In this document: positions 1 to 64,000 of the stretch, in pieces
How positions within the stretch are numbered: the first letter of the stretch is position 1
Layout of the letters: every line of letters starts with the position of its first letter
From: an uncultured Chitinophagaceae bacterium
Lineage (GTDB): Bacteria; Bacteroidota; Ignavibacteria; UBA10030; UBA8401
Assembly: GCA_964409765.1 (NCBI GenBank)
Contig: CAYPEM010000025.1
Coordinates: forward strand, 49-64,048
DNA length: 64,000 nt
Direction of reading: 5' to 3'
Notes under the pieces: generated by a model
What the model was told of the DNA's origin: nothing
The model's database searches: none
Seen by the model: only the letters and a program-made list of their open reading frames with translations
Program-made: the position numbers and the translations under genes

Positions 1-586
1 TATCCCGTTCGGGTCTCGGTCCAAAGTAATTGTGATCGATCAAATGCTCATTTGGTTCAGCGTCGAGCCATACAACCAGCATCGTTCCCTGATGGGTCTT
101 CCCTTTGAAATAATTATGATCGATCCGGTTCTTCTTGCCATAGACTGAAACCCATTTGTAATCGAGATCTGTGTCTTCGGGATTGTAATCGACAATCGCA
201 CAATTCGTCAACCGGCAATTGTTTGCAACATCATCAGACCCTGTCCGGAATTCGATCACCGCATTCTTTTCGATCGCACCACCTTTAAAGAATAATCCTT
301 CAACAATAAGATATGAACCGCTGAACCGAAGTTTTGATGTTCCGTTAAGAATCACTTTACCATCAGTTTCCGCCCGAACAACGATCGGCTGCTGCTCAGT
401 ACCGTTTGCTTTAACAATCAACTCTTGATTGTTCCATTCTCCGTTCAATAACATCAACGTATCACCCGGCTCTGCAATCTTCGCAGCTTTTTTCAATTCA
501 TCCGCCGAAGAAACAGCAATATTTTTACCGCAGAGTAATTGTAAAATCGCTATGTAAAAAACGGTATAATATTTAAGATTTTTCAT
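1..586 (-). CDS. PL6-family polysaccharide lyase (alginate / chondroitinase-B-like), N-terminal part; the gene runs off the window
   Basis: Absent from the ORF track because it is open at the window edge. Hand translation of the reverse strand from ATG 586-584 is uninterrupted down to nt 2: MKNLKYYTVFYIAILQLLCGKNIAVSSADELKKAAKIAEPGDTLMLLNGEWNNQELIV...NNCRLTNCAIVDYNP...KNRIDHNYFKGKTHQG...LIDHNYFGPRPE. It has a signal peptide, the PGD-x-L-x-L-x-G-x-W N-terminus and repeated DHNYF beta-helix turns that I associate with PL6 lyases. Confidence 0.75.
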   Translation of the reverse strand, partial: MKNLKYYTVFYIAILQLLCGKNIAVSSADELKKAAKIAEPGDTLMLLNGEWNNQELIVKANGTEQQPIVVRAETDGKVILNGTSKLRFSGSYLIVEGLFFKGGAIEKNAVIEFRTGSDDVANNCRLTNCAIVDYNPEDTDLDYKWVSVYGKKNRIDHNYFKGKTHQGTMLVVWLDAEPNEHLIDHNYFGPRPERD

Positions 587-613
587 TCGTAACTGTTACT
601 ATAAAATTGATCA

Positions 614-647
614 GTGTTAATTGTTCATTGTTAATTGTTAATTGCTT
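614..647 (-). repeat. Post-stop heptad (CAATTAA-like) tandem repeat element, copy 1
   Basis: mRNA sense reads AAGCAATTAACAATTAACAATGAACAATTAACAC and begins inside the TAA stop of the esterase gene (646-648). It matches the 2230-2263 element at 28 of 34 positions by hand alignment. Confidence 0.5.
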
Positions 648-2208
648 ATCGCTTTCCAAACGTTACTTCTTCCCACTCATCTGTCCGAAATGGAGAGGCG
701 GGCAAACCGTTCTTGTTGAATAAATTACACTTTGGATTATCAGCCCAAGCGTATCGGATAGAAACTGGTTTTTTCACTTTGGAGTTTGAAATAATTACTT
801 CATTTCCTTTTATCTTTGCATCGACCGGAACAAATTTTTTGTCTTTCCCGGCAACGGTAAATCCTGCAAGTTTAACATTTCCTTTTGTTGTTAATCCATC
901 GCCAATATGGGTGAATGAAACAACAATATTTTTCTTTCCAAATGTTACACTCTTGAAAATGGGTCCGGAAAATTCAATGCTCTTTCCATATGTTTGTGAT
1001 AACGCAATGATTGCTAGACGTTCACCGACAGGTTTCTTGTTTGTAGGATGAAGATCCTTTGGATCACCGACATCGATAGTAACTGCCATACCGGTGTTGA
1101 GAACATTCAATGTCATCAACTGTGCCTCACGCAATTCCGCCCACCCGCTTTTGGACGGTTCCGGCTGACGGTCAAGATTCGGCAACTGAACAAAATAGAA
1201 TGGAAAATCTCCTTGGTGCCAAACATTTCTCCAATGCCGTATCAAAGTTGGAAACAACGTTCGATACTGATATGCTCGTGATGCATTCGCTTCCCCTTGA
1301 TACCAGATAACACCCCGCATGGCAAATGGAATGATCGGGTATAACATTCCATTATATTGACCTGTCGGTGTATCACGATGACCGGGACCTCGCGGTGCCG
1401 TCGGTTTTCGTGATGGTGCTCTGCCGAGTGCAACTGCATTCGTTGAATCAATTTTCCATTGTGCTAATGCTGCTGGTAATTTTTCTTCAAATTCTTTTAG
1501 TGCGAGAGGGTAATTTTCAATATCCTTTCTCCATCGTGTTAAGATCGGAACAAAATCGGAATCGCTTTCCAGGACTTCTTTTGGCAGCCAACCTTCAGCA
1601 GCAGTTCCTCCCCAAGAGACATGAACCAATCCAATCGGAATCTTCAACGATTCCTGCAATGCTTTTCCGAAGAAATATCCGACTGCGGAAAAATCCTCCG
1701 CTTCTTCGGGTGAACATACTGCCCATGCTCCGGAACAATCTGACAGCGGTGTCTCCGAAACTATTCTCTTCACCGTAAACAGGCGGATCATCGGATTTGT
1801 CGCTTCAGTGACATCCTGCTTAGCATTATTCGTTTTCTTCAATTCAAACGTCATATTTGATTGACCTGAACATATCCAAACTTCGCCGATCAAGATATTT
1901 TCAAACCGAACTTCATTTTTTCCGCGGACAACCATTGTGTATGGTCCTCCCTCGATCATCGAAGAAAGTTTTATCAACCATTTCCCTTCATCATCGGCAA
2001 TCGTTTTAACGGTTTGAGAATTGAAATCAACAATAACTGTTTCTGCGGCTGACGCTGTTCCCCAAACAGGAACTGCCATTCCCCGCTGCAAAACCATATT
2101 GGAAGAAAATATGGATGCAACTTTTACATCAGCGTTACCTATTGAAAGGAATCCCAATGTAAAAGAAATCAGCAGCAGACTATGTTCTATTTTTCTTTTC
2201 AATTCCAT
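646..2208 (-). CDS. Sialate O-acetylesterase-like SGNH carbohydrate esterase (secreted)
   Basis: 520-aa ORF with a signal peptide. The GEVWICSGQSNM catalytic-serine block and the overall length are typical of the 9-O-acetylesterase (SASA) family. Confidence 0.8.
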   Translation of the reverse strand: MELKRKIEHSLLLISFTLGFLSIGNADVKVASIFSSNMVLQRGMAVPVWGTASAAETVIVDFNSQTVKTIADDEGKWLIKLSSMIEGGPYTMVVRGKNEVRFENILIGEVWICSGQSNMTFELKKTNNAKQDVTEATNPMIRLFTVKRIVSETPLSDCSGAWAVCSPEEAEDFSAVGYFFGKALQESLKIPIGLVHVSWGGTAAEGWLPKEVLESDSDFVPILTRWRKDIENYPLALKEFEEKLPAALAQWKIDSTNAVALGRAPSRKPTAPRGPGHRDTPTGQYNGMLYPIIPFAMRGVIWYQGEANASRAYQYRTLFPTLIRHWRNVWHQGDFPFYFVQLPNLDRQPEPSKSGWAELREAQLMTLNVLNTGMAVTIDVGDPKDLHPTNKKPVGERLAIIALSQTYGKSIEFSGPIFKSVTFGKKNIVVSFTHIGDGLTTKGNVKLAGFTVAGKDKKFVPVDAKIKGNEVIISNSKVKKPVSIRYAWADNPKCNLFNKNGLPASPFRTDEWEEVTFGKR

Positions 2209-2229
2209 CTTCCTATTACGAATTGCGTA

Positions 2230-2263
2230 TTATTAATTCTTAATTATTAATTGATAATTGCTT
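2230..2263 (-). repeat. Post-stop heptad (AATTAA-like) tandem repeat element, copy 2
   Basis: mRNA sense reads AAGCAATTATCAATTAATAATTAAGAATTAATAA and starts directly after the TAA stop of kduD (2264-2266). It is similar to the 614-647 element. Confidence 0.5.
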
Positions 2264-3019
2264 TTACCGTGCCATCCACCCGCCGTCAACCACAAGAACA
2301 TGTCCGTTCACATAATTCGAAGCTTTGCTCGCAAGAAAGATCACTGCGCCTTGAAGATCTTCCGGCGTTCCCCAGGCTCCAGCAGGAATACGATCAAGGA
2401 TTGCTTTCGATCGATCAGCATCCTCGCGCAATGCTGTTGTATTATTTGTTGCAAAATATCCCGGTGCAATCGCATTCACATTGATTCCAAATGCACCCCA
2501 TTCATTGGCAAGAGCTTTTGTTATTTGAGCAACTGCACCTTTGCTTGCAGCATATGATGGGACGCGGATTCCTCCCTGAAATGCCAGCAGTGAAGCAGTA
2601 CTGATGATCTTACCTGATTTCCGTTTCATCATATCTTTTGCAACTGCCTGCGCCAGAAAGAAGATCGTTTTGGAATTCAACAGCATCACATCATCCCAAT
2701 CCTTTTCTGAAAAATCGATCGCGTCCGCCCGGCGGATGATGCCGGCATTGTTGATAAGGATATCGATCTTTCCAAATTCAGCGATCGTTTTTTCAACAAC
2801 AACCGGGATCGATGACATCTCCATTAAATTTGCAACGATCGTCAATGCTCTGCGGCCGAGTGCGCGTACTTTAACTGCTGTTTCACTGCTTTCAACATAA
2901 TCAACAAGAACAATGTCAGCGCCTGCTGTTGCAAGACCAAGTGCCATTCCTTGTCCTAATCCTGTGCTTCCTCCGGTGACGATTGCAGTTTTTCCCGTAA
3001 GATCAAAAAGTGAATTCAT
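2264..3019 (-). CDS. kduD: 2-dehydro-3-deoxy-D-gluconate 5-dehydrogenase / 2-deoxy-D-gluconate 3-dehydrogenase (SDR)
   Basis: 251 aa. N-terminus FDLTGKTAIVTGGSTGLGQGMALGLATAGADIV, a YAASKGAV active-site block and a C-terminal VDGGWMAR are typical of KduD. The uronate-locus context agrees. Confidence 0.85.
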   Translation of the reverse strand: MNSLFDLTGKTAIVTGGSTGLGQGMALGLATAGADIVLVDYVESSETAVKVRALGRRALTIVANLMEMSSIPVVVEKTIAEFGKIDILINNAGIIRRADAIDFSEKDWDDVMLLNSKTIFFLAQAVAKDMMKRKSGKIISTASLLAFQGGIRVPSYAASKGAVAQITKALANEWGAFGINVNAIAPGYFATNNTTALREDADRSKAILDRIPAGAWGTPEDLQGAVIFLASKASNYVNGHVLVVDGGWMAR

Positions 3020-3045
3020 GCTTTCTTTTTCCTTATGATAGATTT

Positions 3046-4320
3046 TTATTTTGCAGTAGTGTCAACGCGTTGAATTGTCCCGCCAAAATAATAGACTGCG
3101 AACGCACCGAGCGGAACAAGCGCGGCACCCATCAAAAAGACCGGAACATAACTGATCTTACTCATGAATGGAATCAACCAAGTACTGAACACGAGAACAC
3201 CGATGATCGCACTCATTCCGCCGATTCCTGCAACCGTACCGACCGATTTTCCGGAATAGAAATCACTCGGAAGTGTTTGGATATTATTCATCATCATTTG
3301 ATATCCGCCAAGCACAGCCGCCATAACCACAACAGCAAATAATGGTGTGGAAGCAAATGCTGCAAGAATGAATGCGGGGAAAGTGATCGAACCGCCGATG
3401 ATGATGGCTCGTTTGCGGGCTTTGTCAACACTCCATCCCTGTTGCATTTTATGACCGGAATACCAGCCGCCGACAACACTTCCAATTGCTGCGCCTAAAT
3501 AAGGGACCCAGGCAAACATTCCGATCTGTTTAACGTCGAATGCAAATACTTCAACCAAATATATGGGAAGCCAATTGACGAAGAGCCACCAGATCGGATC
3601 GAGAAAGAATCTTGAAACGATCACTGACCAGCTTTGTTTGTGCGATAATGCTTCTTTCCATGTCATCGTCCGTTCATTTGCTACAGGAGCAGTTACTGTC
3701 GGTCCGTGAAGAATATATTTTCGTTCCTCTTCCGTGATCCAGGGATGTTTATCCGGTGTCGTTTTGTAAATGATCAGCCACGGAATGATCCAGATGAATC
3801 CAAGCAAACCGACAATGATGAATGTCGCTTTCCAGCCGAACATCAAATAGAGAAATGCAATCAACGGAGCCGAAATTACCGCACCGAGAGATGCACCGGC
3901 ATTGAAGATTCCTTGAGCTAACGCTCGTTCATTGATCGGAAACCATTCTGCATTTGCTTTGGTCGCACCCGGCCAATTACCCGCTTCACTAACTCCAAGT
4001 ATAGAGCGGAATAACGAAAACGAAACGATACTGCGTGCAACTCCGTGCATAGCACATGCGACCGACCACACTACTACGGATGAGACGAATCCAATTCGAG
4101 TTCCAACCCAGTCAAAAAATCTACCGGAGAGCGCCTGACCAAGTGCATAAGCGATCATAAATGCAGACACGATCGTTGCATAATCGTCTTTGGTCAGTTC
4201 AAGTTCTTTGGAAATATCCGGCCACATCACCGCCAGTGAAGTTCTGTCGATATAGTTAATGACGGTAACTGAACCGATCAGAAATATGATCCACCAGCGA
4301 AGCCCTTTTACATTTTTCAT
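3046..4320 (-). CDS. MFS transporter, ACS/hexuronate (ExuT-like) type
   Basis: 424 aa and multi-TM. The N-terminus RWWIIFLIGSVTVINYIDRTSLAV is typical of anion:cation symporter MFS members such as ExuT. Confidence 0.8.
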   Translation of the reverse strand: MKNVKGLRWWIIFLIGSVTVINYIDRTSLAVMWPDISKELELTKDDYATIVSAFMIAYALGQALSGRFFDWVGTRIGFVSSVVVWSVACAMHGVARSIVSFSLFRSILGVSEAGNWPGATKANAEWFPINERALAQGIFNAGASLGAVISAPLIAFLYLMFGWKATFIIVGLLGFIWIIPWLIIYKTTPDKHPWITEEERKYILHGPTVTAPVANERTMTWKEALSHKQSWSVIVSRFFLDPIWWLFVNWLPIYLVEVFAFDVKQIGMFAWVPYLGAAIGSVVGGWYSGHKMQQGWSVDKARKRAIIIGGSITFPAFILAAFASTPLFAVVVMAAVLGGYQMMMNNIQTLPSDFYSGKSVGTVAGIGGMSAIIGVLVFSTWLIPFMSKISYVPVFLMGAALVPLGAFAVYYFGGTIQRVDTTAK

Positions 4321-4345
4321 TCAAACATCCTTTTCTAAAAAATAT

Positions 4346-4693
4346 TTACGATTTGATGAAATCTTCACGCATCGGTGTGAAGAAATCGATAAGGATGCTG
4401 TCTTCCAGTGCAACAACACCATGTTCGATATTTGCCGGGATGTAATAACAATCTTTGCATTTTTGAAGCTGTTTTTTCCCGTCGATCTGTACTTCGAACG
4501 AACCGGATTGGATATAGGTGATCTGTAAATGCGGATGTTTGTGCAGCGCACCAATGGATCCTTTTTTGAACTCAACATACACCGCCATCAATTGGTCGCC
4601 GTATGCCATGATCTTTCTCTTGATTCCTTCCGCAGGATATTCCCAGTCGATTGATTCAAAATCGATGAAGAGCTGTTCTTTTTGTACGAGCAT
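4346..4693 (-). CDS. kdgF: Cupin-domain protein, KdgF-like (unsaturated uronate linearisation)
   Basis: Cupin motif GALHKHPHLQITYIQSG...IPANIEHGV. I trimmed the start to ATG 4693 (MLVQKEQ...). That start has a GAGGAA Shine-Dalgarno site and avoids overlap with the upstream stop at 4707. Confidence 0.7.
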   Translation of the reverse strand: MLVQKEQLFIDFESIDWEYPAEGIKRKIMAYGDQLMAVYVEFKKGSIGALHKHPHLQITYIQSGSFEVQIDGKKQLQKCKDCYYIPANIEHGVVALEDSILIDFFTPMREDFIKS

Positions 4694-4706
4694 TGAAGTG
4701 ATTCCT

Positions 4707-6884
4707 CTAGTTTGACTTCCGTATTGCAGCATTTCCATTCCAGGAATAGGTGACGCCGTTTGCGATCATCGTATGCTGTTGAGTATCTGAAGATTCATTG
4801 TTGGAGATCATGATGGTCCAGGTTTTGCCGCTCTTCCATTCGATTGCGACAATCGATCCTGTCGAATCCGAATTTAAGACGGCAATATTTTTTACTGAAC
4901 TGCTGGCATTCCTCGATATTTCAATTGTTCCGTCCCACAATCCATGCGGTTCAATGACCGATGCGAATAAAGCTGATGGTGATTTTTTCCTCACGATAAC
5001 AGACGGTTCTCTCCTGAGATTATAGTTCGGATCGTTCGCTCCAATCCGAGCAAAGAACACTGTCGTTTGCGAATCGGCTGCACTGCTGACGGAGTAATAC
5101 CGTTGCCCGGAGAGCCATGAAAATTGCATCATGCCGTTTGCTTTTGCTTCGGCTTCTTTCCACAGATATTGGTAACCGTTTGCAGAACCAAGTGTTGATT
5201 GTTGAGAAGTATGTGCTGTCGATTTGATGTTTGTATAAATGAATTGTCCTATATAATAGAACGGAAGATCATATGTATGTTCTTTCTTCCCATCAACTTT
5301 GAACAGATCGACGATCACCGGCTTTTGCAGTGACGGATCGTTGATCATTAAAACAGTACGCTGCATTGATACATCAGAATATGCATTGGTGCACTTAGCA
5401 CTCATGAATTGAAAATCCTTTTCTTTCGAAGAAAAGAAATTGCGGTCGGCATGGAATTTTTCTGAAATACCGATCTTTCCTTGATAGTGTGATTGTTCAT
5501 CAACAGTAACGGTATTATGTGCGATCGTTTGCATCGCAAATGATTTTGTTTCAGGCAGATATCGACCGCCATATTTCGGTTCTACATTGATGAATCTCGC
5601 CGCACCATAATCCTGCAATTGTTCTCGGTTTTGGTCGTAAAAAAGGAGCGACAATTTATCATAGTGTCCATGCGAAAGTCCATGACCTGTATATTTCATC
5701 AATGCCAGCATTTGATCGTCGTTCGATCCATAGCGCAGAATTCCGACTCCCCCTCCATCGCCGTTTGCACCATCACTCAATTCCAGACTTTTATACGGGA
5801 ATGGAATAATTTCTTTGTCCTTGGAAAGATCGCGCGCAACTTCAACACCCCCGCCGTTTAATGTTACCGAGTTCTGTTCGCGTGCAATGCTCAGGAATGA
5901 TTTATCATTGTTGAATTTCTTGTACGCTATATTCAACGCGAGGATCACTTCAGGTGAACGATATGTTTTTTCTTTAAGTGCATCGTTGATCGGAAGGAAT
6001 TGACCGGTAGTGTAGGTCAATTGAAGCATCGTATAAAATGCTTTCTTTAGAATACCATCGCGATATTCAAATATTTTCAGATCGGGACGATTGTTATCGA
6101 TCGATTGGGCGAAAACGAAGAACGGCATGATCGCATATCGAATATAGTATGGACCTTCAACAAAATATCCATCAGGAGAAAAGAGCAATTCCAATTGATT
6201 TAAGAATCCTCCCTGCTTGTTTTTTTCCGTTCCATACAGCGCCATCGCCACCATATCCGTATCGCGCAGAGCAAATCCTGCCATACCGACTGCAGCACTC
6301 ATCCAGGTGCCATGATTATGAATGCGATTAAGAACTGATTTCTGATCGACGGAAAAGAATTTCACCATCGGACGGAAGACATTTGCTTCAATGGTTTTCC
6401 TGTCTGCGGCAGGAATCGCATCATACACGCAATCGTAAGCTTGGATCGTATTTACCAACCAGACTGTTTCATTCAAAGACTGCCAGAATAATTTTCCCGG
6501 CGATTCACTCGCAGCAGCGGGATGAATTCCAAGCGTCGGATATAACATTGCATATTTTAAAAGCATTTCTTTCACGAAACGAGCATACTGTTCCTGTTTC
6601 GTAACCTGATACAGAATTCCTGCCATCTGCATTTCACCATAATTCTGTTTGTGCCGTTCGTGTGTATAACCTCCCGCATCAAAGGGAACAGGGACATCCA
6701 TCGGTGAAGCGATAGCTGCATCAACTTTTAATTTTGCATCGTTATATTCTTTATCAAAGAGTTGAAATTTCCCAAGCGAGCTTTTGATCGAAGAAATATC
6801 TTTTGCATTGACGATCATAGAAGGTCGCTGCTGTGCAGAGACAATTATGACACTGATAAAAAGAGTAAGAAGTATTTTTTTCAT
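4707..6884 (-). CDS. PL17-type oligo-alginate lyase (alginate-lyase N-domain plus heparinase II/III-like C-domain)
   Basis: 725 aa with a signal peptide. Blocks NRIHNHGTWMSAAVGMAG, GPYYIRYA and GHGLSHGHYDKLSLLFYD match my memory of PL17 exolytic lyases (Alg17C type). Confidence 0.8.
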   Translation of the reverse strand: MKKILLTLFISVIIVSAQQRPSMIVNAKDISSIKSSLGKFQLFDKEYNDAKLKVDAAIASPMDVPVPFDAGGYTHERHKQNYGEMQMAGILYQVTKQEQYARFVKEMLLKYAMLYPTLGIHPAAASESPGKLFWQSLNETVWLVNTIQAYDCVYDAIPAADRKTIEANVFRPMVKFFSVDQKSVLNRIHNHGTWMSAAVGMAGFALRDTDMVAMALYGTEKNKQGGFLNQLELLFSPDGYFVEGPYYIRYAIMPFFVFAQSIDNNRPDLKIFEYRDGILKKAFYTMLQLTYTTGQFLPINDALKEKTYRSPEVILALNIAYKKFNNDKSFLSIAREQNSVTLNGGGVEVARDLSKDKEIIPFPYKSLELSDGANGDGGGVGILRYGSNDDQMLALMKYTGHGLSHGHYDKLSLLFYDQNREQLQDYGAARFINVEPKYGGRYLPETKSFAMQTIAHNTVTVDEQSHYQGKIGISEKFHADRNFFSSKEKDFQFMSAKCTNAYSDVSMQRTVLMINDPSLQKPVIVDLFKVDGKKEHTYDLPFYYIGQFIYTNIKSTAHTSQQSTLGSANGYQYLWKEAEAKANGMMQFSWLSGQRYYSVSSAADSQTTVFFARIGANDPNYNLRREPSVIVRKKSPSALFASVIEPHGLWDGTIEISRNASSSVKNIAVLNSDSTGSIVAIEWKSGKTWTIMISNNESSDTQQHTMIANGVTYSWNGNAAIRKSN

Positions 6885-6887
6885 TTT

Positions 6888-7643
6888 TTATGCAAAGAAT
6901 AATCCGCCGTTGATTTGGATCGTTTCACCGTTGATAAACGACGATTTGTCGCCGGCGAGAAAGACAACCAGATCTGCAACTTCATACGCTTCCCCTTCAC
7001 GGCCGAGCGGTGTCATTCCGGCAACTTTTTGCCGGACTTCAGGTTTTGTGAATGTATTGTGGAATGTGGTATTGATCATTCCGGGTGAAACCGCATTCAC
7101 ACGGATCTTTTTCGATCCCAGTTCTTTTGCAAGACCGCGAGTCATCGTCAATACTCCAGATTTTGCAGCAGCGTATGCGATCGCTCCAGGTCCGCCGCCG
7201 TCATGAACAGCTTGGGTGGAGAAATTGATGATCGACGCCCCGTCGTTCAAAAATGGAATGGTCGCTTTTGTAACAAAGAATACACTCTTTAAATTCACAT
7301 TCATCACAGCATCCCAGAATGATTCTTCCATCTCAACGATCGTATGCCGTCCCATTAAACCGCCGGCAACATTCACAAGAATGTCGATCTTCTCTCCAAA
7401 TGCTTTTCGTCCTTCAGCAACCAGCTTTTGTGCATCGGCAAACTTGGTCATATCTCCCTGAACGGCAATTGCTTTTCCTCCGGCAGCCTTGATCGTTCTC
7501 ACCGTTTCTTCAGCGTCACTTTCGTTGTCATAATAATTAACAACTACCGATGCTCCGTGCTCTGCAAGTTTTAAAGAAACTTGTCTTCCGATATCACGTG
7601 CGCCTCCGGTAACTATTGCAACTTTGTTCTGCAGATCTCCCAT
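6888..7643 (-). CDS. SDR-family oxidoreductase (candidate DEH / 4-deoxy-L-erythro-5-hexoseulose uronate reductase)
   Basis: 251 aa. It has VAIVTGGARDIG Rossmann and YAAAKSGV catalytic blocks. The specific substrate is inferred only from its position in the locus. Confidence 0.75.
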   Translation of the reverse strand: MGDLQNKVAIVTGGARDIGRQVSLKLAEHGASVVVNYYDNESDAEETVRTIKAAGGKAIAVQGDMTKFADAQKLVAEGRKAFGEKIDILVNVAGGLMGRHTIVEMEESFWDAVMNVNLKSVFFVTKATIPFLNDGASIINFSTQAVHDGGGPGAIAYAAAKSGVLTMTRGLAKELGSKKIRVNAVSPGMINTTFHNTFTKPEVRQKVAGMTPLGREGEAYEVADLVVFLAGDKSSFINGETIQINGGLFFA

Positions 7644-7694
7644 GGTTTTTCCTCTGTTTTCGATTAAATAGAATGATTATTATTGATGTTAAAT

Positions 7695-8579
7695 TTATTT
7701 TATCCGAGTTAAGCCGATATCTTCAAAAAATTTCCACATGGCTGCGCTGATCTCGCTGTTCTTTTCTTTTGAGAATTTGCCATGTTTTCCCCCTTCTACG
7801 GTGAGAAAAATATTTTTCACACCGTTATCATCTAACTTTTTCTTCAAGTCAACCGATTGTTGATATGGAACAGTCGGATCGGCATCTCCATGGACTGTAA
7901 AGATTGGAGGAGATTTTTTTGTGATGTATTCTATGGGCGAAATTGTTTTCAAAAAATCTTTATTATCGATATTATCTTTAAGCCAGGCTTTAACTGATTT
8001 GCTTTTTTTGAAGTCACCTAAATTTGTAAGATCGGCAACTCCATATTTGTTCACGATTGCAACTACTGAAATATTTTCTGCCGGCGAACAATTGTTGTCA
8101 AATGAACGGTTGTTTCCCAGCAACCCCGCCATCAATGCCAGATGTCCACCCGCAGAGCCCCCCATTACAACAATTTTTTGAACATCAAAATGTAATTCTT
8201 TGGAATGGTTAATAAGATAGATCAACGCACAGCGAACATCTTCGACTGCTGCCGGTGCGGGTGCAATTGGAGACATTCGATACTCTATGTTTGCAACCGC
8301 CCATCCGTTCTTGAAAAATGAACCAAATCCGCGTTGAGACTCTTTAACACCATGGGTCCAAGCACCGCCATGGATATTAATAACGAGCGGAGTAGGATCA
8401 GTATTCTCCGAAGGACGATAAATATCCATTTTACCTTCCCATTCACCTACTGTTGTATAGACAATATTTACTTGTGCTGAATAGTTCTTCGGATATTCTA
8501 CCGGAAGAAATTCTTCGTCTTCTTGTGCAAAGAGAGAAATCGTTAAAAGAATAAATACGATCAGATATTTTTTCGTCAT
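7695..8579 (-). CDS. Secreted alpha/beta-hydrolase esterase
   Basis: 294 aa with a signal peptide. It has an oxyanion HGGAW block, the nucleophile elbow GGSAGGHLA, and HGDADPTVP. Confidence 0.75.
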   Translation of the reverse strand: MTKKYLIVFILLTISLFAQEDEEFLPVEYPKNYSAQVNIVYTTVGEWEGKMDIYRPSENTDPTPLVINIHGGAWTHGVKESQRGFGSFFKNGWAVANIEYRMSPIAPAPAAVEDVRCALIYLINHSKELHFDVQKIVVMGGSAGGHLALMAGLLGNNRSFDNNCSPAENISVVAIVNKYGVADLTNLGDFKKSKSVKAWLKDNIDNKDFLKTISPIEYITKKSPPIFTVHGDADPTVPYQQSVDLKKKLDDNGVKNIFLTVEGGKHGKFSKEKNSEISAAMWKFFEDIGLTRIK

Positions 8580-8588
8580 ATTTTATTT

Positions 8589-10037
8589 TTAAAACTGATA
8601 CCCGAGATCCAACGAAATCGAATTGGTTTGAAATGTATTGTAATTGATATTGGATTCCCATGCATCCGCATATTCAGTCAGCATATACTCAAATGCTGCA
8701 TTAACAGAGATACCGTCATATGTAAAACCACAACCTACCGAATATACCCAACCTCGTACAGGATCATCAAATAATGCTGCGCCAGCAGCGATGAATGTTT
8801 GAACATGTTCTCTATAACCTGCGCGCAGTGCCAACCATTCAAAAGGTACATACTCAATTCCCGTTCGCAGCAATGCACTGTTTAACCAAGGGTTAATAGT
8901 AGTATCATTGGTTGAATATTTTGTTTCGCTGTATGAATTGACTACATAATCGATACCGATAGAAACTTTTGAACTTGGATGAAGCGCAATTCCAAAAGAG
9001 TACTGCAACGGGATAGATATTTTATCCTTCCCCTTTTGTGTGTACGTTGAAACTGAACTTCCCATGCTGTCTTTTTGCTGAATGGTGCTCCATTCTCGTG
9101 TGAGTTCTAGTGGAGTGACAATTACTGCACTCATGGTAAAGACCTCATTGTGAAAAGAACCCGCAATTGTTCCGTTCATTCCTGAATAATCTGATGTTCC
9201 AGTAATTGTACTATGGTTGTAAATGGAATCATTTCGCATAACATTAAAACCGCTGCTATTATTTGTTTTAAGAACGAAAATTCCACGATCCACTCTTCGC
9301 TCAATATCATCAGATGTTCCGTTGTATAATGTTCCCGACACCCCTATCGTGAGATTGTCCAAGATATCCACTGCACCGCCAATTGAATATCCATTGATAG
9401 AACCGGTCCGTTCGCGAATAAATTGATACCATTGTACTTTTACTGAATCACCCACTTTTGGTCTCACAACCGGAGATGGTCGATACGCCCCGATATTCGG
9501 ATCTAAAACATTATTGTTTTGAAAATACGTATCAAGAGAAATGGCTTCTCTAAATCCACCACTTACATTCCACTTGGTATTAAGGAAGTTAAATGGAACA
9601 CTGATTGCAACACTGGGAAGAGATGTTCTATTTTTATCCATATTCCAATTCGTCGGAATTTGATCATACGGTCGAGCTAATTTTTGCGGGATAGTATCGA
9701 CCACATTCCTAATAGTGCCTTCTATGACCAAACTCAATTCTGCATAGTACTCATCGGGATGCCATTCCTGCTCTTGTTTGTAGGAAGAAAAAATCAGTGA
9801 ACTTCCTAACTGAACATTCAATGATTTCACTTTTGTCAGTAAGGATGGATTGGAGAATAAAGAGTTAGCATCATCGCCTACACCTAACATACTTCCACCC
9901 ATTCCTCGAGACCTGGCACTTGAAAGTGAAAACTGATCTATACCCTGTATCGTTAATGGTGCGCCGGCATTTTGGGCAAACAGAAAACTCATTTGCACTA
10001 AACAACTTATTGTAAGGATCTGTCGAAATAATCTCAT
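8589..10037 (-). CDS. Outer-membrane beta-barrel protein, PorV/PorP-like (paralogue B)
   Basis: 482 aa with a signal peptide. The N-terminal motif is SARSRGMGGSMLGVGDDANSLFSNPSLL. The sequence shows an alternating hydrophobic pattern and ends ...LDLGYQF (terminal aromatic). Its start overlaps the upstream stop by 4 nt (ATGA). Confidence 0.6.
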   Translation of the reverse strand: MRLFRQILTISCLVQMSFLFAQNAGAPLTIQGIDQFSLSSARSRGMGGSMLGVGDDANSLFSNPSLLTKVKSLNVQLGSSLIFSSYKQEQEWHPDEYYAELSLVIEGTIRNVVDTIPQKLARPYDQIPTNWNMDKNRTSLPSVAISVPFNFLNTKWNVSGGFREAISLDTYFQNNNVLDPNIGAYRPSPVVRPKVGDSVKVQWYQFIRERTGSINGYSIGGAVDILDNLTIGVSGTLYNGTSDDIERRVDRGIFVLKTNNSSGFNVMRNDSIYNHSTITGTSDYSGMNGTIAGSFHNEVFTMSAVIVTPLELTREWSTIQQKDSMGSSVSTYTQKGKDKISIPLQYSFGIALHPSSKVSIGIDYVVNSYSETKYSTNDTTINPWLNSALLRTGIEYVPFEWLALRAGYREHVQTFIAAGAALFDDPVRGWVYSVGCGFTYDGISVNAAFEYMLTEYADAWESNINYNTFQTNSISLDLGYQF

Positions 10038-11074
10038 TTGAATTGTACTCCTAAACTGATGCGGTGAACATTCCCTAAATATTCTCCCATACTTCCAAAG
10101 CTATAATCAACTCCTAGAAGCATCCCCGGAACATCGGTTTTTATTCCGCCGCCGAACGTTAAACCTTCATTGTCATAATTATATTTATAGCCTGCGCGAA
10201 GTTTGAATAATTCCATAAACCCATATTCCGCTCCGAAATGCATTTGCTGATCGTAATCGTTTGGTTGAAGAATATCATACGACATCGTCAATGTATTCTT
10301 GTCGTCGGACAGCAGCAATGCATCGCTTCCCAAAAGATTCCCGGAAATACCAAGTCGGAATAGCAGCGGGGCAGGATAATCTTCTACGGCAAATTTTACT
10401 TGCGAACCGAAGTTCTGTACTGCAGCTCCAATTTGTAATGATTTGTATCCGGTTTTATATTTCATGCCAAAATCGAATAAAAAAACTTTTGCTGTAGCAT
10501 TGTATTGTTCTTGAACAGCATTTGCTTTGTTCTCCAGAGGTGCTTCAACAGTTCCGCCATCCCATAATGTTTCTGACGCATATTTTATTGTAATACCGGT
10601 TGAGAAATGATCGGTAAGCTGTTGTGCATATGAAATACCTACCAAGAGTGAAAGTGGTGTAAAAGTGTTTCCGGTGAAACCGGGATTAAAATTTCCCGAA
10701 GGATCAAATCGTTGAGAACTGGCTTTTGTTTCCTCGATACTTCCGATGTCAGTCATCTGAAATTGTGCTCCGAGAAATCCGTAATCACCTAAATTGATTC
10801 CATATGCAATAGCGTCCTGTTTGGTATCAAAGATCCATAACGTGTAGGTTGCTGTCACTTCTTGATTTTGTATGGTCGTTAAACCGGCAGGATTCCAAAA
10901 TACTGCATCTACACCGTCAATGAATGCTGATGATGCGTCGCCCATAGCCGTGATTCGTGCACTCGGCATCACTTTTAAAAATTGCATTGAAGTTGTCCCC
11001 ACTTTTTTTTGTGCAGACAGAATCAGCGAAAGAAGGATCGTTGAAAGAATTAAAAATATTGTTCTATTTCTCAT
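10034..11074 (-). CDS. PorV/PorQ-family-like outer-membrane beta-barrel (paralogue A)
   Basis: I trimmed the start to ATG 11074 (MRNRTIFLILSTILLSLILSAQ, a signal peptide; SD AAGGG). The tracked longer ORF would overlap the upstream gene. Motif MQFLKVMPSARITAMGDASSAFIDGVDAVFWNPAGL. The protein ends ISLGVQFK. Confidence 0.65.
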   Translation of the reverse strand: MRNRTIFLILSTILLSLILSAQKKVGTTSMQFLKVMPSARITAMGDASSAFIDGVDAVFWNPAGLTTIQNQEVTATYTLWIFDTKQDAIAYGINLGDYGFLGAQFQMTDIGSIEETKASSQRFDPSGNFNPGFTGNTFTPLSLLVGISYAQQLTDHFSTGITIKYASETLWDGGTVEAPLENKANAVQEQYNATAKVFLFDFGMKYKTGYKSLQIGAAVQNFGSQVKFAVEDYPAPLLFRLGISGNLLGSDALLLSDDKNTLTMSYDILQPNDYDQQMHFGAEYGFMELFKLRAGYKYNYDNEGLTFGGGIKTDVPGMLLGVDYSFGSMGEYLGNVHRISLGVQFK

Positions 11075-11084
11075 AATATTTCCC

Positions 11085-13283
11085 TTATCGTATGACCACA
11101 AATTTTCCGCTGGTCGTTTTACCGTCAGGAGCACTGACAACAAAGAAATAAAGTCCTGGAGCGATTTTTTGATTATTGCGAGTAACTTGATACCAGTCAT
11201 GAGAATTACTGTCTTCATTGTGTTCAAGTGTTTCGATCAACTGACCGGAATATGAATAAATCCTGATCGTGCAGACCGTCGGTAATTGGAAGAATGTTAT
11301 CTTGGAATTGGCATCCGCTAATGCCGATACTCCCATAAATCCCGACCGGATGATGAAAGGATTTGGAACAACGACCACTTTGCTCAGTGATTTTTCTGCT
11401 CCAAGATATGTTTTCACCGGTTTAGAATTGGATTTAGAATTTCGTTCTCCGTTCTGATGTACGGTAACAACAGAATAATAAAATGATTCGCTGACCTTCG
11501 TCGTACTATCGATAACGGTATATCGTCCATTATCAAAAAACCGAGTATCATTTATTCCAATACTATCTAATCGAGTCCATGGACCATTGGCATCGCCTGA
11601 ACGATATACTTCATAGTATCGAAGAGGGGATGACAATCGATTCGAGGTATAGGACTCAACACTATTTATCCATGAAATAACATTTTGTGCTTTGCTGTTA
11701 CTTCGTATTTCAAGAATTGGGTTGGGAACCAATAATGGAAATTTATACACTCCTTTGTCCGGTGAACGTTCCGGCCAAAAAGCGATTGAATCATGATCTA
11801 GATACGGCACTCCAGAATATGCTTCAATAGCACGATCTGCAACTTCTCGAACCGTTACGGTATTTGAATTGATATATTGTGGAAGAGAATAGGAAGAAAG
11901 ATATTTGCTTCCATAGACAATTCCATTGATGGAAATTGTATCAGACCAATTTGGAACCGGATTAAATGCAGCTAAACTGGCATCCTCACCGCAATTTTGA
12001 CCGCAGCTTCCTCCTTCATCTTTCAACCCTGCATCAGTTTCGGATTTTCTTGCCGCACCATATCCGGCTACTTCCGCAATTGCAAATCGAACTTTTTCTC
12101 CGAATTTTATATTGTAAGGTCCAAATGCCAATATTCTGCCGACACCAAAATACATGCTCTGGCGTACGTTAAAACTTCCCCGACCAATCCAATCAGTACC
12201 AAAAATTGCTGTATTACTATACGGGTTATTTTTTCTAGCCTGACCAATATCGATGTATGGTTGTATCTTTGATATTCTCAAGTTCGAAGTTTCTAATCGG
12301 TTCAGAAAAGGTTGTTTCACATGAAGATTCGCGTCCCAAATGTTTATTGTATCAGACGATCGAACTTGGATCTGTGTCTCACCTTTTTTTGCAAGATGAG
12401 TGGTATCATAATATAGAGGTAAAAATCCAACTGCTTGCGGTGATAATAATCCCCCCCCATTCACCTGATTATTTGCCCAATCAGTAAAAAATTTAATGTC
12501 AGGTTTTCCGGTACGATCGATGGCATAATTCAACCAGCGATTCCGGTCAAAGCGTGCGCGCAGATCATGATTTTCAAAATCAGTATAGTTCCAACGATTA
12601 TAATTTCTTTCATAGCCAAACATCGATGGAGTCAGTCCATAAGCAAATGCGATCAACACATCTTTTAGATCTACATTCGATTCTATCGTAGTGGGATTAC
12701 CATCACGGTTTCCGGTATTTTCAATTTCATATTCATAAATGATAAAATCATCATAGTCCGGTTGACTCCATGCGCGGCTTATTCTTGTAACCGTTAATCC
12801 TGTTGGCGTTGCCCATTGTGAAGTAATAATTTCTTCAGCTTCATCAGGATTATACGTAGGATTTAACTGACCATTTGTCAGAACAGGATAATTTTCAACT
12901 CGTTCAAGTTTTAAGGGAAAGCTATATGTTCCAACGACGACTTCGGAAATATTGGAACCCGCACCGCCGCAAAACGCAAACCGTCTCGCTATAGTATCCG
13001 GAGAAGTTGCGCCTATATGAATACCGCCGCCAAATGAATGGTATTGACCGTTATATGCTACACCCTCAACGATTGTACCTGAATTCCCCGGCCATTCAAA
13101 CGATGGTATTCCTTTTACACTTCCCGTATTTGCCTGATCATAGGCTCTACCAAGTTCACCGGTATTAAAAACTGTTTGATGCAATGTCCCTCGTTTATGT
13201 ACAACATAATCACGGGCTTGCGAAAAAATATTTTGCATCAAAACTAATAATAGAAGTGTAACGGTTATTTTTATTCTATACAT
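11085..13283 (-). CDS. Secreted protein of unknown function with a T9SS type-A-like C-terminal sorting domain
   Basis: 732 aa with signal peptide MYRIKITVTLLLLVLMQNIFSQ. The C-terminus VVVPNPFIIRSGF...IRIYSYSGQLIETL...APGLYFFVVSAPDGKTTSGKFVVIR resembles T9SS CTDs. I recognise no catalytic family. Confidence 0.7.
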   Translation of the reverse strand: MYRIKITVTLLLLVLMQNIFSQARDYVVHKRGTLHQTVFNTGELGRAYDQANTGSVKGIPSFEWPGNSGTIVEGVAYNGQYHSFGGGIHIGATSPDTIARRFAFCGGAGSNISEVVVGTYSFPLKLERVENYPVLTNGQLNPTYNPDEAEEIITSQWATPTGLTVTRISRAWSQPDYDDFIIYEYEIENTGNRDGNPTTIESNVDLKDVLIAFAYGLTPSMFGYERNYNRWNYTDFENHDLRARFDRNRWLNYAIDRTGKPDIKFFTDWANNQVNGGGLLSPQAVGFLPLYYDTTHLAKKGETQIQVRSSDTINIWDANLHVKQPFLNRLETSNLRISKIQPYIDIGQARKNNPYSNTAIFGTDWIGRGSFNVRQSMYFGVGRILAFGPYNIKFGEKVRFAIAEVAGYGAARKSETDAGLKDEGGSCGQNCGEDASLAAFNPVPNWSDTISINGIVYGSKYLSSYSLPQYINSNTVTVREVADRAIEAYSGVPYLDHDSIAFWPERSPDKGVYKFPLLVPNPILEIRSNSKAQNVISWINSVESYTSNRLSSPLRYYEVYRSGDANGPWTRLDSIGINDTRFFDNGRYTVIDSTTKVSESFYYSVVTVHQNGERNSKSNSKPVKTYLGAEKSLSKVVVVPNPFIIRSGFMGVSALADANSKITFFQLPTVCTIRIYSYSGQLIETLEHNEDSNSHDWYQVTRNNQKIAPGLYFFVVSAPDGKTTSGKFVVIR

Positions 13284-13295
13284 AAGAATAATTCC

Positions 13296-16121
13296 TTAAA
13301 AATTAACGGTCATACCGACATAAAATTCAATGGGACGATTTGAATAGAGCAAAAAAGTCTGATCAACAAGAAATGGAGCATAGCCAGTGAAGTATTTAAG
13401 TCCGCTTGGATCGGCATCATAGATTGAAGCATTGTTATTTGCAATTGACGGTGAGGATCCTGTTGTGGATGCACTTTGAAAGACAGTATTGTATGAATAG
13501 ATCCGTTGATCGAAGACGTTGAACACTTCAATATAGAATGTCGTACTTGAACCAAATAGCTTGGAAACTTTCTTGCTGATCTTCAAATCAGTATTGTATT
13601 CAGATGGGGTCCTATGTTGATTAACAAGTCCATAATCTAAATTTGATGTATAAGGTCTGCCGCTCCGAGCGAATGATTTCAAAGAGAAACTGAATTGTTG
13701 CAATGGATACATATCAAGGATACTAAAACCCCATTCTTCAGGAGTTACTACTGCTAAAGTAAGGACTAAGTTATGAGTCCTGTCAAAATCGAGAGTGACA
13801 TCTTTTGCGTTTGGCAATTCAACTGCAGGACTGTTCAGATCAGGTTGCAGTATAAAGCGGGGAACAGTGTTGAATGGTGTACTATTGCTACCTGTCGCAA
13901 TACTGTACGAGTACGATGCTTTACCGGTAAACGCACCTCGTCGATTTGCTAAAGTAACATGAAAGCCTCGAATATCTGCGTAATCACGATTCATAAATGT
14001 TCTGTATCCGGCATCGGCGGGTTTTACTGTGAAGATTGCCTGTTGAATTAAATTCTTCACATCTTTATAAAAACCGCTCACATCAAGTGTGAAACCATCT
14101 CCAAGTCCTTGCGCAAGTCCTACATCATAACTTTGCGTATACTCCGGTTTGAGATTTGGATTTCCCAATTGAAGAACCCTGGAATCACTCGGGCGAACTT
14201 GGGAAAAAAGAACTCGGTTGAACGAAGGACGCTGGACAAACGTACCATAATTCAAATGGAAAACAGTGGCAATTGAAACAGGAAATGAAATTCCGATGCG
14301 AGGCTGTAAACGCCCGATCGTTACTGTTTTTAATTTCGGTGAATTCGAATTTGTTGATGCTACCGGTAAATAATAGTCTGGGTAATATTCATCGTTTGGA
14401 TTAAAAAGGTCGAAACGAAGTCCGACTTTTGCTATCATCCCTTCAAATTCCATCTTGTCTTGTACAAACAAACCAAGTTCAAAAGGTTTTGCAGCATACA
14501 CTTCGTTTTGCTGGGATCCGGCACTGGAGAGACTCGTTCGATTATTGACATCGATATTATAGATGTTATACTGTATTCCTCCCAACAATTGGTGTGATTG
14601 ATTTATCTGACTTGTTATAGAACCATCAAATGTGATTGTTCCTGTTTTCTCCGAACGAAAATCATTGTCCATTTGACCGGTGCTGAACTTATCTTGAATA
14701 TTATAGTATGGCCACACTGCAACATTCTGGTCATCGGTGATATATCTATTTGGATCGGCAACGCGAACACCATCGATATAGTGTGTCGTCACTTGATTGA
14801 TTTTGATTTCATAAAAAGTTGAATTTGAAAACGCATGGGCAAACCGCACACCAAGTTGAAGATCATCTTCATTTGAAATAGCTAAACCGATGACACGATC
14901 CCACAACCATCGTTGAAACGATGTGTAGCTGAAACTGTTTAATCCCGGGACTAAATGTTCTTTTCGATTTGTATAAGCTCCGCTAAAGCGCATTGTCATA
15001 CCATCGCCAAAATCATAAACAATGTTTCCCATCAGTTGACGTTTAATATCCGGTTCAGCAGTTGGAATGATCAACCATTTGTTCTCGACAAACGATGCCA
15101 AAAACAAACGAATATCTTTGGTTAATGGTCCTCCGATATTAAAATCAACTGAGTAATCAATGAGGTTATCATATGGTTTATTGAGATCACGACGTGCTTG
15201 TTTCCATAATTGGTATGCAATCTGAGATGCCTGAGCTGAATCTTTATTGTATCGTGAACTAAACGATCCGCCGAGTCCACTCCAATAAACACTTCCTGAT
15301 GTTCCTGAGGCAGATAGATCGGCACCATTCCAACCCTCAGCGGAGTTCAATATTTGTAAATACGGATTAGCTCGTTCATCAAAAACGCTGGGGCCAAAAT
15401 GTTTGTAACCCGGCATGCGAGTTCTTAATTCGGCCCTTCCCTGCCATCGATCTGCTCGTCCTTCTTTCATCGAAATATTGACGACACCTGATTGAGCATT
15501 TCCATATTGAGCGCCAAATCCGCTTGTTGTAACTTCAACTTCTTCAACAGCACTCATAATTGGAGCAAATGCAGCACCGCTGGTCAAAGGATTTACGATT
15601 CCCATTCCCGCCAGTGTGTACAATTCTTCACCATCTCGACCGCCTCGAAAATGTCCGTCCACCACTTCCGAAGAAAGAGCAAGAACGTTCGACAGATCAA
15701 TTACACCCGGAGAAATTAAAACATCTTCTGCACGAATTATTTCACTCGTTGAAGTCTTCTCTCTCTCGACATCCGGCCGATCCGCACTAATAATGACCTC
15801 TTTGTCCAATGCAACAATTGTTTCTTCCAATAAAAAATCCAGATCTGTTGTTCTATTCTGGTTGACAATCACACCTTGTTTCGTAACCGTTCCATAGCCA
15901 AGAAGAGAAGCAGTCACATCACAAATTTTGGGGTCAATATTGAGAATGAAGTAGTTTCCTTCTATATCGGTAATCGTACCTTGCTTTGTCCCTTTGATAA
16001 AAACATTAACTCCTGGAATCCCTTCTTTGTTTTTTTTATCTAAAATTTTACCGGCGATTTTTCCTGTCTGGGAAAAACTGAACGATGCTAGGACCAATAA
16101 CATTAGAATTATTTTTTTCAT
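13296..16121 (-). CDS. TonB-dependent receptor with an N-terminal carboxypeptidase-regulatory-like domain
   Basis: 941 aa with a signal peptide. GKIAGKILDKKNKEGIPGVNVFIKGTKQGTITDIEGNYF matches the CarbopepD_reg-like domain. A plug region follows, and the barrel ends in a terminal aromatic residue (...VGMTVNF). Confidence 0.9.
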   Translation of the reverse strand: MKKIILMLLVLASFSFSQTGKIAGKILDKKNKEGIPGVNVFIKGTKQGTITDIEGNYFILNIDPKICDVTASLLGYGTVTKQGVIVNQNRTTDLDFLLEETIVALDKEVIISADRPDVEREKTSTSEIIRAEDVLISPGVIDLSNVLALSSEVVDGHFRGGRDGEELYTLAGMGIVNPLTSGAAFAPIMSAVEEVEVTTSGFGAQYGNAQSGVVNISMKEGRADRWQGRAELRTRMPGYKHFGPSVFDERANPYLQILNSAEGWNGADLSASGTSGSVYWSGLGGSFSSRYNKDSAQASQIAYQLWKQARRDLNKPYDNLIDYSVDFNIGGPLTKDIRLFLASFVENKWLIIPTAEPDIKRQLMGNIVYDFGDGMTMRFSGAYTNRKEHLVPGLNSFSYTSFQRWLWDRVIGLAISNEDDLQLGVRFAHAFSNSTFYEIKINQVTTHYIDGVRVADPNRYITDDQNVAVWPYYNIQDKFSTGQMDNDFRSEKTGTITFDGSITSQINQSHQLLGGIQYNIYNIDVNNRTSLSSAGSQQNEVYAAKPFELGLFVQDKMEFEGMIAKVGLRFDLFNPNDEYYPDYYLPVASTNSNSPKLKTVTIGRLQPRIGISFPVSIATVFHLNYGTFVQRPSFNRVLFSQVRPSDSRVLQLGNPNLKPEYTQSYDVGLAQGLGDGFTLDVSGFYKDVKNLIQQAIFTVKPADAGYRTFMNRDYADIRGFHVTLANRRGAFTGKASYSYSIATGSNSTPFNTVPRFILQPDLNSPAVELPNAKDVTLDFDRTHNLVLTLAVVTPEEWGFSILDMYPLQQFSFSLKSFARSGRPYTSNLDYGLVNQHRTPSEYNTDLKISKKVSKLFGSSTTFYIEVFNVFDQRIYSYNTVFQSASTTGSSPSIANNNASIYDADPSGLKYFTGYAPFLVDQTFLLYSNRPIEFYVGMTVNF

Positions 16122-16405
16122 ACTGATAAATCCTTTTGAATATTCCGACTAATCAAAAACGGGTGAAGACACTGAGAAGATTTAGAGTGAGGCTGATGAA
16201 GAGTTGAATACTGTATCGTTGATTGTGAATGAATCATAGAGTCACTGTATTTACATGTTTGCTGTTGATTCATACCACCATACCCAAATTAACTGATGGT
16301 ATATAAACAGTGCATATTCTTAATAATATGTCTCGTGGGTTTAGCTTCATAAAAATTGATTACTCTACATCACATATCATACATGTTCAGAAAGGACAAA
16401 TTTTT

Positions 16406-17176
16406 TTATTTTTTTTCCAGTTTGATAATATTGTCAGATGATTGGAGAAGTCCTTTTGCAATCATCATGTTTCTAATATGCTCTTCTGCAATTTCAAGGT
16501 GCCGTTTCATCGCCTGGTGTGCCCCTTCCGGATCTCTACGTAGAATCTCTTCCAATATCTTTCCATGCCATTCAATCGCAGATTCTTTTGCATTCGGATT
16601 TGTTTCATACACATCCTTTTTAATATCCGGCATCATTCGATGTATCGGCTCTAGAATCAACGGCATTAAATGATTACTCGAGGCATTTGCAATGTGCAAA
16701 TGAAAACTGATATCTAATTTTGCAAGGCCTACATAATCTCCATCGAAAGAATTAAGTTCATCAATATCACCCTGCATTAATTTTTCATCTTCGGCAGTAT
16801 GATGAGCTGCTGCATATGCTGCAATTGCCGGTTCTATAATTTGTCGAGCATGAATAAGATCAAGTGCAGTACCGCGTTCAGTCTTATATTGAAGATATCG
16901 ATGCATAGGGTCGGTAACACTATCAACTGAAAAACCTTTGACAAATATCCCTTTTCCTTTAACAATTGTTATAAGGTCCCGCGCACTAAGCATTCTTAAT
17001 GCTTCACGTAATGCAGTTCTGCTTACACCAAATTGATCGCACAATTCACTTTCAGAGGGTAATCTATTCCCTTTTACGATCTTCTTTAGTCTGATTGCTT
17101 CTTCAATGCTAGCAGCTACTGTTTTACTTAGTAACTCTCTATTTTCGACTGGGGTAAAAATGATAGTATTCCTCAA
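16406..17176 (-). CDS. GntR/FadR-family transcriptional regulator (winged HTH plus FCD domain)
   Basis: 256 aa with a TTG start. HTH block LPSESELCDQFGVSRTALREALRML, with a helical FCD-like C-terminal half. It sits directly upstream of the uronate operon. Confidence 0.85.
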   Translation of the reverse strand: MRNTIIFTPVENRELLSKTVAASIEEAIRLKKIVKGNRLPSESELCDQFGVSRTALREALRMLSARDLITIVKGKGIFVKGFSVDSVTDPMHRYLQYKTERGTALDLIHARQIIEPAIAAYAAAHHTAEDEKLMQGDIDELNSFDGDYVGLAKLDISFHLHIANASSNHLMPLILEPIHRMMPDIKKDVYETNPNAKESAIEWHGKILEEILRRDPEGAHQAMKRHLEIAEEHIRNMMIAKGLLQSSDNIIKLEKK

Positions 17177-17211
17177 TGATTTTAATAGTCACATATAACA
17201 TGTCATACAAG

Positions 17212-17233
17212 TTGGACAATGATAACTGTCCAA
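17212..17233. promoter_or_regulatory. Perfect 7-bp inverted repeat TTGGACA-N8-TGTCCAA (candidate operator) upstream of the GntR gene
   Basis: Read directly from the sequence. It lies 36-57 nt upstream of the TTG start at 17176. Its function is inferred only. Confidence 0.3.
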
Positions 17234-17503
17234 AAGTTAGAAGTCAAGTAGAAATTTCAAGCAGTTTAGATACTCAAAATTAAAAAAATCAATGTAATAG
17301 CAATTAGTTATCGCTAAAGTAAAGGAAAAACTAAAATTACTCATAAAATACTTATGCCAATCAGTAAATTTCTTAAATTTATTATGTTCACAAATTTTAC
17401 AACCTACTTAAAGGTTAAAATTGCATATTTTGAGGTTGAATCGAAGTTACAGAATTGATTAAATGGCAATTATTATTAAATGTTGATTATAGGGACCAAA
17501 TGA

Positions 17504-17824
17504 TTATTTCTTCAACTCTTTTTCAATCTTCTTCTTCACATCCTGAATCGCTTTACTCTCTTCTGCTTTCTTCTGAATTTCTCTTGTCGCCTCCTTTACC
17601 TCTTTTGCTGCATTTGTACCTGTTTGAACTGTTTTATCAATTGTTTGCTGAAGATTACTGCCTGAATACAGTACATAAGCAAGAAATGCGATAAGAACGA
17701 GCATAACCAAAATGATCAGTTTGACCACTTTTTTGATAAGAGAGAATATAAGTATTGCGACAATGATTACTGTAATAGCAGTATAGAGTGAATTAGACAA
17801 GATGTGGTCAAGTAATTGTTCCAT
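17504..17824 (-). CDS. Small membrane protein (two predicted TM helices plus a Lys/Glu-rich C-terminal helix), function unknown
   Basis: 106 aa. Hydrophobic stretches AITVIIVAILIFSLI and LIILVMLVLIAFLAYVLY are followed by a charged tail, KEVKEATREIQKKAEESKAIQDVKKKIEKELKK. Confidence 0.5.
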   Translation of the reverse strand: MEQLLDHILSNSLYTAITVIIVAILIFSLIKKVVKLIILVMLVLIAFLAYVLYSGSNLQQTIDKTVQTGTNAAKEVKEATREIQKKAEESKAIQDVKKKIEKELKK

Positions 17825-17964
17825 GTTCGAAACCCTTCTATTTAAATTTCAATTGAATAGAGAATAACAAAATCTAATAATACAAACTATAAGATATTCA
17901 TTTAAGTTAATACAATTCTCGGTCTGTCCATATTAATGTATAGTACTCTGAATTATACTGAATA

Positions 17965-19542
17965 TCAAAACGGAAAATCCTGAGGAGTACCAATTTGAGG
18001 TTCCAGGCGTTTGGTTTCTCTTTTCTTTGCCATTTGATGTACAGCGTTTGGAGTTATATAAATTGCTTTTCGCGGCGTCGTGGGACAGGCATGTTCACAG
18101 GCACCACATCCAATGCAGTAATCATTCTCGATTTGAGGAAGGAATAATTTCCCTTCATATGGTACCATCGTTACTGCTTTGGTCGGACAATGTTCCGAAC
18201 AGGCACCGCAATCCTTTTTCTTTATTTCAACGATGCAATCTTCTTTGATAAAAGTAACCTTCCCGAGTTGCACAAGTTTTTTATCCTGCTGCACTAATTT
18301 TTGAATTGCTCCGGTCGGACAGACTTCTCCGCAGATCGTACAATCGTAATTACAGTAACTGACATTGTAATCCATCGTCGGCTGATGAATCCCGGCAAAA
18401 CCGTATTCCAAAAACGATGGCTGCAGCACTTTGGTGGGACACGAACTGATACAGAGATGACAGGATGTACAATAACTTTCAAAATGATCCTGAGATATAC
18501 CACCTGGTGGAACAACAGGTTTAGTTTTCGTTTCGGCGTATCTTGATGCAGAAGACTGGAAAGATCCGGTGATGGCCTTCAAATTTGTCGAATCAATGAA
18601 TACAGTTGACAATGACATCAGTACCATTCGGCGATCACTTTCTTCTTTGCGTGTGTACTTGGATGTTGTTGTTGAGCGCCGTTGAAATGCATACCCCATT
18701 CCATCGGTCGGACAGGAACCAAGACAATCAAAACATCCCACACAGGCTGCGAAATCCACCGTTTTTTTCACGCTGTCAATACACTGAGAGCGGCAGACAC
18801 GCTCACATAAACCGCAATCGATGCACGCGGGATTTTGGATCGTGATTTTGTATAATGATATTCGAGAAACCAGACTTAATATCCCACCAACAGGACAAAG
18901 GACATTACAGAATATCCTTCCCCTCCAGAGAGATAGACCAACAATCATTACAAAAAAGACCAATGGCAAAGAAATATTCCAAAGAGTAATTCCAGGCAAT
19001 GTAATTTCTGAAATACCAAAGATGTTTGTCGAAGAGATGAGCATTGCAACTACATTATTACCATAGATGATCACAGGACGGACAAGACTAGAAAGCATCC
19101 TTCCATAATTACTGAATGGTTCAAACAGATCAAGAAGAATTGCACTTCCGGCGATCGCAAGAAGTATTGTAGAAACAGTGATCGAATAATGAAAGAAATA
19201 ATTTGTTTTTTGGAATGGGAACTTACGATGTTTATACTTCCGCTTCCCAAACCAAATAATGATATCCTGCAGCGTTCCGAGTGGGCAGAGATGCGAACAA
19301 TAGATCCTTCCGAAAAGTAAGGTCAAAACTGAAACAATGAAAACTCCAACAAAGGCAACACTTACGGATGAAATTGTTTTGATGAGTGCAGGACCGAATT
19401 GCAATGCAACTAGAGCATTCACCCATGACGAGGGAATACGATTGGTGATATCTAAGAATAACGCACTAACGACAAAAAAACTAATCGATGAAATTGTGAT
19501 TCTAAAAGTTCGCCACTTCAGGAATGTTCGGGAAGCTGCCAC
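17965..19542 (-). CDS. Membrane-anchored polyferredoxin (NapH-like CxxxCP membrane module plus three 2x[4Fe-4S]-type domains)
   Basis: 525 aa with several TM helices. Two CxxxCP motifs (CSHLCP, CNVLCP) are present. Six ferredoxin-type Cys clusters are also present: CIDCGLCERVC, CVGCFDCLGSCP, CTSCHLCISSCP, CNYDCTICGEVCP, DCGACSEHCP and CIGCGACEHACP. Confidence 0.8.
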   Translation of the reverse strand: MAASRTFLKWRTFRITISSISFFVVSALFLDITNRIPSSWVNALVALQFGPALIKTISSVSVAFVGVFIVSVLTLLFGRIYCSHLCPLGTLQDIIIWFGKRKYKHRKFPFQKTNYFFHYSITVSTILLAIAGSAILLDLFEPFSNYGRMLSSLVRPVIIYGNNVVAMLISSTNIFGISEITLPGITLWNISLPLVFFVMIVGLSLWRGRIFCNVLCPVGGILSLVSRISLYKITIQNPACIDCGLCERVCRSQCIDSVKKTVDFAACVGCFDCLGSCPTDGMGYAFQRRSTTTSKYTRKEESDRRMVLMSLSTVFIDSTNLKAITGSFQSSASRYAETKTKPVVPPGGISQDHFESYCTSCHLCISSCPTKVLQPSFLEYGFAGIHQPTMDYNVSYCNYDCTICGEVCPTGAIQKLVQQDKKLVQLGKVTFIKEDCIVEIKKKDCGACSEHCPTKAVTMVPYEGKLFLPQIENDYCIGCGACEHACPTTPRKAIYITPNAVHQMAKKRETKRLEPQIGTPQDFPF

Positions 19543-19543
19543 G

Positions 19544-20470
19544 TTATAACGAAATTCTTTTGATATTCAATTGATCTAATGTTGCGCGTCCGACCTTCTG
19601 CTCTTCAGCAATTTGAATATAACGGACTTCAGTCGGTTCAATACCGAATAATTTAGCTCCCGCAGCGTCGATCGTTACCATATCCGGTGAGATCAATAAG
19701 GATTTCATGGTCACAACATCTTCCTCTGAAACCCCGCGAGGTCCATTCCTTTTCATGACGTAATATGCATCCATGATATTCAAATCCGGCTTACGGTAGG
19801 CAGCAAAATCTGCAATGCATTGATGAAGATCGTTCTTATGCCACTCTCCCCTATTCCACACAACACCCATTAGATTTTTCATCGACATGGTCAATTTCGT
19901 TGAACCATGGCTTTTAAGTATTGGGACATTAATGAATACATCTGATTCCAGGATCAATTCATGAACTTTCGCACTCTTTAAATTCCTTGCACCACTCACG
20001 GAAATTGCATGATAATACCCCTCCGTATTTCCGGGAACAATTTTTCCGCCGGCATTCTTTACAGCTGCTTCAATTCCACTGTTCTTATAACTTCTCTGCC
20101 AATTGTCGCATGTATTATCGAACACGACAACTTCTTTTGCTCCGGCTTGATAACAGTGTTTAACTATTTCCTCAATGAGTTTTGGATTGGTATTTCCGGC
20201 ACGTTCCGGAGTGACATCCCAGCCAATATTCGGTTTTACAACTACTCTTTGACCTTTTTTGACATACTTCCCGATGCCGCCAAGAGCTTCTATCCCTTTG
20301 GTGAACATTACATCAGGTTCTCCACCTTTGATCGCAACAAGATCATAGGGCATAGATCCGGTTTGAAGTGCTTGTAAAAGATTTGGAGTAAGCATATTCA
20401 ATCCGGAAACACTTGCTCCGGTCAAAGCTGAAAAACCAATTCCACTTTTAAGAAATGTTCTACGATCCAT
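19544..20470 (-). CDS. Tat-exported DUF362-like protein
   Basis: 308 aa. Twin-arginine signal MDRRTFLKSGIGFSALTGAS. The body (VVVKPNIGW..., NVPILKSHG..., MDAYYVM) matches my memory of the DUF362 family. There is a 1-nt gap to the polyferredoxin gene. Confidence 0.7.
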   Translation of the reverse strand: MDRRTFLKSGIGFSALTGASVSGLNMLTPNLLQALQTGSMPYDLVAIKGGEPDVMFTKGIEALGGIGKYVKKGQRVVVKPNIGWDVTPERAGNTNPKLIEEIVKHCYQAGAKEVVVFDNTCDNWQRSYKNSGIEAAVKNAGGKIVPGNTEGYYHAISVSGARNLKSAKVHELILESDVFINVPILKSHGSTKLTMSMKNLMGVVWNRGEWHKNDLHQCIADFAAYRKPDLNIMDAYYVMKRNGPRGVSEEDVVTMKSLLISPDMVTIDAAGAKLFGIEPTEVRYIQIAEEQKVGRATLDQLNIKRISL

Positions 20471-20497
20471 GGTGATGTTCCTTGTATTGGTTATTCT

Positions 20498-21058
20498 TTA
20501 TTGTGCATTATCATCATAATATTTTTGGACGATCCATTTTGCGATAAAAGGCAAAGTCAATATCTGCAGGAATGCGGGAATAATTCCCGGGATTAGCGCG
20601 GCGCTGAAATATTCTGTATCGGAAATGGATGCTCTGTTTGTTATGATAACAAAGAGAATAAAAATTATCCTTCCTGTAATAATTGACAAACCTACCGATA
20701 GAAAAGAATTCACATTGAATTTTTGACGAAGCATTCCGCTGACGAATCCGTACACAAACAATTCAGCTGTCATCGAAGGAAGAATATTAGGCAGAGGAAA
20801 GCCAGAAACTAAAAAACTCAGCAGCGGAGCCAATGTTCCGGTCATCGCACCTGCTCGCCATCCGTAGAGCATTCCGGCAAGTATCACAGGCCAATGCATC
20901 GGTAATACAATGCGAACTGGAGCATGAAGAGTATGTGCAAGAATTGGCAGCAGCACAGCAGAAGTAAGTAAAATTATTTGTGCAACAAATGCCTTAGTTC
21001 CTTGATATGGTAATAGGATAGGCCGGATCGACACAACAGAACTTCGATGACTTGACAT
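20498..21058 (-). CDS. Integral membrane protein resembling a solitary ECF-transporter S component
   Basis: 186 aa with 5-6 TM helices. The block LPMHWPVILAGMLYGWRAGAMTGTLAPLLSFLVSGFP...MTAELFVYGFVSG resembles ECF S-component family members. No ECF T/A genes are nearby. Confidence 0.5.
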   Translation of the reverse strand: MSSHRSSVVSIRPILLPYQGTKAFVAQIILLTSAVLLPILAHTLHAPVRIVLPMHWPVILAGMLYGWRAGAMTGTLAPLLSFLVSGFPLPNILPSMTAELFVYGFVSGMLRQKFNVNSFLSVGLSIITGRIIFILFVIITNRASISDTEYFSAALIPGIIPAFLQILTLPFIAKWIVQKYYDDNAQ

Positions 21059-21366
21059 TACATTCTCCTTTTCATAGAATCTTTGAATTGAAATGGATTA
21101 CTAGAAATAAATAATTTGTTGCTGGAATATTCATTCTTGGAAATAAGTTAGGGAAAAGTACATAAGGCAGCAACGAAAGACTATACAATTTTCTAATTTT
21201 ACAAAACAATCGGATGGATTTGTCCGTATTCTATTGTGGCGATAAAAACAATTGAAAAAGATCCTCTGGTGTTCCATGAATCATTACTCTCCGTCATATT
21301 TTTTACCGTTTGAAGAGAAGCATAAATTCACCATTTTGCTAGTATGAATAATATCTGAGAGCATCA

Positions 21367-23205
21367 ATGAAATTATTTTATCTGCTTATATTCGCACTGT
21401 TTACAGTCACCACCTCATCGCAATTTAAGTTTGCTCATATCAGTGATACCCATGTCGGAAATTCTACCGGCACTGAAGATCTGCAAAGAACGGTTGATGA
21501 TCTGAACCAACACAATGATATTTCTTTTGCCATCATCACCGGAGATATCACAGAATCAGGCAAGGATGATGACTTTAGAACTGCAAAACAAATCCTCGAT
21601 GGATTACACATTCCCTGGTATATCTCCCCTGGAAATCACGATATGAAATGGTCCGAATCTGGAGGGACTTCATTCTCTAAGATATTCGGCAGTGAACGAT
21701 TCATCGTTGATATTCAGGATTACACGTTTATTGGTGTGCATCAAGGACCACGAATGCGAATGGGGGATGCATATTGGACTGCAGATGATGTGTATTGGCT
21801 CGATTCATTGTTGAACGATCTTAGAAAAAAACACCGTAAAGTAATTATTGCAACACATTATCCGGCAGATTCCGGGATTGCTAATTGGTACGAAGTTACT
21901 GCTTTGGCGCATAAGTACAATGTTCTTGCATTTCTGAATGGTCACTGGCATCAAAATAGACTTGAATATTTTGACGGTATCCCAAGTGTGATTGCGCGAT
22001 CAAATCTACGAGGAAAAGAATCATCTGGAGGTTATAATATAGTAGATATCCGAAATGATTCGATGTTCTATTCTACACGTATAACCGGAAAAGAGACCTT
22101 GCGGCCTTGGAATGTTGTGCCGTTTAATCACAAAAATATTCAGGCTGCAGTTCTCTTTCATGATTCTCTCCAAGCATCATTGCAAAACGAATTCTCTCAA
22201 ATCCATATTATAGAAAAGATGTCAAGCAAATCATCAATGAATTGTCCCCCCGTTATTTCTAAACAATATCTTGCGTATGCATACGAAAACGGCACCGTTG
22301 TTTTACAATCGCGTTCGAACAAAAAACAATATACACTGCATACAAAGTATCCTATTCTCGCTTCTCCCGCTATCGAAGGTACAAAGATCGTTATCAGTTC
22401 AACGGACAGCTCGATCTCTTGTTTTGATTTTGTCGCAAATCGATTGGAATGGCGATATATGACAAAAAAAGCAATCGTCGCTCCTCCTATCATTGAAAAT
22501 ACCATCGTCTATTGTGGTGCAAGCGACAATACTTTCAGGGCAATTCATCTCTTAACAGGAAAACTTCGCTGGAGCTTTGATTCGCTTCAAGGACATGTCG
22601 AATCAAAACCACTGATCGTAGGCGAGAAGATCATTGTTGGCGCTTGGGATGAATATTTGTATTGTTTTGATAAAATTACCGGAGCATTGATTTGGAAATG
22701 GAAAGGGGATAGAAAAGGGACTCTCTATTCCCCTGCTGCATGTGAACCGGTATATGCCGACAATAAAATTTTTATCGTCGCACCGGATCGATATATGACG
22801 GCAATTGACATTTCAACAGGAAAAAATATTTGGAGAACAGATCAGTTTAAAGTTCGTGAAACGATCGGTATTTCTGAGGATGGAGAACAAATATATATTC
22901 GAACGATGAATGATTCAGTCTATGCAATCTCTTCAAAGGGAACAGAACCTCGCGTTCTATGGGGAACGAATGTCGGATTCGGATATGATATCAATTCATC
23001 ACAGATTAAAGAGAAAGCAGGGTTTGTATTTGTCACAACTAAAAATGGGCTGTTGATTGCACTTAATGCAAAAAATGGAAATGTGAAATGGAAATTCAAG
23101 GAAGGTAATGTGATCGCTCATACCCCATTACCAATTTCAGTCAGCAAGATAATATTTTCAAATATTTTAGGAACTGTATGTACAATTATTCATGAGTATA
23201 AATAA
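21367..23205 (+). CDS. Secreted calcineurin-like metallophosphoesterase fused to a PQQ/BamB-like beta-propeller
   Basis: 612 aa with a signal peptide. Phosphoesterase motifs are HISDTHVG, GDITESG, GNHD and GHWH. The C-terminal half has repeated G-x(2-3)-W blades (GKLRWSF, GALIWKWKG, GKNIWRT, GNVKWKFK). Confidence 0.75.
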   Translation: MKLFYLLIFALFTVTTSSQFKFAHISDTHVGNSTGTEDLQRTVDDLNQHNDISFAIITGDITESGKDDDFRTAKQILDGLHIPWYISPGNHDMKWSESGGTSFSKIFGSERFIVDIQDYTFIGVHQGPRMRMGDAYWTADDVYWLDSLLNDLRKKHRKVIIATHYPADSGIANWYEVTALAHKYNVLAFLNGHWHQNRLEYFDGIPSVIARSNLRGKESSGGYNIVDIRNDSMFYSTRITGKETLRPWNVVPFNHKNIQAAVLFHDSLQASLQNEFSQIHIIEKMSSKSSMNCPPVISKQYLAYAYENGTVVLQSRSNKKQYTLHTKYPILASPAIEGTKIVISSTDSSISCFDFVANRLEWRYMTKKAIVAPPIIENTIVYCGASDNTFRAIHLLTGKLRWSFDSLQGHVESKPLIVGEKIIVGAWDEYLYCFDKITGALIWKWKGDRKGTLYSPAACEPVYADNKIFIVAPDRYMTAIDISTGKNIWRTDQFKVRETIGISEDGEQIYIRTMNDSVYAISSKGTEPRVLWGTNVGFGYDINSSQIKEKAGFVFVTTKNGLLIALNAKNGNVKWKFKEGNVIAHTPLPISVSKIIFSNILGTVCTIIHEYK

Positions 23206-23327
23206 GATTTCTTTGTCGGGTTAACAGACAGGTATTCTCAAAAAATAAAACCTTCCATAAAGTACGCTCTGCTATTTTTCTTTTTATTCATTACCTTATG
23301 AAAATCTAATTTGATCAAGAGTTTTTT

Positions 23328-25700
23328 ATGAAATATTTACCGCTGTTGTTGCTCTTTTCGTTTTCATTTTCCCAATCTAGTCGAATTGAATTACTATCCC
23401 ATTATTCCTCTACGCTTTCTGCAACAAAGGAATTTAATATTTTCTTTCCGGAAGGATATGATTCAGAGACTGATTTTTATCCGGTTGTCTATCTTTTCCG
23501 AGGTGCCGTAGATGAATGGGCAGATCCGAATGAAGATGCGAGTCGCAAAGGAAATATCAAGACCGTTGTTGATTCCCTTTATACTAAGAAAAAGATCGGG
23601 AAAATGATCCTCATTATGCCGGGTCTTGAAGCACCTACCACCGAGAATGAATACATTTATCTCGTTAACGAACTAATACCGTACATCGATGCGCATTACC
23701 GAACAATTCCGGGACGATGGCATCGAGCGATGGATGGTTTTTCACTAGGAGGATTGACCGTTACAAACTTGATCTCCGGTGCTCCTCATCTCTTTAGTTC
23801 TGCAGGCTCTTATGACGGAACATTATCGATGTTTGATAACACTCGTTTCAGCAATGCTGCGAGCTCGATTATTACTTCTATAAAACAAATGCAATTGTTC
23901 TATCATACTGCATCGATCGGCGGGAATAATAATTCGAACAATCAAACAACTTTCAACATCCTGAATTCAAAAGGAATATACAATTCACTCCCATCTTTCC
24001 TTCTCGATCCAAATGCTCAGCATAATTGGTTCTATTGCGATTGGCACATGTCGATCACGCTTCCACTCCATTGGCAAAAGATCCAATCTGCAGAAAACGG
24101 TTTGAATCTTTCTCTCACAACCCCTCTTTCAGGTCAAATTATTTCAGGAATAAAACAAATCACGTGGTCGAGGTTATCGGTTACGAATACAATCACAACC
24201 TCTCTTTTTTATTCGAGTGACAACGGAAAACAATGGACACAGTTTTATTCCACAACCTCAAATGATTCTGCTGTTCAATGGAATACAGTTCCGCTGAACG
24301 ACGGCACACGATATAAAATCAAGATCCTCTGTGTCGGTGATTCATTATTTGGTTCTTCCATAAGTAACACATTCACTGTCAACAATCCCGGCAACAGTGC
24401 TCCGGATGTGGAATTTGTCAATTTGAATGAACGCGATTCGGTTTCGGGAAACTATATGCTGCAATGGTTTGCCGGCGATGCTGATGGAGATCCGATATCC
24501 ATTTCTCTAGAAATATCATATGATGCTGGTTCAAGCTGGAATTCTATTGCTTCATCACTTCCCAATAATGGAAATTATCTTATAGATTCAAGAAGTCTTG
24601 CGAATGGAAGTAATGTTCTTTTCCGAATGACAGCAACCGATGGTAGTTTTTCAGCACAGACAAACTCACCATCCGTTATTATTCACAATAAGCGGGTCAA
24701 TCTATACAATGCATCATTTATTCACCAGTCAGGAACTAGCGACGCGACAATCACTGCACTGGGAATGAATACTGATTCTCTCCATTCGGGAAATTATTAT
24801 ATCGGATTCAAAGAATCCGGCGGGAAAAAATCGTACTCAGTCTTCAACAATAAAGGGATCGAAGTAGTAAAAGATGCAACGCAGCTTGATGGAAAAACTG
24901 AAGGGCCATTATTTGATGGGTTCCGTCTGCTCGTGAACGATTTTTCCACACCAAGAGTCAATAGTGATTCTACACGGTGGATTGTTGGAGCATCAAATCT
25001 GTCCGGTGAAATTCGATTGATCGATATCAGCACAGGAACTGAGACTATTACTGCAATACCATTTCCTTCGGATTACGAAATTCGAATGAGCAATACGATT
25101 GTTGATACCTCCCTATCGCTCTTTGATGCCCCGGCGGCATCTGTTCATTTTTTGATCTGGAATACGACGTTGAATAGAAAAACAAAATTCATTTTCACTG
25201 AATTGGATGGTAATGGCATCCTCAGTGAGTTTGATGAACTGTATCTCATCGAAAAAGACTCATTGAATGCTACGGTCTTAACGTGGCATGTTCAGTTTTC
25301 TGCAAGCGGAACAGCCATCAATCCAGCCAACGGAGATAAATTTAAGATCAAGATTATGAAGCCGCTCACCAAATCTGATTCGTATTTATTTCTCTATACC
25401 CCTCCACTTACTGTAAAAAACGATATCGTATCGCCGAATCAGTATACTTTGTATCAAAATTATCCTAATCCGTTCAATCCAATCACTGAGATCAATTATC
25501 GGTTACCGGTGAGCGGTCTTGTGACGATCTCTGTATTTGATGTACTTGGCAGAGAAGTTATAACACTCGTAAATGAGAAAAAGGAAGCCGGAAAGTATTT
25601 TGTGCGTTGGGATGCAGCAACTTTTGCAAGCGGGGTATATTTTTATCAATTAAGAAGCGCTAATTTTGTTGACAGCAAAAAAATGATTTTATTAAAGTAA
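23328..25700 (+). CDS. Secreted esterase-family (esterase D / putative-esterase fold) protein with Asp-box repeats and a T9SS C-terminal sorting domain
   Basis: 790 aa with a signal peptide. N-domain blocks FFPEGYD...YPVVYLFRG and the nucleophile elbow GFSLGG. Asp-box-like SSDNGKQW and SYDAGSSW. CTD: YQNYPNPFNP...VFDVLGREV...GVYFYQL...KKMILLK. Confidence 0.75.
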   Translation: MKYLPLLLLFSFSFSQSSRIELLSHYSSTLSATKEFNIFFPEGYDSETDFYPVVYLFRGAVDEWADPNEDASRKGNIKTVVDSLYTKKKIGKMILIMPGLEAPTTENEYIYLVNELIPYIDAHYRTIPGRWHRAMDGFSLGGLTVTNLISGAPHLFSSAGSYDGTLSMFDNTRFSNAASSIITSIKQMQLFYHTASIGGNNNSNNQTTFNILNSKGIYNSLPSFLLDPNAQHNWFYCDWHMSITLPLHWQKIQSAENGLNLSLTTPLSGQIISGIKQITWSRLSVTNTITTSLFYSSDNGKQWTQFYSTTSNDSAVQWNTVPLNDGTRYKIKILCVGDSLFGSSISNTFTVNNPGNSAPDVEFVNLNERDSVSGNYMLQWFAGDADGDPISISLEISYDAGSSWNSIASSLPNNGNYLIDSRSLANGSNVLFRMTATDGSFSAQTNSPSVIIHNKRVNLYNASFIHQSGTSDATITALGMNTDSLHSGNYYIGFKESGGKKSYSVFNNKGIEVVKDATQLDGKTEGPLFDGFRLLVNDFSTPRVNSDSTRWIVGASNLSGEIRLIDISTGTETITAIPFPSDYEIRMSNTIVDTSLSLFDAPAASVHFLIWNTTLNRKTKFIFTELDGNGILSEFDELYLIEKDSLNATVLTWHVQFSASGTAINPANGDKFKIKIMKPLTKSDSYLFLYTPPLTVKNDIVSPNQYTLYQNYPNPFNPITEINYRLPVSGLVTISVFDVLGREVITLVNEKKEAGKYFVRWDAATFASGVYFYQLRSANFVDSKKMILLK

Positions 25701-25722
25701 GCAAATATGAAACTGAAGAAAG

Positions 25723-26589
25723 TTATTTTTCCTGTTGAATAAACGATAGTATTTTTTGGACTGTTACATCGTTTGAATTGACCATTTCAGTAACAGTTCC
25801 CATATGAGATCGATGTGGAATAATTATATAAGCTGCAAGGACATTATAGTACTCCGCTTTTCGGACAAACTCTTCAACAGTTTTCAACTTTGGCGGATCA
25901 TAAAGTTCTTCATCGGCCAGAACCAATAACATTCTCGGAACTGATGCATTGATATGGCAGATCGGCAAACTGCGTTGAAAATTCTCTTTTTTCCCGAATA
26001 TCTTAAAGAACCAATCATTTCTAAATAGACTTCTTTGTTCGCTATCACTTAAATTCTCCAGACTTCCTCCATCACTCATCATTGCACCCATTGAAACACA
26101 TCCGGCGATCTCATCCAGATGCATTCCGACTTCAGACAAATATAGTGTATCCGTACTGACAAGAGCTGAGAGATGCCCGCCGGAACTATGTCCAACGATA
26201 TAAATTCTCGATGGGTCGCCTCCATATTCGGAGATGTGGTCTTTTAACCAGCGAATCGCTTTAGCAACATCTCTCGGCTGTGCAGGCCAAACTGAATCCT
26301 GAAGCAACCGGTAGCTCATCACAGCACATGCGATCCCCTGCTTTTGAAACACTTCTCCGATCTGAGCATACGGGAAATCTTTTCTGTCGCCGGATACAAA
26401 GCTGCCGCCATGAATAAATAGGATTACTGGAAACTTTGTTGTTGTAGGAAGATATAGATCTAATTCATTTTTGGTTGCCGAAGCGTATGATATATCCGAG
26501 TCAATTAATCCATACGGTGTTGCGGTAAGTTTAACTGTAGAATTACAAATTTCAAATAAAAGAAAAATTGCAGCGAAGGTATTTTTCAT
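25723..26589 (-). CDS. Secreted alpha/beta-hydrolase (esterase/lipase type)
   Basis: 288 aa. Contains HGGSFVSGD and GHSSGGHLSA. It is convergent with the previous gene; the stop codons are 22 nt apart. Confidence 0.75.
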   Translation of the reverse strand: MKNTFAAIFLLFEICNSTVKLTATPYGLIDSDISYASATKNELDLYLPTTTKFPVILFIHGGSFVSGDRKDFPYAQIGEVFQKQGIACAVMSYRLLQDSVWPAQPRDVAKAIRWLKDHISEYGGDPSRIYIVGHSSGGHLSALVSTDTLYLSEVGMHLDEIAGCVSMGAMMSDGGSLENLSDSEQRSLFRNDWFFKIFGKKENFQRSLPICHINASVPRMLLVLADEELYDPPKLKTVEEFVRKAEYYNVLAAYIIIPHRSHMGTVTEMVNSNDVTVQKILSFIQQEK

Positions 26590-26681
26590 AACTCATTCTA
26601 TTTGTATAGAAAGAGTTACGCCAATAACCGGAGTCGGTTACACTACAATTGTAGAGATAATAATTATATCAACGACATGGA

Positions 26682-27407
26682 TTATCGTTGCACTTTTGCC
26701 AGAACGTAGAAGACTTTTTTCTTGACATCTCTCCAGCGAGCCGTGATCTCAATATTACGTAATTCAACATCTACATCTTCATTGAAGACATCTTGAGATT
26801 CAGCTACATTTTTTTTCTGCATCGATTGAACGGTGCTGCGGGCTGTACGAGCCAAAGCCATGAAAGCATTATGTTCCGCACGTTCCCAAGAGCTTGGTTC
26901 ATAATAATATTCTTCTGATGTCCCGACACCATAGAAAAAACGATTATCATTTGGCGGCTCTTCAACCCATTTGGGCTGTTGTAGATTGGCAACGGAGATT
27001 GTTTCCTTTACTTTTTCATCGATCATACATAACGAAGTATCACCAGCAAGAACGATCAATTTCTGCTTGTCAACAAAAAAATCAATGACGGTCAACTTTT
27101 CCTGAAAGCGTTCTGCCAATGAAGAATCATATTCTTCTTCATAATGAGCACCCATAGAATGAACCCCGGCTTCCGTAGTCCAAAAAGCTTGACCACCGAT
27201 CACTTTTACATCGGTATACTTTGCAAGAAGATTGCAGCTCTTTCTAAAGGCAAAGTTAATTGCAGAATCTTGATAAAAGGTTGGAGGCGATATCACTGAA
27301 ACGATTTTTGTTTTACATCCAACTTGTTCCTGATTGAGAAACCAATTTGGATACACTTGAGCGTGCGTGGTGCCAAACAATAACAATATCAGTGTCACTT
27401 GTCTCAT
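26682..27407 (-). CDS. Secreted protein with two LPP20-like segments, function unknown
   Basis: 241 aa with a signal peptide. It has two P-x-W ... G-x-G ... A-x(3)-A type segments (YPNWFLNQ..., PKWVEEPPNDNRFFYGVGTSEE...ERAEHNAFMALAR) that resemble the neighbouring LPP20-like genes. Confidence 0.45.
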   Translation of the reverse strand: MRQVTLILLLFGTTHAQVYPNWFLNQEQVGCKTKIVSVISPPTFYQDSAINFAFRKSCNLLAKYTDVKVIGGQAFWTTEAGVHSMGAHYEEEYDSSLAERFQEKLTVIDFFVDKQKLIVLAGDTSLCMIDEKVKETISVANLQQPKWVEEPPNDNRFFYGVGTSEEYYYEPSSWERAEHNAFMALARTARSTVQSMQKKNVAESQDVFNEDVDVELRNIEITARWRDVKKKVFYVLAKVQR

Positions 27408-27419
27408 TATTCCCCCTTA

Positions 27420-27457
27420 AAACATAAACGCCACCGGAAAGAATTTCCCGATGGCGT
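27420..27457 (-). terminator. Candidate intrinsic terminator downstream of the 27481-28050 lipoprotein gene
   Basis: Minus-sense hairpin ACGCCATCGG-loop-CCGGTGGCGT (one mismatch) followed by TTTATGTTTT. Confidence 0.45.
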
Positions 27458-27480
27458 CATTGAAAATAACTCTATTAAAA

Positions 27481-28050
27481 TTACTGTCCTTTTTTGGATT
27501 GTTCATATTTCTGAACTTCATCATCAAGTTCTTTATATGTCTGTGAAGCACGGAAACGAGTGTACATTTGTTCGTTCTTTTTGATCTGTTCACGTAATGC
27601 TTCTTGTGCAGCGCCAAGCGGATACTCGACGAGAACATAGGCGCGCCAGTTATTACCATCTTTGACGATCTTTTTTTGTTTTTCCTTGGAACCGCTTAAA
27701 CTGGTGGAAACAACTGTTTTTGAAGCTTGTGTAAATTGATCCAGCAACTGTGCATCATCACCGATTCCAGTCTCTTCTGTGAATCGTTTTTGCAGACCAT
27801 TGATCTTCAATTCAACTTGACGGCCTACCTCTGTACGAGCTGCCTGTGTAGCTTTATCAACTGCTGTTTGCATATCTTTTGAAGTTGCGGTGTTGACTGC
27901 ATGTAGATAGTTCGGATCTTCCGGTTTATTTAAATACCAATCCGGAACATCACCGGTATCAGTTTTTTGAAGTGGTTCACTGCTTCCGCCGCATCCAACC
28001 AGTACCATTGCTACAAGTGCTGCAGCAACGAATGATTTCAATATTTGCAT
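27481..28050 (-). CDS. LPP20-like lipoprotein
   Basis: 189 aa with lipobox LVGCGGS. PDWYLNKPEDPNYLHAVNTATSKDMQTAVDKATQAARTEVGRQV resembles the LPP20 lipoprotein family. Confidence 0.55.
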   Translation of the reverse strand: MQILKSFVAAALVAMVLVGCGGSSEPLQKTDTGDVPDWYLNKPEDPNYLHAVNTATSKDMQTAVDKATQAARTEVGRQVELKINGLQKRFTEETGIGDDAQLLDQFTQASKTVVSTSLSGSKEKQKKIVKDGNNWRAYVLVEYPLGAAQEALREQIKKNEQMYTRFRASQTYKELDDEVQKYEQSKKGQ

Positions 28051-28179
28051 AAAACCTCCAGATAGTGTTAAAAAGTAAAGTGAGTTACAATGTTGAATTA
28101 TGATAATAAAGATGAATTGTATGCCATTGATAACAGTGCGAATATAATTAGTTTCCGAACCAAAAGAAAGATATGGATA

Positions 28180-28941
28180 TTACCTATTTGTTATGACTTG
28201 ATTTATCTCACGTACCTGCCCTTGTTCAATTTTAAACACATTCCACACCGTACCTTCTTTCTTCCGCGGCACCTGGATCACTTTCAATAATTTACCGTCA
28301 CCATATACTTTCACCGTTGCTTTCGAATCGGACAAAGCGGTAGAATTTTTATTGTTTTGATTGGTATAATCAACAATCGAATATTCATACAATGATTTTG
28401 TTGATACCTCTTTGACCGTAATAGTCTCAGGTCCATATCCCCGCATGGCATCGATATCCAGCATTCCCGAACCGTCTGCAAGCACTTTCATATTTCGGAA
28501 AGAGATATGATATCCGCTGCTGCCGGTCTTAACGAAATGTGCATCAAGATCTCTTGGTTCTTTGTCCCAATCGACAACAATGCGTACAAATTTCATATCC
28601 AGTTTCGGAGAAATTGAAACACGATTAAAGAACAATGTGCCAGCCATAATTTCTACAGGAAACTCAGTCGCGATATATCCTTCTGCAAAAAAGCGTGCAA
28701 GGAGAATTCCATCTTCTTCGGGCGACGCGAAGAGGACTTTCCCTTCTTCATCAGTTTGCATCTCTTCCATCGTTTCGATCTGCACAACCCCGCCCACAAT
28801 CGGATTACCATTGACAGCGTTAAAAAATCTCAACGTTAAATTTCCTGTCTCCAATTCCTCAAATACATCCGAAGTCTTTGTTGAGATCTGTGCACGAAGA
28901 GAAAGTGTAAGAATAATAAGAAGTGATACTATCTTTTTCAT
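28180..28941 (-). CDS. Secreted protein: carboxypeptidase-regulatory-like N-domain plus DUF2135 (YfaP)-like C-domain
   Basis: 253 aa with a signal peptide. The block VRIVVDWDKEPRDLDAHF...LDIDAMRGYGPETITV resembles the DUF2135 signature as I remember it. Its start overlaps the prsW-like stop by 4 nt (ATGA). Confidence 0.5.
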   Translation of the reverse strand: MKKIVSLLIILTLSLRAQISTKTSDVFEELETGNLTLRFFNAVNGNPIVGGVVQIETMEEMQTDEEGKVLFASPEEDGILLARFFAEGYIATEFPVEIMAGTLFFNRVSISPKLDMKFVRIVVDWDKEPRDLDAHFVKTGSSGYHISFRNMKVLADGSGMLDIDAMRGYGPETITVKEVSTKSLYEYSIVDYTNQNNKNSTALSDSKATVKVYGDGKLLKVIQVPRKKEGTVWNVFKIEQGQVREINQVITNR

Positions 28942-29651
28942 AATTGTTCTGTCTGATTTTTCCGCAGGATAATCGAGGAATATCTAAAAGGAGAATGTTC
29001 GTTCAATATTCTCATTGCTCTGAATGAGAGAATGATGCCAAAGATTAAAGAAATAAATGCTCCCAACGCGAGCATTTGCATATTGTTCACCGATAAGAAA
29101 AAATCATATGCACCATGAAAGATTGTTGCTGTAAGAAGCCCAATCAACAAATATGATTTTGGTTGTTTTCTGAATTTAGCCAAACCGACAAAATATCCCA
29201 TCAACACACCAAATGTTGCATGCGCTGGAACTGCAGTGAATATCCGCAAGAAGGCGACGCCAATTCCGCCTTCCAGCACATAGAGAATGTTTTCAGAAGT
29301 GGCAAAGCCCATTGAGATCATCACAGCATAGACAATTCCGTCAAATGGTTCATTAAAATCCGGTTTTAGATACGCGATTTTATACAGGCAATAATATTTA
29401 CATGCCTCTTCGGTGAAACCAATGAAGAAAAAATTATTGATGGCAACATGAGCAATATTCCAATCGTCAAGAATAAAAACTTTTGCATAAATAATTTCCA
29501 CAACGGCAGCAATTGTTACAACAAGAAACCCAGCTAAAAAGGTCTGCAGGAGCAACTTCATCGGTTCTTTTTCGTAACGATCCCGAAAATAGACATAGAT
29601 AGAAATAGCGACACCGGGAGCAACAGCAAGTCCAAGGAGAGTTAGTTCCAT
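28938..29651 (-). CDS. PrsW-family intramembrane protease
   Basis: 237 aa and multi-TM. It carries the signature motifs FTEEACKYY (EExxK) and FHGAYDFF (HxxxD). Its start overlaps the upstream stop by 1 nt (TAATG). Confidence 0.75.
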   Translation of the reverse strand: MELTLLGLAVAPGVAISIYVYFRDRYEKEPMKLLLQTFLAGFLVVTIAAVVEIIYAKVFILDDWNIAHVAINNFFFIGFTEEACKYYCLYKIAYLKPDFNEPFDGIVYAVMISMGFATSENILYVLEGGIGVAFLRIFTAVPAHATFGVLMGYFVGLAKFRKQPKSYLLIGLLTATIFHGAYDFFLSVNNMQMLALGAFISLIFGIILSFRAMRILNEHSPFRYSSIILRKNQTEQL

Positions 29652-30994
29652 TATTTTTTGATCTGTTCTAAGATTTTTGGGATCACAGTTTTCTGAAGAC
29701 TGACACCGATCTCATCATATGCCTTCATTCCTGCTTTGTCATAATTGATGCTTATACCTTTGACGTTATTGAACGATGTTTTATACACTTCTTCGCCGGA
29801 CGTGAGATCGATAACTGAAATATTTGCATCAACATACACAGTATACATTCCGCTGTATTCACCTCCGTCACGACCGTTCGATTTCACAGAGATCATGATA
29901 TTCGCTTTTGCAGCATCGTCAACGAAAGAGAATCCCTGTGATGACAGTGTGTTCTTCAACATCGGTTCTATACGGGGAATTACCAATTTTGTTCCCATCA
30001 ACATCTCGTCTGTTTCAAACACGATCGACAAAGAAACTACATTCATTGTGAAACGAGTCGAAGGAAGCGTTAATCCTTTCACCAGCATTTCCAGCACAAT
30101 TGATGGGTTTTGACCTAATAATGTTATCGGATCCGCTTCAGCTTTTATCAATTGTAATTTATCTGTTGCAATAATTTTTGTGACTTGAGTTGCTGCAATA
30201 CCATTTTTATCTGTTCGTGATGAAGTGACAAGATCACCCGACCCGCGGATGAATGAATATTTCACCGGAAAATTCTGAATGGGAACTTCGGTGGCAGTAT
30301 TGTTGACAATTACTTCGAGCGGCTGACGCAGCGGTTTCCCAACTTGAGCATCCACCTTTCCGTTCTTTGCTTTCAGTTCAATCTGATTGAGGATCGACTG
30401 AAGTGATGCAAATATTTCATTTCCCAGGAATATCTTTCCTGTTCCAAATTGAACTTCCAGTGTTTCCCCGAGGAACTTTTCAACAGCAGCTAATGCCTGA
30501 ATATATCCTTGAAGCGCATCTCCCATATTGTTCGCTTTTTCAAAATTTTTAGCTTTTGTATAGAAATCTAGAGAGAGTGCTGTTGCTTTACGAAGTTTCT
30601 CCGCTTGCCGTTTTTTATATTCTGCAATATCCAGACGATAATACACCCAGTAGTGATCCTCCCCATCCCATGTATCAACCGCTTCTACCCCCTCAAGATC
30701 TGCTTTGGTTGAAGTTTGCACAGCGGACTGATACTCTTCTTTGAACTCATCTAATTTTTCAGAAAGTTTGCTGATCTGCGACGCATCGATCGATACTGCG
30801 ATCTGTTGAGCAATGTCATTCAACGCTCCATCTTTTGCACGCTGCAAATATTCCTGCGGCAATCCGGATTTTGGAACAACACCGATTCCGTGGTAATATC
30901 CTGCAGTGTTCGGGCGTTTTTCAACCCAAGTGGGCTTTTTACCTTGCGCAAAAATCAGTGATAAAAGAAATACAAAAAAGATGGATTTTTTCAT
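29651..30994 (-). CDS. Large LPP20-domain protein (secreted, possibly a lipoprotein)
   Basis: 447 aa with a signal peptide. The N-terminus KKPTWVEKRPNTAGYYHGIGVVPKSG...RAKDGALNDIAQQIAVSI is LPP20-like. I do not recognise the C-terminal two thirds. Confidence 0.55.
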   Translation of the reverse strand: MKKSIFFVFLLSLIFAQGKKPTWVEKRPNTAGYYHGIGVVPKSGLPQEYLQRAKDGALNDIAQQIAVSIDASQISKLSEKLDEFKEEYQSAVQTSTKADLEGVEAVDTWDGEDHYWVYYRLDIAEYKKRQAEKLRKATALSLDFYTKAKNFEKANNMGDALQGYIQALAAVEKFLGETLEVQFGTGKIFLGNEIFASLQSILNQIELKAKNGKVDAQVGKPLRQPLEVIVNNTATEVPIQNFPVKYSFIRGSGDLVTSSRTDKNGIAATQVTKIIATDKLQLIKAEADPITLLGQNPSIVLEMLVKGLTLPSTRFTMNVVSLSIVFETDEMLMGTKLVIPRIEPMLKNTLSSQGFSFVDDAAKANIMISVKSNGRDGGEYSGMYTVYVDANISVIDLTSGEEVYKTSFNNVKGISINYDKAGMKAYDEIGVSLQKTVIPKILEQIKK

Positions 30995-31013
30995 AGAGGT
31001 ATGGAAAGAAGAT

Positions 31014-31059
31014 GAAAAAAAGGTTCAACCGTAACGAAAGATAAGTTGAACCTTTTTCA
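31014..31059 (-). terminator. Intrinsic terminator (A-run / 9-bp stem AGGTTCAAC..GTTGAACCT / T-run), usable in both directions
   Basis: Read directly from the sequence: aaaaaaaAGGTTCAACcgtaacgaaagataaGTTGAACCTtttt. It lies just downstream of the MltC-like gene. Confidence 0.55.
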
Positions 31060-31103
31060 TTAGCAATGGGAAATTCAGCTTGCTAAATTTTTATATGCTT
31101 TAC

Positions 31104-32309
31104 TTATTTGCTCCATTCGTCATAAATTCCCATTCGTTCACTCACTTTTGCAACATACGTTCTGGTCTCTTCGTAAGGCAGGTTCTTTTTCAAATGTTCG
31201 AATACTTGATCTGACGTCATAGCGTTGATTAGAGGCACCGCCTGATTAACGTTTCGTTTTCCGCTGAATGCTTTTGCAACATTACCAGGACCGGTATTAT
31301 ACGCTGATATGGCACAATAGATTTTACTTTTTGGATCTCTCACTCCGCGAAATTCCACTGTCAGTAGTTTTGTTAAATAGGCAGTTCCCAGTTCAATATT
31401 ATTATCTGGTATGAAAAGGTACTCTCCGGTGACAAGGGAATCCTTTTTATGAGCAAAGAAAAATGCATCACGCGCACCGGATTTTGGAACAAGCTGCATT
31501 AAACCAAACGCCGGCACAGGAGATTTTGCTTTCGGGTTGAAATAACTTTCTGTATGCATGATTGCAAAAACAAGAGTGATATCTATTCCAAATCTCTCCG
31601 ATTCTTTTTTTACTTGATCTCGAAAATCCGTCGCTCGTTTTTTCACATGATTTGGAACAAGCGGAATCTGAACTCCGACGACAACCCGTTTGATCCCGTC
31701 TTTTCCTGTTACAACTTCTTGTGTTACCTGTGCAGGTTGGATTGCTTGTTCTGCATACAATCTCGCAGTTTTCTCATTTACCAGTTTCCCATCTTTTGTC
31801 TGAATTTGTTCAGTAAGGATCGGCTTTTTCTCAGGCGGAATAGCATTCTTCTTTTCTAATGGATCTGCACCTCCTTTTAGAGTAATTAACTGAGCAACTT
31901 GTTCTTTCAATTTCTCTTCGATCAGTTTTGGATTTTTTGCATCAACTACCGAAACCAATAATTCAACTTTTGCTGTCCCCTCTTCAAAATTGACAGAATT
32001 CCGCGAACCATAATTTGGATCGTACGAAACATATTCTTTTGTGGAACTGGTGACAACATTGTTCGTTCCCCATTTCTTTTCGATCTGACCGGTATACTCT
32101 TTGAATAACCGTTCCTGCTCAGCTGCATAATCATCAAATTGTTTCGTCACTTCCGCTTTGTATTGCTGAAATGAATCCTCTTCTTTTTGAACACCCTGCT
32201 CTTGTTCCTTCTTGAATTTTTCAAGTTCCTGCTCTTCAGATTGGCTTTGAGCACTTATGAAGACGATACAAAAACAAACAGCCATCGTTGTTGTGACAAT
32301 ATGTTTCAT
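31104..32309 (-). CDS. Lytic murein transglycosylase, MltC-like (SLT domain)
   Basis: SLT catalytic block AIMHTESYFNPKAKSPVPAFGLMQLVP and AYNTGPGNV. I trimmed the start to ATG 32309 (MKHIVTTTMAVCFCIVFISAQ, a signal peptide). Confidence 0.75.
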   Translation of the reverse strand: MKHIVTTTMAVCFCIVFISAQSQSEEQELEKFKKEQEQGVQKEEDSFQQYKAEVTKQFDDYAAEQERLFKEYTGQIEKKWGTNNVVTSSTKEYVSYDPNYGSRNSVNFEEGTAKVELLVSVVDAKNPKLIEEKLKEQVAQLITLKGGADPLEKKNAIPPEKKPILTEQIQTKDGKLVNEKTARLYAEQAIQPAQVTQEVVTGKDGIKRVVVGVQIPLVPNHVKKRATDFRDQVKKESERFGIDITLVFAIMHTESYFNPKAKSPVPAFGLMQLVPKSGARDAFFFAHKKDSLVTGEYLFIPDNNIELGTAYLTKLLTVEFRGVRDPKSKIYCAISAYNTGPGNVAKAFSGKRNVNQAVPLINAMTSDQVFEHLKKNLPYEETRTYVAKVSERMGIYDEWSK

Positions 32310-32521
32310 AGAAGTTATTTTTCCTTTGTGTGTTTTACGTGGGATACCAGTAGAGTTGTTCTGGAAGGGATATTTGACTGAATGATTAACCAAAACATAT
32401 TTAATTACAAAGGGTATGCCAACATCTGATTATTAAATTATTTTACTGATATCGCTATATCGTTCATTGTCTGTCGTTGATTAGAGACTATCTGATAAAT
32501 TTCTTTGTCGCTTTTTAACAA

Positions 32522-33739
32522 CTATCTGCGAATTTGACTTGTATAACGATTGAAACGTTCTGAATACTGTTTATCACTTCGTGAACGGTAACCTTCATCC
32601 CGAATATTTTGCTGGACTTTCAACAAGCGATCGTTGAAATCATCTTTTTTCATATAGTTATCATCAAAAATATCATGAGCATTAGAAGATGGTTCTAGAA
32701 TTCTTTGAAGAATGGTTGCCATAGCAGTTGGATCATACCCGGCACGGTAAAGATATTTCATTGCAATTCGATCTGCATCGATTTCATACGTGAGAAGCCT
32801 GGGAGCGATCAGATTTTGATACACGTTGTCTGCATATTCTTCCAATTCCTTTTCTTCATCTCCCATTGGTCCGGTATCCTCTTCAAGCTCAGCAAATGCT
32901 TGTTCAGCTTTGATCTTTGCTTCGCTTTTCTTTAATTCTTTTACTCCGTGTCGTTGAATAACGTGGACCATTTCATGCGCAATAACCCCTGCGAGTTCAG
33001 CTTCATTCGAGCATGTCCGTAACATTCCTTTCGTGATAAATATATAACCTCCCGGAACTGCAAATGCAGAAGCACGATCGTCATTCAAAATATAGAAACG
33101 AAATCCGAGATCGTACGCTTTTGTATATTTAGCAAGATAGTTCCCGATCATATTGATATAGAGTGTTGCCGTTTTATCATTGACAATTCCTTTCTGTGAT
33201 GCAATTTTTTGAGCGATCCCGAGTCCAATCCCCTCTTCGTGAAATTGAAGATCGAACGGCTTTTCAATGTTCATATATCCTCGGAATGGTTCAATGGTAA
33301 AACTATGCTCGAACTGATCCATATCTTTCTCCGTCACAACTGGAGGTGAATATTTACTGATATCGTTCTCCGTAGTCTCGCCCCCCTCTACATATTTTTT
33401 CCCAAACCCTTTCACAGCAGCAGCAAGTTCGGCACGAGAAGCACGCGTGGATGTTTTTCCTTTAGCAATACTTTCATCACGAGATTTATTTCCTCTCGCA
33501 ACTGCAAAACTGTTTTCTGAAAGCCAGCCAATATCATTTTGTTCGGTCTTTACCTTCAACCAGCTTCCTTTTTGCTCAACTTTGCTCACATCAACTGACG
33601 CCGACAATGCTGCGATTATTTGGAAATATGATGCCGGACCTTCACGGAGATAATTTGTCGGCTGAGTGGTGCGTAATTTCTGCGCGTTGCTTTCCATGAC
33701 GATCAGAAGAGGAATAAATAATACTAACATTCGTTTCAT
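32522..33739 (-). CDS. M48-family zinc metalloprotease with an N-terminal SH3b-like domain
   Basis: HEMVHVIQRH (HExxH). The N-terminus YLREGPASYFQIIAAL...GSWLKVKTEQNDIGWL is SH3-like. I chose the start at ATG 33739 because a GGAG Shine-Dalgarno site sits 6 nt upstream. Confidence 0.75.
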   Translation of the reverse strand: MKRMLVLFIPLLIVMESNAQKLRTTQPTNYLREGPASYFQIIAALSASVDVSKVEQKGSWLKVKTEQNDIGWLSENSFAVARGNKSRDESIAKGKTSTRASRAELAAAVKGFGKKYVEGGETTENDISKYSPPVVTEKDMDQFEHSFTIEPFRGYMNIEKPFDLQFHEEGIGLGIAQKIASQKGIVNDKTATLYINMIGNYLAKYTKAYDLGFRFYILNDDRASAFAVPGGYIFITKGMLRTCSNEAELAGVIAHEMVHVIQRHGVKELKKSEAKIKAEQAFAELEEDTGPMGDEEKELEEYADNVYQNLIAPRLLTYEIDADRIAMKYLYRAGYDPTAMATILQRILEPSSNAHDIFDDNYMKKDDFNDRLLKVQQNIRDEGYRSRSDKQYSERFNRYTSQIRR

Positions 33740-33781
33740 AAATATCTCCATAAAATAATTTTCTATTTATCAGCCACTAAA

Positions 33782-33823
33782 GCACTAAAACACAAAATAT
33801 TTGTGATTTGGTGTTTTAGCGGC
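33782..33823 (-). terminator. Candidate terminator hairpin downstream of the cyclase gene
   Basis: A 9-bp stem (CTAAAACAC / GTGTTTTAG) with a 17-nt loop that itself contains the palindrome CACAAAatatTTTGTG. The U-tract is weak. Confidence 0.35.
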
Positions 33824-33849
33824 AAATAATTCCTTCATACTTAAGCAAA

Positions 33850-35997
33850 TTACTTTGACGTCATCACATACACTCCATCCCAGTTCTTGGGTGGAGGATT
33901 TTTCCGGCATTCTTCACATCGTTCAATGTACATTTCCGATGCATAATCGTCGGATTTTAAATTCAACACTGTCCTAAATATCGAAATAGCATCGTTCCAT
34001 TGCTGATCTCTATAAAGCATCAAACCTGATTCAAACGTTTGAACCATTTTCAACAATTGCTCCGTTATTTCTTCTTTTTTACAGACAACTTCATAGATCT
34101 TGATCGGAAGATTCTTTCCTTTCACACGCATGATATCCATTTCGCGCAATAGAAATTCATCTCGCACTTGATCGTTTGCAGTTGCTTCACTGATCATCAA
34201 TGATGTTCCATAATACTTGTTCACTCCTTCAAGTCGTGAAGCAAGATTTACTGTATCTCCTATAACAGTATATTCTTTTTTAGATCGGCCGCCGATATAT
34301 CCTACGACCATATTGCCGGTATTGATGCCGATCCTTGTCGAAAAGACCGGTTCGCCTTTTGATCGAGCTTCAAGGGTCATCTCCTGAACAACTTTGGAAA
34401 ACTCATATGCCGCCCGCGTAGCAAGCAGGCGATGATTCGGATTCTTCAGAGGAATACCAAATTGCACCATTACTGCATCGCCGATGAATTTATCGATCGT
34501 TCCATCGTGCTTAAAGAAAATATCATTCGCCGTTGAAAAATAATTGTTCAGAAATTCAACCAGTTCCTTCGGTTTTTTTGATTCAGAAATTGTGGTGAAG
34601 CCTTCGATATCGGAGAACATAATGGACGCTTCAACTTCCTCTCCGGCAAGTTCTACCTTTTCAGGATCGGAACTTAACTGCTTTACAACATACGGATTGA
34701 CAAACTGCCCGAAGATCTTTTGGATCTGTCGTTTATTTCTTCCTTCTGTTGCAAAATTCCATCCGATTGAAATAACGTACGTCAACAGCATTGAAAATAC
34801 CGGAAAGACAATTTGAACTCTCACTAATTCACGAACAAATAATTGTGATGAGATGAGGAGGAAAACAAAAATTACGGCAGTCAATCCGAATGTGCTGACA
34901 ATGATGTTCTCGTTATAATTGGAGATATATGAAATAAATATTGCCAGCAATACTGCAATAAGCAAAATCCACCATTGTGAAATCTCTTTAATGAAATCCT
35001 GATTAAGAAAATTGCTCATAGCTGTTGCATGGATCTCAACACCGGGATAGGGTTCAAGATAGGTGAACGGAGTATTCTTCAGATCGAATAGGCTTGGCGC
35101 ATTCGATCCGATAAAAATGATTTTATCTTTGAATGTCTCTGAAGGAAAATCCGGTTCGATATTCTGTTGTTCTTTTATTGCTGAAGAGATGACCGAATGA
35201 ATTGAGTAATACGGAAAAACGCCATCCGGACCCCCTTTGCCATACCAATAGATCAAATATGGTGATTTGATTTTTTCATCAATAGAATGCTCCCCATCAA
35301 AAAGATCTTTGTACACTAAATATGATAGCGCAAAAAGATTCTTCCCTTGGTAAGAATATTGCAGCGCAATTCGACGACAGACTCCGTCATCATCCTGTGC
35401 AAAGTTCACTACTCCGATGCTTTTTGCTGCTTCCTGAAATTGTATCAATGGAGAGTACGATTTATCAAAAATAAAACGTTGAGTTTGTTTTACGGTGGAT
35501 TGAATCGAAGAGAACTTTATTAAAGCATCTCCCGGTTGGTCTTCTTCTTCTTGTTTCACAAGAATCGTCGCAAGATAAACATTCCCTGCTGACTTAATTG
35601 AATCGGCAAAACTTCTGTCATTCTCAGTCCCAACTGAATTTGCTCTATCCTGATCCGGTTCTGAAAATTGAAAATCGTAAATGATCGCTTTTGCACCGGA
35701 ACGAGCCAGGTAACCGGTCGTTAACGCATAAAAATCTCTGGGCCATGGCCAGCTTGCTTTAATATCACTTCTTTTAAAGAATTGAAGACTATTCTGATCA
35801 ATGGTAATGATTACGATATTGGAATCCGGCAAACGGGTGTTCTGAGCCAGCCGAAATTGAATATCAAGTGCATTCAATTCAACCGATTTCCCAAGCGATG
35901 ATAACGAAACAAGATATGCCACAACTAATCCTACAAAAGCTGAGACAGCGAATCGGAATGGTTTTGCAAACAGGAGTTTTTTCAATGATGAGGGCAT
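33850..35997 (-). CDS. CHASE2-sensor class III adenylate cyclase
   Basis: 715 aa. It has an N-terminal TM helix, an extracytoplasmic CHASE2-like region, three TM helices and a cyclase domain (IMFSDIEGFT, DKFIGDAVMVQFG, GDTVNLASRLE). A TPR-like tail follows. Confidence 0.85.
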   Translation of the reverse strand: MPSSLKKLLFAKPFRFAVSAFVGLVVAYLVSLSSLGKSVELNALDIQFRLAQNTRLPDSNIVIITIDQNSLQFFKRSDIKASWPWPRDFYALTTGYLARSGAKAIIYDFQFSEPDQDRANSVGTENDRSFADSIKSAGNVYLATILVKQEEEDQPGDALIKFSSIQSTVKQTQRFIFDKSYSPLIQFQEAAKSIGVVNFAQDDDGVCRRIALQYSYQGKNLFALSYLVYKDLFDGEHSIDEKIKSPYLIYWYGKGGPDGVFPYYSIHSVISSAIKEQQNIEPDFPSETFKDKIIFIGSNAPSLFDLKNTPFTYLEPYPGVEIHATAMSNFLNQDFIKEISQWWILLIAVLLAIFISYISNYNENIIVSTFGLTAVIFVFLLISSQLFVRELVRVQIVFPVFSMLLTYVISIGWNFATEGRNKRQIQKIFGQFVNPYVVKQLSSDPEKVELAGEEVEASIMFSDIEGFTTISESKKPKELVEFLNNYFSTANDIFFKHDGTIDKFIGDAVMVQFGIPLKNPNHRLLATRAAYEFSKVVQEMTLEARSKGEPVFSTRIGINTGNMVVGYIGGRSKKEYTVIGDTVNLASRLEGVNKYYGTSLMISEATANDQVRDEFLLREMDIMRVKGKNLPIKIYEVVCKKEEITEQLLKMVQTFESGLMLYRDQQWNDAISIFRTVLNLKSDDYASEMYIERCEECRKNPPPKNWDGVYVMTSK

Positions 35998-36194
35998 ACG
36001 AAACTATGAATGTATAGGAAGAAAAACGTCAATTTTGGCATGAAATTCAATGGGAATTTTTGTTTTCCAAATTTCTGTGGCATAAACCACATGCTGCTTT
36101 TTATTATCGTAATTGAATTGGAACATTACAATTCATCGAGCGTCTAACTTTTCAAAAAGACCCCGAATTATTTACATCCATCACAGGAGGCGTT

Positions 36195-37109
36195 ATGAAA
36201 TCACGGTTAATAGTTGTTGCATTATTACTTATTGCCAGCGCATTAAGTTATGCTGAGAATGGCGACAAACAAATGCGGATGAAATCCAAAAAACAAGGAT
36301 GGCTCGGAGTCGGCATTCAGGATGTTACTCCAAAATTTGCAAGAGAAAACGATTTGAAAATAAAAGAAGGAGCATATATCAACGAAATTGTTGAAGACAG
36401 TCCCGCTGACTCTGCAGGATTAAAAAAAGGTGACGTTGTTGTCGATTTCAACGGAAAAAAGATCGAAGCATCAGAGGACCTTACCAATGCGGTCCGAGAA
36501 ACAAAACCGGGGACAAAAGCATCAGTAAAGATCAACCGTAACGGTGAGAATAAAACCATTACCGTGAATATCGGCAAGAATAAGATGCGAATGCCATTTG
36601 CAGTTGCCGCTCCTCACGCACCTCAGGTAGTTGTTAATATGTTCGGCGGTGATATTGAAGGAATGGAACTTATGGACCTGAACAAGCAACTTGCTGAATA
36701 TCTTGAAGTGCCGAACTCAAAAGGAGTCCTCGTTAAAGAAGTTGAAAAAGAAGAAAATGCAGCAGTTGCCGGAATAAAAGCTGGTGATGTAATTATTAAA
36801 GTGGGTGATGAAACCATTAAAGATATTGGGGATATTCGTGATGCAATTGCGGATTTGGAAGAAGGAGACAAAGTGAATGTCGATCTTATTCGTAAGGGGA
36901 AAAAAACAACGGTTTCTCTAGAAATATCTGAGAATGAATATGGTGATAATATCTTTTGGCGAGGAGAATCACCGGAGCATTTCAATTTTCATTTTGAGCC
37001 GCAGATGGATATGATACACAAAGAACTTCAGCAAAAAATGAAAGAACTTCCGCGAAAACAGATTGAACTTCGCAGACTTCAATCTAAATTACACAGTTCT
37101 GAAGTATAA
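36195..37109 (+). CDS. Secreted tandem-PDZ protein (HtrA-like PDZ1-PDZ2 without a protease domain)
   Basis: 304 aa with a signal peptide and AGGAGG Shine-Dalgarno site. There are two PDZ blocks (GWLGVGIQDV...SPADSAGLKKGDVVVDFNGKKI and GVLVKEV...AAVAGIKAGDVIIKVGDETI). No His-Asp-Ser protease motifs are present. Confidence 0.75.
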   Translation: MKSRLIVVALLLIASALSYAENGDKQMRMKSKKQGWLGVGIQDVTPKFARENDLKIKEGAYINEIVEDSPADSAGLKKGDVVVDFNGKKIEASEDLTNAVRETKPGTKASVKINRNGENKTITVNIGKNKMRMPFAVAAPHAPQVVVNMFGGDIEGMELMDLNKQLAEYLEVPNSKGVLVKEVEKEENAAVAGIKAGDVIIKVGDETIKDIGDIRDAIADLEEGDKVNVDLIRKGKKTTVSLEISENEYGDNIFWRGESPEHFNFHFEPQMDMIHKELQQKMKELPRKQIELRRLQSKLHSSEV

Positions 37110-37137
37110 ACAATTGTTGGTGGGGTGAAGTTGGGTG

Positions 37138-37160
37138 AACGGCGGCGATGAGCCGCCGTT
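37138..37160 (+). terminator. GC-rich hairpin (9-bp perfect stem AACGGCGGC/GCCGCCGTT, 5-nt loop) after the PDZ gene
   Basis: Read directly from the sequence, 29 nt after the stop codon. The trailing T-tract is short. Confidence 0.5.
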
Positions 37161-37304
37161 TGTAGCTTAAAGATTTCTTCATCATTTTGACTTTACTTAC
37201 TTAAATTTATCAGTAAAATGAAAGGCATAATTCTCTCATTTCATTGACACAAAGTTTATTTTATTGCTTACCACTATGGACATTAAGAACAAGATAATAG
37301 TTCT

Positions 37305-37820
37305 TTAACTTAGATTTAATAATTTGCTTTCAATTATGCTAAATCCTCCGATATTCCAAGAAATAATAATTTCCATTTCTGAAGAGATTCTATAATTTGC
37401 CAACGTTAAATATCTAATACTAAAGTTATTAAATGAAACCCATCTGAAATTGGTTACTGTAAGCAATACAATATTACTCTTTGATTGAGTTTTTTTATTA
37501 TACTCATCACTCGGTTTTATAATTATTCCTTTGTTTACAAAATCAGATTCTAACTTGGCAGCTATTTCACTTTCAATATTTTTAGCATAATCCTTAAATG
37601 AGACATCTTGAATATTTAGATAATATTCTATGTTGATGAAACTATTTAATCCAATTAATGAATCCGGTTTATTTCCCCGATAAAATTCTTCAATTTCATC
37701 TCTCATTACGAATTCTACAGACGCTTGAAATATATTTGCAAAAATAATATTTTTGAATATTAAAAATATTAGACCTGCTGAGAGTAGAATAACGACATAG
37801 TATTTTTTATTAAATTTCAT
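37305..37820 (-). CDS. Hypothetical membrane-anchored protein (orphan, AT-rich)
   Basis: 171 aa with an N-terminal TM helix (YYVVILLSAGLIFLIF). The composition is rich in Ile, Asn, Lys, Phe and Ser. I recognise no motif. Confidence 0.45.
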   Translation of the reverse strand: MKFNKKYYVVILLSAGLIFLIFKNIIFANIFQASVEFVMRDEIEEFYRGNKPDSLIGLNSFINIEYYLNIQDVSFKDYAKNIESEIAAKLESDFVNKGIIIKPSDEYNKKTQSKSNIVLLTVTNFRWVSFNNFSIRYLTLANYRISSEMEIIISWNIGGFSIIESKLLNLS

Positions 37821-37944
37821 TCTCTAGAATTATAGCCTCCCATAATAACTGCCAATTTCATCTGATTCCTAAACTCTAGATGAAGAATTTTGTGAAAAAA
37901 TAACCTCTTTTTCCTTTCATTCCTAATGTATAATTAAAACAAAT

Positions 37945-37974
37945 AAAAAAGCAGACGGTCGCGTCTGCTTTTTT
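37945..37974. terminator. Bidirectional intrinsic terminator
   Basis: AAAAAA-GCAGACG-gtcg-CGTCTGC-TTTTTT, a perfect 7-bp stem flanked by A6 and T6. It lies 23 nt downstream of the HNH-like gene stop. Confidence 0.7.
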
Positions 37975-37996
37975 ATCTAAAAGAGGTAATTATTTT

Positions 37997-38323
37997 TTAC
38001 GTCTTCAAAATCTCTTTATACATCTTCTCTGTCGCCTGTAGATCGGTCTCAAATTCTACAAGTTGGATCAAGTCAAAGATCAAAGGAGCGAACGCTTTAT
38101 CATGAAGATTCACGATCTCCATATGTTTTGGACACAACGTTACCCCATTGTTATAGTACGGCTTCTCTTCACTACGACCGCTCTCAGTTTCGACTAAAAA
38201 GAGAACATCAATATCCATTGAACTGCCGCATCCGGGCCATTGACAAGACATCTTATCCCGCCTTAGTACGTACTTGCGAATATCTTCGTTATGAGCAGGA
38301 GTATTTCTGTTTGGAGGAGGCAT
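37997..38323 (-). CDS. Small HNH-like zinc-finger protein with a degenerate catalytic site
   Basis: 108 aa. IRKYVLRRDKMSCQWPGCGS...IDVLFLVE...NNGVTLCPKH follows the HNH layout (R-x2-V-x2-RD, Cys pair, N, C-x2-H). The His-His position reads LFLV. Confidence 0.5.
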   Translation of the reverse strand: MPPPNRNTPAHNEDIRKYVLRRDKMSCQWPGCGSSMDIDVLFLVETESGRSEEKPYYNNGVTLCPKHMEIVNLHDKAFAPLIFDLIQLVEFETDLQATEKMYKEILKT

Positions 38324-38405
38324 AATTGAATAAAATTTTTAATGCAATATAGACTTTTTCGGAGCGAACACAATAGACAATCAACACTATTAATTGTGTG
38401 TAATA

Positions 38406-39323
38406 TTATATGTGCTTTACAACAACATTCAGCGATTGTTCGACAAGAGTGACTTCCGTTTTGTTTACCTTCAATCCGAAGATTTCTCCATCGCCATGAA
38501 TTGGATATGGTATTTCACTTTTGATAACAAGAGATTTAGTATTAAAAGTTTCAATATTTTTTTTGCCGATATGTTTTCCGGTCATGACAAGGGGAAGAAT
38601 CGGAAGAACTTTTAGAATATTATCACCGGTCACTCCGCATACTTCAAACATTCCATCATCCGGTACTGCATTCGGCGTAAGCATAAATCCCCCTCCTTCC
38701 CATTTCCCATTTCCTACACATAATAGGAAGTAATTTTTTTCCCATTCTTTATTATTGCTCGAAACAGAAAAATAATGAGGTTTGTATCCCGCAAGCGTAT
38801 GCAGTAATGCAGAAAGGTACAATGGTATTCCCCGAAGCCAGCTAATTGAACTGACTTTTTTGGCAACTGCAGCATCAAATCCTAAACCGATGGAATTGAA
38901 GAATGACCGTTCCGATATCGTTCCATCAGCATGGGTCAATCTCACTTTTCCGGAATCGTATAGTACTATTTTCGGATGATGAAGCAGTGAAAGCAACTGC
39001 GATGGATTCTTTGGTGCGTTGACGATCCGAGCAAAATCATTTCCCGAACCTTCACTCAAGACTGCCAATGCGGCATTAGTTCCAACAAGTCCGGATGCAA
39101 CCTCATTCACTGTTCCATCACCGCCAATCGCAACAACGATTGATGATATAGAACTTGCTGTTCGTGCTAATATCGTTGCATCACCAGGTGCGTTTGTAAC
39201 TTTGAATGAATAATTGAGATCGGAATGCTTTAGTATATCTTCGAGTTTAGCCCGAATATGCTCCGCTTTCCCGCGACCTGCCTTTGGGTTAAGTATGAAG
39301 GTGATATGACCGGCTTTCATCAT
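38406..39323 (-). CDS. Diacylglycerol-kinase-family lipid kinase (YegS/BmrU-like)
   Basis: ILNPKAGRGKA and the GGDGTVNEV motif. I trimmed the start to ATG 39323 (ATGATGA overlaps the upstream TGA stop). The tracked longer N-terminal extension lies inside the permease gene. Confidence 0.8.
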   Translation of the reverse strand: MMKAGHITFILNPKAGRGKAEHIRAKLEDILKHSDLNYSFKVTNAPGDATILARTASSISSIVVAIGGDGTVNEVASGLVGTNAALAVLSEGSGNDFARIVNAPKNPSQLLSLLHHPKIVLYDSGKVRLTHADGTISERSFFNSIGLGFDAAVAKKVSSISWLRGIPLYLSALLHTLAGYKPHYFSVSSNNKEWEKNYFLLCVGNGKWEGGGFMLTPNAVPDDGMFEVCGVTGDNILKVLPILPLVMTGKHIGKKNIETFNTKSLVIKSEIPYPIHGDGEIFGLKVNKTEVTLVEQSLNVVVKHI

Positions 39324-40537
39324 TCGTAACGGAGGGCTTCTATAGGGTTGAGCTGCGCCGCTTTGCGTGCAGGATATAATCCAAAGAAAATTCCAATGGC
39401 AGCAGAGAATGTAAATGCTAGAAAAATGGATGATGTTGATACCATTGTTGTCCATCCCGCAAATGTTGAAATGAGATTGGAAGAAAGAACACCGAGCAGA
39501 ACGCCGATCAATCCGCCGAGCAGACTGAGCACAACTGCTTCTATGAGGAATTGCATCATGATATTTTTCGCTGTTGCACCAATCGCCATTCTGATCCCGA
39601 TCTCTTTGGTTCGTTCCGTGACAGAAACAAGCATGATATTCATGATGCCGATTCCGCCGACAATAAGCGAAATAGAAGCGATGGAAGCAAGTAGAATCGT
39701 CAACACCTGCGATGTTGATTGAGCAGCGGTTGCAATTTCCGTTTGGCTGCGTACCGTGAAATCATTCTCATCCCAAGCTTGAAGTTTATGACGGACGCGC
39801 AGCAATTCTGTTATCTGGGATTGCGCATCAGTCATTGCATCTTCACTGATGGCGGAGATCATAATATTGCTGAGATAGGTTTGTCCTGTCATTTTCTTCT
39901 GCACGGTGGTGTACGGTGCAATAATAATATCATCTTGATCCGAACCCTGGGCTGACTGGCCTTTTACAGAAAGAACACCGGTAATTTTGAACGGCATTTT
40001 TCTAATGCGGATAATTTGTCCGACCGGATCATTTCCTTTAAAAAGATTATCGGCAATTGTCTGACCTATCACGCATACTTTAGTAGCACCGCGAACATCA
40101 GCTTCCGTAAAATATTGACCGCTGGAAACCGGCCAGCTTCTGATCGTAAAATATTCAGGAGTAACTCCAACAACGCTTGCACGCCAATTCTGTTCCTGAT
40201 AGACAATTTGAGCACCATCGCGAACAGACGGAGAGGCTAATGCTACGGAAGGACATTGTGTCTGAATGGCAACGAGGTCTTCCGGTGACAGTGATGCAGA
40301 AGTTCCAGTTCCCGAACGAACGCCCCCTTGATTAAACGAACCGGGAAAAACGAGGATAACATTTGTTCCAAGCGATGCAATTTGTGATTTGATGTTTTCC
40401 TGCGCACCCGTTCCAACTGCCATCATTGCGATCACTGCACCGACACCAATAATAATCCCAAGCATCGTTAAAAACGATCGGATTTTATTTCGCGTTAATG
40501 AATTCACCGCTATTTCAAAGACATCGAATATTCCCAT
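39320..40537 (-). CDS. MacB/FtsX-type ABC transporter permease (no fused ATPase)
   Basis: 405 aa. The N-terminus AVNSLTRNKIRSFLTMLGIIIGVGAVI is followed by a large periplasmic domain. The C-terminal FtsX 3-TM module ends with the typical ...PARKAAQLNPIEALRYE. Confidence 0.85.
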   Translation of the reverse strand: MGIFDVFEIAVNSLTRNKIRSFLTMLGIIIGVGAVIAMMAVGTGAQENIKSQIASLGTNVILVFPGSFNQGGVRSGTGTSASLSPEDLVAIQTQCPSVALASPSVRDGAQIVYQEQNWRASVVGVTPEYFTIRSWPVSSGQYFTEADVRGATKVCVIGQTIADNLFKGNDPVGQIIRIRKMPFKITGVLSVKGQSAQGSDQDDIIIAPYTTVQKKMTGQTYLSNIMISAISEDAMTDAQSQITELLRVRHKLQAWDENDFTVRSQTEIATAAQSTSQVLTILLASIASISLIVGGIGIMNIMLVSVTERTKEIGIRMAIGATAKNIMMQFLIEAVVLSLLGGLIGVLLGVLSSNLISTFAGWTTMVSTSSIFLAFTFSAAIGIFFGLYPARKAAQLNPIEALRYE

Positions 40538-40539
40538 GA

Positions 40540-41841
40540 TCAGAATCTGCGAGGCATACCGCCGCCGCCTTGTTGGCGTTGTTGATTCAATGGAGAGGTC
40601 GATTGTGAATTTTGTGATTTCAATACAATTGTCCCAACGACAATCTCTTGCCCTTCATCCAACTTTCCTCGTATGATTTCAGTAAAAGTTCCATCGGAGA
40701 TTCCGGTTCGAACCATCACCGGAACCAGCTTCTTTCGTTCATTCATGATCCAGACTCGTGTAATTCCACGCGCCGCCATTCGTCGTTGGATCGATTGTTG
40801 ATCCATTCCTCCATTACTATTTCCCCCTCCTTCACGCTGCATGCGTTCACCCCATTGTCTTCTCCGTTCTGTGCGCGCAGAATCTTCTTTCACTAGTGAA
40901 GAATCTTTTTGTTGTTCTATATATTCTTCCGGCGGATTGAATCGAAGTGCAACCGTGGGAATTTTAATCACAGATTCCCTTTTTGTGATCTGAATGGTCA
41001 CCGTTGCAGTCATTCCCGGCATCAATTTCAGATCCGGATTGGGTACATCGATGATCACTGTATAATTGACAACATTCTGTTCAACTTTTGGCGAAAGACG
41101 AACTTGTCGAACTTTACCTCGGAACATTTGTTCCGGGTACGCATCGACCGTGAATGATACTTCCTGTTCTTCTTCAACTTTTCCGATATCCGCTTCATCA
41201 ACATTAGTCTGCACCTGCATTTTCGTCAGATCGTTTGCTATAGTAAATAAAGTCGGAGCAGATAAACTTGCCGCAACTGTTTGTCCAACATCAACCGCGC
41301 GTGAAATAACAACTCCATCGATGGGTGATTTAATTGTTGCATACCGGAGATTGATCTTAGCACGTTCTACTTGTGCAACAGATTGTTTCTTTGCGGCATC
41401 ATTAGATTCATATTGAGCGAGTGCAGCATCATAGTCAGCCTGTGATGCAAGATTCTTCTCGAGAAGGGTCTTCATTCGTTCGTAACTTCGTTTTGCTTCG
41501 TTGTATTGAGCTGTTGTTCGTTGTAAACTTGCTTCAGCGTCGCGGACACTTGCTTCCAAAAATGTCGGATCGATCTGTGCAACGATCTGACCTTGTTTCA
41601 CTTTATCATTGAAATCCACATTCACTTTTTGCAGTGTTCCTGAGACCTGCGAACCAACCTGAACTGTTCTTACAGCACTTAAAGTACCGGTTGCAGTGAC
41701 CACAACCTGAACATCTCCTTTTGTCACCTTTTCAAAACGAAATTGTATTTCTTCTGCAGTTGTTCTAAAATAAAAATAATATCCGGTAACACTAAAGAGG
41801 ATAACAATGGAAGCTATTGAGATCAACACTTTCTTTTTCAT
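40540..41841 (-). CDS. Efflux periplasmic adaptor (HlyD/MacA family)
   Basis: 433 aa. It has a TM anchor, a lipoyl/hairpin block (GSQVSGTLQKVNVDFNDKVKQGQIVAQIDP...), a coiled-coil, a beta-barrel domain and a Gly/Gln-rich tail. Confidence 0.85.
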   Translation of the reverse strand: MKKKVLISIASIVILFSVTGYYFYFRTTAEEIQFRFEKVTKGDVQVVVTATGTLSAVRTVQVGSQVSGTLQKVNVDFNDKVKQGQIVAQIDPTFLEASVRDAEASLQRTTAQYNEAKRSYERMKTLLEKNLASQADYDAALAQYESNDAAKKQSVAQVERAKINLRYATIKSPIDGVVISRAVDVGQTVAASLSAPTLFTIANDLTKMQVQTNVDEADIGKVEEEQEVSFTVDAYPEQMFRGKVRQVRLSPKVEQNVVNYTVIIDVPNPDLKLMPGMTATVTIQITKRESVIKIPTVALRFNPPEEYIEQQKDSSLVKEDSARTERRRQWGERMQREGGGNSNGGMDQQSIQRRMAARGITRVWIMNERKKLVPVMVRTGISDGTFTEIIRGKLDEGQEIVVGTIVLKSQNSQSTSPLNQQRQQGGGGMPRRF

Positions 41842-41860
41842 AACACCTATATGATTATTC

Positions 41861-41887
41861 GTTCCAATTAGACACCCCTATTGGAAC
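41861..41887. promoter_or_regulatory. 8-bp perfect inverted repeat GTTCCAAT-N11-ATTGGAAC upstream of the adaptor gene
   Basis: Read directly from the sequence, 20-46 nt upstream of the start at 41841. It could be an operator or a 5'-UTR hairpin. Confidence 0.25.
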
Positions 41888-41942
41888 AGGAGTTTAGTCA
41901 AGCACCAGTAAAAACAACAACTTTTGTGAGATTTGTTCCGCA

Positions 41943-41979
41943 GAAAAACGATCGGGGCCGGAAAATATCCGACCCCGAC
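41943..41979 (-). terminator. Intrinsic terminator of maeB
   Basis: Minus-sense hairpin TCGGGGTCGG-atatttt-CCGGCCCCGA (10 bp with one G-U pair) followed by TCGTTTTTCTG. It begins 8 nt after the stop codon. Confidence 0.6.
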
Positions 41980-41986
41980 TTGGAAC

Positions 41987-44248
41987 TTATGATTTACGTT
42001 CTATTGCTTCAACGGCACAAATTGCAGTCATATTGACGATATCAGTAACTTCAGCACCGTGCTGTAATACGTGCACAGGTTTTGCCATACCCATCAAGAT
42101 CGGTCCGATAATCTCTGCTTCGCCGATTCGACCCATCAGTTTATAAGCAACATTCGCTGCATTTAGATCTGGGAAGATCAAAATATTTGCGTTTTGTTTC
42201 AATGAACTGAACGGATAATCTTTTTCAAGAATTTCAAGCGTAACAGCAACATCGGCCTGCATCTCTCCATCGATCATCAGTTTTGGATCTCTTTTCTTTA
42301 CAATTTCTGTTGCGATACGGACTTTTTCCGCTTGTGGATGTTTATTGCTTCCAAAAGAACTGAACGACAACATACCTACCTTTGGTATGATATCAAATTG
42401 ACGAACTGTCTCAGCGGATTGCAGAGCGATTTCAGCCAGCATCTCAGCGTTGGGATCTATATTGACTGTTGTATCTGAGAAGAAATAAGTTCCTTTCTTT
42501 GCGATCACTGCATACATACCGGCAACACTTTTTACTCCGGGTTTCATTCCAATGATCTGCAGCGCCGGACGAATCGTATCGGCATAGGTTGTGGTCAATC
42601 CACCGATCACTCCATCAGCATATCCAAGGCGAGCCATCATCATTGCAAAATGGAAACGAAGGAGCATTGTTTTATTTGCATAGAATTGAGTAACACCTTT
42701 GCGTTGACGGATGGAATAGTATTCATCAGCAAATTTTTTATGATCGGCAAATGTCTTTGGATCAATGATCTCTATTTCATTTTCAAATTCAAGATGATTT
42801 TCTTTGATCAATCCAAGGATCTTTTCTTTCGGTCCGATCAGAATTGGTTTCACCATATTTTGATCGACAAGAATCTGAACAGCTCGAAGGATCTTCACTT
42901 CATCTCCTTCCGGGAACACAATGCGCTGCGGTTTCTGCTGTGCTTTGTGAATAATGAAGTTCATGAATTGTTTCGAACGGCCAAGACGCTCTTCCAACTG
43001 ATCGGCATATTTTTCCCAATCAGTGATCGGCGTTCTCGCAACACCGGTTTCAACAGCCGCCTTTGCAACAGCCGGTGCAACCCAACGCAGTACGCGTGGA
43101 TCGAATGGTTTTGGAATGATATAATCCTTTCCAAACCGGATCGGAGCACCTCCGTACGCTTTGATCACTGAATCAGGGACATCTTCTTTTGCTAATTGTG
43201 CCAATGCTCTGGCTGCGGCAACTTTCATCTCTTCGTTGATCGTTGTTGCACGAACATCCAGCGCTCCGCGGAAAATGAAGGGGAATCCGAGAACATTGTT
43301 CACTTGATTTTGATAATCAGATCGACCCGTTGCCATGATTACATCATTCCGAACACTATAAACATCTTCCGGTGTGATCTCCGGATCAGGATTCGCCATT
43401 GCAAAGATGATCGCGTTTGGCGCCATGGATTTTACCATCTCTTTAGTAATACTTCCCTTCACAGAAAGACCGAATACAACATCAGCTCCACTCATTGCAT
43501 CGGAAAGAGTTCGTGCGGGAGTATCAACAACAAAATCTTCTTTGTACTTGTTCATATCATTCGTGCGGCCTTTGTACAGAACACCTTTGCTGTCACACAT
43601 AATGACGTTTTCTTTTTTTACGCCTAGCAGCATATGTAATTTTGCGCAAGCCATTGCGGAAGCACCTGCACCGTTATACACTACTTTTACTTTTGCAATA
43701 CTTTTTCCGATGATCTCCAGTGCATTCATCAAACCAGCAGCGGAAATAATTGCCGTTCCATGCTGATCGTCATGAAAGACCGGGATATTCATTGTTCTGC
43801 GTAATTCCTGCTCGATCTCAAAACATTCCGGCGCTTTGATATCTTCGAGATTGATTCCGCCGAATGTTGGTTCGAGAGCTTGAACAACCTTAATGACTTC
43901 TTCTACATTTGTCGGACGAATCTCAATATCAAAGACATCGATATCGGCAAATTTTTTGAACAGAATCGCTTTACCTTCCATAACAGGTTTACCGGCTTCT
44001 GCACCGATATTTCCCAGTCCGAGAACCGCTGTTCCGTTGCTGATAACAGCAACGAGATTTCCTTTTGCAGTGTATTTATAAACATCATCCGGATTTTTGT
44101 GAATTTCCAGGCACGGTACTGCGACTCCCGGAGTGTATGCTAGTGAAAGGTCACGTTGGGTGGCAAATGGTTTTGTCGGCGTGATCTCAAGTTTACCTTT
44201 GCGTCCGGAACTGTGATATTCCAGCGCATCTTCTGGTCGAATTTTCAT
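41987..44248 (-). CDS. maeB: NADP-dependent malic enzyme (malic enzyme plus PTA-like domain)
   Basis: 753 aa. The N-terminal malic-enzyme blocks ([26 protein letters not shown]) and the roughly 330-aa phosphate-acetyltransferase-like C-terminal half are typical of MaeB. Confidence 0.9.
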
Positions 44249-44349
44249 GAGAACCTCTTCAGATTGATTTTTTTCTTTTCAGTTATTTATATGGTGTTGC
44301 ATTTGAAACGATGAAACAAATTTTTATTGATAAAACATTTCCAACACTT

Positions 44350-45003
44350 CTATCGTATCGGTATCCTTGCCTGCAGACGCCAATCATTTGTTCCCTGCAG
44401 GTTCGGACTGACTTCGAAATTATATAATGCGGCATCAACGTAGGCATCAAGGATCGTCATCACATAGGTTATTGCTAGATACCAGCCAAATTCATTTCGT
44501 TGTCTCTCATGGAATTTTCGTGTGTCCAGATAATAACTAATTTGATCACCGAGCTCTTCTTTTGCCAACGCATTTGAGGTCGTGTCATACACAATCAATG
44601 AAGTTTCATATTTTTTTTTGACCGCTTTGTACAGATCATCTTGATTCTTATACACAGAATAAAAATAATATCCCAAACCCCACACAACCGGAGCTTTCCA
44701 ATATGATTCATTATAGATCTGTCCCGCCCCCGGCAGGATCATCGTACTGAGCATAGCAATAGTTGTCGATTTTGGAGGAAGTATCGTTGTATCAGATACA
44801 CCAATTTGCATTGCGATCAGTGAATCTTCGTTTAAGTTCAGTTTGGAAAGCGTATCGGATTTGGCTGGAGTTGGAATTTCTGTTTGAGGGATAAAAAAGA
44901 TCGGAGTGCTAATCGGACGTTCGTATCTTGAAACGAACTGACCTGATGCTGTCACGCAAAAGATCAGTGAGAGCAAAAACGCATGTAAAAAATTTCTTGT
45001 CAT
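44350..45003 (-). CDS. DUF5683-like membrane protein
   Basis: 217 aa. LPGAGQIYNESYWKAPVVWG is the signature I associate with DUF5683 proteins, which are encoded downstream of parB in Bacteroidota-related genomes. Confidence 0.6.
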   Translation of the reverse strand: MTRNFLHAFLLSLIFCVTASGQFVSRYERPISTPIFFIPQTEIPTPAKSDTLSKLNLNEDSLIAMQIGVSDTTILPPKSTTIAMLSTMILPGAGQIYNESYWKAPVVWGLGYYFYSVYKNQDDLYKAVKKKYETSLIVYDTTSNALAKEELGDQISYYLDTRKFHERQRNEFGWYLAITYVMTILDAYVDAALYNFEVSPNLQGTNDWRLQARIPIR

Positions 45004-45387
45004 TTAAATTATGAGTGCAACAACTTCAATTTCAACTAACGCATCTTTCGGGAGTCGTGCTACTTCAACGGTCGATCGTGCGGGAGATGCATCGCCGAAA
45101 TATTGTCCGTACACTTCATTCATCGCTGCAAAATCATTGAAGTTCTTAAGAAACACTGTAGTTTTAACAACATGGGCACAATCGGTATGTGAAGCAGTGA
45201 GGATCGCTTTTAAATTCTCACACACTTGCTTAGTTTGCTCTTGAATTGTGGTCCCGGCCATCGCCCCTGATTTTGGATCAAGCGCAATTTGTCCGGCAGT
45301 AAACAATAATTGTCCTTGAACTGCGACCGCTTGATTGTACGGACCGATCGGTAATGGTGCTTTATCTGTTTTAATAATAGTTTTCAT
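45004..45387 (-). CDS. ridA: RidA/YjgF-family reactive-intermediate deaminase
   Basis: 127 aa. Contains KAPLPIGPYNQAV..., ...NEVYGQYF and ...PARSTVEVARLPKDALVEIE. Confidence 0.85.
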   Translation of the reverse strand: MKTIIKTDKAPLPIGPYNQAVAVQGQLLFTAGQIALDPKSGAMAGTTIQEQTKQVCENLKAILTASHTDCAHVVKTTVFLKNFNDFAAMNEVYGQYFGDASPARSTVEVARLPKDALVEIEVVALII

Positions 45388-45413
45388 AGTATTCCTTCCA
45401 AATAATTTTTTTA

Positions 45414-46334
45414 TTACATATCTAAAAGATCGATTAACCGCTCAAGATCATCCGAATTATAAAATTCAATTCCAATTTCCCCGCCGCTCGTGGTGTTTTT
45501 TCGGATCGTAACTTTTGTTCCAAATTTATGACGAAGACGTGTTTCTATTTGATTGAATGCTGCATTGCCCCGTAACGCCGGAGGTGTAGATGAAGAAGTG
45601 GATTTTCCAGGTTTTTTATTATCTCTTCCTTTTATTTCGTCTTCAATCTTTCGCACAGACCAACCATTCTCAATAATCTTATTGAACAATTTCAGTTGTG
45701 TCTTTTCATCGACAGCGCCGAGTAACGCTCTCGCATGTCCCATAGAAATTTTATTGTCACGGACACTTTGACGAATTTTTTCCGGTAGTTTGAGCAATCG
45801 TAAAAAATTTGTAATCGTCGAACGTTCTTTTCCTACTTTTTCCGCAACCTGATCCTGCGTCAGCTTGCACTCTTCCATCAACCGTTTAAAGGAAAGGGAT
45901 ATTTCTATCGGATTGAGATTCTCTCTCTGAAGATTCTCGATCAATCCCAATTCCAGCATTTCGGCATCACTGTCAACCTGCATCACGTATGCTGGAATAG
46001 TTTTCAATCCAAGCTCCTGTGATGCACGAACACGGCGCTCACCGGATATCAATTCGTAGATTCCCGACATCATTCGACGAACTGCGATCGGTTGGATGAT
46101 CCCGTTTTGTTTGATCGATTGTTTCAGTTCTTCTAATGATCGTTGATCAAAATCCTGTCGTGGCTGAAATGGATTGGGGGATATTTTCGAAATCTCAATT
46201 TCGGAAGTCGAACTTACAATATTCCCGTCACGCGGCAAAGGCTTGGTTGAAGATTGCTCACCTTGTTCTGGAATACGCGGTATTAATGCGCTTAACCCTT
46301 TTCCCAAGACTGATTTCGATTTAAAATCTGACAT
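45414..46334 (-). CDS. parB: Chromosome partitioning protein ParB/Spo0J
   Basis: 306 aa. Contains NPFQPRQDFD, the GERRVRAS ParB box and an HTH region. Confidence 0.9.
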   Translation of the reverse strand: MSDFKSKSVLGKGLSALIPRIPEQGEQSSTKPLPRDGNIVSSTSEIEISKISPNPFQPRQDFDQRSLEELKQSIKQNGIIQPIAVRRMMSGIYELISGERRVRASQELGLKTIPAYVMQVDSDAEMLELGLIENLQRENLNPIEISLSFKRLMEECKLTQDQVAEKVGKERSTITNFLRLLKLPEKIRQSVRDNKISMGHARALLGAVDEKTQLKLFNKIIENGWSVRKIEDEIKGRDNKKPGKSTSSSTPPALRGNAAFNQIETRLRHKFGTKVTIRKNTTSGGEIGIEFYNSDDLERLIDLLDM

Positions 46335-46359
46335 ATGATACTAATTGACGTTTAATTTT

Positions 46360-47178
46360 TTACAATGATTTCGCTACCGACTTCAATGATGCATCTCTAT
46401 GTGCGGCATGATTGTTCTGAGAATTCTTCATCACTTCTTTGGCAAGATCGATATAATTCTTACTTCCCGAGGAAACTGCATCATATAATAGTATAGGTTT
46501 TCCAAAACTTGGCGCTTCGCTTAATCGAACATTACGAGTAACGATCACAGAGAACACTTTTTCACCGAAATATTTCTTCACTTCATCTACAATTTGGTTC
46601 GATAACCGCAAACGCGAATCGAACATCGTCATCAGCACCCCTTCTATATCAAGGGTAGAATTGAATGATTTCTTTACACCGTTGATTGTATTCAGCAATT
46701 GACCAAGCCCTTCCAGTGCATAATATTCGCATTGCACAGGAATGAGAACAGAATCTGCAGCAGTCAATGCATTTAACGTGATCAAACTTAATGACGGTGG
46801 ACAATCAATGATGATATAATCGAATTTTTTACGAATGGAGGCGAGCGCTGTTCGTAATTTGTGTTCCCGATTCTCTTCATTCACCAATTCAACTTCAAGC
46901 CCGACCATATTGATGTGAGAAGGAAGAACAGAAAGAAAAGGCATTGAAGTCTTTATGACCGCATCTTCGGCTGCGATACTTCCATAGATTACTTCGTATG
47001 CACTTCGTTCGAGCGATTTGCTCTCAAAACCCACGCCGCTGGTAGCATTAGCCTGCGGATCAATGTCAATTAACAGTGTTTCTTTCTCAGCAGCCGCAAG
47101 GGATGCCGCAAGATTCACTGCTGTGGTGGTTTTTCCGACACCACCTTTTTGATTCGCTATGGCAATTACTTTTCCCAT
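46360..47178 (-). CDS. parA: Chromosome partitioning ATPase ParA/Soj
   Basis: 272 aa with the deviant Walker [23 protein letters not shown]. Confidence 0.9.
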
Positions 47179-47287
47179 TGTTTATTGCTTGCACTCGCTT
47201 AAATTTTTCTTATTTTGTATGAAACTGTAACAATATACTTCATTTCAAAAATGGAAGCAATGTATTTGCTTTCAATATCAATATCTT

Positions 47288-47662
47288 ATGGAAAAGTTCG
47301 TATTTATCGGTTTAGGTGGATTTTTGGGAAGTATTGCACGGTATGGATTGGCTTCTTTTGTACAAACAAAAACGGAAAGTCTCTTTCCGTATGGAACAAT
47401 GCTTGTAAATGTACTCGGTTGTTTCTTTATCGGTTTGTTAATGACTCTCTTTCAGGAACGGATCGTTGTCGGGGAAAACATTCGGTTGTTTCTTATCATC
47501 GGGGTTTTAGGAGGTTTCACAACTTTTTCTTCCTTCAGTTATGACACGTTTGCAATGGTGAAAACGGGAAATCTTCTTGGCGCAGGATTGAATGCCGGTA
47601 TAAGTCTGTTTGGTTGTTTGATCGCAACGTGGATTGGTTTTTTTGTAGCAGAGAATTTTTGA
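47288..47662 (+). CDS. crcB: Fluoride ion channel CrcB/FluC
   Basis: 124 aa with four TM helices. Contains GGFLGSIARY and GVLGGFTTFSSF. Confidence 0.85.
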   Translation: MEKFVFIGLGGFLGSIARYGLASFVQTKTESLFPYGTMLVNVLGCFFIGLLMTLFQERIVVGENIRLFLIIGVLGGFTTFSSFSYDTFAMVKTGNLLGAGLNAGISLFGCLIATWIGFFVAENF

Positions 47663-47663
47663 A

Positions 47664-48596
47664 TTAAACAAATACTGCATCGTCGGAGAATCGATAGCCT
47701 CGCAAAAATTCTTCAGTGTTCATCCGTTTCTTCCCTTCCTTTTGGAGTTCAAGAATTTCAATCATCCCATCTGCAGTTCTTACAAATATTTTATTGTTGT
47801 CAATAACAATGGAACCGGGATTGAATTCAGAATTCTGGATTTTGGTTTCGGAATTCTTGGAACGGAATATCTTCAATTGTTTATCATTATGGACTGTCCA
47901 CGCAGCCGGATACGGTGAAAGACCACGGACAAAATTATGGATCTTCCTAACAGGTTGATTCCAGTCAATACGGCATGTTTCCTTAAAGATCTTCGGTGCA
48001 GGTGATGCAGAACTATTATCTTGTTGTTGGGGATTTACATTTCCCTTTTCAATTAACTGAACCGTATCCAGCACTGCCTGTGAACCAATTTTGGAAAGCG
48101 CATCGTGCAGATCTCCGGCAGTCATCTCTTCGGAAATTGCGATGCGTTTTTGAAGAATAATATTTCCCGTATCAACTTTATCCTGCAAAAAGAATGTTGT
48201 GACGCCTGATTCTTTTTCTCCGTTGATGATCGCCCAATTGATCGGGGCGGCTCCGCGATATTTTGGGAGCAACGAAGCATGAAGATTGAACGAGCCTTTT
48301 ATCGGAATCGAATACACTTCCTTCGGGAGAATTCTAAATGCCACAATAATAAACAGATCGGGTTTAAGATCAGTAAGGGTTGTAATGAACTGCGGATCTT
48401 TAAGAGAATCAGGCTGCAAAACGGGGATAGAATGTTTCTGTGTAAATTCTTTTACCGGTGTGTAACTGACTTGTTGACCACGTCCGCGAGGTTTATCTGG
48501 AGCGGTGACAACTGCGGAAATTGTGTAGTTGTTCTTCAATAATATCTCCAGACTTGGAACAGCAAAATCCGGAGTTCCCATAAAAACAATATTCAT
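47664..48596 (-). CDS. fmt: Methionyl-tRNA formyltransferase
   Basis: 310 aa. Contains MNIVFMGTPDFAVPSL and NLHASLLPKYRGAAPINWAI. Confidence 0.9.
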   Translation of the reverse strand: MNIVFMGTPDFAVPSLEILLKNNYTISAVVTAPDKPRGRGQQVSYTPVKEFTQKHSIPVLQPDSLKDPQFITTLTDLKPDLFIIVAFRILPKEVYSIPIKGSFNLHASLLPKYRGAAPINWAIINGEKESGVTTFFLQDKVDTGNIILQKRIAISEEMTAGDLHDALSKIGSQAVLDTVQLIEKGNVNPQQQDNSSASPAPKIFKETCRIDWNQPVRKIHNFVRGLSPYPAAWTVHNDKQLKIFRSKNSETKIQNSEFNPGSIVIDNNKIFVRTADGMIEILELQKEGKKRMNTEEFLRGYRFSDDAVFV

Positions 48597-48624
48597 TCAT
48601 TATCCAAGGCTGGAATTATCAGAG

Positions 48625-49209
48625 TTACATCGGTCTATTTTTCTTTGTGGATTTAGATTTTGGTTCACCCGGGATCACTACTTCGTATTGTGTTTCAACA
48701 TCACCCTTCGATATTTTCTTCAATCTCGAACGAAGCAATGTTCGTTTTGTAGAACTTAAATGGTCCAGGAACAGAACACCATTCAAATGATCGATCTCAT
48801 GAAGTAGCACTCTTGCTAACAATCCATCTGCTTCCACTTCACAATCGTTCATATTGATGTCGTGATATTTCAATCTGATCTTCTCGGCACGCCAGACTTT
48901 CTCCCGCACTTCAGGAATGCTTAGGCATCCCTCTTCCATTTCCCACTCACCATCTTCGTCAACAATTTCCGGATTGATAACAACCATTGGCTTGGTACCT
49001 TCTCCTGCTTCCATATCCGATATATCGACGACCAAGATCTGTTTCAATTCACCAACCTGGTTTGCAGCCAAACCGATGCCATTGGATTCATGCATAGTTT
49101 CAAACATATCCTTTACCAATTTGACATCAGTATCAGTCACTTCGGTAACCTTTTTCGCTTTTTTCTTTAAGACTTCATTTCCGTATAAATAGATTGGCAG
49201 TGTTGACAT
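48625..49209 (-). CDS. def: Peptide deformylase
   Basis: 194 aa. Contains GIGLAANQVG, EGCLSIP and HEIDHLNG. Confidence 0.9.
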   Translation of the reverse strand: MSTLPIYLYGNEVLKKKAKKVTEVTDTDVKLVKDMFETMHESNGIGLAANQVGELKQILVVDISDMEAGEGTKPMVVINPEIVDEDGEWEMEEGCLSIPEVREKVWRAEKIRLKYHDINMNDCEVEADGLLARVLLHEIDHLNGVLFLDHLSSTKRTLLRSRLKKISKGDVETQYEVVIPGEPKSKSTKKNRPM

Positions 49210-49221
49210 AATAGATCCGTA

Positions 49222-49932
49222 TTATTGAATAATTCTTCTTGCTTCAGTATACCGCTTTTTATAATAGGATGAATACAACGATGACAACGTAACGCCGAAA
49301 CTGACACTTGCATGTGCGAACATATCATCGCCGATATAGATCCCAACATGGGATGGATTTTGTCCCGTTGTATTAAAAAAAATCAAATCGCCGAACTTCA
49401 GATTATCCTGCGCTACTGCAGTGCCGAGTTTCATCTGCTGTTCTGTTGTTCTTGGCAACGAGATTCCGGCACTGGTTTTGAAGATTTCTTTTGAAAATGC
49501 TGAACAATCAATTCCGCTTTTCGTCTCCCCGCCGAGTTCATACGGAGTACCAAGCCATGCAAGTATCGCATCCATCATTTTTTGTTGTTCAAAACTTCCC
49601 GGTTCTGCAATTTCAGTCTTCTTGGAATCAACATTCTCTTTTTTTGGAGCAGCCGAAACAACTGATGATTTTGGCGCAGAGAATCTTTCACCAACTTTTT
49701 TTACATCGATTTTCTTGTCATCTTCCTTTGTTTCTTCTTCAACAACTTTGGAGGAAAACCGGACATTACCCTTTTTATTCTTTTTCGATTCCTTTTTACT
49801 ACTTTCATTCCCAGCAAAACGAGGAGATGAAGACCCACATCCGATAAGCCATAAGGAAAATAACAAAACAAAAAATGAAAAGCCCCCTCTCAGGACAAGA
49901 AGGGGCTTATGATATTGATCGAACGTCATCAC
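49222..49932 (-). CDS. NlpC/P60 (C40) cell-wall peptidase lipoprotein
   Basis: 236 aa. It has the lipobox LIGCGSS, a Lys-rich linker, the catalytic GIDCSAFS and HVGIYIG. Confidence 0.8.
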   Translation of the reverse strand: MMTFDQYHKPLLVLRGGFSFFVLLFSLWLIGCGSSSPRFAGNESSKKESKKNKKGNVRFSSKVVEEETKEDDKKIDVKKVGERFSAPKSSVVSAAPKKENVDSKKTEIAEPGSFEQQKMMDAILAWLGTPYELGGETKSGIDCSAFSKEIFKTSAGISLPRTTEQQMKLGTAVAQDNLKFGDLIFFNTTGQNPSHVGIYIGDDMFAHASVSFGVTLSSLYSSYYKKRYTEARRIIQ

Positions 49933-50790
49933 CTATCCGAGATACGAACGTAAATTTTTGCTTCGAGAAGCGTGTCTCAACCGACGGATCGCTTTTTCTT
50001 TAATCTGCCGGACACGTTCTCGTGTAAGATTGAACTTCTCGCCGATCTCTTCAAGCGTCAACGAATGTTCTTTGTGTAAACCAAAATATAGACGGATCAC
50101 TTCAGATTCCCGTTCACTTAACGTGGCCAATGCTCGTTTTACTTCTTCCTTCAACGATTCATCCATTAAAATCGAATCGGGAGCGGGTTGTCGTTCATCC
50201 TGAATAACATCAAGCAGGCGATTATCTTCTCCCTGTGCGAACGGCGCGTCAACGGAAAGATGTCTTCCGGAAATTTTCAAGGTATCCGCAACTTCGAATA
50301 CGGACATATCAAGTTCTTCTGCGAGTTCGCTTGCGCTCGGTTCTCGCTCGAATTCCTGCTCAAGCTGGCTGAAAGCTTTGCCGATCTTGTTCAATGCACC
50401 GACACGATTCAACGGAAGACGAACGATACGTGATTGTTCTGCCAACGCCTGAAGAATCGATTGACGGATCCACCACACTGCGTACGAAATGAATTTAAAT
50501 CCGCGAGTCTCATCAAAACGTTTTGCTGCTTTGATCAAACCAAGATTCCCTTCGTTGATCAAATCGCCTAACGACAATCCCTGGTTCTGATATTGTTTTG
50601 CAACGCTTACAACAAAACGAAGGTTTGCTTTTGTTAATTTCTCCAGTGCACGCTGTTCACCTTTTTTGATCCTCTTTGCAAGATCAATTTCTTCATCGGG
50701 AGTCAACAGATCGACTTTACCGATCTCCTGCAAATATTTATCAAGCGATTGGCTCTCTCTATTTGTATACTGTTTTGTAATTTTTACCAT
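49933..50790 (-). CDS. rpoD: Primary-type sigma-70 factor (short Bacteroidota/Chlorobi-like SigA)
   Basis: 285 aa. It has region 2 ([12 protein letters not shown]...[23 protein letters not shown]...[13 protein letters not shown]), region 3 and region 4 ([28 protein letters not shown]). Confidence 0.85.
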
Positions 50791-50832
50791 TACTGCTTCA
50801 CCTTACGTTTATCGTATCCTGTAAAAAATGAG

Positions 50833-51216
50833 TTACATTCCTTTTAAAACTTTTACTACTTGTAAATTTTTAATCCTTGAAAACCGTTTTGGATTCAACG
50901 TCAAAATCGGCAGTTTGCTTTCGATACAAACACCTGCGATCAACGCTGAGAAGTCTCTTGTTGTTGACGAAACAACTGCCGCAATATTCTTTGCGCTCTT
51001 TGAGTTTATTCCCAGTACTTTCATTGCACTCAGTGCATCTTCTATCGACTGCGTCTCTTTTAGACTCTTTGAAACGGCAAATAGTTCAATCGCATTGAAT
51101 ACGGTCGTATAACAGAAATATTCTTTTGACAATCCTCTCAGAATCGATTCATTCTGCTCGGTTATTAAATGGTCAGCTATAATGCTTGAATCTACGACTA
51201 TTTTTTTCATTGTCAC
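50833..51216 (-). CDS. PIN-domain protein (VapC-like toxin)
   Basis: 127 aa. KIVVDSSIIADHL supplies the first acidic residue, AIELF the second and DFSALIAG the third. The fourth position reads LTLNPKRF (Asn rather than Asp). Confidence 0.6.
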   Translation of the reverse strand: MTMKKIVVDSSIIADHLITEQNESILRGLSKEYFCYTTVFNAIELFAVSKSLKETQSIEDALSAMKVLGINSKSAKNIAAVVSSTTRDFSALIAGVCIESKLPILTLNPKRFSRIKNLQVVKVLKGM

Positions 51217-51512
51217 ACAATTACTTGTTGTAGTCGTTTTGCAAATCTTTTATTCCTGTTCATGACCCCTTGAGAAGCAAGAAATGTCATTACATGCTGA
51301 CGATCTTCCAGTTGTATTTTTCCGATCTCCTCGATCTCTGCTTCCGTCACTTTCAACTTCGTCAATTGTTCTGATAATACTCCGCCGAATATATTAACAG
51401 TTACTTTCTCTCCCGGTTTCAATTGAAGTTCTCCCGCCGGCATCGAGAATGAAATTCTCCCTTGATTGTCAACTTCTGCCTCAAATTGAATGCTGTGTTT
51501 TGCTTTTTCCAT
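51213..51512 (-). CDS. AbrB/SpoVT-like small protein (VapB-like antitoxin candidate)
   Basis: 99 aa. GRISFSMPAGELQLKPGEKVTVNI resembles a swapped-hairpin AbrB fold. There is a 4-nt overlap with the PIN gene. Confidence 0.5.
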   Translation of the reverse strand: MEKAKHSIQFEAEVDNQGRISFSMPAGELQLKPGEKVTVNIFGGVLSEQLTKLKVTEAEIEEIGKIQLEDRQHVMTFLASQGVMNRNKRFAKRLQQVIV

Positions 51513-51513
51513 T

Positions 51514-52701
51514 CTAAAGAACCTGCGTTAAAAAGCTTGAGCCGCTTAATTCTTTTCCTTCAAAGCCAAAATAGTCAACAACTGTTTTACCAAGATCGGC
51601 AAACGTCTCACGTATCCCGATATTCACATTCCTTTTTCCATTTGGAGAATACGCGATCAAAGGAACATACTCTCGTGAATGGTCGGTGCTATGATCGGTC
51701 GGATCGTTGCCGTGATCAGCGGTGAGCAGGAGAATATCATCATCCTTCATTGTCTCAAGAATTCTTGGCAGCTGAACATCAAAATATTCCAACGCTTCTT
51801 TCATCCCTTTGGGATCCTGGCGATGACCAAACAATGCGTCGAAATCTACAAGATTCGTAAAAATAAATCCGGTCGTCGTTTTTTTTGCCCACCGAATCGT
51901 CTCTTCAATTCCTTCGGCATTCGATGTTGTATGGATCTTTTCACTCAGACTCTTCCCAGCAAATAAATCGTCGATCTTTCCAATCGCAACTGTCGAAATT
52001 TTATGTTCGAACAATATATCGAGCATTGTTGTGCTCGGCGGAATTAATGAAAAATCTCTTCGATTTGTTGTCCGCTTATAGTTCCCATTTGATCCGATAA
52101 ACGGTCGAGCGATCACCCTTCCAACCGCGTGTTGTCCGATCATTACTTCATTTCGGGCGATGATGCAAAGTTCATACAAACGTTCCAACGGAATCACTTG
52201 TTCATTCGCTGCAATTTGAAATACAGAATCTGCAGAAGTATAAACGATCGGATTGCCGGTTCGCTCGTGTTCTGCACCAAGCTGCGCAATGATTTCAGTT
52301 CCAGAAGCCGGTTTGTTTCCCAGAATTCCTTTACAACCGGTCAATGCACAAAATTTTTCAACAACATCGTTTGGAAACCCGTTCGGATAATACGGAAAAT
52401 CTTTTTCCAACACTATACCGGACATTTCCCAATGTCCAGTGGTACTGTCTTTCCCTTTGGAAACCTCTCGCATCTTTCCAAAATTTGCTGATGCGTTGCT
52501 AGTAGATGGAACACCTTCAATTTTAGCAATGTTCCCCAATCCTAGCGCACCCATATTGGGGAGATGTAATCCACCCATTACTGCAGCTGTATTGCTCAAT
52601 GTATTTGATGCTTCGTCGTTATAGATTTTCGCATCGGGAGCAGCGCCGATGCCCACACCATCAAGTACGATACAAACTATTTTGCCATTTCTTTTCATCA
52701 A
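51514..52701 (-). CDS. deoB: Phosphopentomutase
   Basis: 395 aa. Contains IVLDGVGIGAAPDA, LVDFDALFGHR and LLTADHGNDPT. Confidence 0.9.
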   Translation of the reverse strand: MMKRNGKIVCIVLDGVGIGAAPDAKIYNDEASNTLSNTAAVMGGLHLPNMGALGLGNIAKIEGVPSTSNASANFGKMREVSKGKDSTTGHWEMSGIVLEKDFPYYPNGFPNDVVEKFCALTGCKGILGNKPASGTEIIAQLGAEHERTGNPIVYTSADSVFQIAANEQVIPLERLYELCIIARNEVMIGQHAVGRVIARPFIGSNGNYKRTTNRRDFSLIPPSTTMLDILFEHKISTVAIGKIDDLFAGKSLSEKIHTTSNAEGIEETIRWAKKTTTGFIFTNLVDFDALFGHRQDPKGMKEALEYFDVQLPRILETMKDDDILLLTADHGNDPTDHSTDHSREYVPLIAYSPNGKRNVNIGIRETFADLGKTVVDYFGFEGKELSGSSFLTQVL

Positions 52702-54608
52702 AAAACTCTGGCGATATTTCCACCTGCTTTTTTCGCCTGTTCTAATACGTGCGAGACATTCTTGATCAGATCCTCGCTTGACATTTTTGCTGCCGCACCG
52801 CTGATGCCGATAGTAACCGACAGTGAGAAACTTCTTTTATCGACGGAAACGATACTTCCCGAAATTGCAGTGCGCAATTTTTCCGCCCACATAAATGCAT
52901 CATTGGCGATCGTGTCGCCGAGGATCACGGCAAAAGTAGAGCTATCATATCTCCCGACAACATCATATGGTCGGACGCTCGCGCGGAGATGCCGGGCAAC
53001 ATGGACGAGTGCTGCATCTTTTCCTTCAGCACCATATCGATGTTCGATGTCATTAAGATTGGAAACAGAAACGAATACCAGGCTTAGATCCTCTTCACGG
53101 TCTGTTGCTCGATACAATTCTTCATTCAATCGTTCTGTAAAATATTTTTTCGATAATGTTCCGGTCTGCTCATCGATGGCAATGTGTTCGCCAAGGATCA
53201 TATTCAATTCAGCGATCTCAAACGCAGGAGCGACGGTCGTAGAAAGAGATTGAATTGACGAGATGTCCTTTTTCGAGAATGAATTCGATTTCCGGTTCGA
53301 CACTACTACTGCGCCAAAACACTTTCCGCCGGATGAGAACGGTATCGATACCAGTGTTCCTTGTTTCAACACTTCCGAGGATCGTTCACTTTCGTTGAAG
53401 ATTGGTTTTGAATTCTGCGCCAGATTGATCGTCTGAACACTGTTTGTTTTTATCGAAAGTCCGACAATGCTTCCGTTAAAATCAATCAATTGTTTCGGAG
53501 AGACGAATCGATCATTTCCCCTCACCCGTACCGAGGCTACTGCCCATGCGCGTTGACCTTCATCGAACAGCACAACACTGATCGAATCCCAAGAGAGGAT
53601 ATTCTCCAGCTCTTCAGCCAACGAATTGATGATCAATGTTACCGAGGGCTGAACGGAGATCTTTTTTTTCAGTTGCGTATCTGCTTCAACTAATTTTACG
53701 TCTGCGAAAAGATCATATTTTTCCGTATAACTGAGGAGTAATGATGAGATCAATTTTGACGTATGCGAAAGGATTGCGAATGTTTCATCCCCGTATGCAT
53801 CTTCCGCTTTGCTGTCCACAGCCAACACTGCAATCGGGGATTGTGCTGCAGTATCACCTGAATAATAAATCGGTACGCCGATAAATGATTTTACATCCTG
53901 TAAATTCTTATAATAACAAAGAACATCACGTTCGGTCTCCGGCAAAATATTGTTGACAACCTGCGGCTGCCCGTTCATCCCTATTTTACTTACCACATCC
54001 AATCCAAGCGGAATTTTCCGATCCTGCGTGAACGCATCGCTGTCGGAAATTTTTCCTTCAATGATCAACTGACGTGTTTCAGTTTTCACCCAAAAAAATG
54101 CAACGGAGTGTGCAAAGCATACTTCTTTGACAATTGCTAAAACTTTTAGAAGCAGATTATTAAATTCACTTTGGGGTTCTGCCTGACTCATTGATGTTGT
54201 TTGTTTCTCCTCAAAAAAATCTGCTGCAGAAATTCTTGTGCGAGCTTGCTGCGGCTGTTGGTGCTGCGGTACAAATTCTGTTCGCTTAAATTGAAATTGC
54301 TCTCGTTCCTCTGTTGGTCCTTCTTCCATTAACCGTTCTTCAATTTCTTGTTCACGGTCTTCATCAAGATAGGATTCTGCAGAACCATCTTCGTTGCTTC
54401 GTTCTTCACTGTTCCCTGTTTTTTCGCGATAACTGAAATATGTTATATAGAAAAGAAAAGCACCGATACCAACGGCTGCGATGCTGGTCAACGGTACTTT
54501 ACTGAACATGCCTAAAAATACGAGAAGGACTCCAACGCCAGCCAGAACGACCTCTTCTAATAATCCTTTGATATTAGAATGGACGATTTCCTGCTGATTT
54601 GCCTGCAT
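52698..54608 (-). CDS. Membrane-anchored GAF-GAF protein with a degenerate GGDEF domain
   Basis: 636 aa. It has two TM helices, an acidic linker, two GAF-like regions and a C-terminal GGDEF fold. In that fold the A-site reads GRYDSSTFAV, while an RxxD motif (RPYD) sits five residues upstream. Confidence 0.75.
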   Translation of the reverse strand: MQANQQEIVHSNIKGLLEEVVLAGVGVLLVFLGMFSKVPLTSIAAVGIGAFLFYITYFSYREKTGNSEERSNEDGSAESYLDEDREQEIEERLMEEGPTEEREQFQFKRTEFVPQHQQPQQARTRISAADFFEEKQTTSMSQAEPQSEFNNLLLKVLAIVKEVCFAHSVAFFWVKTETRQLIIEGKISDSDAFTQDRKIPLGLDVVSKIGMNGQPQVVNNILPETERDVLCYYKNLQDVKSFIGVPIYYSGDTAAQSPIAVLAVDSKAEDAYGDETFAILSHTSKLISSLLLSYTEKYDLFADVKLVEADTQLKKKISVQPSVTLIINSLAEELENILSWDSISVVLFDEGQRAWAVASVRVRGNDRFVSPKQLIDFNGSIVGLSIKTNSVQTINLAQNSKPIFNESERSSEVLKQGTLVSIPFSSGGKCFGAVVVSNRKSNSFSKKDISSIQSLSTTVAPAFEIAELNMILGEHIAIDEQTGTLSKKYFTERLNEELYRATDREEDLSLVFVSVSNLNDIEHRYGAEGKDAALVHVARHLRASVRPYDVVGRYDSSTFAVILGDTIANDAFMWAEKLRTAISGSIVSVDKRSFSLSVTIGISGAAAKMSSEDLIKNVSHVLEQAKKAGGNIARVF

Positions 54609-54848
54609 TAATGAGTCCTTGTTCGTTTAGAAATCGCAAAAAACTTGACTAATTTATCGAAATTTGAACGCAAAGTCAACGATGATTTCAGGTCAAAAAT
54701 AATTCACAATTACAATTTGAATAGTTTTTCAGAAAGGATCTTAAAGAGAAACCACAAAAAAACAATTCAATTTTAGGTATTGCGCTCTTTTCATTTTTTA
54801 CCTACACTTCAATAACGCAACTCCTTCTCACTAAACCGAGTATCCGCT

Positions 54849-57362
54849 ATGAAAGCAGTCATTATGTCCGGAGGTTTCGGTACCAGACTCCGACCTCTTA
54901 CGTGCAACATTCCCAAACCAATGGTTCCGATGATGAACAAACCGATGATGCAGCATATCGTCGATCTGCTGAAAAAACATGGGATCACAGAAATTGTCTC
55001 AACATTGTTTTACCAGCCGGAGATCATCACCGGATATTTTGGAGATGGCGCAAAGTTTGGAATTAACATGCAATATCGAAAAGCTGAAGCTGATTATGGA
55101 ACTGCAGGAAGTGTACGCAATGCAGCAGATTTTCTTGATGAGAGATTCATCGTCATCAGCGGCGATGTGTTGACCGATTTCGATCTGACCAAAGCTATTG
55201 AATTCCACGAACAGAAAAAAGCAAAGGCTACTCTCGTCCTAACGCGAGCAACAAATCCATTGGCGTTCGGTGTTGTCATCACCGATAACAGCGGTAAGAT
55301 CACCCGTTTTCTGGAAAAACCATCATGGGGTGAAGTGTTCAGCGATACGATCAACACCGGGATTTATATCATTGAACCGGAAGTGTTAAAACTGATCCCT
55401 TATCAAAAGGAATTTGATTTCAGCAAAAATCTTTTTCCTGCAATGCTTGAACAGGATATGGGTTTGTACGGATATATTGCCGAAGGTTATTGGCGCGACG
55501 TTGGTAACTTGAATGAATATCAGGAAGCACACCTTGATGCACTAGATGATGGCGTGAAACTGGTGCATGAAGGCAATATGGTTGGTAGTGCATTTGTAGG
55601 TTCGAACACGATGATTGAAACTGCAGTCGAAAACTTACAAGGCAAAGTACTTGTCGGAAAGAATTGCAGGATCGGAAAGAATGCAAAGATCATCAAATCC
55701 GTGATTGGAAACGATTGCGTGATCGATGACGGTGCAGTGATCCGTAATTCCGTTGTATGGTCCGATTCAAAGATTGGAAAAGGTGCTGAACTCACTTCAT
55801 GTGTAGTTGCAAAATGGTGTACGATCGGTGATTACGCGATTGTCAGCGATAATGTCTTCATATCAGATAAATGCGTGATCGGTGCCGAGAGCCGGCTTGC
55901 ACCGAATATAAAACTATGGCCAGGAAAAGAAGTTGAAGAAGGTGCAATACTCACTCGCTCACTGGTGTGGGAAGATAAATGGCTTAAGGATCTTTTTACC
56001 GATGCACGAATAACAGGACTTTCTAATATAGAGATGAACCCTGAGTTTGGTGCAAAGATCGGTGCTGCATTTGGAGCACTGGCAGGAAAAGGAAAATCTA
56101 TTTTAATGAGCCGCGATTCCGATAACGTATCGCGAATGATGAACCGAGCCATCATGTGCGGATTAATGTCTGCTGGAGTCGATGCAGGTGATCTTCGTGC
56201 GGTTTCAATCCCGATCCTACGGCAGGAACTCCGAAGCGGTAAAAATTCCGGCGGAATCCATGTCCGCAAATCTCCTGTGGACAAAAATCTGACCGATATT
56301 ATTTTCTTCGATGGAAAAGGAAAAGATCTACCCTCAAGCAAAACAAAATCGATGGAACGGCTATTTTTCGGTGAGGACTTTCCCCGGGCAAAACAAGATG
56401 ATGTCGGAGGAGTAACGTTCCCGGAACGGGCTCAAGAAAGTTATATCCAAAAATTTCTCTCAACGCTCAATGTTGAGGCAATTTCGCAGAGTAAGTTTAA
56501 ACTAGTGGTAGATTATTCCAGCGGTATCGCTTCATCAATTTTCCCAAATATTCTCGGATCTTTTAATTCGCAGGTCCTTTCTCAAAATGCCTACCTTGAT
56601 GCAAAAAAAATAACGCGCAATCAAGAGGATCTCGATCTCAGTATCGCACAGTTATCCCATATTGTAACGTCATTAGGGTACGATGTCGGTTTTCTTCTCG
56701 ATGCCGGTGCTGAACGTTGTTTGATCGTGGATGAAAATGGAAAATTCGTTGAGACCGACCGTCTGCTCACTCTTGTTACTCATCTTTTCCTTACCGTGTA
56801 TCCGGATGTAAAGAAGATCGCTGTACCGATCACTGCTTCGGCAGAGATCGACCTGATCGCCGAGCATATGGGTGTTGAAGTAGTGAAAACACGCGACAGC
56901 CATTTATCACTGATGGAAGCTGCGGTCAAAGACGATATCAAATTTGTCGGTGGAACTAAAGGAGGATTCATTTTCCCTGATTTCCTTTTTGCAAGTGACG
57001 GAATGTACTCCGTTGCAAAGATCCTGGAAATGCTCGCACTTGCAGGAACTCGTTTTGGTCAATTAGACAAACAGGTTCCGCGGCTTCACATGAATAAAAA
57101 AGCAATTCATGTTCCGTGGGATAAAAAAGGCCGCGTCATGCGGTACCTAATGAAAGATACGGATAATCAACCGCATAGAATTCTTCTGGACGGAGTGAAA
57201 CTAATTCTAGATAATAAACAATCGACGTCGGTGATGATGTGGCCGGACAGAGCGAAACAGTTATTCCATGTCCATACGGAATCAGCAGACCGGGAACTAG
57301 CAGAGATACTTGTTTCTCAATATGAAGAGAAGATCGTCGAATGGCGAGACACTCAAGATTGA
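54849..57362 (+). CDS. Sugar-1-phosphate nucleotidyltransferase (NTP-transferase plus left-handed beta-helix) fused to a PGM/PMM-fold domain
   Basis: 837 aa. N-terminus MKAVIMSGGFGTRLRPLT, with hexapeptide repeats at about residues 250-340. The C-terminal roughly 450 aa follows the four-domain phosphohexomutase layout, but its signature loops are non-canonical. Confidence 0.8.
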   Translation: MKAVIMSGGFGTRLRPLTCNIPKPMVPMMNKPMMQHIVDLLKKHGITEIVSTLFYQPEIITGYFGDGAKFGINMQYRKAEADYGTAGSVRNAADFLDERFIVISGDVLTDFDLTKAIEFHEQKKAKATLVLTRATNPLAFGVVITDNSGKITRFLEKPSWGEVFSDTINTGIYIIEPEVLKLIPYQKEFDFSKNLFPAMLEQDMGLYGYIAEGYWRDVGNLNEYQEAHLDALDDGVKLVHEGNMVGSAFVGSNTMIETAVENLQGKVLVGKNCRIGKNAKIIKSVIGNDCVIDDGAVIRNSVVWSDSKIGKGAELTSCVVAKWCTIGDYAIVSDNVFISDKCVIGAESRLAPNIKLWPGKEVEEGAILTRSLVWEDKWLKDLFTDARITGLSNIEMNPEFGAKIGAAFGALAGKGKSILMSRDSDNVSRMMNRAIMCGLMSAGVDAGDLRAVSIPILRQELRSGKNSGGIHVRKSPVDKNLTDIIFFDGKGKDLPSSKTKSMERLFFGEDFPRAKQDDVGGVTFPERAQESYIQKFLSTLNVEAISQSKFKLVVDYSSGIASSIFPNILGSFNSQVLSQNAYLDAKKITRNQEDLDLSIAQLSHIVTSLGYDVGFLLDAGAERCLIVDENGKFVETDRLLTLVTHLFLTVYPDVKKIAVPITASAEIDLIAEHMGVEVVKTRDSHLSLMEAAVKDDIKFVGGTKGGFIFPDFLFASDGMYSVAKILEMLALAGTRFGQLDKQVPRLHMNKKAIHVPWDKKGRVMRYLMKDTDNQPHRILLDGVKLILDNKQSTSVMMWPDRAKQLFHVHTESADRELAEILVSQYEEKIVEWRDTQD

Positions 57363-57465
57363 GCGTGCTAGAATTTTTGCTACCATTTAGAGGTCGAAAG
57401 TCGTATATTTTACAGCCGGATCAGGGTTGACATCGGTTGATATTTTTTTGGAGATCAAGAAAAAA

Positions 57466-57936
57466 ATGAAAATCAGTGATATATTAGATGAATCAGTAGT
57501 ACGAGTAAAGCTCAAAGGCAAATCAAAAGACGAGATCATCAATGAAATGATCGCTATCGTCAATCATTCTGCAAAGATCACCGATATTGAGAAAGTACGT
57601 GAAGCGATCTTTGAACGTGAAAAGATCATGTCGACCGGTGTAGGGAATGGATTTGCCATTCCTCATGGAAAAAGCGATGCGGTGCTCGACATCGTTGCAG
57701 CATTTGCCATCACCGAAGAAGCGATCGATTACGAGTCGCTTGATGAACAACCCGTCCATTTGATCTTCCTTCTTGTTGGAAAAGACAGTATGGTGGGACC
57801 GCATATCAAACTGCTCAGCAGGATCTCCCGTTTGATGAACAAGGAAGATTTCCGGAAAAAACTGCTGGATGCTAAAACTCCGAAGGAAGTAATCGAAATA
57901 TTCAAGAGTGAAGAAGCACAATATTTCGAAAACTAA
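57466..57936 (+). CDS. ptsN: PTS EIIA(Ntr)-type regulatory protein
   Basis: MKISDILDESVV... and STGVGNGFAIPHGK (phosphorylatable His). I preferred the ATG at 57466 over the tracked TTG at 57427. Confidence 0.8.
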   Translation: MKISDILDESVVRVKLKGKSKDEIINEMIAIVNHSAKITDIEKVREAIFEREKIMSTGVGNGFAIPHGKSDAVLDIVAAFAITEEAIDYESLDEQPVHLIFLLVGKDSMVGPHIKLLSRISRLMNKEDFRKKLLDAKTPKEVIEIFKSEEAQYFEN

Positions 57937-58019
57937 ACTCCAACAGGATCGCGTGTTTTTCGTATCTCATACTCACGAGAAATTCTCTTCCCAATTTTTA
58001 TAACTATGTCTGAAAAATC

Positions 58020-59270
58020 GTGAACTATCGTTCTATCAAAGGCACCAAAGATATTCTCCCTTCCGAATCATCGCAATGGCAGTTCGTTGAACAGACCATG
58101 CGCGATGTTTTCCATCGTTTCAACTACAAAGAGATCCGCACACCGATCTTTGAGAACACCGGATTATTCGCCCGGAGCATCGGTGAATTGACCGATATCG
58201 TCGGAAAAGAGATGTATACATTCGAAGACAGAAGTAAAGATAGTATCACTCTTCGTCCGGAAGGAACTGCATCGGTCATTCGTTCGTATATCCAAAATAA
58301 TCTTGGCGAAGCACTCCCTCTCACAAAAGTATTCTACATTGGTCCGATGTTCCGTCAAGAACGACCTCAGGCCGGTCGATTACGACAGTTCCATCAATTC
58401 GGTGCGGAAGCGATCGGTTCGCCGACCGCAGAGACCGATGTTGAGATCATTGCAATGGCACTTGAAATTTACAAAGCGTTCGGTATTACCAATTACTCTT
58501 TGCAGATCAATTCCGTCGGTGATGAAGAATGTCGTCCGAAGTATAAAGAAATCCTCAGCTCTGAATTACGAAAGATCTCCGATAAGCTTTCATTTGAAAG
58601 TCAGAAAAGGATCGATCAGAATCCCATGCGAGTGCTCGATTCCAAAGATGAAAACGATAAATTATTGACAGCCTCAATGCCGCTGATTACCGATTATCTG
58701 AATGAAGAGTGTTCTAAACATTTTGAGCGTGTTAAGACATTGTTGACTGCCTATGGAATTCCATTTACCGTCAATGGACGATTGGTACGCGGATTGGATT
58801 ACTACACCAAAACTGCATTTGAAATCACCAGCACCGAACTTGGTTCTCAGGATGCACTTGCCGGAGGTGGGAGATACGATCTTCTTGTCAAGGAACTCGG
58901 CGGCAAACAGACTCCGGGTGTTGGATTTGCTGCCGGTATTGAACGGTTGATGATGATCCTTGAAAAAAAAGGGATCCAATCTTCGCAGCAACATCCAAAA
59001 GTGTTTATTGCAGCGGCGGACGATTCGGCTCGGGATTGGGCATTGACAACAACGATGCAGCTTCGATCGGCGGGTATATCGGCTGAAACGGATCTGCTGT
59101 CAAGAAGTTTGAAATCTCAAATGAAGGAAGCTGACAGGCAAAAAGCTGAATTTGCCCTTGTTATCGGGTCAATGGAACTTGAAAGCGGTAAAGGGTTGTT
59201 GAAGAACTTAGTGGATCACACTCAGCAGGAGATCGTGCTGAAGGATATCCAAACTTTCTTCAAACAATAG
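58020..59270 (+). CDS. hisS: Histidine--tRNA ligase
   Basis: 416 aa with a GTG start. Contains KGTKDILP, LRPEGTA, MFRQERPQAGRLRQFHQ and GGGRYD. Confidence 0.9.
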   Translation: MNYRSIKGTKDILPSESSQWQFVEQTMRDVFHRFNYKEIRTPIFENTGLFARSIGELTDIVGKEMYTFEDRSKDSITLRPEGTASVIRSYIQNNLGEALPLTKVFYIGPMFRQERPQAGRLRQFHQFGAEAIGSPTAETDVEIIAMALEIYKAFGITNYSLQINSVGDEECRPKYKEILSSELRKISDKLSFESQKRIDQNPMRVLDSKDENDKLLTASMPLITDYLNEECSKHFERVKTLLTAYGIPFTVNGRLVRGLDYYTKTAFEITSTELGSQDALAGGGRYDLLVKELGGKQTPGVGFAAGIERLMMILEKKGIQSSQQHPKVFIAAADDSARDWALTTTMQLRSAGISAETDLLSRSLKSQMKEADRQKAEFALVIGSMELESGKGLLKNLVDHTQQEIVLKDIQTFFKQ

Positions 59271-59310
59271 AGCGGAGCAACGGTATAGACTCCGTGCCGC
59301 AGAGGAGATT

Positions 59311-59805
59311 ATGCCGATTAAAAAACAATCGATCGAATATCGATTATTAGTTCAGCCGACGTTTGATGCAAGCGTTAACAAAGAAGGAATTCTTTTTTTA
59401 CTCGAAACATCAAAACAATTCACCAATTTCAGCTATGTCATTGATGTAAAAGAAACCGTTGCAGGTACAACGATCGTATGGAAATTGCACGGTCTGCGTG
59501 CACCGTCAATGAACATGCCTTCTACCGGAACGGCACAATACAGCAAAGTCTATTTCGATCTGGGTAAAGAGATGGAATTTACTCTGGTCAAGAATGAAAA
59601 AGTTACTGCTTCAACAACATTGAATTTTTCACGATCATCGGTCAAGACATCGAATTCTATAGTGCGCTTTTTGAAGATCTATACCGATGAACGTGAGTTT
59701 GTTAATAACAGGGTGACCGATGCAGAAATTCCGGAACCAAAACAGGATATTCATCGGGAACATTCCGAAACAAAAAAACTAATCAAGAAAAAGAAAACGA
59801 CTTAA
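59311..59805 (+). CDS. Hypothetical protein
   Basis: 164 aa with an AGGAG Shine-Dalgarno site and a Lys-rich tail. I recognise no motif. Its stop overlaps the lgt start (TAATG). Confidence 0.5.
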   Translation: MPIKKQSIEYRLLVQPTFDASVNKEGILFLLETSKQFTNFSYVIDVKETVAGTTIVWKLHGLRAPSMNMPSTGTAQYSKVYFDLGKEMEFTLVKNEKVTASTTLNFSRSSVKTSNSIVRFLKIYTDEREFVNNRVTDAEIPEPKQDIHREHSETKKLIKKKKTT

Positions 59806-60626
59806 TGCATCCAATTATCTTCTCCTTCGGCGGCATCACCATCTACAGTTTCGGGTTAATGATGGGGATCTCATTTCTTATCGGAAATTTTCTCCTCACT
59901 AAAGAATTCAAACGGAAGAAACTCCATCCCGATCTTGCTTCTAACATCACGTTGATCGCGTTGATCGCAGGAGTTTCAGGCTCGAAATTCTTGTACCTGC
60001 TGGAGAACTGGAGCGATTTCGTGCGCGATCCGATCGGAATGACCTTCTCTCCAGGCGGATTGACCTTCTACGGAGGATTTATTCTTGCATTGCTCTCGAT
60101 CTACTTCTATGCAAAGAACAAAAAAATTCCATTCATGGTGATCGCTGATGCAGCAGCACCAGCATTGCTTCTTGCTTACGGTATTGCACGTATTGGATGT
60201 CATCTTGCCGGCGACGGAGATTACGGATTTCCATCGACACTTCCATGGGCAACCGATTATTCCAACGGAACGTACCCACCATCAGCAGCATTCAGAAATT
60301 TTCCGGAAGTGACATCTCTGTTCCCGAATGGAATTGTTCCCGATCATACACTCTGTCATCCCACACCGATCTATGAAACGATCGTTTGTTCATTCTTCTT
60401 TTTCATTCTCTGGAAAAATCGTGAGAAGTGGAGCATTCAGGGACAAGTATTCTATGCATATCTTGTGCTTGCAGGAATTGAACGATTGGCCGTAGAATTT
60501 TTCAGACTCAATCCGCGGCTTCTCTTCGGATTAAGCGAGGCACAGATCATCGCAATCATTCTGATCGCCGCAGGAGCGATCGGGTGGAATTCGTTACGCC
60601 GCGAAGAAAAGCTCGCAAAATCTTAG
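59805..60626 (+). CDS. lgt: Prolipoprotein diacylglyceryl transferase
   Basis: 273 aa and multi-TM. Contains FGGITIYSFGLMMGISFLIG and ARIGCHLAGDGDYG. Confidence 0.85.
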   Translation: MHPIIFSFGGITIYSFGLMMGISFLIGNFLLTKEFKRKKLHPDLASNITLIALIAGVSGSKFLYLLENWSDFVRDPIGMTFSPGGLTFYGGFILALLSIYFYAKNKKIPFMVIADAAAPALLLAYGIARIGCHLAGDGDYGFPSTLPWATDYSNGTYPPSAAFRNFPEVTSLFPNGIVPDHTLCHPTPIYETIVCSFFFFILWKNREKWSIQGQVFYAYLVLAGIERLAVEFFRLNPRLLFGLSEAQIIAIILIAAGAIGWNSLRREEKLAKS

Positions 60627-60635
60627 ACTGAACTT

Positions 60636-61370
60636 ATGAATCTTATCCTCGGCAGAAAACCAGTCCTTGATGCGTTGAAATCGAATACACCAATTGACCG
60701 ATTGATGATCGCGCAGAATTCTCATGGCGAGGTTGTTGATGAGATCATTAAACTTGCGCGACAGAAGAATATTCCGTACAGGATGTCTCCCTCCGATCAA
60801 ATTTCGAAAACAGCACAGGGACAGAACAGTCAGGGAGTCATTGCGTTCATCGGGACAAAAGAATTTTCCGACATCAGCGTACTGTTCGACGTCGCAAAAT
60901 CTAAGAACGAACAACCGTTCTTCTTGATCTTTGATGAGATCGAGGATGTCCATAACTTAGGGGCACTCATCAGAACGGCAGTTTGTGCCGGAGCTCATGG
61001 CGGGATCATTCCTAAACATCACAACGCACCGGTGAATGATACCGTCGTTAAAACCTCTGCCGGTGCAAGCCTTCAATTTCCCATGGCGCGCGTGACGAAC
61101 ATTGCTCAGACGATCGACGAACTGAAAGAAAATGGCATTTGGATCGTCGGAACGGAAATGACAGCACCAAAGAACTTCACAGAAGTGGATTACTCACTTC
61201 CAGTTGCATTGGTGATAGGAAATGAAGGAAAAGGAATGCGGCGGTTGGTAAAAGATAAATGTGATTTCCTTGTAAAGATCCCGATGAAAGGTGAATTTGA
61301 ATCGCTCAATGCTTCTGTTGCCGGCGCCATTGTCATGTACGAGGTCTTGCGAAAACGACAATTATTTTGA
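60636..61370 (+). CDS. rlmB: 23S rRNA (guanosine-2'-O)-methyltransferase, TrmH/SpoU family
   Basis: 244 aa. Contains GRKPVLDAL, VHNLGALIRTA, LVIGNEGKGMRRLV and ESLNASVAGAIVMYE. Confidence 0.85.
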   Translation: MNLILGRKPVLDALKSNTPIDRLMIAQNSHGEVVDEIIKLARQKNIPYRMSPSDQISKTAQGQNSQGVIAFIGTKEFSDISVLFDVAKSKNEQPFFLIFDEIEDVHNLGALIRTAVCAGAHGGIIPKHHNAPVNDTVVKTSAGASLQFPMARVTNIAQTIDELKENGIWIVGTEMTAPKNFTEVDYSLPVALVIGNEGKGMRRLVKDKCDFLVKIPMKGEFESLNASVAGAIVMYEVLRKRQLF

Positions 61371-61505
61371 ATATTTCAGTCACTGAAAATTCTTCTACCA
61401 TTCATTACGGAACAATCTTCGACTTTATTGTTAGAACTCGTTTCAGTATAACAATCACATCACAACGGTAATTTCTTACGCCGATATTCTGATCAGGAGG
61501 CACTT

Positions 61506-63320
61506 ATGAAAAAACATCTGTTGTTTTTGCTCTTCTCCATTTCACTCATTGGTTTTTGGCTTTCTTCATGCGATAAAACACCGACATCTGATACTGTTGA
61601 TCCTAAAACTGCCGCAGAAAAGTCTGCACAGGCATATACGGAAATGGAGAATCTCTTATCCACGTCAAATAATTTTGAAAGTATGAATTTTTCAAATGTT
61701 GAAAAACTCTATAGTGAAGCGGTCACTGCGGATCCGACAAACGCCGCAGCGAATTTTGGCGCTGCCTTTTCTCATATGCTTGGAACATTTGGCGATACAG
61801 CCATCAGAAATACCCTGCAGCGATGGGATGGAGTTGGCATCAATGTCCCATCTTCGATGGTAAGATTTGGAATTCCAACGGGATCGAGCGACATGACTCT
61901 ACCCACAGAACTGTTAGGAAAAAACCTTGTCAAGATCATGCAGGTTGCAACCAGCGATCCCCCGACGATCACGGAGATGCAGAACCTTCTTCGCGATCGA
62001 CTGCTCCCCCGCATCAACTATGCGATCGCTCGATTAGCGGTTGTTGAGACACATGCCGATTTTGAATTGCGCATCAGCGGAAAGATGCAGGGCAATGCTG
62101 GAAAAAAAGATCTCTATCTTGATCTTACCGAAGTCTATATTATGGATGCAATGCTTCAAGGAATGAAAGCGTCTGTGGAACAATTTCTTGTTTTCAAATT
62201 CCAACTTTCCAGTTACACAACTAAAGCAGCGGTGACGGCATTGAAGCAAAACAATCCTGATTTTTTTGTTCTCGCTTCTGATGGAATGACGCGAGCTCAG
62301 AATGTGAAAGGATCCCTTGTCGCTGCCGTCGGTAAGATCCGAAGCGGAGTGACATTCTTAAAGAATGAAACCGATAATCAGAATGACGACATCATCAAAA
62401 GAGGAAGCGGAGGTCTTGATGCCGGTGACATCGATTCCACTCTTGTGTATTTGAACAAGATCGAAACTGCTCTTACCGGAACATTCACCGTCGAACTTAA
62501 AAATGCTGATTCTGATCATAATAATCATACCATTCAGATCAGTCTGAATAGCTTTTACAACAATCTACCTCAGAATCCTAAACAGGAATGGTTCCCGACA
62601 TATTCAGTCGATTCAACATCACGCGGTAAATTGACCATTCGATGGATAGGGCAGGATTATGCAACGTTCAATTTCCCCGATCCGACATTCAGCGGATTGT
62701 TCCCTGGTATGACGAATGATAAATTAAAACGCCTCTTGTATATCGATGAAGCATTTGCTTGGAGATTATCAGTTCAATTATACAATGGAAGCGGCAATTT
62801 GGACAATTCAGCCATCAATATCGTTGTCAATGGAAAGACCTATTTTCCAAAACCGGATAATTATTACTGGCCCGGCTCTAATTATCGGTATTTTGATTTT
62901 TATATCATGGATAATAACAGTATGGCTGTTCAACAAGTGAATACTACTGTCAATGGGCAGCCATTGAGTCTGCAATTTTACAAAAAAACACCTCTGGTCA
63001 GAGCTAAGTTTTACGATTATATAAACGCCGATATTACCCCTGCATCACAAAATGTTTCAGCACAGTATTCTTCAAACTCAATATCGTTGAATTTGCAAAG
63101 CTGGGCTTATTATAAAATAGAAAGAGCCATTGGTACCGGTTCTTTTGTCAACAAAGATTCAATTGAAACAAGTTATTATTCTGACTACAATGTTTTGAGT
63201 AAAACGACCTATCGATACCGTGCGCAGCGCATTATCAATAATTACTATGAATGGTCCAACTACTTTTATGCATACCGTCCTAGTAATTATACCAATATCG
63301 TTTCCATAACGACTCCATAA
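61506..63320 (+). CDS. Hypothetical lipoprotein
   Basis: 604 aa with an AGGAGG Shine-Dalgarno site. The signal peptide carries the lipobox WLSSCDK. The N-terminal half looks helical and the C-terminal region looks like a beta-sandwich. I recognise no family. Confidence 0.6.
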   Translation: MKKHLLFLLFSISLIGFWLSSCDKTPTSDTVDPKTAAEKSAQAYTEMENLLSTSNNFESMNFSNVEKLYSEAVTADPTNAAANFGAAFSHMLGTFGDTAIRNTLQRWDGVGINVPSSMVRFGIPTGSSDMTLPTELLGKNLVKIMQVATSDPPTITEMQNLLRDRLLPRINYAIARLAVVETHADFELRISGKMQGNAGKKDLYLDLTEVYIMDAMLQGMKASVEQFLVFKFQLSSYTTKAAVTALKQNNPDFFVLASDGMTRAQNVKGSLVAAVGKIRSGVTFLKNETDNQNDDIIKRGSGGLDAGDIDSTLVYLNKIETALTGTFTVELKNADSDHNNHTIQISLNSFYNNLPQNPKQEWFPTYSVDSTSRGKLTIRWIGQDYATFNFPDPTFSGLFPGMTNDKLKRLLYIDEAFAWRLSVQLYNGSGNLDNSAINIVVNGKTYFPKPDNYYWPGSNYRYFDFYIMDNNSMAVQQVNTTVNGQPLSLQFYKKTPLVRAKFYDYINADITPASQNVSAQYSSNSISLNLQSWAYYKIERAIGTGSFVNKDSIETSYYSDYNVLSKTTYRYRAQRIINNYYEWSNYFYAYRPSNYTNIVSITTP

Positions 63321-64000
63321 TGTTGATCAAAAGAAACTACAGACGCGGGATTTTCCAGTATTGGAATTTCCCGCGTTTTTATTTTCTGATCTTCGTTATT
63401 ATTTCACCCTCTTATTCTCAGTCAGATTCGAATTACGTCTATCGATTACATGTCGGTTCGGAATATTTCGACCTTTTTCGGCAGCGTTCCGAACATACAC
63501 GAACGACAGTTTTTTCAAAACATGTGTTCGCGGCATTTTCTGCTGCTTCAGGATCGGATTCAATATCCCTCTCTTACCATGCTATGCAGCAGTATGCTTC
63601 CGCAAATCAGCATGCTTCACAATTCAGTTCAACATTCCATACAACACAACAGAATCTAGATTTGCTCTATGCTAATTCGTGGTCATTATTCAATTATAAA
63701 TTCTCGATCGGAACTTCACTTAATAATCCATCCCCCCTATTGAACTATTCGATTTCAATCAATGCTGATCCATTCGATCGAATATTGACCGGCGGGATAA
63801 CCATAGAGCGGTCACCAATTCAGTTCAACTCGGAGTTTCTTTTTCAGGATTTTTATGTTCCGGTCCGGGAGGATCCTTTTTCATCCAATATTTTCTATAC
63901 GATCCATTCTGAACCGTTCGAAGACTTTTCAACGACAATATCATATTTCGATAATGATGGAAAGAATGACAGTCGAACAAATATGTACGAAGTACGTTCA
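63320..64000 (+). CDS. Hypothetical secreted or outer-membrane protein, N-terminal part (runs off the window)
   Basis: Absent from the ORF track because it is open-ended. Hand translation from ATG 63320 (TAATG overlap with the upstream stop) gives 227 codons without a stop: MLIKRNYRRGIFQYWNFPRFYFLIFVIISPSYSQSDSNYVYRLHVGSEYF... The composition is rich in Ser, aromatic residues and Asn, which is barrel-like. Confidence 0.55.
   Translation, partial: MLIKRNYRRGIFQYWNFPRFYFLIFVIISPSYSQSDSNYVYRLHVGSEYFDLFRQRSEHTRTTVFSKHVFAAFSAASGSDSISLSYHAMQQYASANQHASQFSSTFHTTQQNLDLLYANSWSLFNYKFSIGTSLNNPSPLLNYSISINADPFDRILTGGITIERSPIQFNSEFLFQDFYVPVREDPFSSNIFYTIHSEPFEDFSTTISYFDNDGKNDSRTNMYEVRS
63344..63385 (+). terminator. 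Terminator-like hairpin plus T-tract lying inside the first 22 codons of the 63320 ORF
   Basis: CGCGGGAttttCC-agtatt-GGaatTTCCCGCG (11 of 13 positions paired) followed by TTTTTATTTT. Confidence 0.45.

What the first reader, a model, noticed from the sequence alone, without database searches (positions are those of the whole stretch)
8589..16121. SusD-less uptake cassette: TonB-dependent receptor, T9SS-CTD surface protein and two PorV-like barrels heading a PUL
Seen in the sequence: four tightly packed genes (gaps of 12 nt and 10 nt, then a 4-nt ATGA overlap) open the operon. They are a 941-aa TBDR with a carboxypeptidase-regulatory-like N-domain, a 732-aa signal-peptide protein and two paralogous barrels. 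The 732-aa protein ends in a T9SS type-A-like CTD (VVVPNPF...GLYFFVV...GKFVVIR). Both barrels carry SAR-x3-MG-x(8-10)-D-x(4-5)-F-x-NP-x-L near the N-terminus and aromatic C-termini (GVQFK, GYQF). No SusD/RagB-like lipoprotein ORF exists in the locus. Established knowledge: Bacteroidota PULs pair SusC-type TBDRs with a SusD lid. PorV-family barrels bind T9SS cargo CTDs. PorP/SprF-type barrels are encoded next to their cognate cargo. Inference: the CTD protein may be displayed by dedicated PorV-like barrels and act as the substrate-capturing partner of the TBDR. That would be a T9SS-dependent functional substitute for SusD/SGBPs, and I am not aware that such a module has been characterised experimentally.
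Basis: partly seen in the sequence, partly recalled or inferred. Interest (0 to 1): 0.75.

Follow-up and report, generated by a model that had tools for sequence, protein, structure and literature searches.

The report
SusD-less polyuronate uptake cassette with tethered surface protein
Four tightly packed genes at the head of an alginate-degradation operon encode an outer-membrane importer, a secreted surface protein and two small barrel proteins that probably hold that protein on the cell surface; this conserved, unstudied arrangement appears to replace the well-known SusC/SusD sugar-capture pair in several bacterial phyla.

Summary
All four ORFs, the 12 nt and 10 nt gaps, the 4-nt overlap, the motifs and the absence of any SusD gene were confirmed. 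The genes open an 11-gene operon on the minus strand, downstream of a GntR regulator. The operon also encodes a PL17-like lyase, a KdgF-like cupin, an MFS transporter, two SDRs and two esterases.

The order TBDR, 732-aa protein, barrel B1, barrel B2 is kept in 71 of 84 related loci from Ignavibacteriota, Rhodothermales and Calditrichota. The other 13 loci are cut by contig ends. Neighbours are alginate genes in 40 loci and pectin genes in 16.

- **B1** is a true PorV/PorQ-family barrel.
- **B2** is a remote homologue of B1 with about 140 extra residues.
- **The 732-aa protein** has a beta-supersandwich domain unknown to Pfam, an Fn3-like domain and a C-terminal domain (CTD).

The CTD is the best-conserved part of the protein. 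Across the PDB its profile matches only the retained CTD of PorZ, which binds PorQ.

[quoted passage not shown] A simpler TBDR–protein–B1 triad occurs in contigs assigned to Latescibacterota and Gemmatimonadota. The function is inferred; no paper describing the cassette was found.

The parts
16406..17176 (-). GntR/FCD-family transcriptional regulator upstream of the operon
   Evidence: Pfam GntR 70.3 bits and FCD 82.8 bits. A homologue sits in the same position in many related loci.
16122..16405 (-). 284-nt intergenic region holding the presumed operon promoter and operator
   Evidence: This is the only long gap in the array. Consensus promoter and terminator scans were no better than shuffled sequence. 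Only short inverted repeats were found, e.g. 16272-16280 / 16294-16302, and they were not verified.
13296..16121 (-). TonB-dependent receptor, 941 aa: signal peptide, carboxypeptidase-regulatory-like N-terminal extension, TonB-box-like KEVIISA, short plug, large barrel. It is not a SusC/RagA member.
   Evidence: Pfam hits. SusC/RagA TIGR04056 scores 53.4 bits against a cut-off of 368. A family profile finds no full-length solved relative; the best hits cover the N-terminal extension, and the rest are short plug or partial barrel segments.
11085..13283 (-). 732-aa secreted protein, the cassette 'C' protein, with a signal-peptidase-I type leader and no lipobox Cys
   Evidence: No Pfam domain apart from weak CTD hits. 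541 full-length relatives. AF2 model has pLDDT 86.7 and pTM 0.85.
11724..13220 (-). N-terminal domain of about 500 aa (residues 22-520) with a beta-supersandwich-like fold
   Evidence: AF2 model of this domain has pLDDT 88.2 and pTM 0.91. Foldseek hits have probability 1.0 but TM of only about 0.3. They fall on the non-catalytic N-terminal supersandwich domains of GH94, GH116, GH65 and GH149 enzymes, on the lyase BACCELL_00875, on aldose epimerase and on the YidC P1 domain.
11409..11711 (-). Fn3-like domain (residues 525-625)
   Evidence: Foldseek hits of the full-length model are dominated by tandem Fn3 structures.
11088..11387 (-). PorZ-like T9SS C-terminal domain (residues 633-732), with a low-confidence loop at residues 642-658
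   Evidence: TIGR04183 23.6 bits; PorZ model hit at residues 629-731. 32 of 42 family members hit the PorZ CTD. The family profile hits only PorZ 5M11 residues 671-758 in the PDB. This is the most conserved region of the protein.
10034..11074 (-). Barrel B1, 346 aa, a PorV/PorQ-family outer-membrane barrel. It is neither the housekeeping PorV nor PorQ.
   Evidence: NF033709 204.9 bits (cut-off 90). PorQ equivalog 87.1 against 220; PorV equivalog 80.5 against 250. PDB sequence hit to PorV 6H3I, E 1.6e-5. All 18 homologues tested score alike.
8589..10037 (-). Barrel B2, 482 aa, a divergent homologue of B1 with about 140 extra residues that fall as insertions between the aligned blocks (extracellular location not tested). 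FadL/PorV/BamG superfamily.
   Evidence: hhalign of B1 and B2 families: 98.7% probability, E 2e-16. NCBIfam BamG 50.6 bits and PorV_fam 47.6 bits, both below cut-off.
646..8579 (-). Downstream operon genes: BD-FAE esterase 7695-8579, SDR 6888-7643, PL17-like lyase 4707-6884, KdgF-like cupin 4346-4738, MFS transporter 3046-4320, SDR 2264-3019, SASA esterase 646-2208
   Evidence: Pfam hits. Gaps are at most 55 nt, and the lyase and BD-FAE esterase have signal peptides.

Best explanation
The four genes encode one outer-membrane module for capture and import of polyuronate fragments, here alginate, in place of a SusC/SusD pair.

**Shown.**
- The cassette is a conserved unit placed at or inside alginate and pectin utilisation loci.
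- B1 belongs to the PorV/PorQ family.
- The 732-aa protein carries a PorZ-like CTD that is under stronger constraint than the rest of the protein.

**Inferred mechanism.**
1. The 732-aa protein is exported by Sec and then by the T9SS.
2. Its CTD is not cleaved. It stays bound to the cassette's own PorQ-like barrel B1, as PorZ stays on PorQ and PorU on PorV.
3. The Fn3 spacer and the roughly 500-aa supersandwich domain are thereby held at the cell surface next to the TonB-dependent receptor.
4. The supersandwich domain binds polyuronate chains or oligomers produced by secreted lyases and hands them to the receptor.
5. The receptor imports the oligomers with TonB energy.
6. The periplasmic PL17-like lyase, the esterases, KdgF, the MFS transporter and the SDRs complete catabolism.
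7. B2 is a second scaffold. It may dock on the receptor barrel, as BamG docks on BamA, or contribute substrate-type-specific loops.
For: **Conservation and linkage.**
- The order T-C-B1-B2 is found in 71 of 84 loci from Ignavibacteriota, Rhodothermales (including the isolates Rhodocaloribacter litoris and Rubrivirga) and Calditrichota. No locus breaks the order.
- Neighbours are PL6, PL17, KdgF, MFS and SDR genes in 40 loci. They are PL9, GH28, GH88 and UxaC genes in 16 loci.
- Many genomes carry two or more cassettes, each with its own barrels.

**Barrels.**
- B1 scores 204.9 bits on NF033709.
- B2 is homologous to B1.

**CTD subtype.**
- 32 of 42 family members hit the CTD part of the PorZ model. 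None of 10 neighbouring CTD-bearing enzymes does; they hit the M6i and M36 cargo CTDs instead.
- A profile of the cassette CTD finds only the PorZ CTD in the whole PDB, E 2e-4.

**Constraint on the CTD.**
- In the same 14 loci the cassette protein's CTD shows 66.5% mean pairwise identity against 53% for its body. The PL6 lyases show the reverse: CTD 36%, catalytic domain 59%.
- Between alginate-type and pectin-type cassettes the CTD stays at 56% and B1 at 49%. The N-domain falls to 43% and the receptor barrel to 42%.

**Fold.** The N-domain model resembles the accessory supersandwich domains of glycan-active enzymes and lacks any catalytic (alpha/alpha)6 domain.

**Literature precedents.**
- The CTDs of PorU and PorZ are retained and bind PorV and PorQ. 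A review proposes that cognate PorV-like barrels protect CTDs from cleavage (PMC10947112; PMC10202324).
- The FadL-family barrel BamG docks on BamA and anchors a surface protein (PMC12611786).
- T9SS genes have been reported in Ignavibacteriota, Rhodothermota and Gemmatimonadetes (PMC11285876).

**T9SS use in this genome.** The window encodes another protein with a classical type-A CTD.
Against: - No direct evidence exists for surface location, CTD retention, glycan binding or contact with the receptor.
- No multimer model could be run.
- The Foldseek matches of the N-domain are weak (TM about 0.3), so the fold assignment is only approximate.
- The protein is conserved at enzyme-like levels: about 50% identity and more than 60 invariant positions among 42 sequences, including many Arg, Glu, Tyr and Trp.
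- The window's own operon has no endo-acting lyase. That leaves room for a catalytic role.
- B2 is ambiguous between PorV-like, BamG-like and FadL-like.
- T9SS core genes were not seen in the window.
Confidence: 0.5

Rival explanations
1. The 732-aa protein is a new type of surface-anchored enzyme, for example a polyuronate lyase or other depolymerase, rather than a binding partner. The cassette would couple extracellular cleavage to import.
For: - Conservation is high, with many invariant Arg, His, Tyr and Glu residues.
- The window's operon and its closest relatives (L005, L015-L017, L021, L022) contain no PL6 or PL7 endo-lyase.
- Supersandwich folds can be catalytic, as in aldose epimerase among the hits.
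- The family occurs with both alginate and pectate loci, and both substrates are cleaved by beta-elimination.
Against: - No sequence or profile match to any lyase or hydrolase family in Pfam, NCBIfam or the PDB.
- The fold hits fall on accessory, not catalytic, domains.
- Most homologous loci already encode secreted PL6 or PL9 lyases with their own CTDs.
- The core sequence motif is kept in distant subfamilies that sit beside sulfatases, GH4, YdjC and GH84 genes. This argues for a substrate-independent structural role.
Confidence: 0.2
2. B1 and B2 act only as cassette-specific T9SS shuttles, like PorV, or as unrelated FadL-type channels. The CTD is cleaved as in ordinary cargo, and the protein is released or LPS-anchored without a stable barrel complex.
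For: - TIGR04183 (type A) is just met at 23.6 bits.
- PorV is primarily a shuttle (PMC5562754, listed).
- Some B2 homologues carry precomputed FadL/Toluene_X hits and FadL-type source names.
Against: - The CTD is the most conserved region of the protein, opposite to the disposable CTDs of co-located lyases.
- The CTD resembles the retained PorZ CTD specifically.
- Each paralogous cassette keeps its own barrels instead of sharing a housekeeping PorV.
- B1 scores far better on the PorV/PorQ family model than on FadL.
Confidence: 0.17
3. The TonB-dependent receptor works outward, like Myxococcus Oar which is needed for PopC secretion. It would export the 732-aa protein, and the PorV-like barrel would receive it independently of the T9SS.
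For: - The receptor has the carboxypeptidase-regulatory-like N-domain also found in Oar-type TBDTs (my recollection of the Oar architecture; the paper PMC6434023 was only seen in the list).
- The TBDR-C-B1 triad is strictly co-inherited, also in contigs assigned to phyla where the T9SS is less well documented.
Against: - No Oar-like family hit was returned by Pfam or NCBIfam.
- The loci are catabolic and need an importer.
- Classical T9SS cargo is encoded in the same loci, including 10 of 95 neighbours of the distant triads.
- The CTD is homologous to T9SS CTDs.
Confidence: 0.03

Closest known systems
SusC/SusD (RagA/RagB) pairs of Bacteroidota polysaccharide utilisation loci
   Same: - A large TonB-dependent transporter with a carboxypeptidase-regulatory-like N-terminal extension.
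- A gene for a cell-surface partner immediately downstream.
- Location at the head of a glycan-degradation operon.
- The transporter and its partner diverge at similar rates.
   Different: - The receptor fails the SusC/RagA model (53 bits against 368).
- The partner is not a TPR-like SusD lipoprotein. It has an SPI leader, a supersandwich domain, an Fn3 domain and a T9SS CTD.
- Anchoring is proposed to use dedicated barrels, not a lipid.
- One or two extra barrel genes are obligatory.
PorZ-PorQ and PorU-PorV sub-complexes of the T9SS attachment complex (Porphyromonas gingivalis)
   Same: - A PorV/PorQ-family 14-stranded barrel paired with a T9SS substrate whose CTD is retained and serves as the tether.
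- The cassette CTD is most similar to the PorZ CTD (PMC10947112 and PMC10202324).
   Different: - These are not components of the secretion machinery. B1 misses the PorQ and PorV equivalog cut-offs.
- The passenger domain is unrelated to PorZ: the full-length PorZ model scores 21.6 bits against a cut-off of 260.
- The genes lie in catabolic operons next to a TBDR and occur in several paralogous copies per genome.
PorP/SprF-like barrels with type-B CTD proteins (SprB/SprF, PG1035/PorP)
   Same: A cognate barrel is encoded next to its T9SS cargo and anchors it at the surface (PMC9143113, listed; PMC10202324).
   Different: The families differ. Only 1 of 42 CTDs hits the type-B model TIGR04131, and only 1 of 18 B1 proteins weakly hits PorP/SprF TIGR03519.
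BamG-BamH of the Bacteroidota BAM complex
   Same: A FadL-superfamily barrel docks laterally on a larger barrel and anchors an extracellular protein with a carbohydrate-binding fold, forming a canopy over that barrel. BamG is the best NCBIfam hit of B2 (PMC12611786).
   Different: - B2 scores 50.6 bits against a cut-off of 250, so it is not a BamG.
- BamH is a lipoprotein, not a CTD protein.
- The function there is outer-membrane protein biogenesis, not nutrient uptake.
P. gingivalis IhtA/IhtB (TonB-dependent receptor plus surface-exposed accessory protein)
   Same: A TBDR is encoded beside a surface-exposed protein that prepares or captures the ligand (PMC12094164). That IhtB is a T9SS CTD-family cargo is my own recollection and was not checked here.
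   Different: The ligand is haem or iron. There is no dedicated PorV-like barrel in that operon. The cargo is reported as LPS- or lipid-anchored. The protein families are unrelated.

Membership tests
SusC/RagA TonB-dependent transporters | Score at or above the cut-off of TIGR04056 (368 bits) | tested here: not met
   53.4 bits, and only the N-terminal extension aligns. No full-length SusC structure was matched by the family profile.
SusC/RagA TonB-dependent transporters | Carboxypeptidase-regulatory-like N-terminal extension followed by a TonB box and a plug | tested here: met
   CarbopepD_reg_2 62.2 bits at residues 22-109. KEVIISA and a plug-like segment are read directly from the sequence. 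The PDB hit to a SusC-homologue N-terminal extension is 9hfj.
SusC/RagA TonB-dependent transporters | A SusD/RagB gene immediately adjacent | tested here: not met
   No SusD-family Pfam hit in any of the 54 window ORFs scanned, nor in the annotated homologous loci.
SusD/RagB | SusD-like Pfam domain and a lipoprotein signal (lipobox Cys) | tested here: not met
   The 732-aa protein has no SusD hit. Its leader MYRIKITVTLLLLVLMQNIFSQA has no Cys. The model is beta-rich, not TPR-like.
T9SS type-A CTD cargo | C-terminal domain matching TIGR04183 or PF18962 | tested here: inconclusive
   TIGR04183 scores 23.6 bits against a cut-off of 23, so it just passes. Pfam PF18962 scores 17 against 27 and fails. 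41 of 42 relatives hit TIGR04183 at E<0.01.
T9SS type-A CTD cargo | Genome encodes the T9SS core (SprA/Sov, GldK/L/M/N) | not testable with these tools
   No core gene lies in the 64-kb window. Indirect signs are another classical CTD protein at 23328-25700 and literature reports of T9SS genes in these phyla (PMC11285876).
PorZ-type retained CTD | CTD sequence closest to the PorZ CTD rather than to cleaved cargo CTDs | tested here: met
   32 of 42 members hit the PorZ CTD region, against 0 of 10 control enzymes. The only PDB hit of the CTD profile is PorZ 5M11 residues 671-758, E 2e-4.
PorZ-type retained CTD | CTD is not cleaved and binds a PorQ-like barrel | not testable with these tools
   This needs proteomics or co-purification. 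The only support is indirect: the CTD is more conserved than the body of the protein.
PorV/PorQ family (NF033709) | B1 scores at or above 90 bits | tested here: met
   204.9 bits. 18 of 18 homologues hit, best E 2.7e-64. PDB PorV 6H3I, E 1.6e-5.
PorV/PorQ family (NF033709) | B2 scores at or above 90 bits | tested here: not met
   47.6 bits. All 18 homologues hit but stay below the cut-off. B2 is nonetheless homologous to B1 by hhalign.
PorV or PorQ proper (equivalogs NF033710, NF033711) | Score at or above 250 bits (PorV) or 220 bits (PorQ) | tested here: not met
   B1 scores 80.5 on PorV and 87.1 on PorQ. B2 scores 17 on PorQ.
PorP/SprF family | Match to TIGR03519 | tested here: not met
   Only 1 of 18 B1 homologues gives a weak hit (E 7.6e-5). 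The window proteins give none.
FadL/Toluene_X hydrophobic-substrate channels (PF03349) | Score at or above 29.7 bits | tested here: not met
   B1 scores 18.6 bits over 32 residues. B2 gives no hit. Some B2 homologues carry precomputed PF03349 hits, which fits superfamily-level kinship only.
BamG (NF053685) | Score at or above 250 bits | tested here: not met
   B2 scores 50.6 bits and B1 21.9 bits.
Known polysaccharide lyase or glycoside hydrolase families | Sequence or profile match of the 732-aa protein to a catalytic domain | tested here: not met
   No Pfam, NCBIfam or PDB sequence match. Structural matches fall only on accessory supersandwich domains, at TM about 0.3. A novel catalytic family cannot be excluded.

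The most novel reading that the evidence does not exclude
The TBDR / PorZ-type-CTD protein / PorQ-like barrel triad is an ancient and widespread alternative to SusCD in the FCB superphylum. It occurs in Ignavibacteriota, Rhodothermota and Calditrichota, and in contigs assigned to Latescibacterota, Gemmatimonadota and related candidate phyla. The polyuronate type carries a second barrel. In this reading a T9SS substrate is permanently plugged by its CTD into a dedicated barrel that sits beside the transporter. The result would be a multi-barrel complex whose protein lid or capture arm is delivered by secretion rather than by lipidation.
Probability: 0.35. Interest if true: 0.85.

Novelty: new variant of a known kind. 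Interest (0 to 1): 0.7.

Why it matters
SusC/SusD is the standard model for glycan import in Bacteroidota. How the many FCB-group bacteria without SusD couple surface glycan capture to TonB-dependent import is unknown.

This cassette offers a concrete and testable answer. It also links two fields that are usually studied apart, type IX secretion and nutrient uptake. If a PorZ-like CTD really serves as a permanent tether to a private PorQ-like barrel, the 'retained CTD' principle would extend beyond the secretion machinery itself.

The cassette could also serve as a genomic marker for polysaccharide utilisation loci in phyla where SusD-based PUL prediction finds nothing. In addition, the work defines a protein family unknown to Pfam. 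The family has only 151 clusters among 1.84 billion representatives, and it occurs in cultivated Rhodothermales, so experiments are feasible.

Tried and rejected
- **Full-length fold search.** Foldseek with the full-length model returned only Fn3 tandems. The N-domain had to be modelled separately.
- **Sequence searches of the PDB.** Single-sequence searches with the 732-aa protein, B2 and the TBDR gave nothing useful.
- **B1 against B2 by BLASTP.** Only short terminal stretches align, at E 0.012 and 0.023. Profile comparison was needed.
- **Other cassettes in the window.** None was found.
- **Promoter, terminator and repeat scans.** Results were no better than shuffled sequence, and only short inverted repeats turned up.
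- **Profile search with the B2 alignment.** It reached only close relatives. The two or three weak distant hits lay on short contigs and were not followed, so it did not reveal other cassette types.
- **First metagenome scan.** A tighter alignment, A7, worked.
- **Literature searches.** Searches for the cassette returned no paper describing it. Terms combined TonB-dependent, PorV, SusD, Ignavibacteria, Melioribacter, alginate lyase and Latescibacteria.
- **Oar-like exporter idea.** Considered and kept only as a low-probability rival.
- **'B1 or B2 is the housekeeping PorV, PorQ or BamG'.** Rejected on equivalog cut-offs.
- **Mirror-tree co-evolution of the CTD and B1.** Considered but not run, because shared phylogeny would confound it.

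Full report
**1. The observation**

All four genes lie on the minus strand.
- TonB-dependent receptor (TBDR): 13296-16121, 941 aa.
- 732-aa protein: 11085-13283.
- Barrel B1: 10034-11074, 346 aa. Its true ATG is at 11074. The mechanical ORF list runs it back to a TTG inside the upstream gene.
- Barrel B2: 8589-10037, 482 aa.

The gaps are 12 nt and 10 nt, followed by a 4-nt ATGA overlap. The quoted strings are all present: VVVPNPF, GLYFFVV, GKFVVIR, GVQFK, GYQF, and the SAR..MG..D..F.NP..L motif with small spacing differences between the two barrels.

The array continues with gaps of at most 55 nt. It runs through a BD-FAE esterase, an SDR, a PL17-like lyase (Alginate_lyase + Hepar_II_III_C, with a signal peptide), a KdgF-like cupin, an MFS transporter, a second SDR and a SASA esterase. 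A GntR/FCD regulator lies 284 nt upstream of the TBDR.

None of the 54 window ORFs scanned has a SusD/RagB domain.

**2. What the parts are**

*The TBDR.*
- It has a carboxypeptidase-regulatory-like N-terminal extension and a TonB-dependent barrel.
- It fails the SusC/RagA model, scoring 53.4 bits against a cut-off of 368.
- A family profile matches no solved transporter over its full length; the best hits cover the N-terminal extension, and the rest are short plug or partial barrel segments.

*B1.*
- It is a clear PorV/PorQ-family protein: NF033709 scores 204.9 bits against a cut-off of 90.
- It misses both equivalog models, PorQ at 87 bits against 220 and PorV at 80 against 250.
- All 18 homologues tested behave the same way.

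*B2.*
- It is below the cut-off for every model. Its best hits are BamG at 50.6 bits and PorV_fam at 47.6 bits.
- Profile-profile comparison shows that it is homologous to B1 over the whole barrel: 98.7% probability, E 2e-16, 301 columns.
- It carries about 140 extra residues as insertions between the aligned blocks.

*The 732-aa protein.*
- It has no Pfam domain except weak CTD hits.
- AlphaFold2 with 42 homologues gives a confident model, with pLDDT 86.7 and pTM 0.85.
- The model shows a domain of about 500 residues, an Fn3-like domain and a C-terminal beta-sandwich.
- The N-domain modelled alone has pLDDT 88 and pTM 0.91.
- It matches, weakly but consistently (Foldseek probability 1.0, TM about 0.3), the accessory N-terminal supersandwich domains of GH94, GH116, GH65 and GH149 enzymes. 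It also matches the lyase BACCELL_00875, aldose epimerase and the YidC P1 domain.
- No catalytic (alpha/alpha)6 domain is present.

**3. Conservation and context**

*Size of the family.*
- The 732-aa family has 541 relatives in the large protein database.
- 304 stretches of the species-representative genome collection encode a relative; several genomes carry two.
- Only 151 clusters match the N-domain among 1.84 billion representative proteins. Nearly all full-length members are 600-850 aa, with the domain at the N-terminus.

*Gene order.* I called ORFs in 84 loci and searched them with the window's proteins.
- The order TBDR, C, B1, B2 is complete in 71 loci.
- The other 13 loci all end at a contig edge. 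One of these loci, fetched twice as L002 and L024, also has C duplicated in tandem.
- No locus breaks the order.
- The loci come from Ignavibacteriota, Rhodothermales and Calditrichota. They include the complete genomes of the isolates Rhodocaloribacter litoris and Rubrivirga sp.

*Neighbours.*
- Alginate genes (PL6, PL17, KdgF) flank 40 complete cassettes.
- Pectin genes flank 16. In L066 these are PL9 with a CTD, GH28, GH88, DUF4861, UxaC and a LacI regulator.
- Seven cassettes have neighbours of both kinds.
- Many genomes hold two or more cassettes, each with its own pair of barrels.

**4. The CTD is a special, PorZ-like subtype**

- Of 42 family members, 41 hit the type-A model TIGR04183 and 32 hit the CTD portion of the PorZ model.
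- Ten neighbouring CTD-bearing enzymes served as controls. Nine hit TIGR04183, none hit PorZ, and they hit the CTDs of M6i and M36 cargo instead.
- A profile built from the last ~100 residues of 19 cassette proteins from three subfamilies was searched against all PDB sequences. Its only significant match is residues 671-758 of 5M11, the P. gingivalis PorZ protein, E 2e-4.
- In 14 loci that encode both proteins, the cassette protein's CTD shows 66.5% mean pairwise identity against 53% for its body. The PL6 lyases show the opposite, with CTD 36% and catalytic domain 59%.
- Between alginate-type and pectin-type cassettes the CTD (56%) and B1 (49%) stay more alike than the N-domain (43%), the receptor barrel (42%) and B2 (31.5%).

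A secretion signal that is thrown away should not be the best-conserved part of a protein. A tether that must fit a conserved partner could be.

The literature gives the precedent.
- A review suggests that cognate PorV-like barrels protect CTDs from cleavage (PMC10202324).

**5. A wider family**

- Distant relatives of 600-850 aa share the N-terminal core motif (EAEEII..W.T..G.TVTR...AWS.PDYDDFIIxEY), the Fn3 domain and the same unusual CTD ending G(K/T)F(V/M)II(K/R).
- In 78 metagenome loci found with one such subfamily, the order TBDR, C, B1 recurs in most of the loci long enough to show it. No B2 was found in any of them. Two loci carry two triads in tandem.
- Source names place these proteins in Latescibacterota, Gemmatimonadota and Handelsmanbacteria.
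- Their neighbours include sulfatases, GH4, PhyH dioxygenases, DUF6785 and an SSF transporter.
- In a pooled scan of 95 neighbours, the commonest families were Por_Secre_tail (10 proteins), YdjC, BD-FAE esterases and GH84.

The polyuronate cassette is therefore one branch of a broader and apparently ancient TBDR / CTD-protein / PorQ-like-barrel module.

**6. Most likely mechanism**

*Shown.*
- A conserved four-gene outer-membrane unit sits in polyuronate loci.
- B1 is a PorV/PorQ-family member.
- The CTD is PorZ-like and under strong constraint.

*Inferred.*
- The protein crosses the outer membrane through the T9SS. The window encodes another classical CTD cargo at 23328-25700, and T9SS genes are reported in these phyla (PMC11285876).
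- The protein keeps its CTD and is tethered through it to B1.
- Its supersandwich domain sits on an Fn3 stalk next to the TBDR. There it binds polyuronate chains or oligomers and feeds the receptor.
- B2 may dock on the receptor barrel, as the FadL-family barrel BamG docks on BamA while anchoring the surface protein BamH (PMC12611786).

I put about 0.9 on the cassette being one co-functioning outer-membrane module of polyuronate use. I put about 0.55-0.6 on CTD-mediated tethering to B1, and about 0.45 on a non-catalytic capture role. The whole statement gets about 0.5.

**7. Rival explanations**

- *A new surface enzyme (0.2).* High conservation and the lack of an endo-lyase in the window's own operon favour it. 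Against it stand the absence of any catalytic-family match, the presence of secreted PL6 or PL9 lyases in most sister loci, and retention of the core motif beside unrelated enzyme sets.
- *Barrels as mere shuttles or FadL-type channels, with a cleaved CTD (0.17).* The CTD conservation pattern, the PorZ-specific similarity and the private barrels of each paralogous cassette all argue against it.
- *Outward transport by the TBDR, as in Myxococcus Oar/PopC (0.03).* Nothing supports it beyond the shared N-domain architecture.

**8. Comparison with known systems**

The cassette works like a SusCD pair, but it is not a member of that family. The SusC model is failed and no SusD is present.

Its anchoring principle is that of PorZ-PorQ and PorU-PorV. 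However, B1 is neither PorQ nor PorV, and the passenger domain is unrelated to PorZ. The cassette is distinct from PorP/SprF with type-B CTDs, from BamG-BamH and from FadL channels. In each case the membership cut-off was tested and not met.

Eight literature searches aimed at the cassette or its setting turned up no paper describing it (the attempt was rejected). I classify it as a new variant of a known kind: a TonB-dependent glycan-uptake locus whose surface partner is supplied and anchored by the T9SS.

**9. Verdict**

The finding is real, conserved and not ordinary.

Its functional core still needs experiments: surface tethering, glycan binding and contact with the receptor. Cultivated Rhodothermales that carry the cassette make such experiments practical. 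Interest score: 0.7.

Noticed in passing
window 23328-25700 (+): A 790-aa esterase carries a classical type-A T9SS CTD (Por_Secre_tail 33.9 bits, ending ...SGVYFYQLRSANFVDSKKMILLK). It is an independent sign that this genome uses the T9SS, and it makes a useful contrast with the PorZ-like CTD of the cassette protein.
   Followed up: partly
window 646-8579 (-): The window's alginate operon has a periplasmic PL17-like lyase and two esterases (BD-FAE, SASA) but no PL6 or PL7 endo-lyase, unlike most sister loci. The substrate may be O-acetylated (bacterial) alginate or pre-cut oligomers. The endo-lyase must be encoded elsewhere, or the 732-aa protein supplies that activity.
   Followed up: partly
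L002 / L024 (JACRFA010000319.1), 10001-14430 in L002: The cassette protein is tandemly duplicated (TBDR-C-C-B1) in one Ignavibacteriae MAG. The two copies are only about 45-50% identical to the query.
   Followed up: no
L085 and L089 (metagenome contigs): Two complete TBDR / CTD-protein / B1 triads of different subfamilies lie head to tail. This shows that the triad behaves as a modular unit.
   Followed up: no
L163-L165 (Gemmatimonadota and unnamed MAG contigs), 6700-17400: The distant triads lack B2. They are followed by a DUF6785 protein (all three loci) and, in L164 and L165, an SSF transporter. All three encode sulfatase and PhyH dioxygenases, and L164 and L165 also a GH4 glycosidase. This suggests use of the same module for sulfated or other glycans.
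   Followed up: partly
P0129 (Rubrivirga marina homologue of B2): UniRef names this protein 'Aromatic hydrocarbon degradation protein', and JGI names others 'opacity protein-like surface antigen' or 'long-subunit fatty acid transport protein'. Given the constant polyuronate-cassette context, these are probably over-annotations at the FadL-superfamily level.
   Followed up: no
window 44350-47178 (-) and L001 3429-6049: A DUF5683-ParB-ParA block occurs in the window about 28 kb from the cassette. In Rhodocaloribacter litoris the same block lies 1-4 kb upstream of the cassette. This is probably conserved housekeeping synteny rather than a functional link.
   Followed up: no
window 4346-4738 (-): The cupin (KdgF-like) ORF overlaps the end of the PL17-like gene by 32 nt. 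Homologues are shorter (82 aa in L002), so the true start is probably an internal Met.
   Followed up: no
window 26682-30994 (-): Two LPP20-domain proteins flank a PrsW-family intramembrane protease and two ORFs without Pfam hits. The purpose of this small envelope-related cluster is unknown.
   Followed up: no
window 16272-16302: A short imperfect inverted repeat (ATACCACCA ... TGATGGTAT, 13 nt apart) lies in the 284-nt region between the GntR gene and the TBDR. It is a possible operator, but it is no stronger than chance matches.
   Followed up: no
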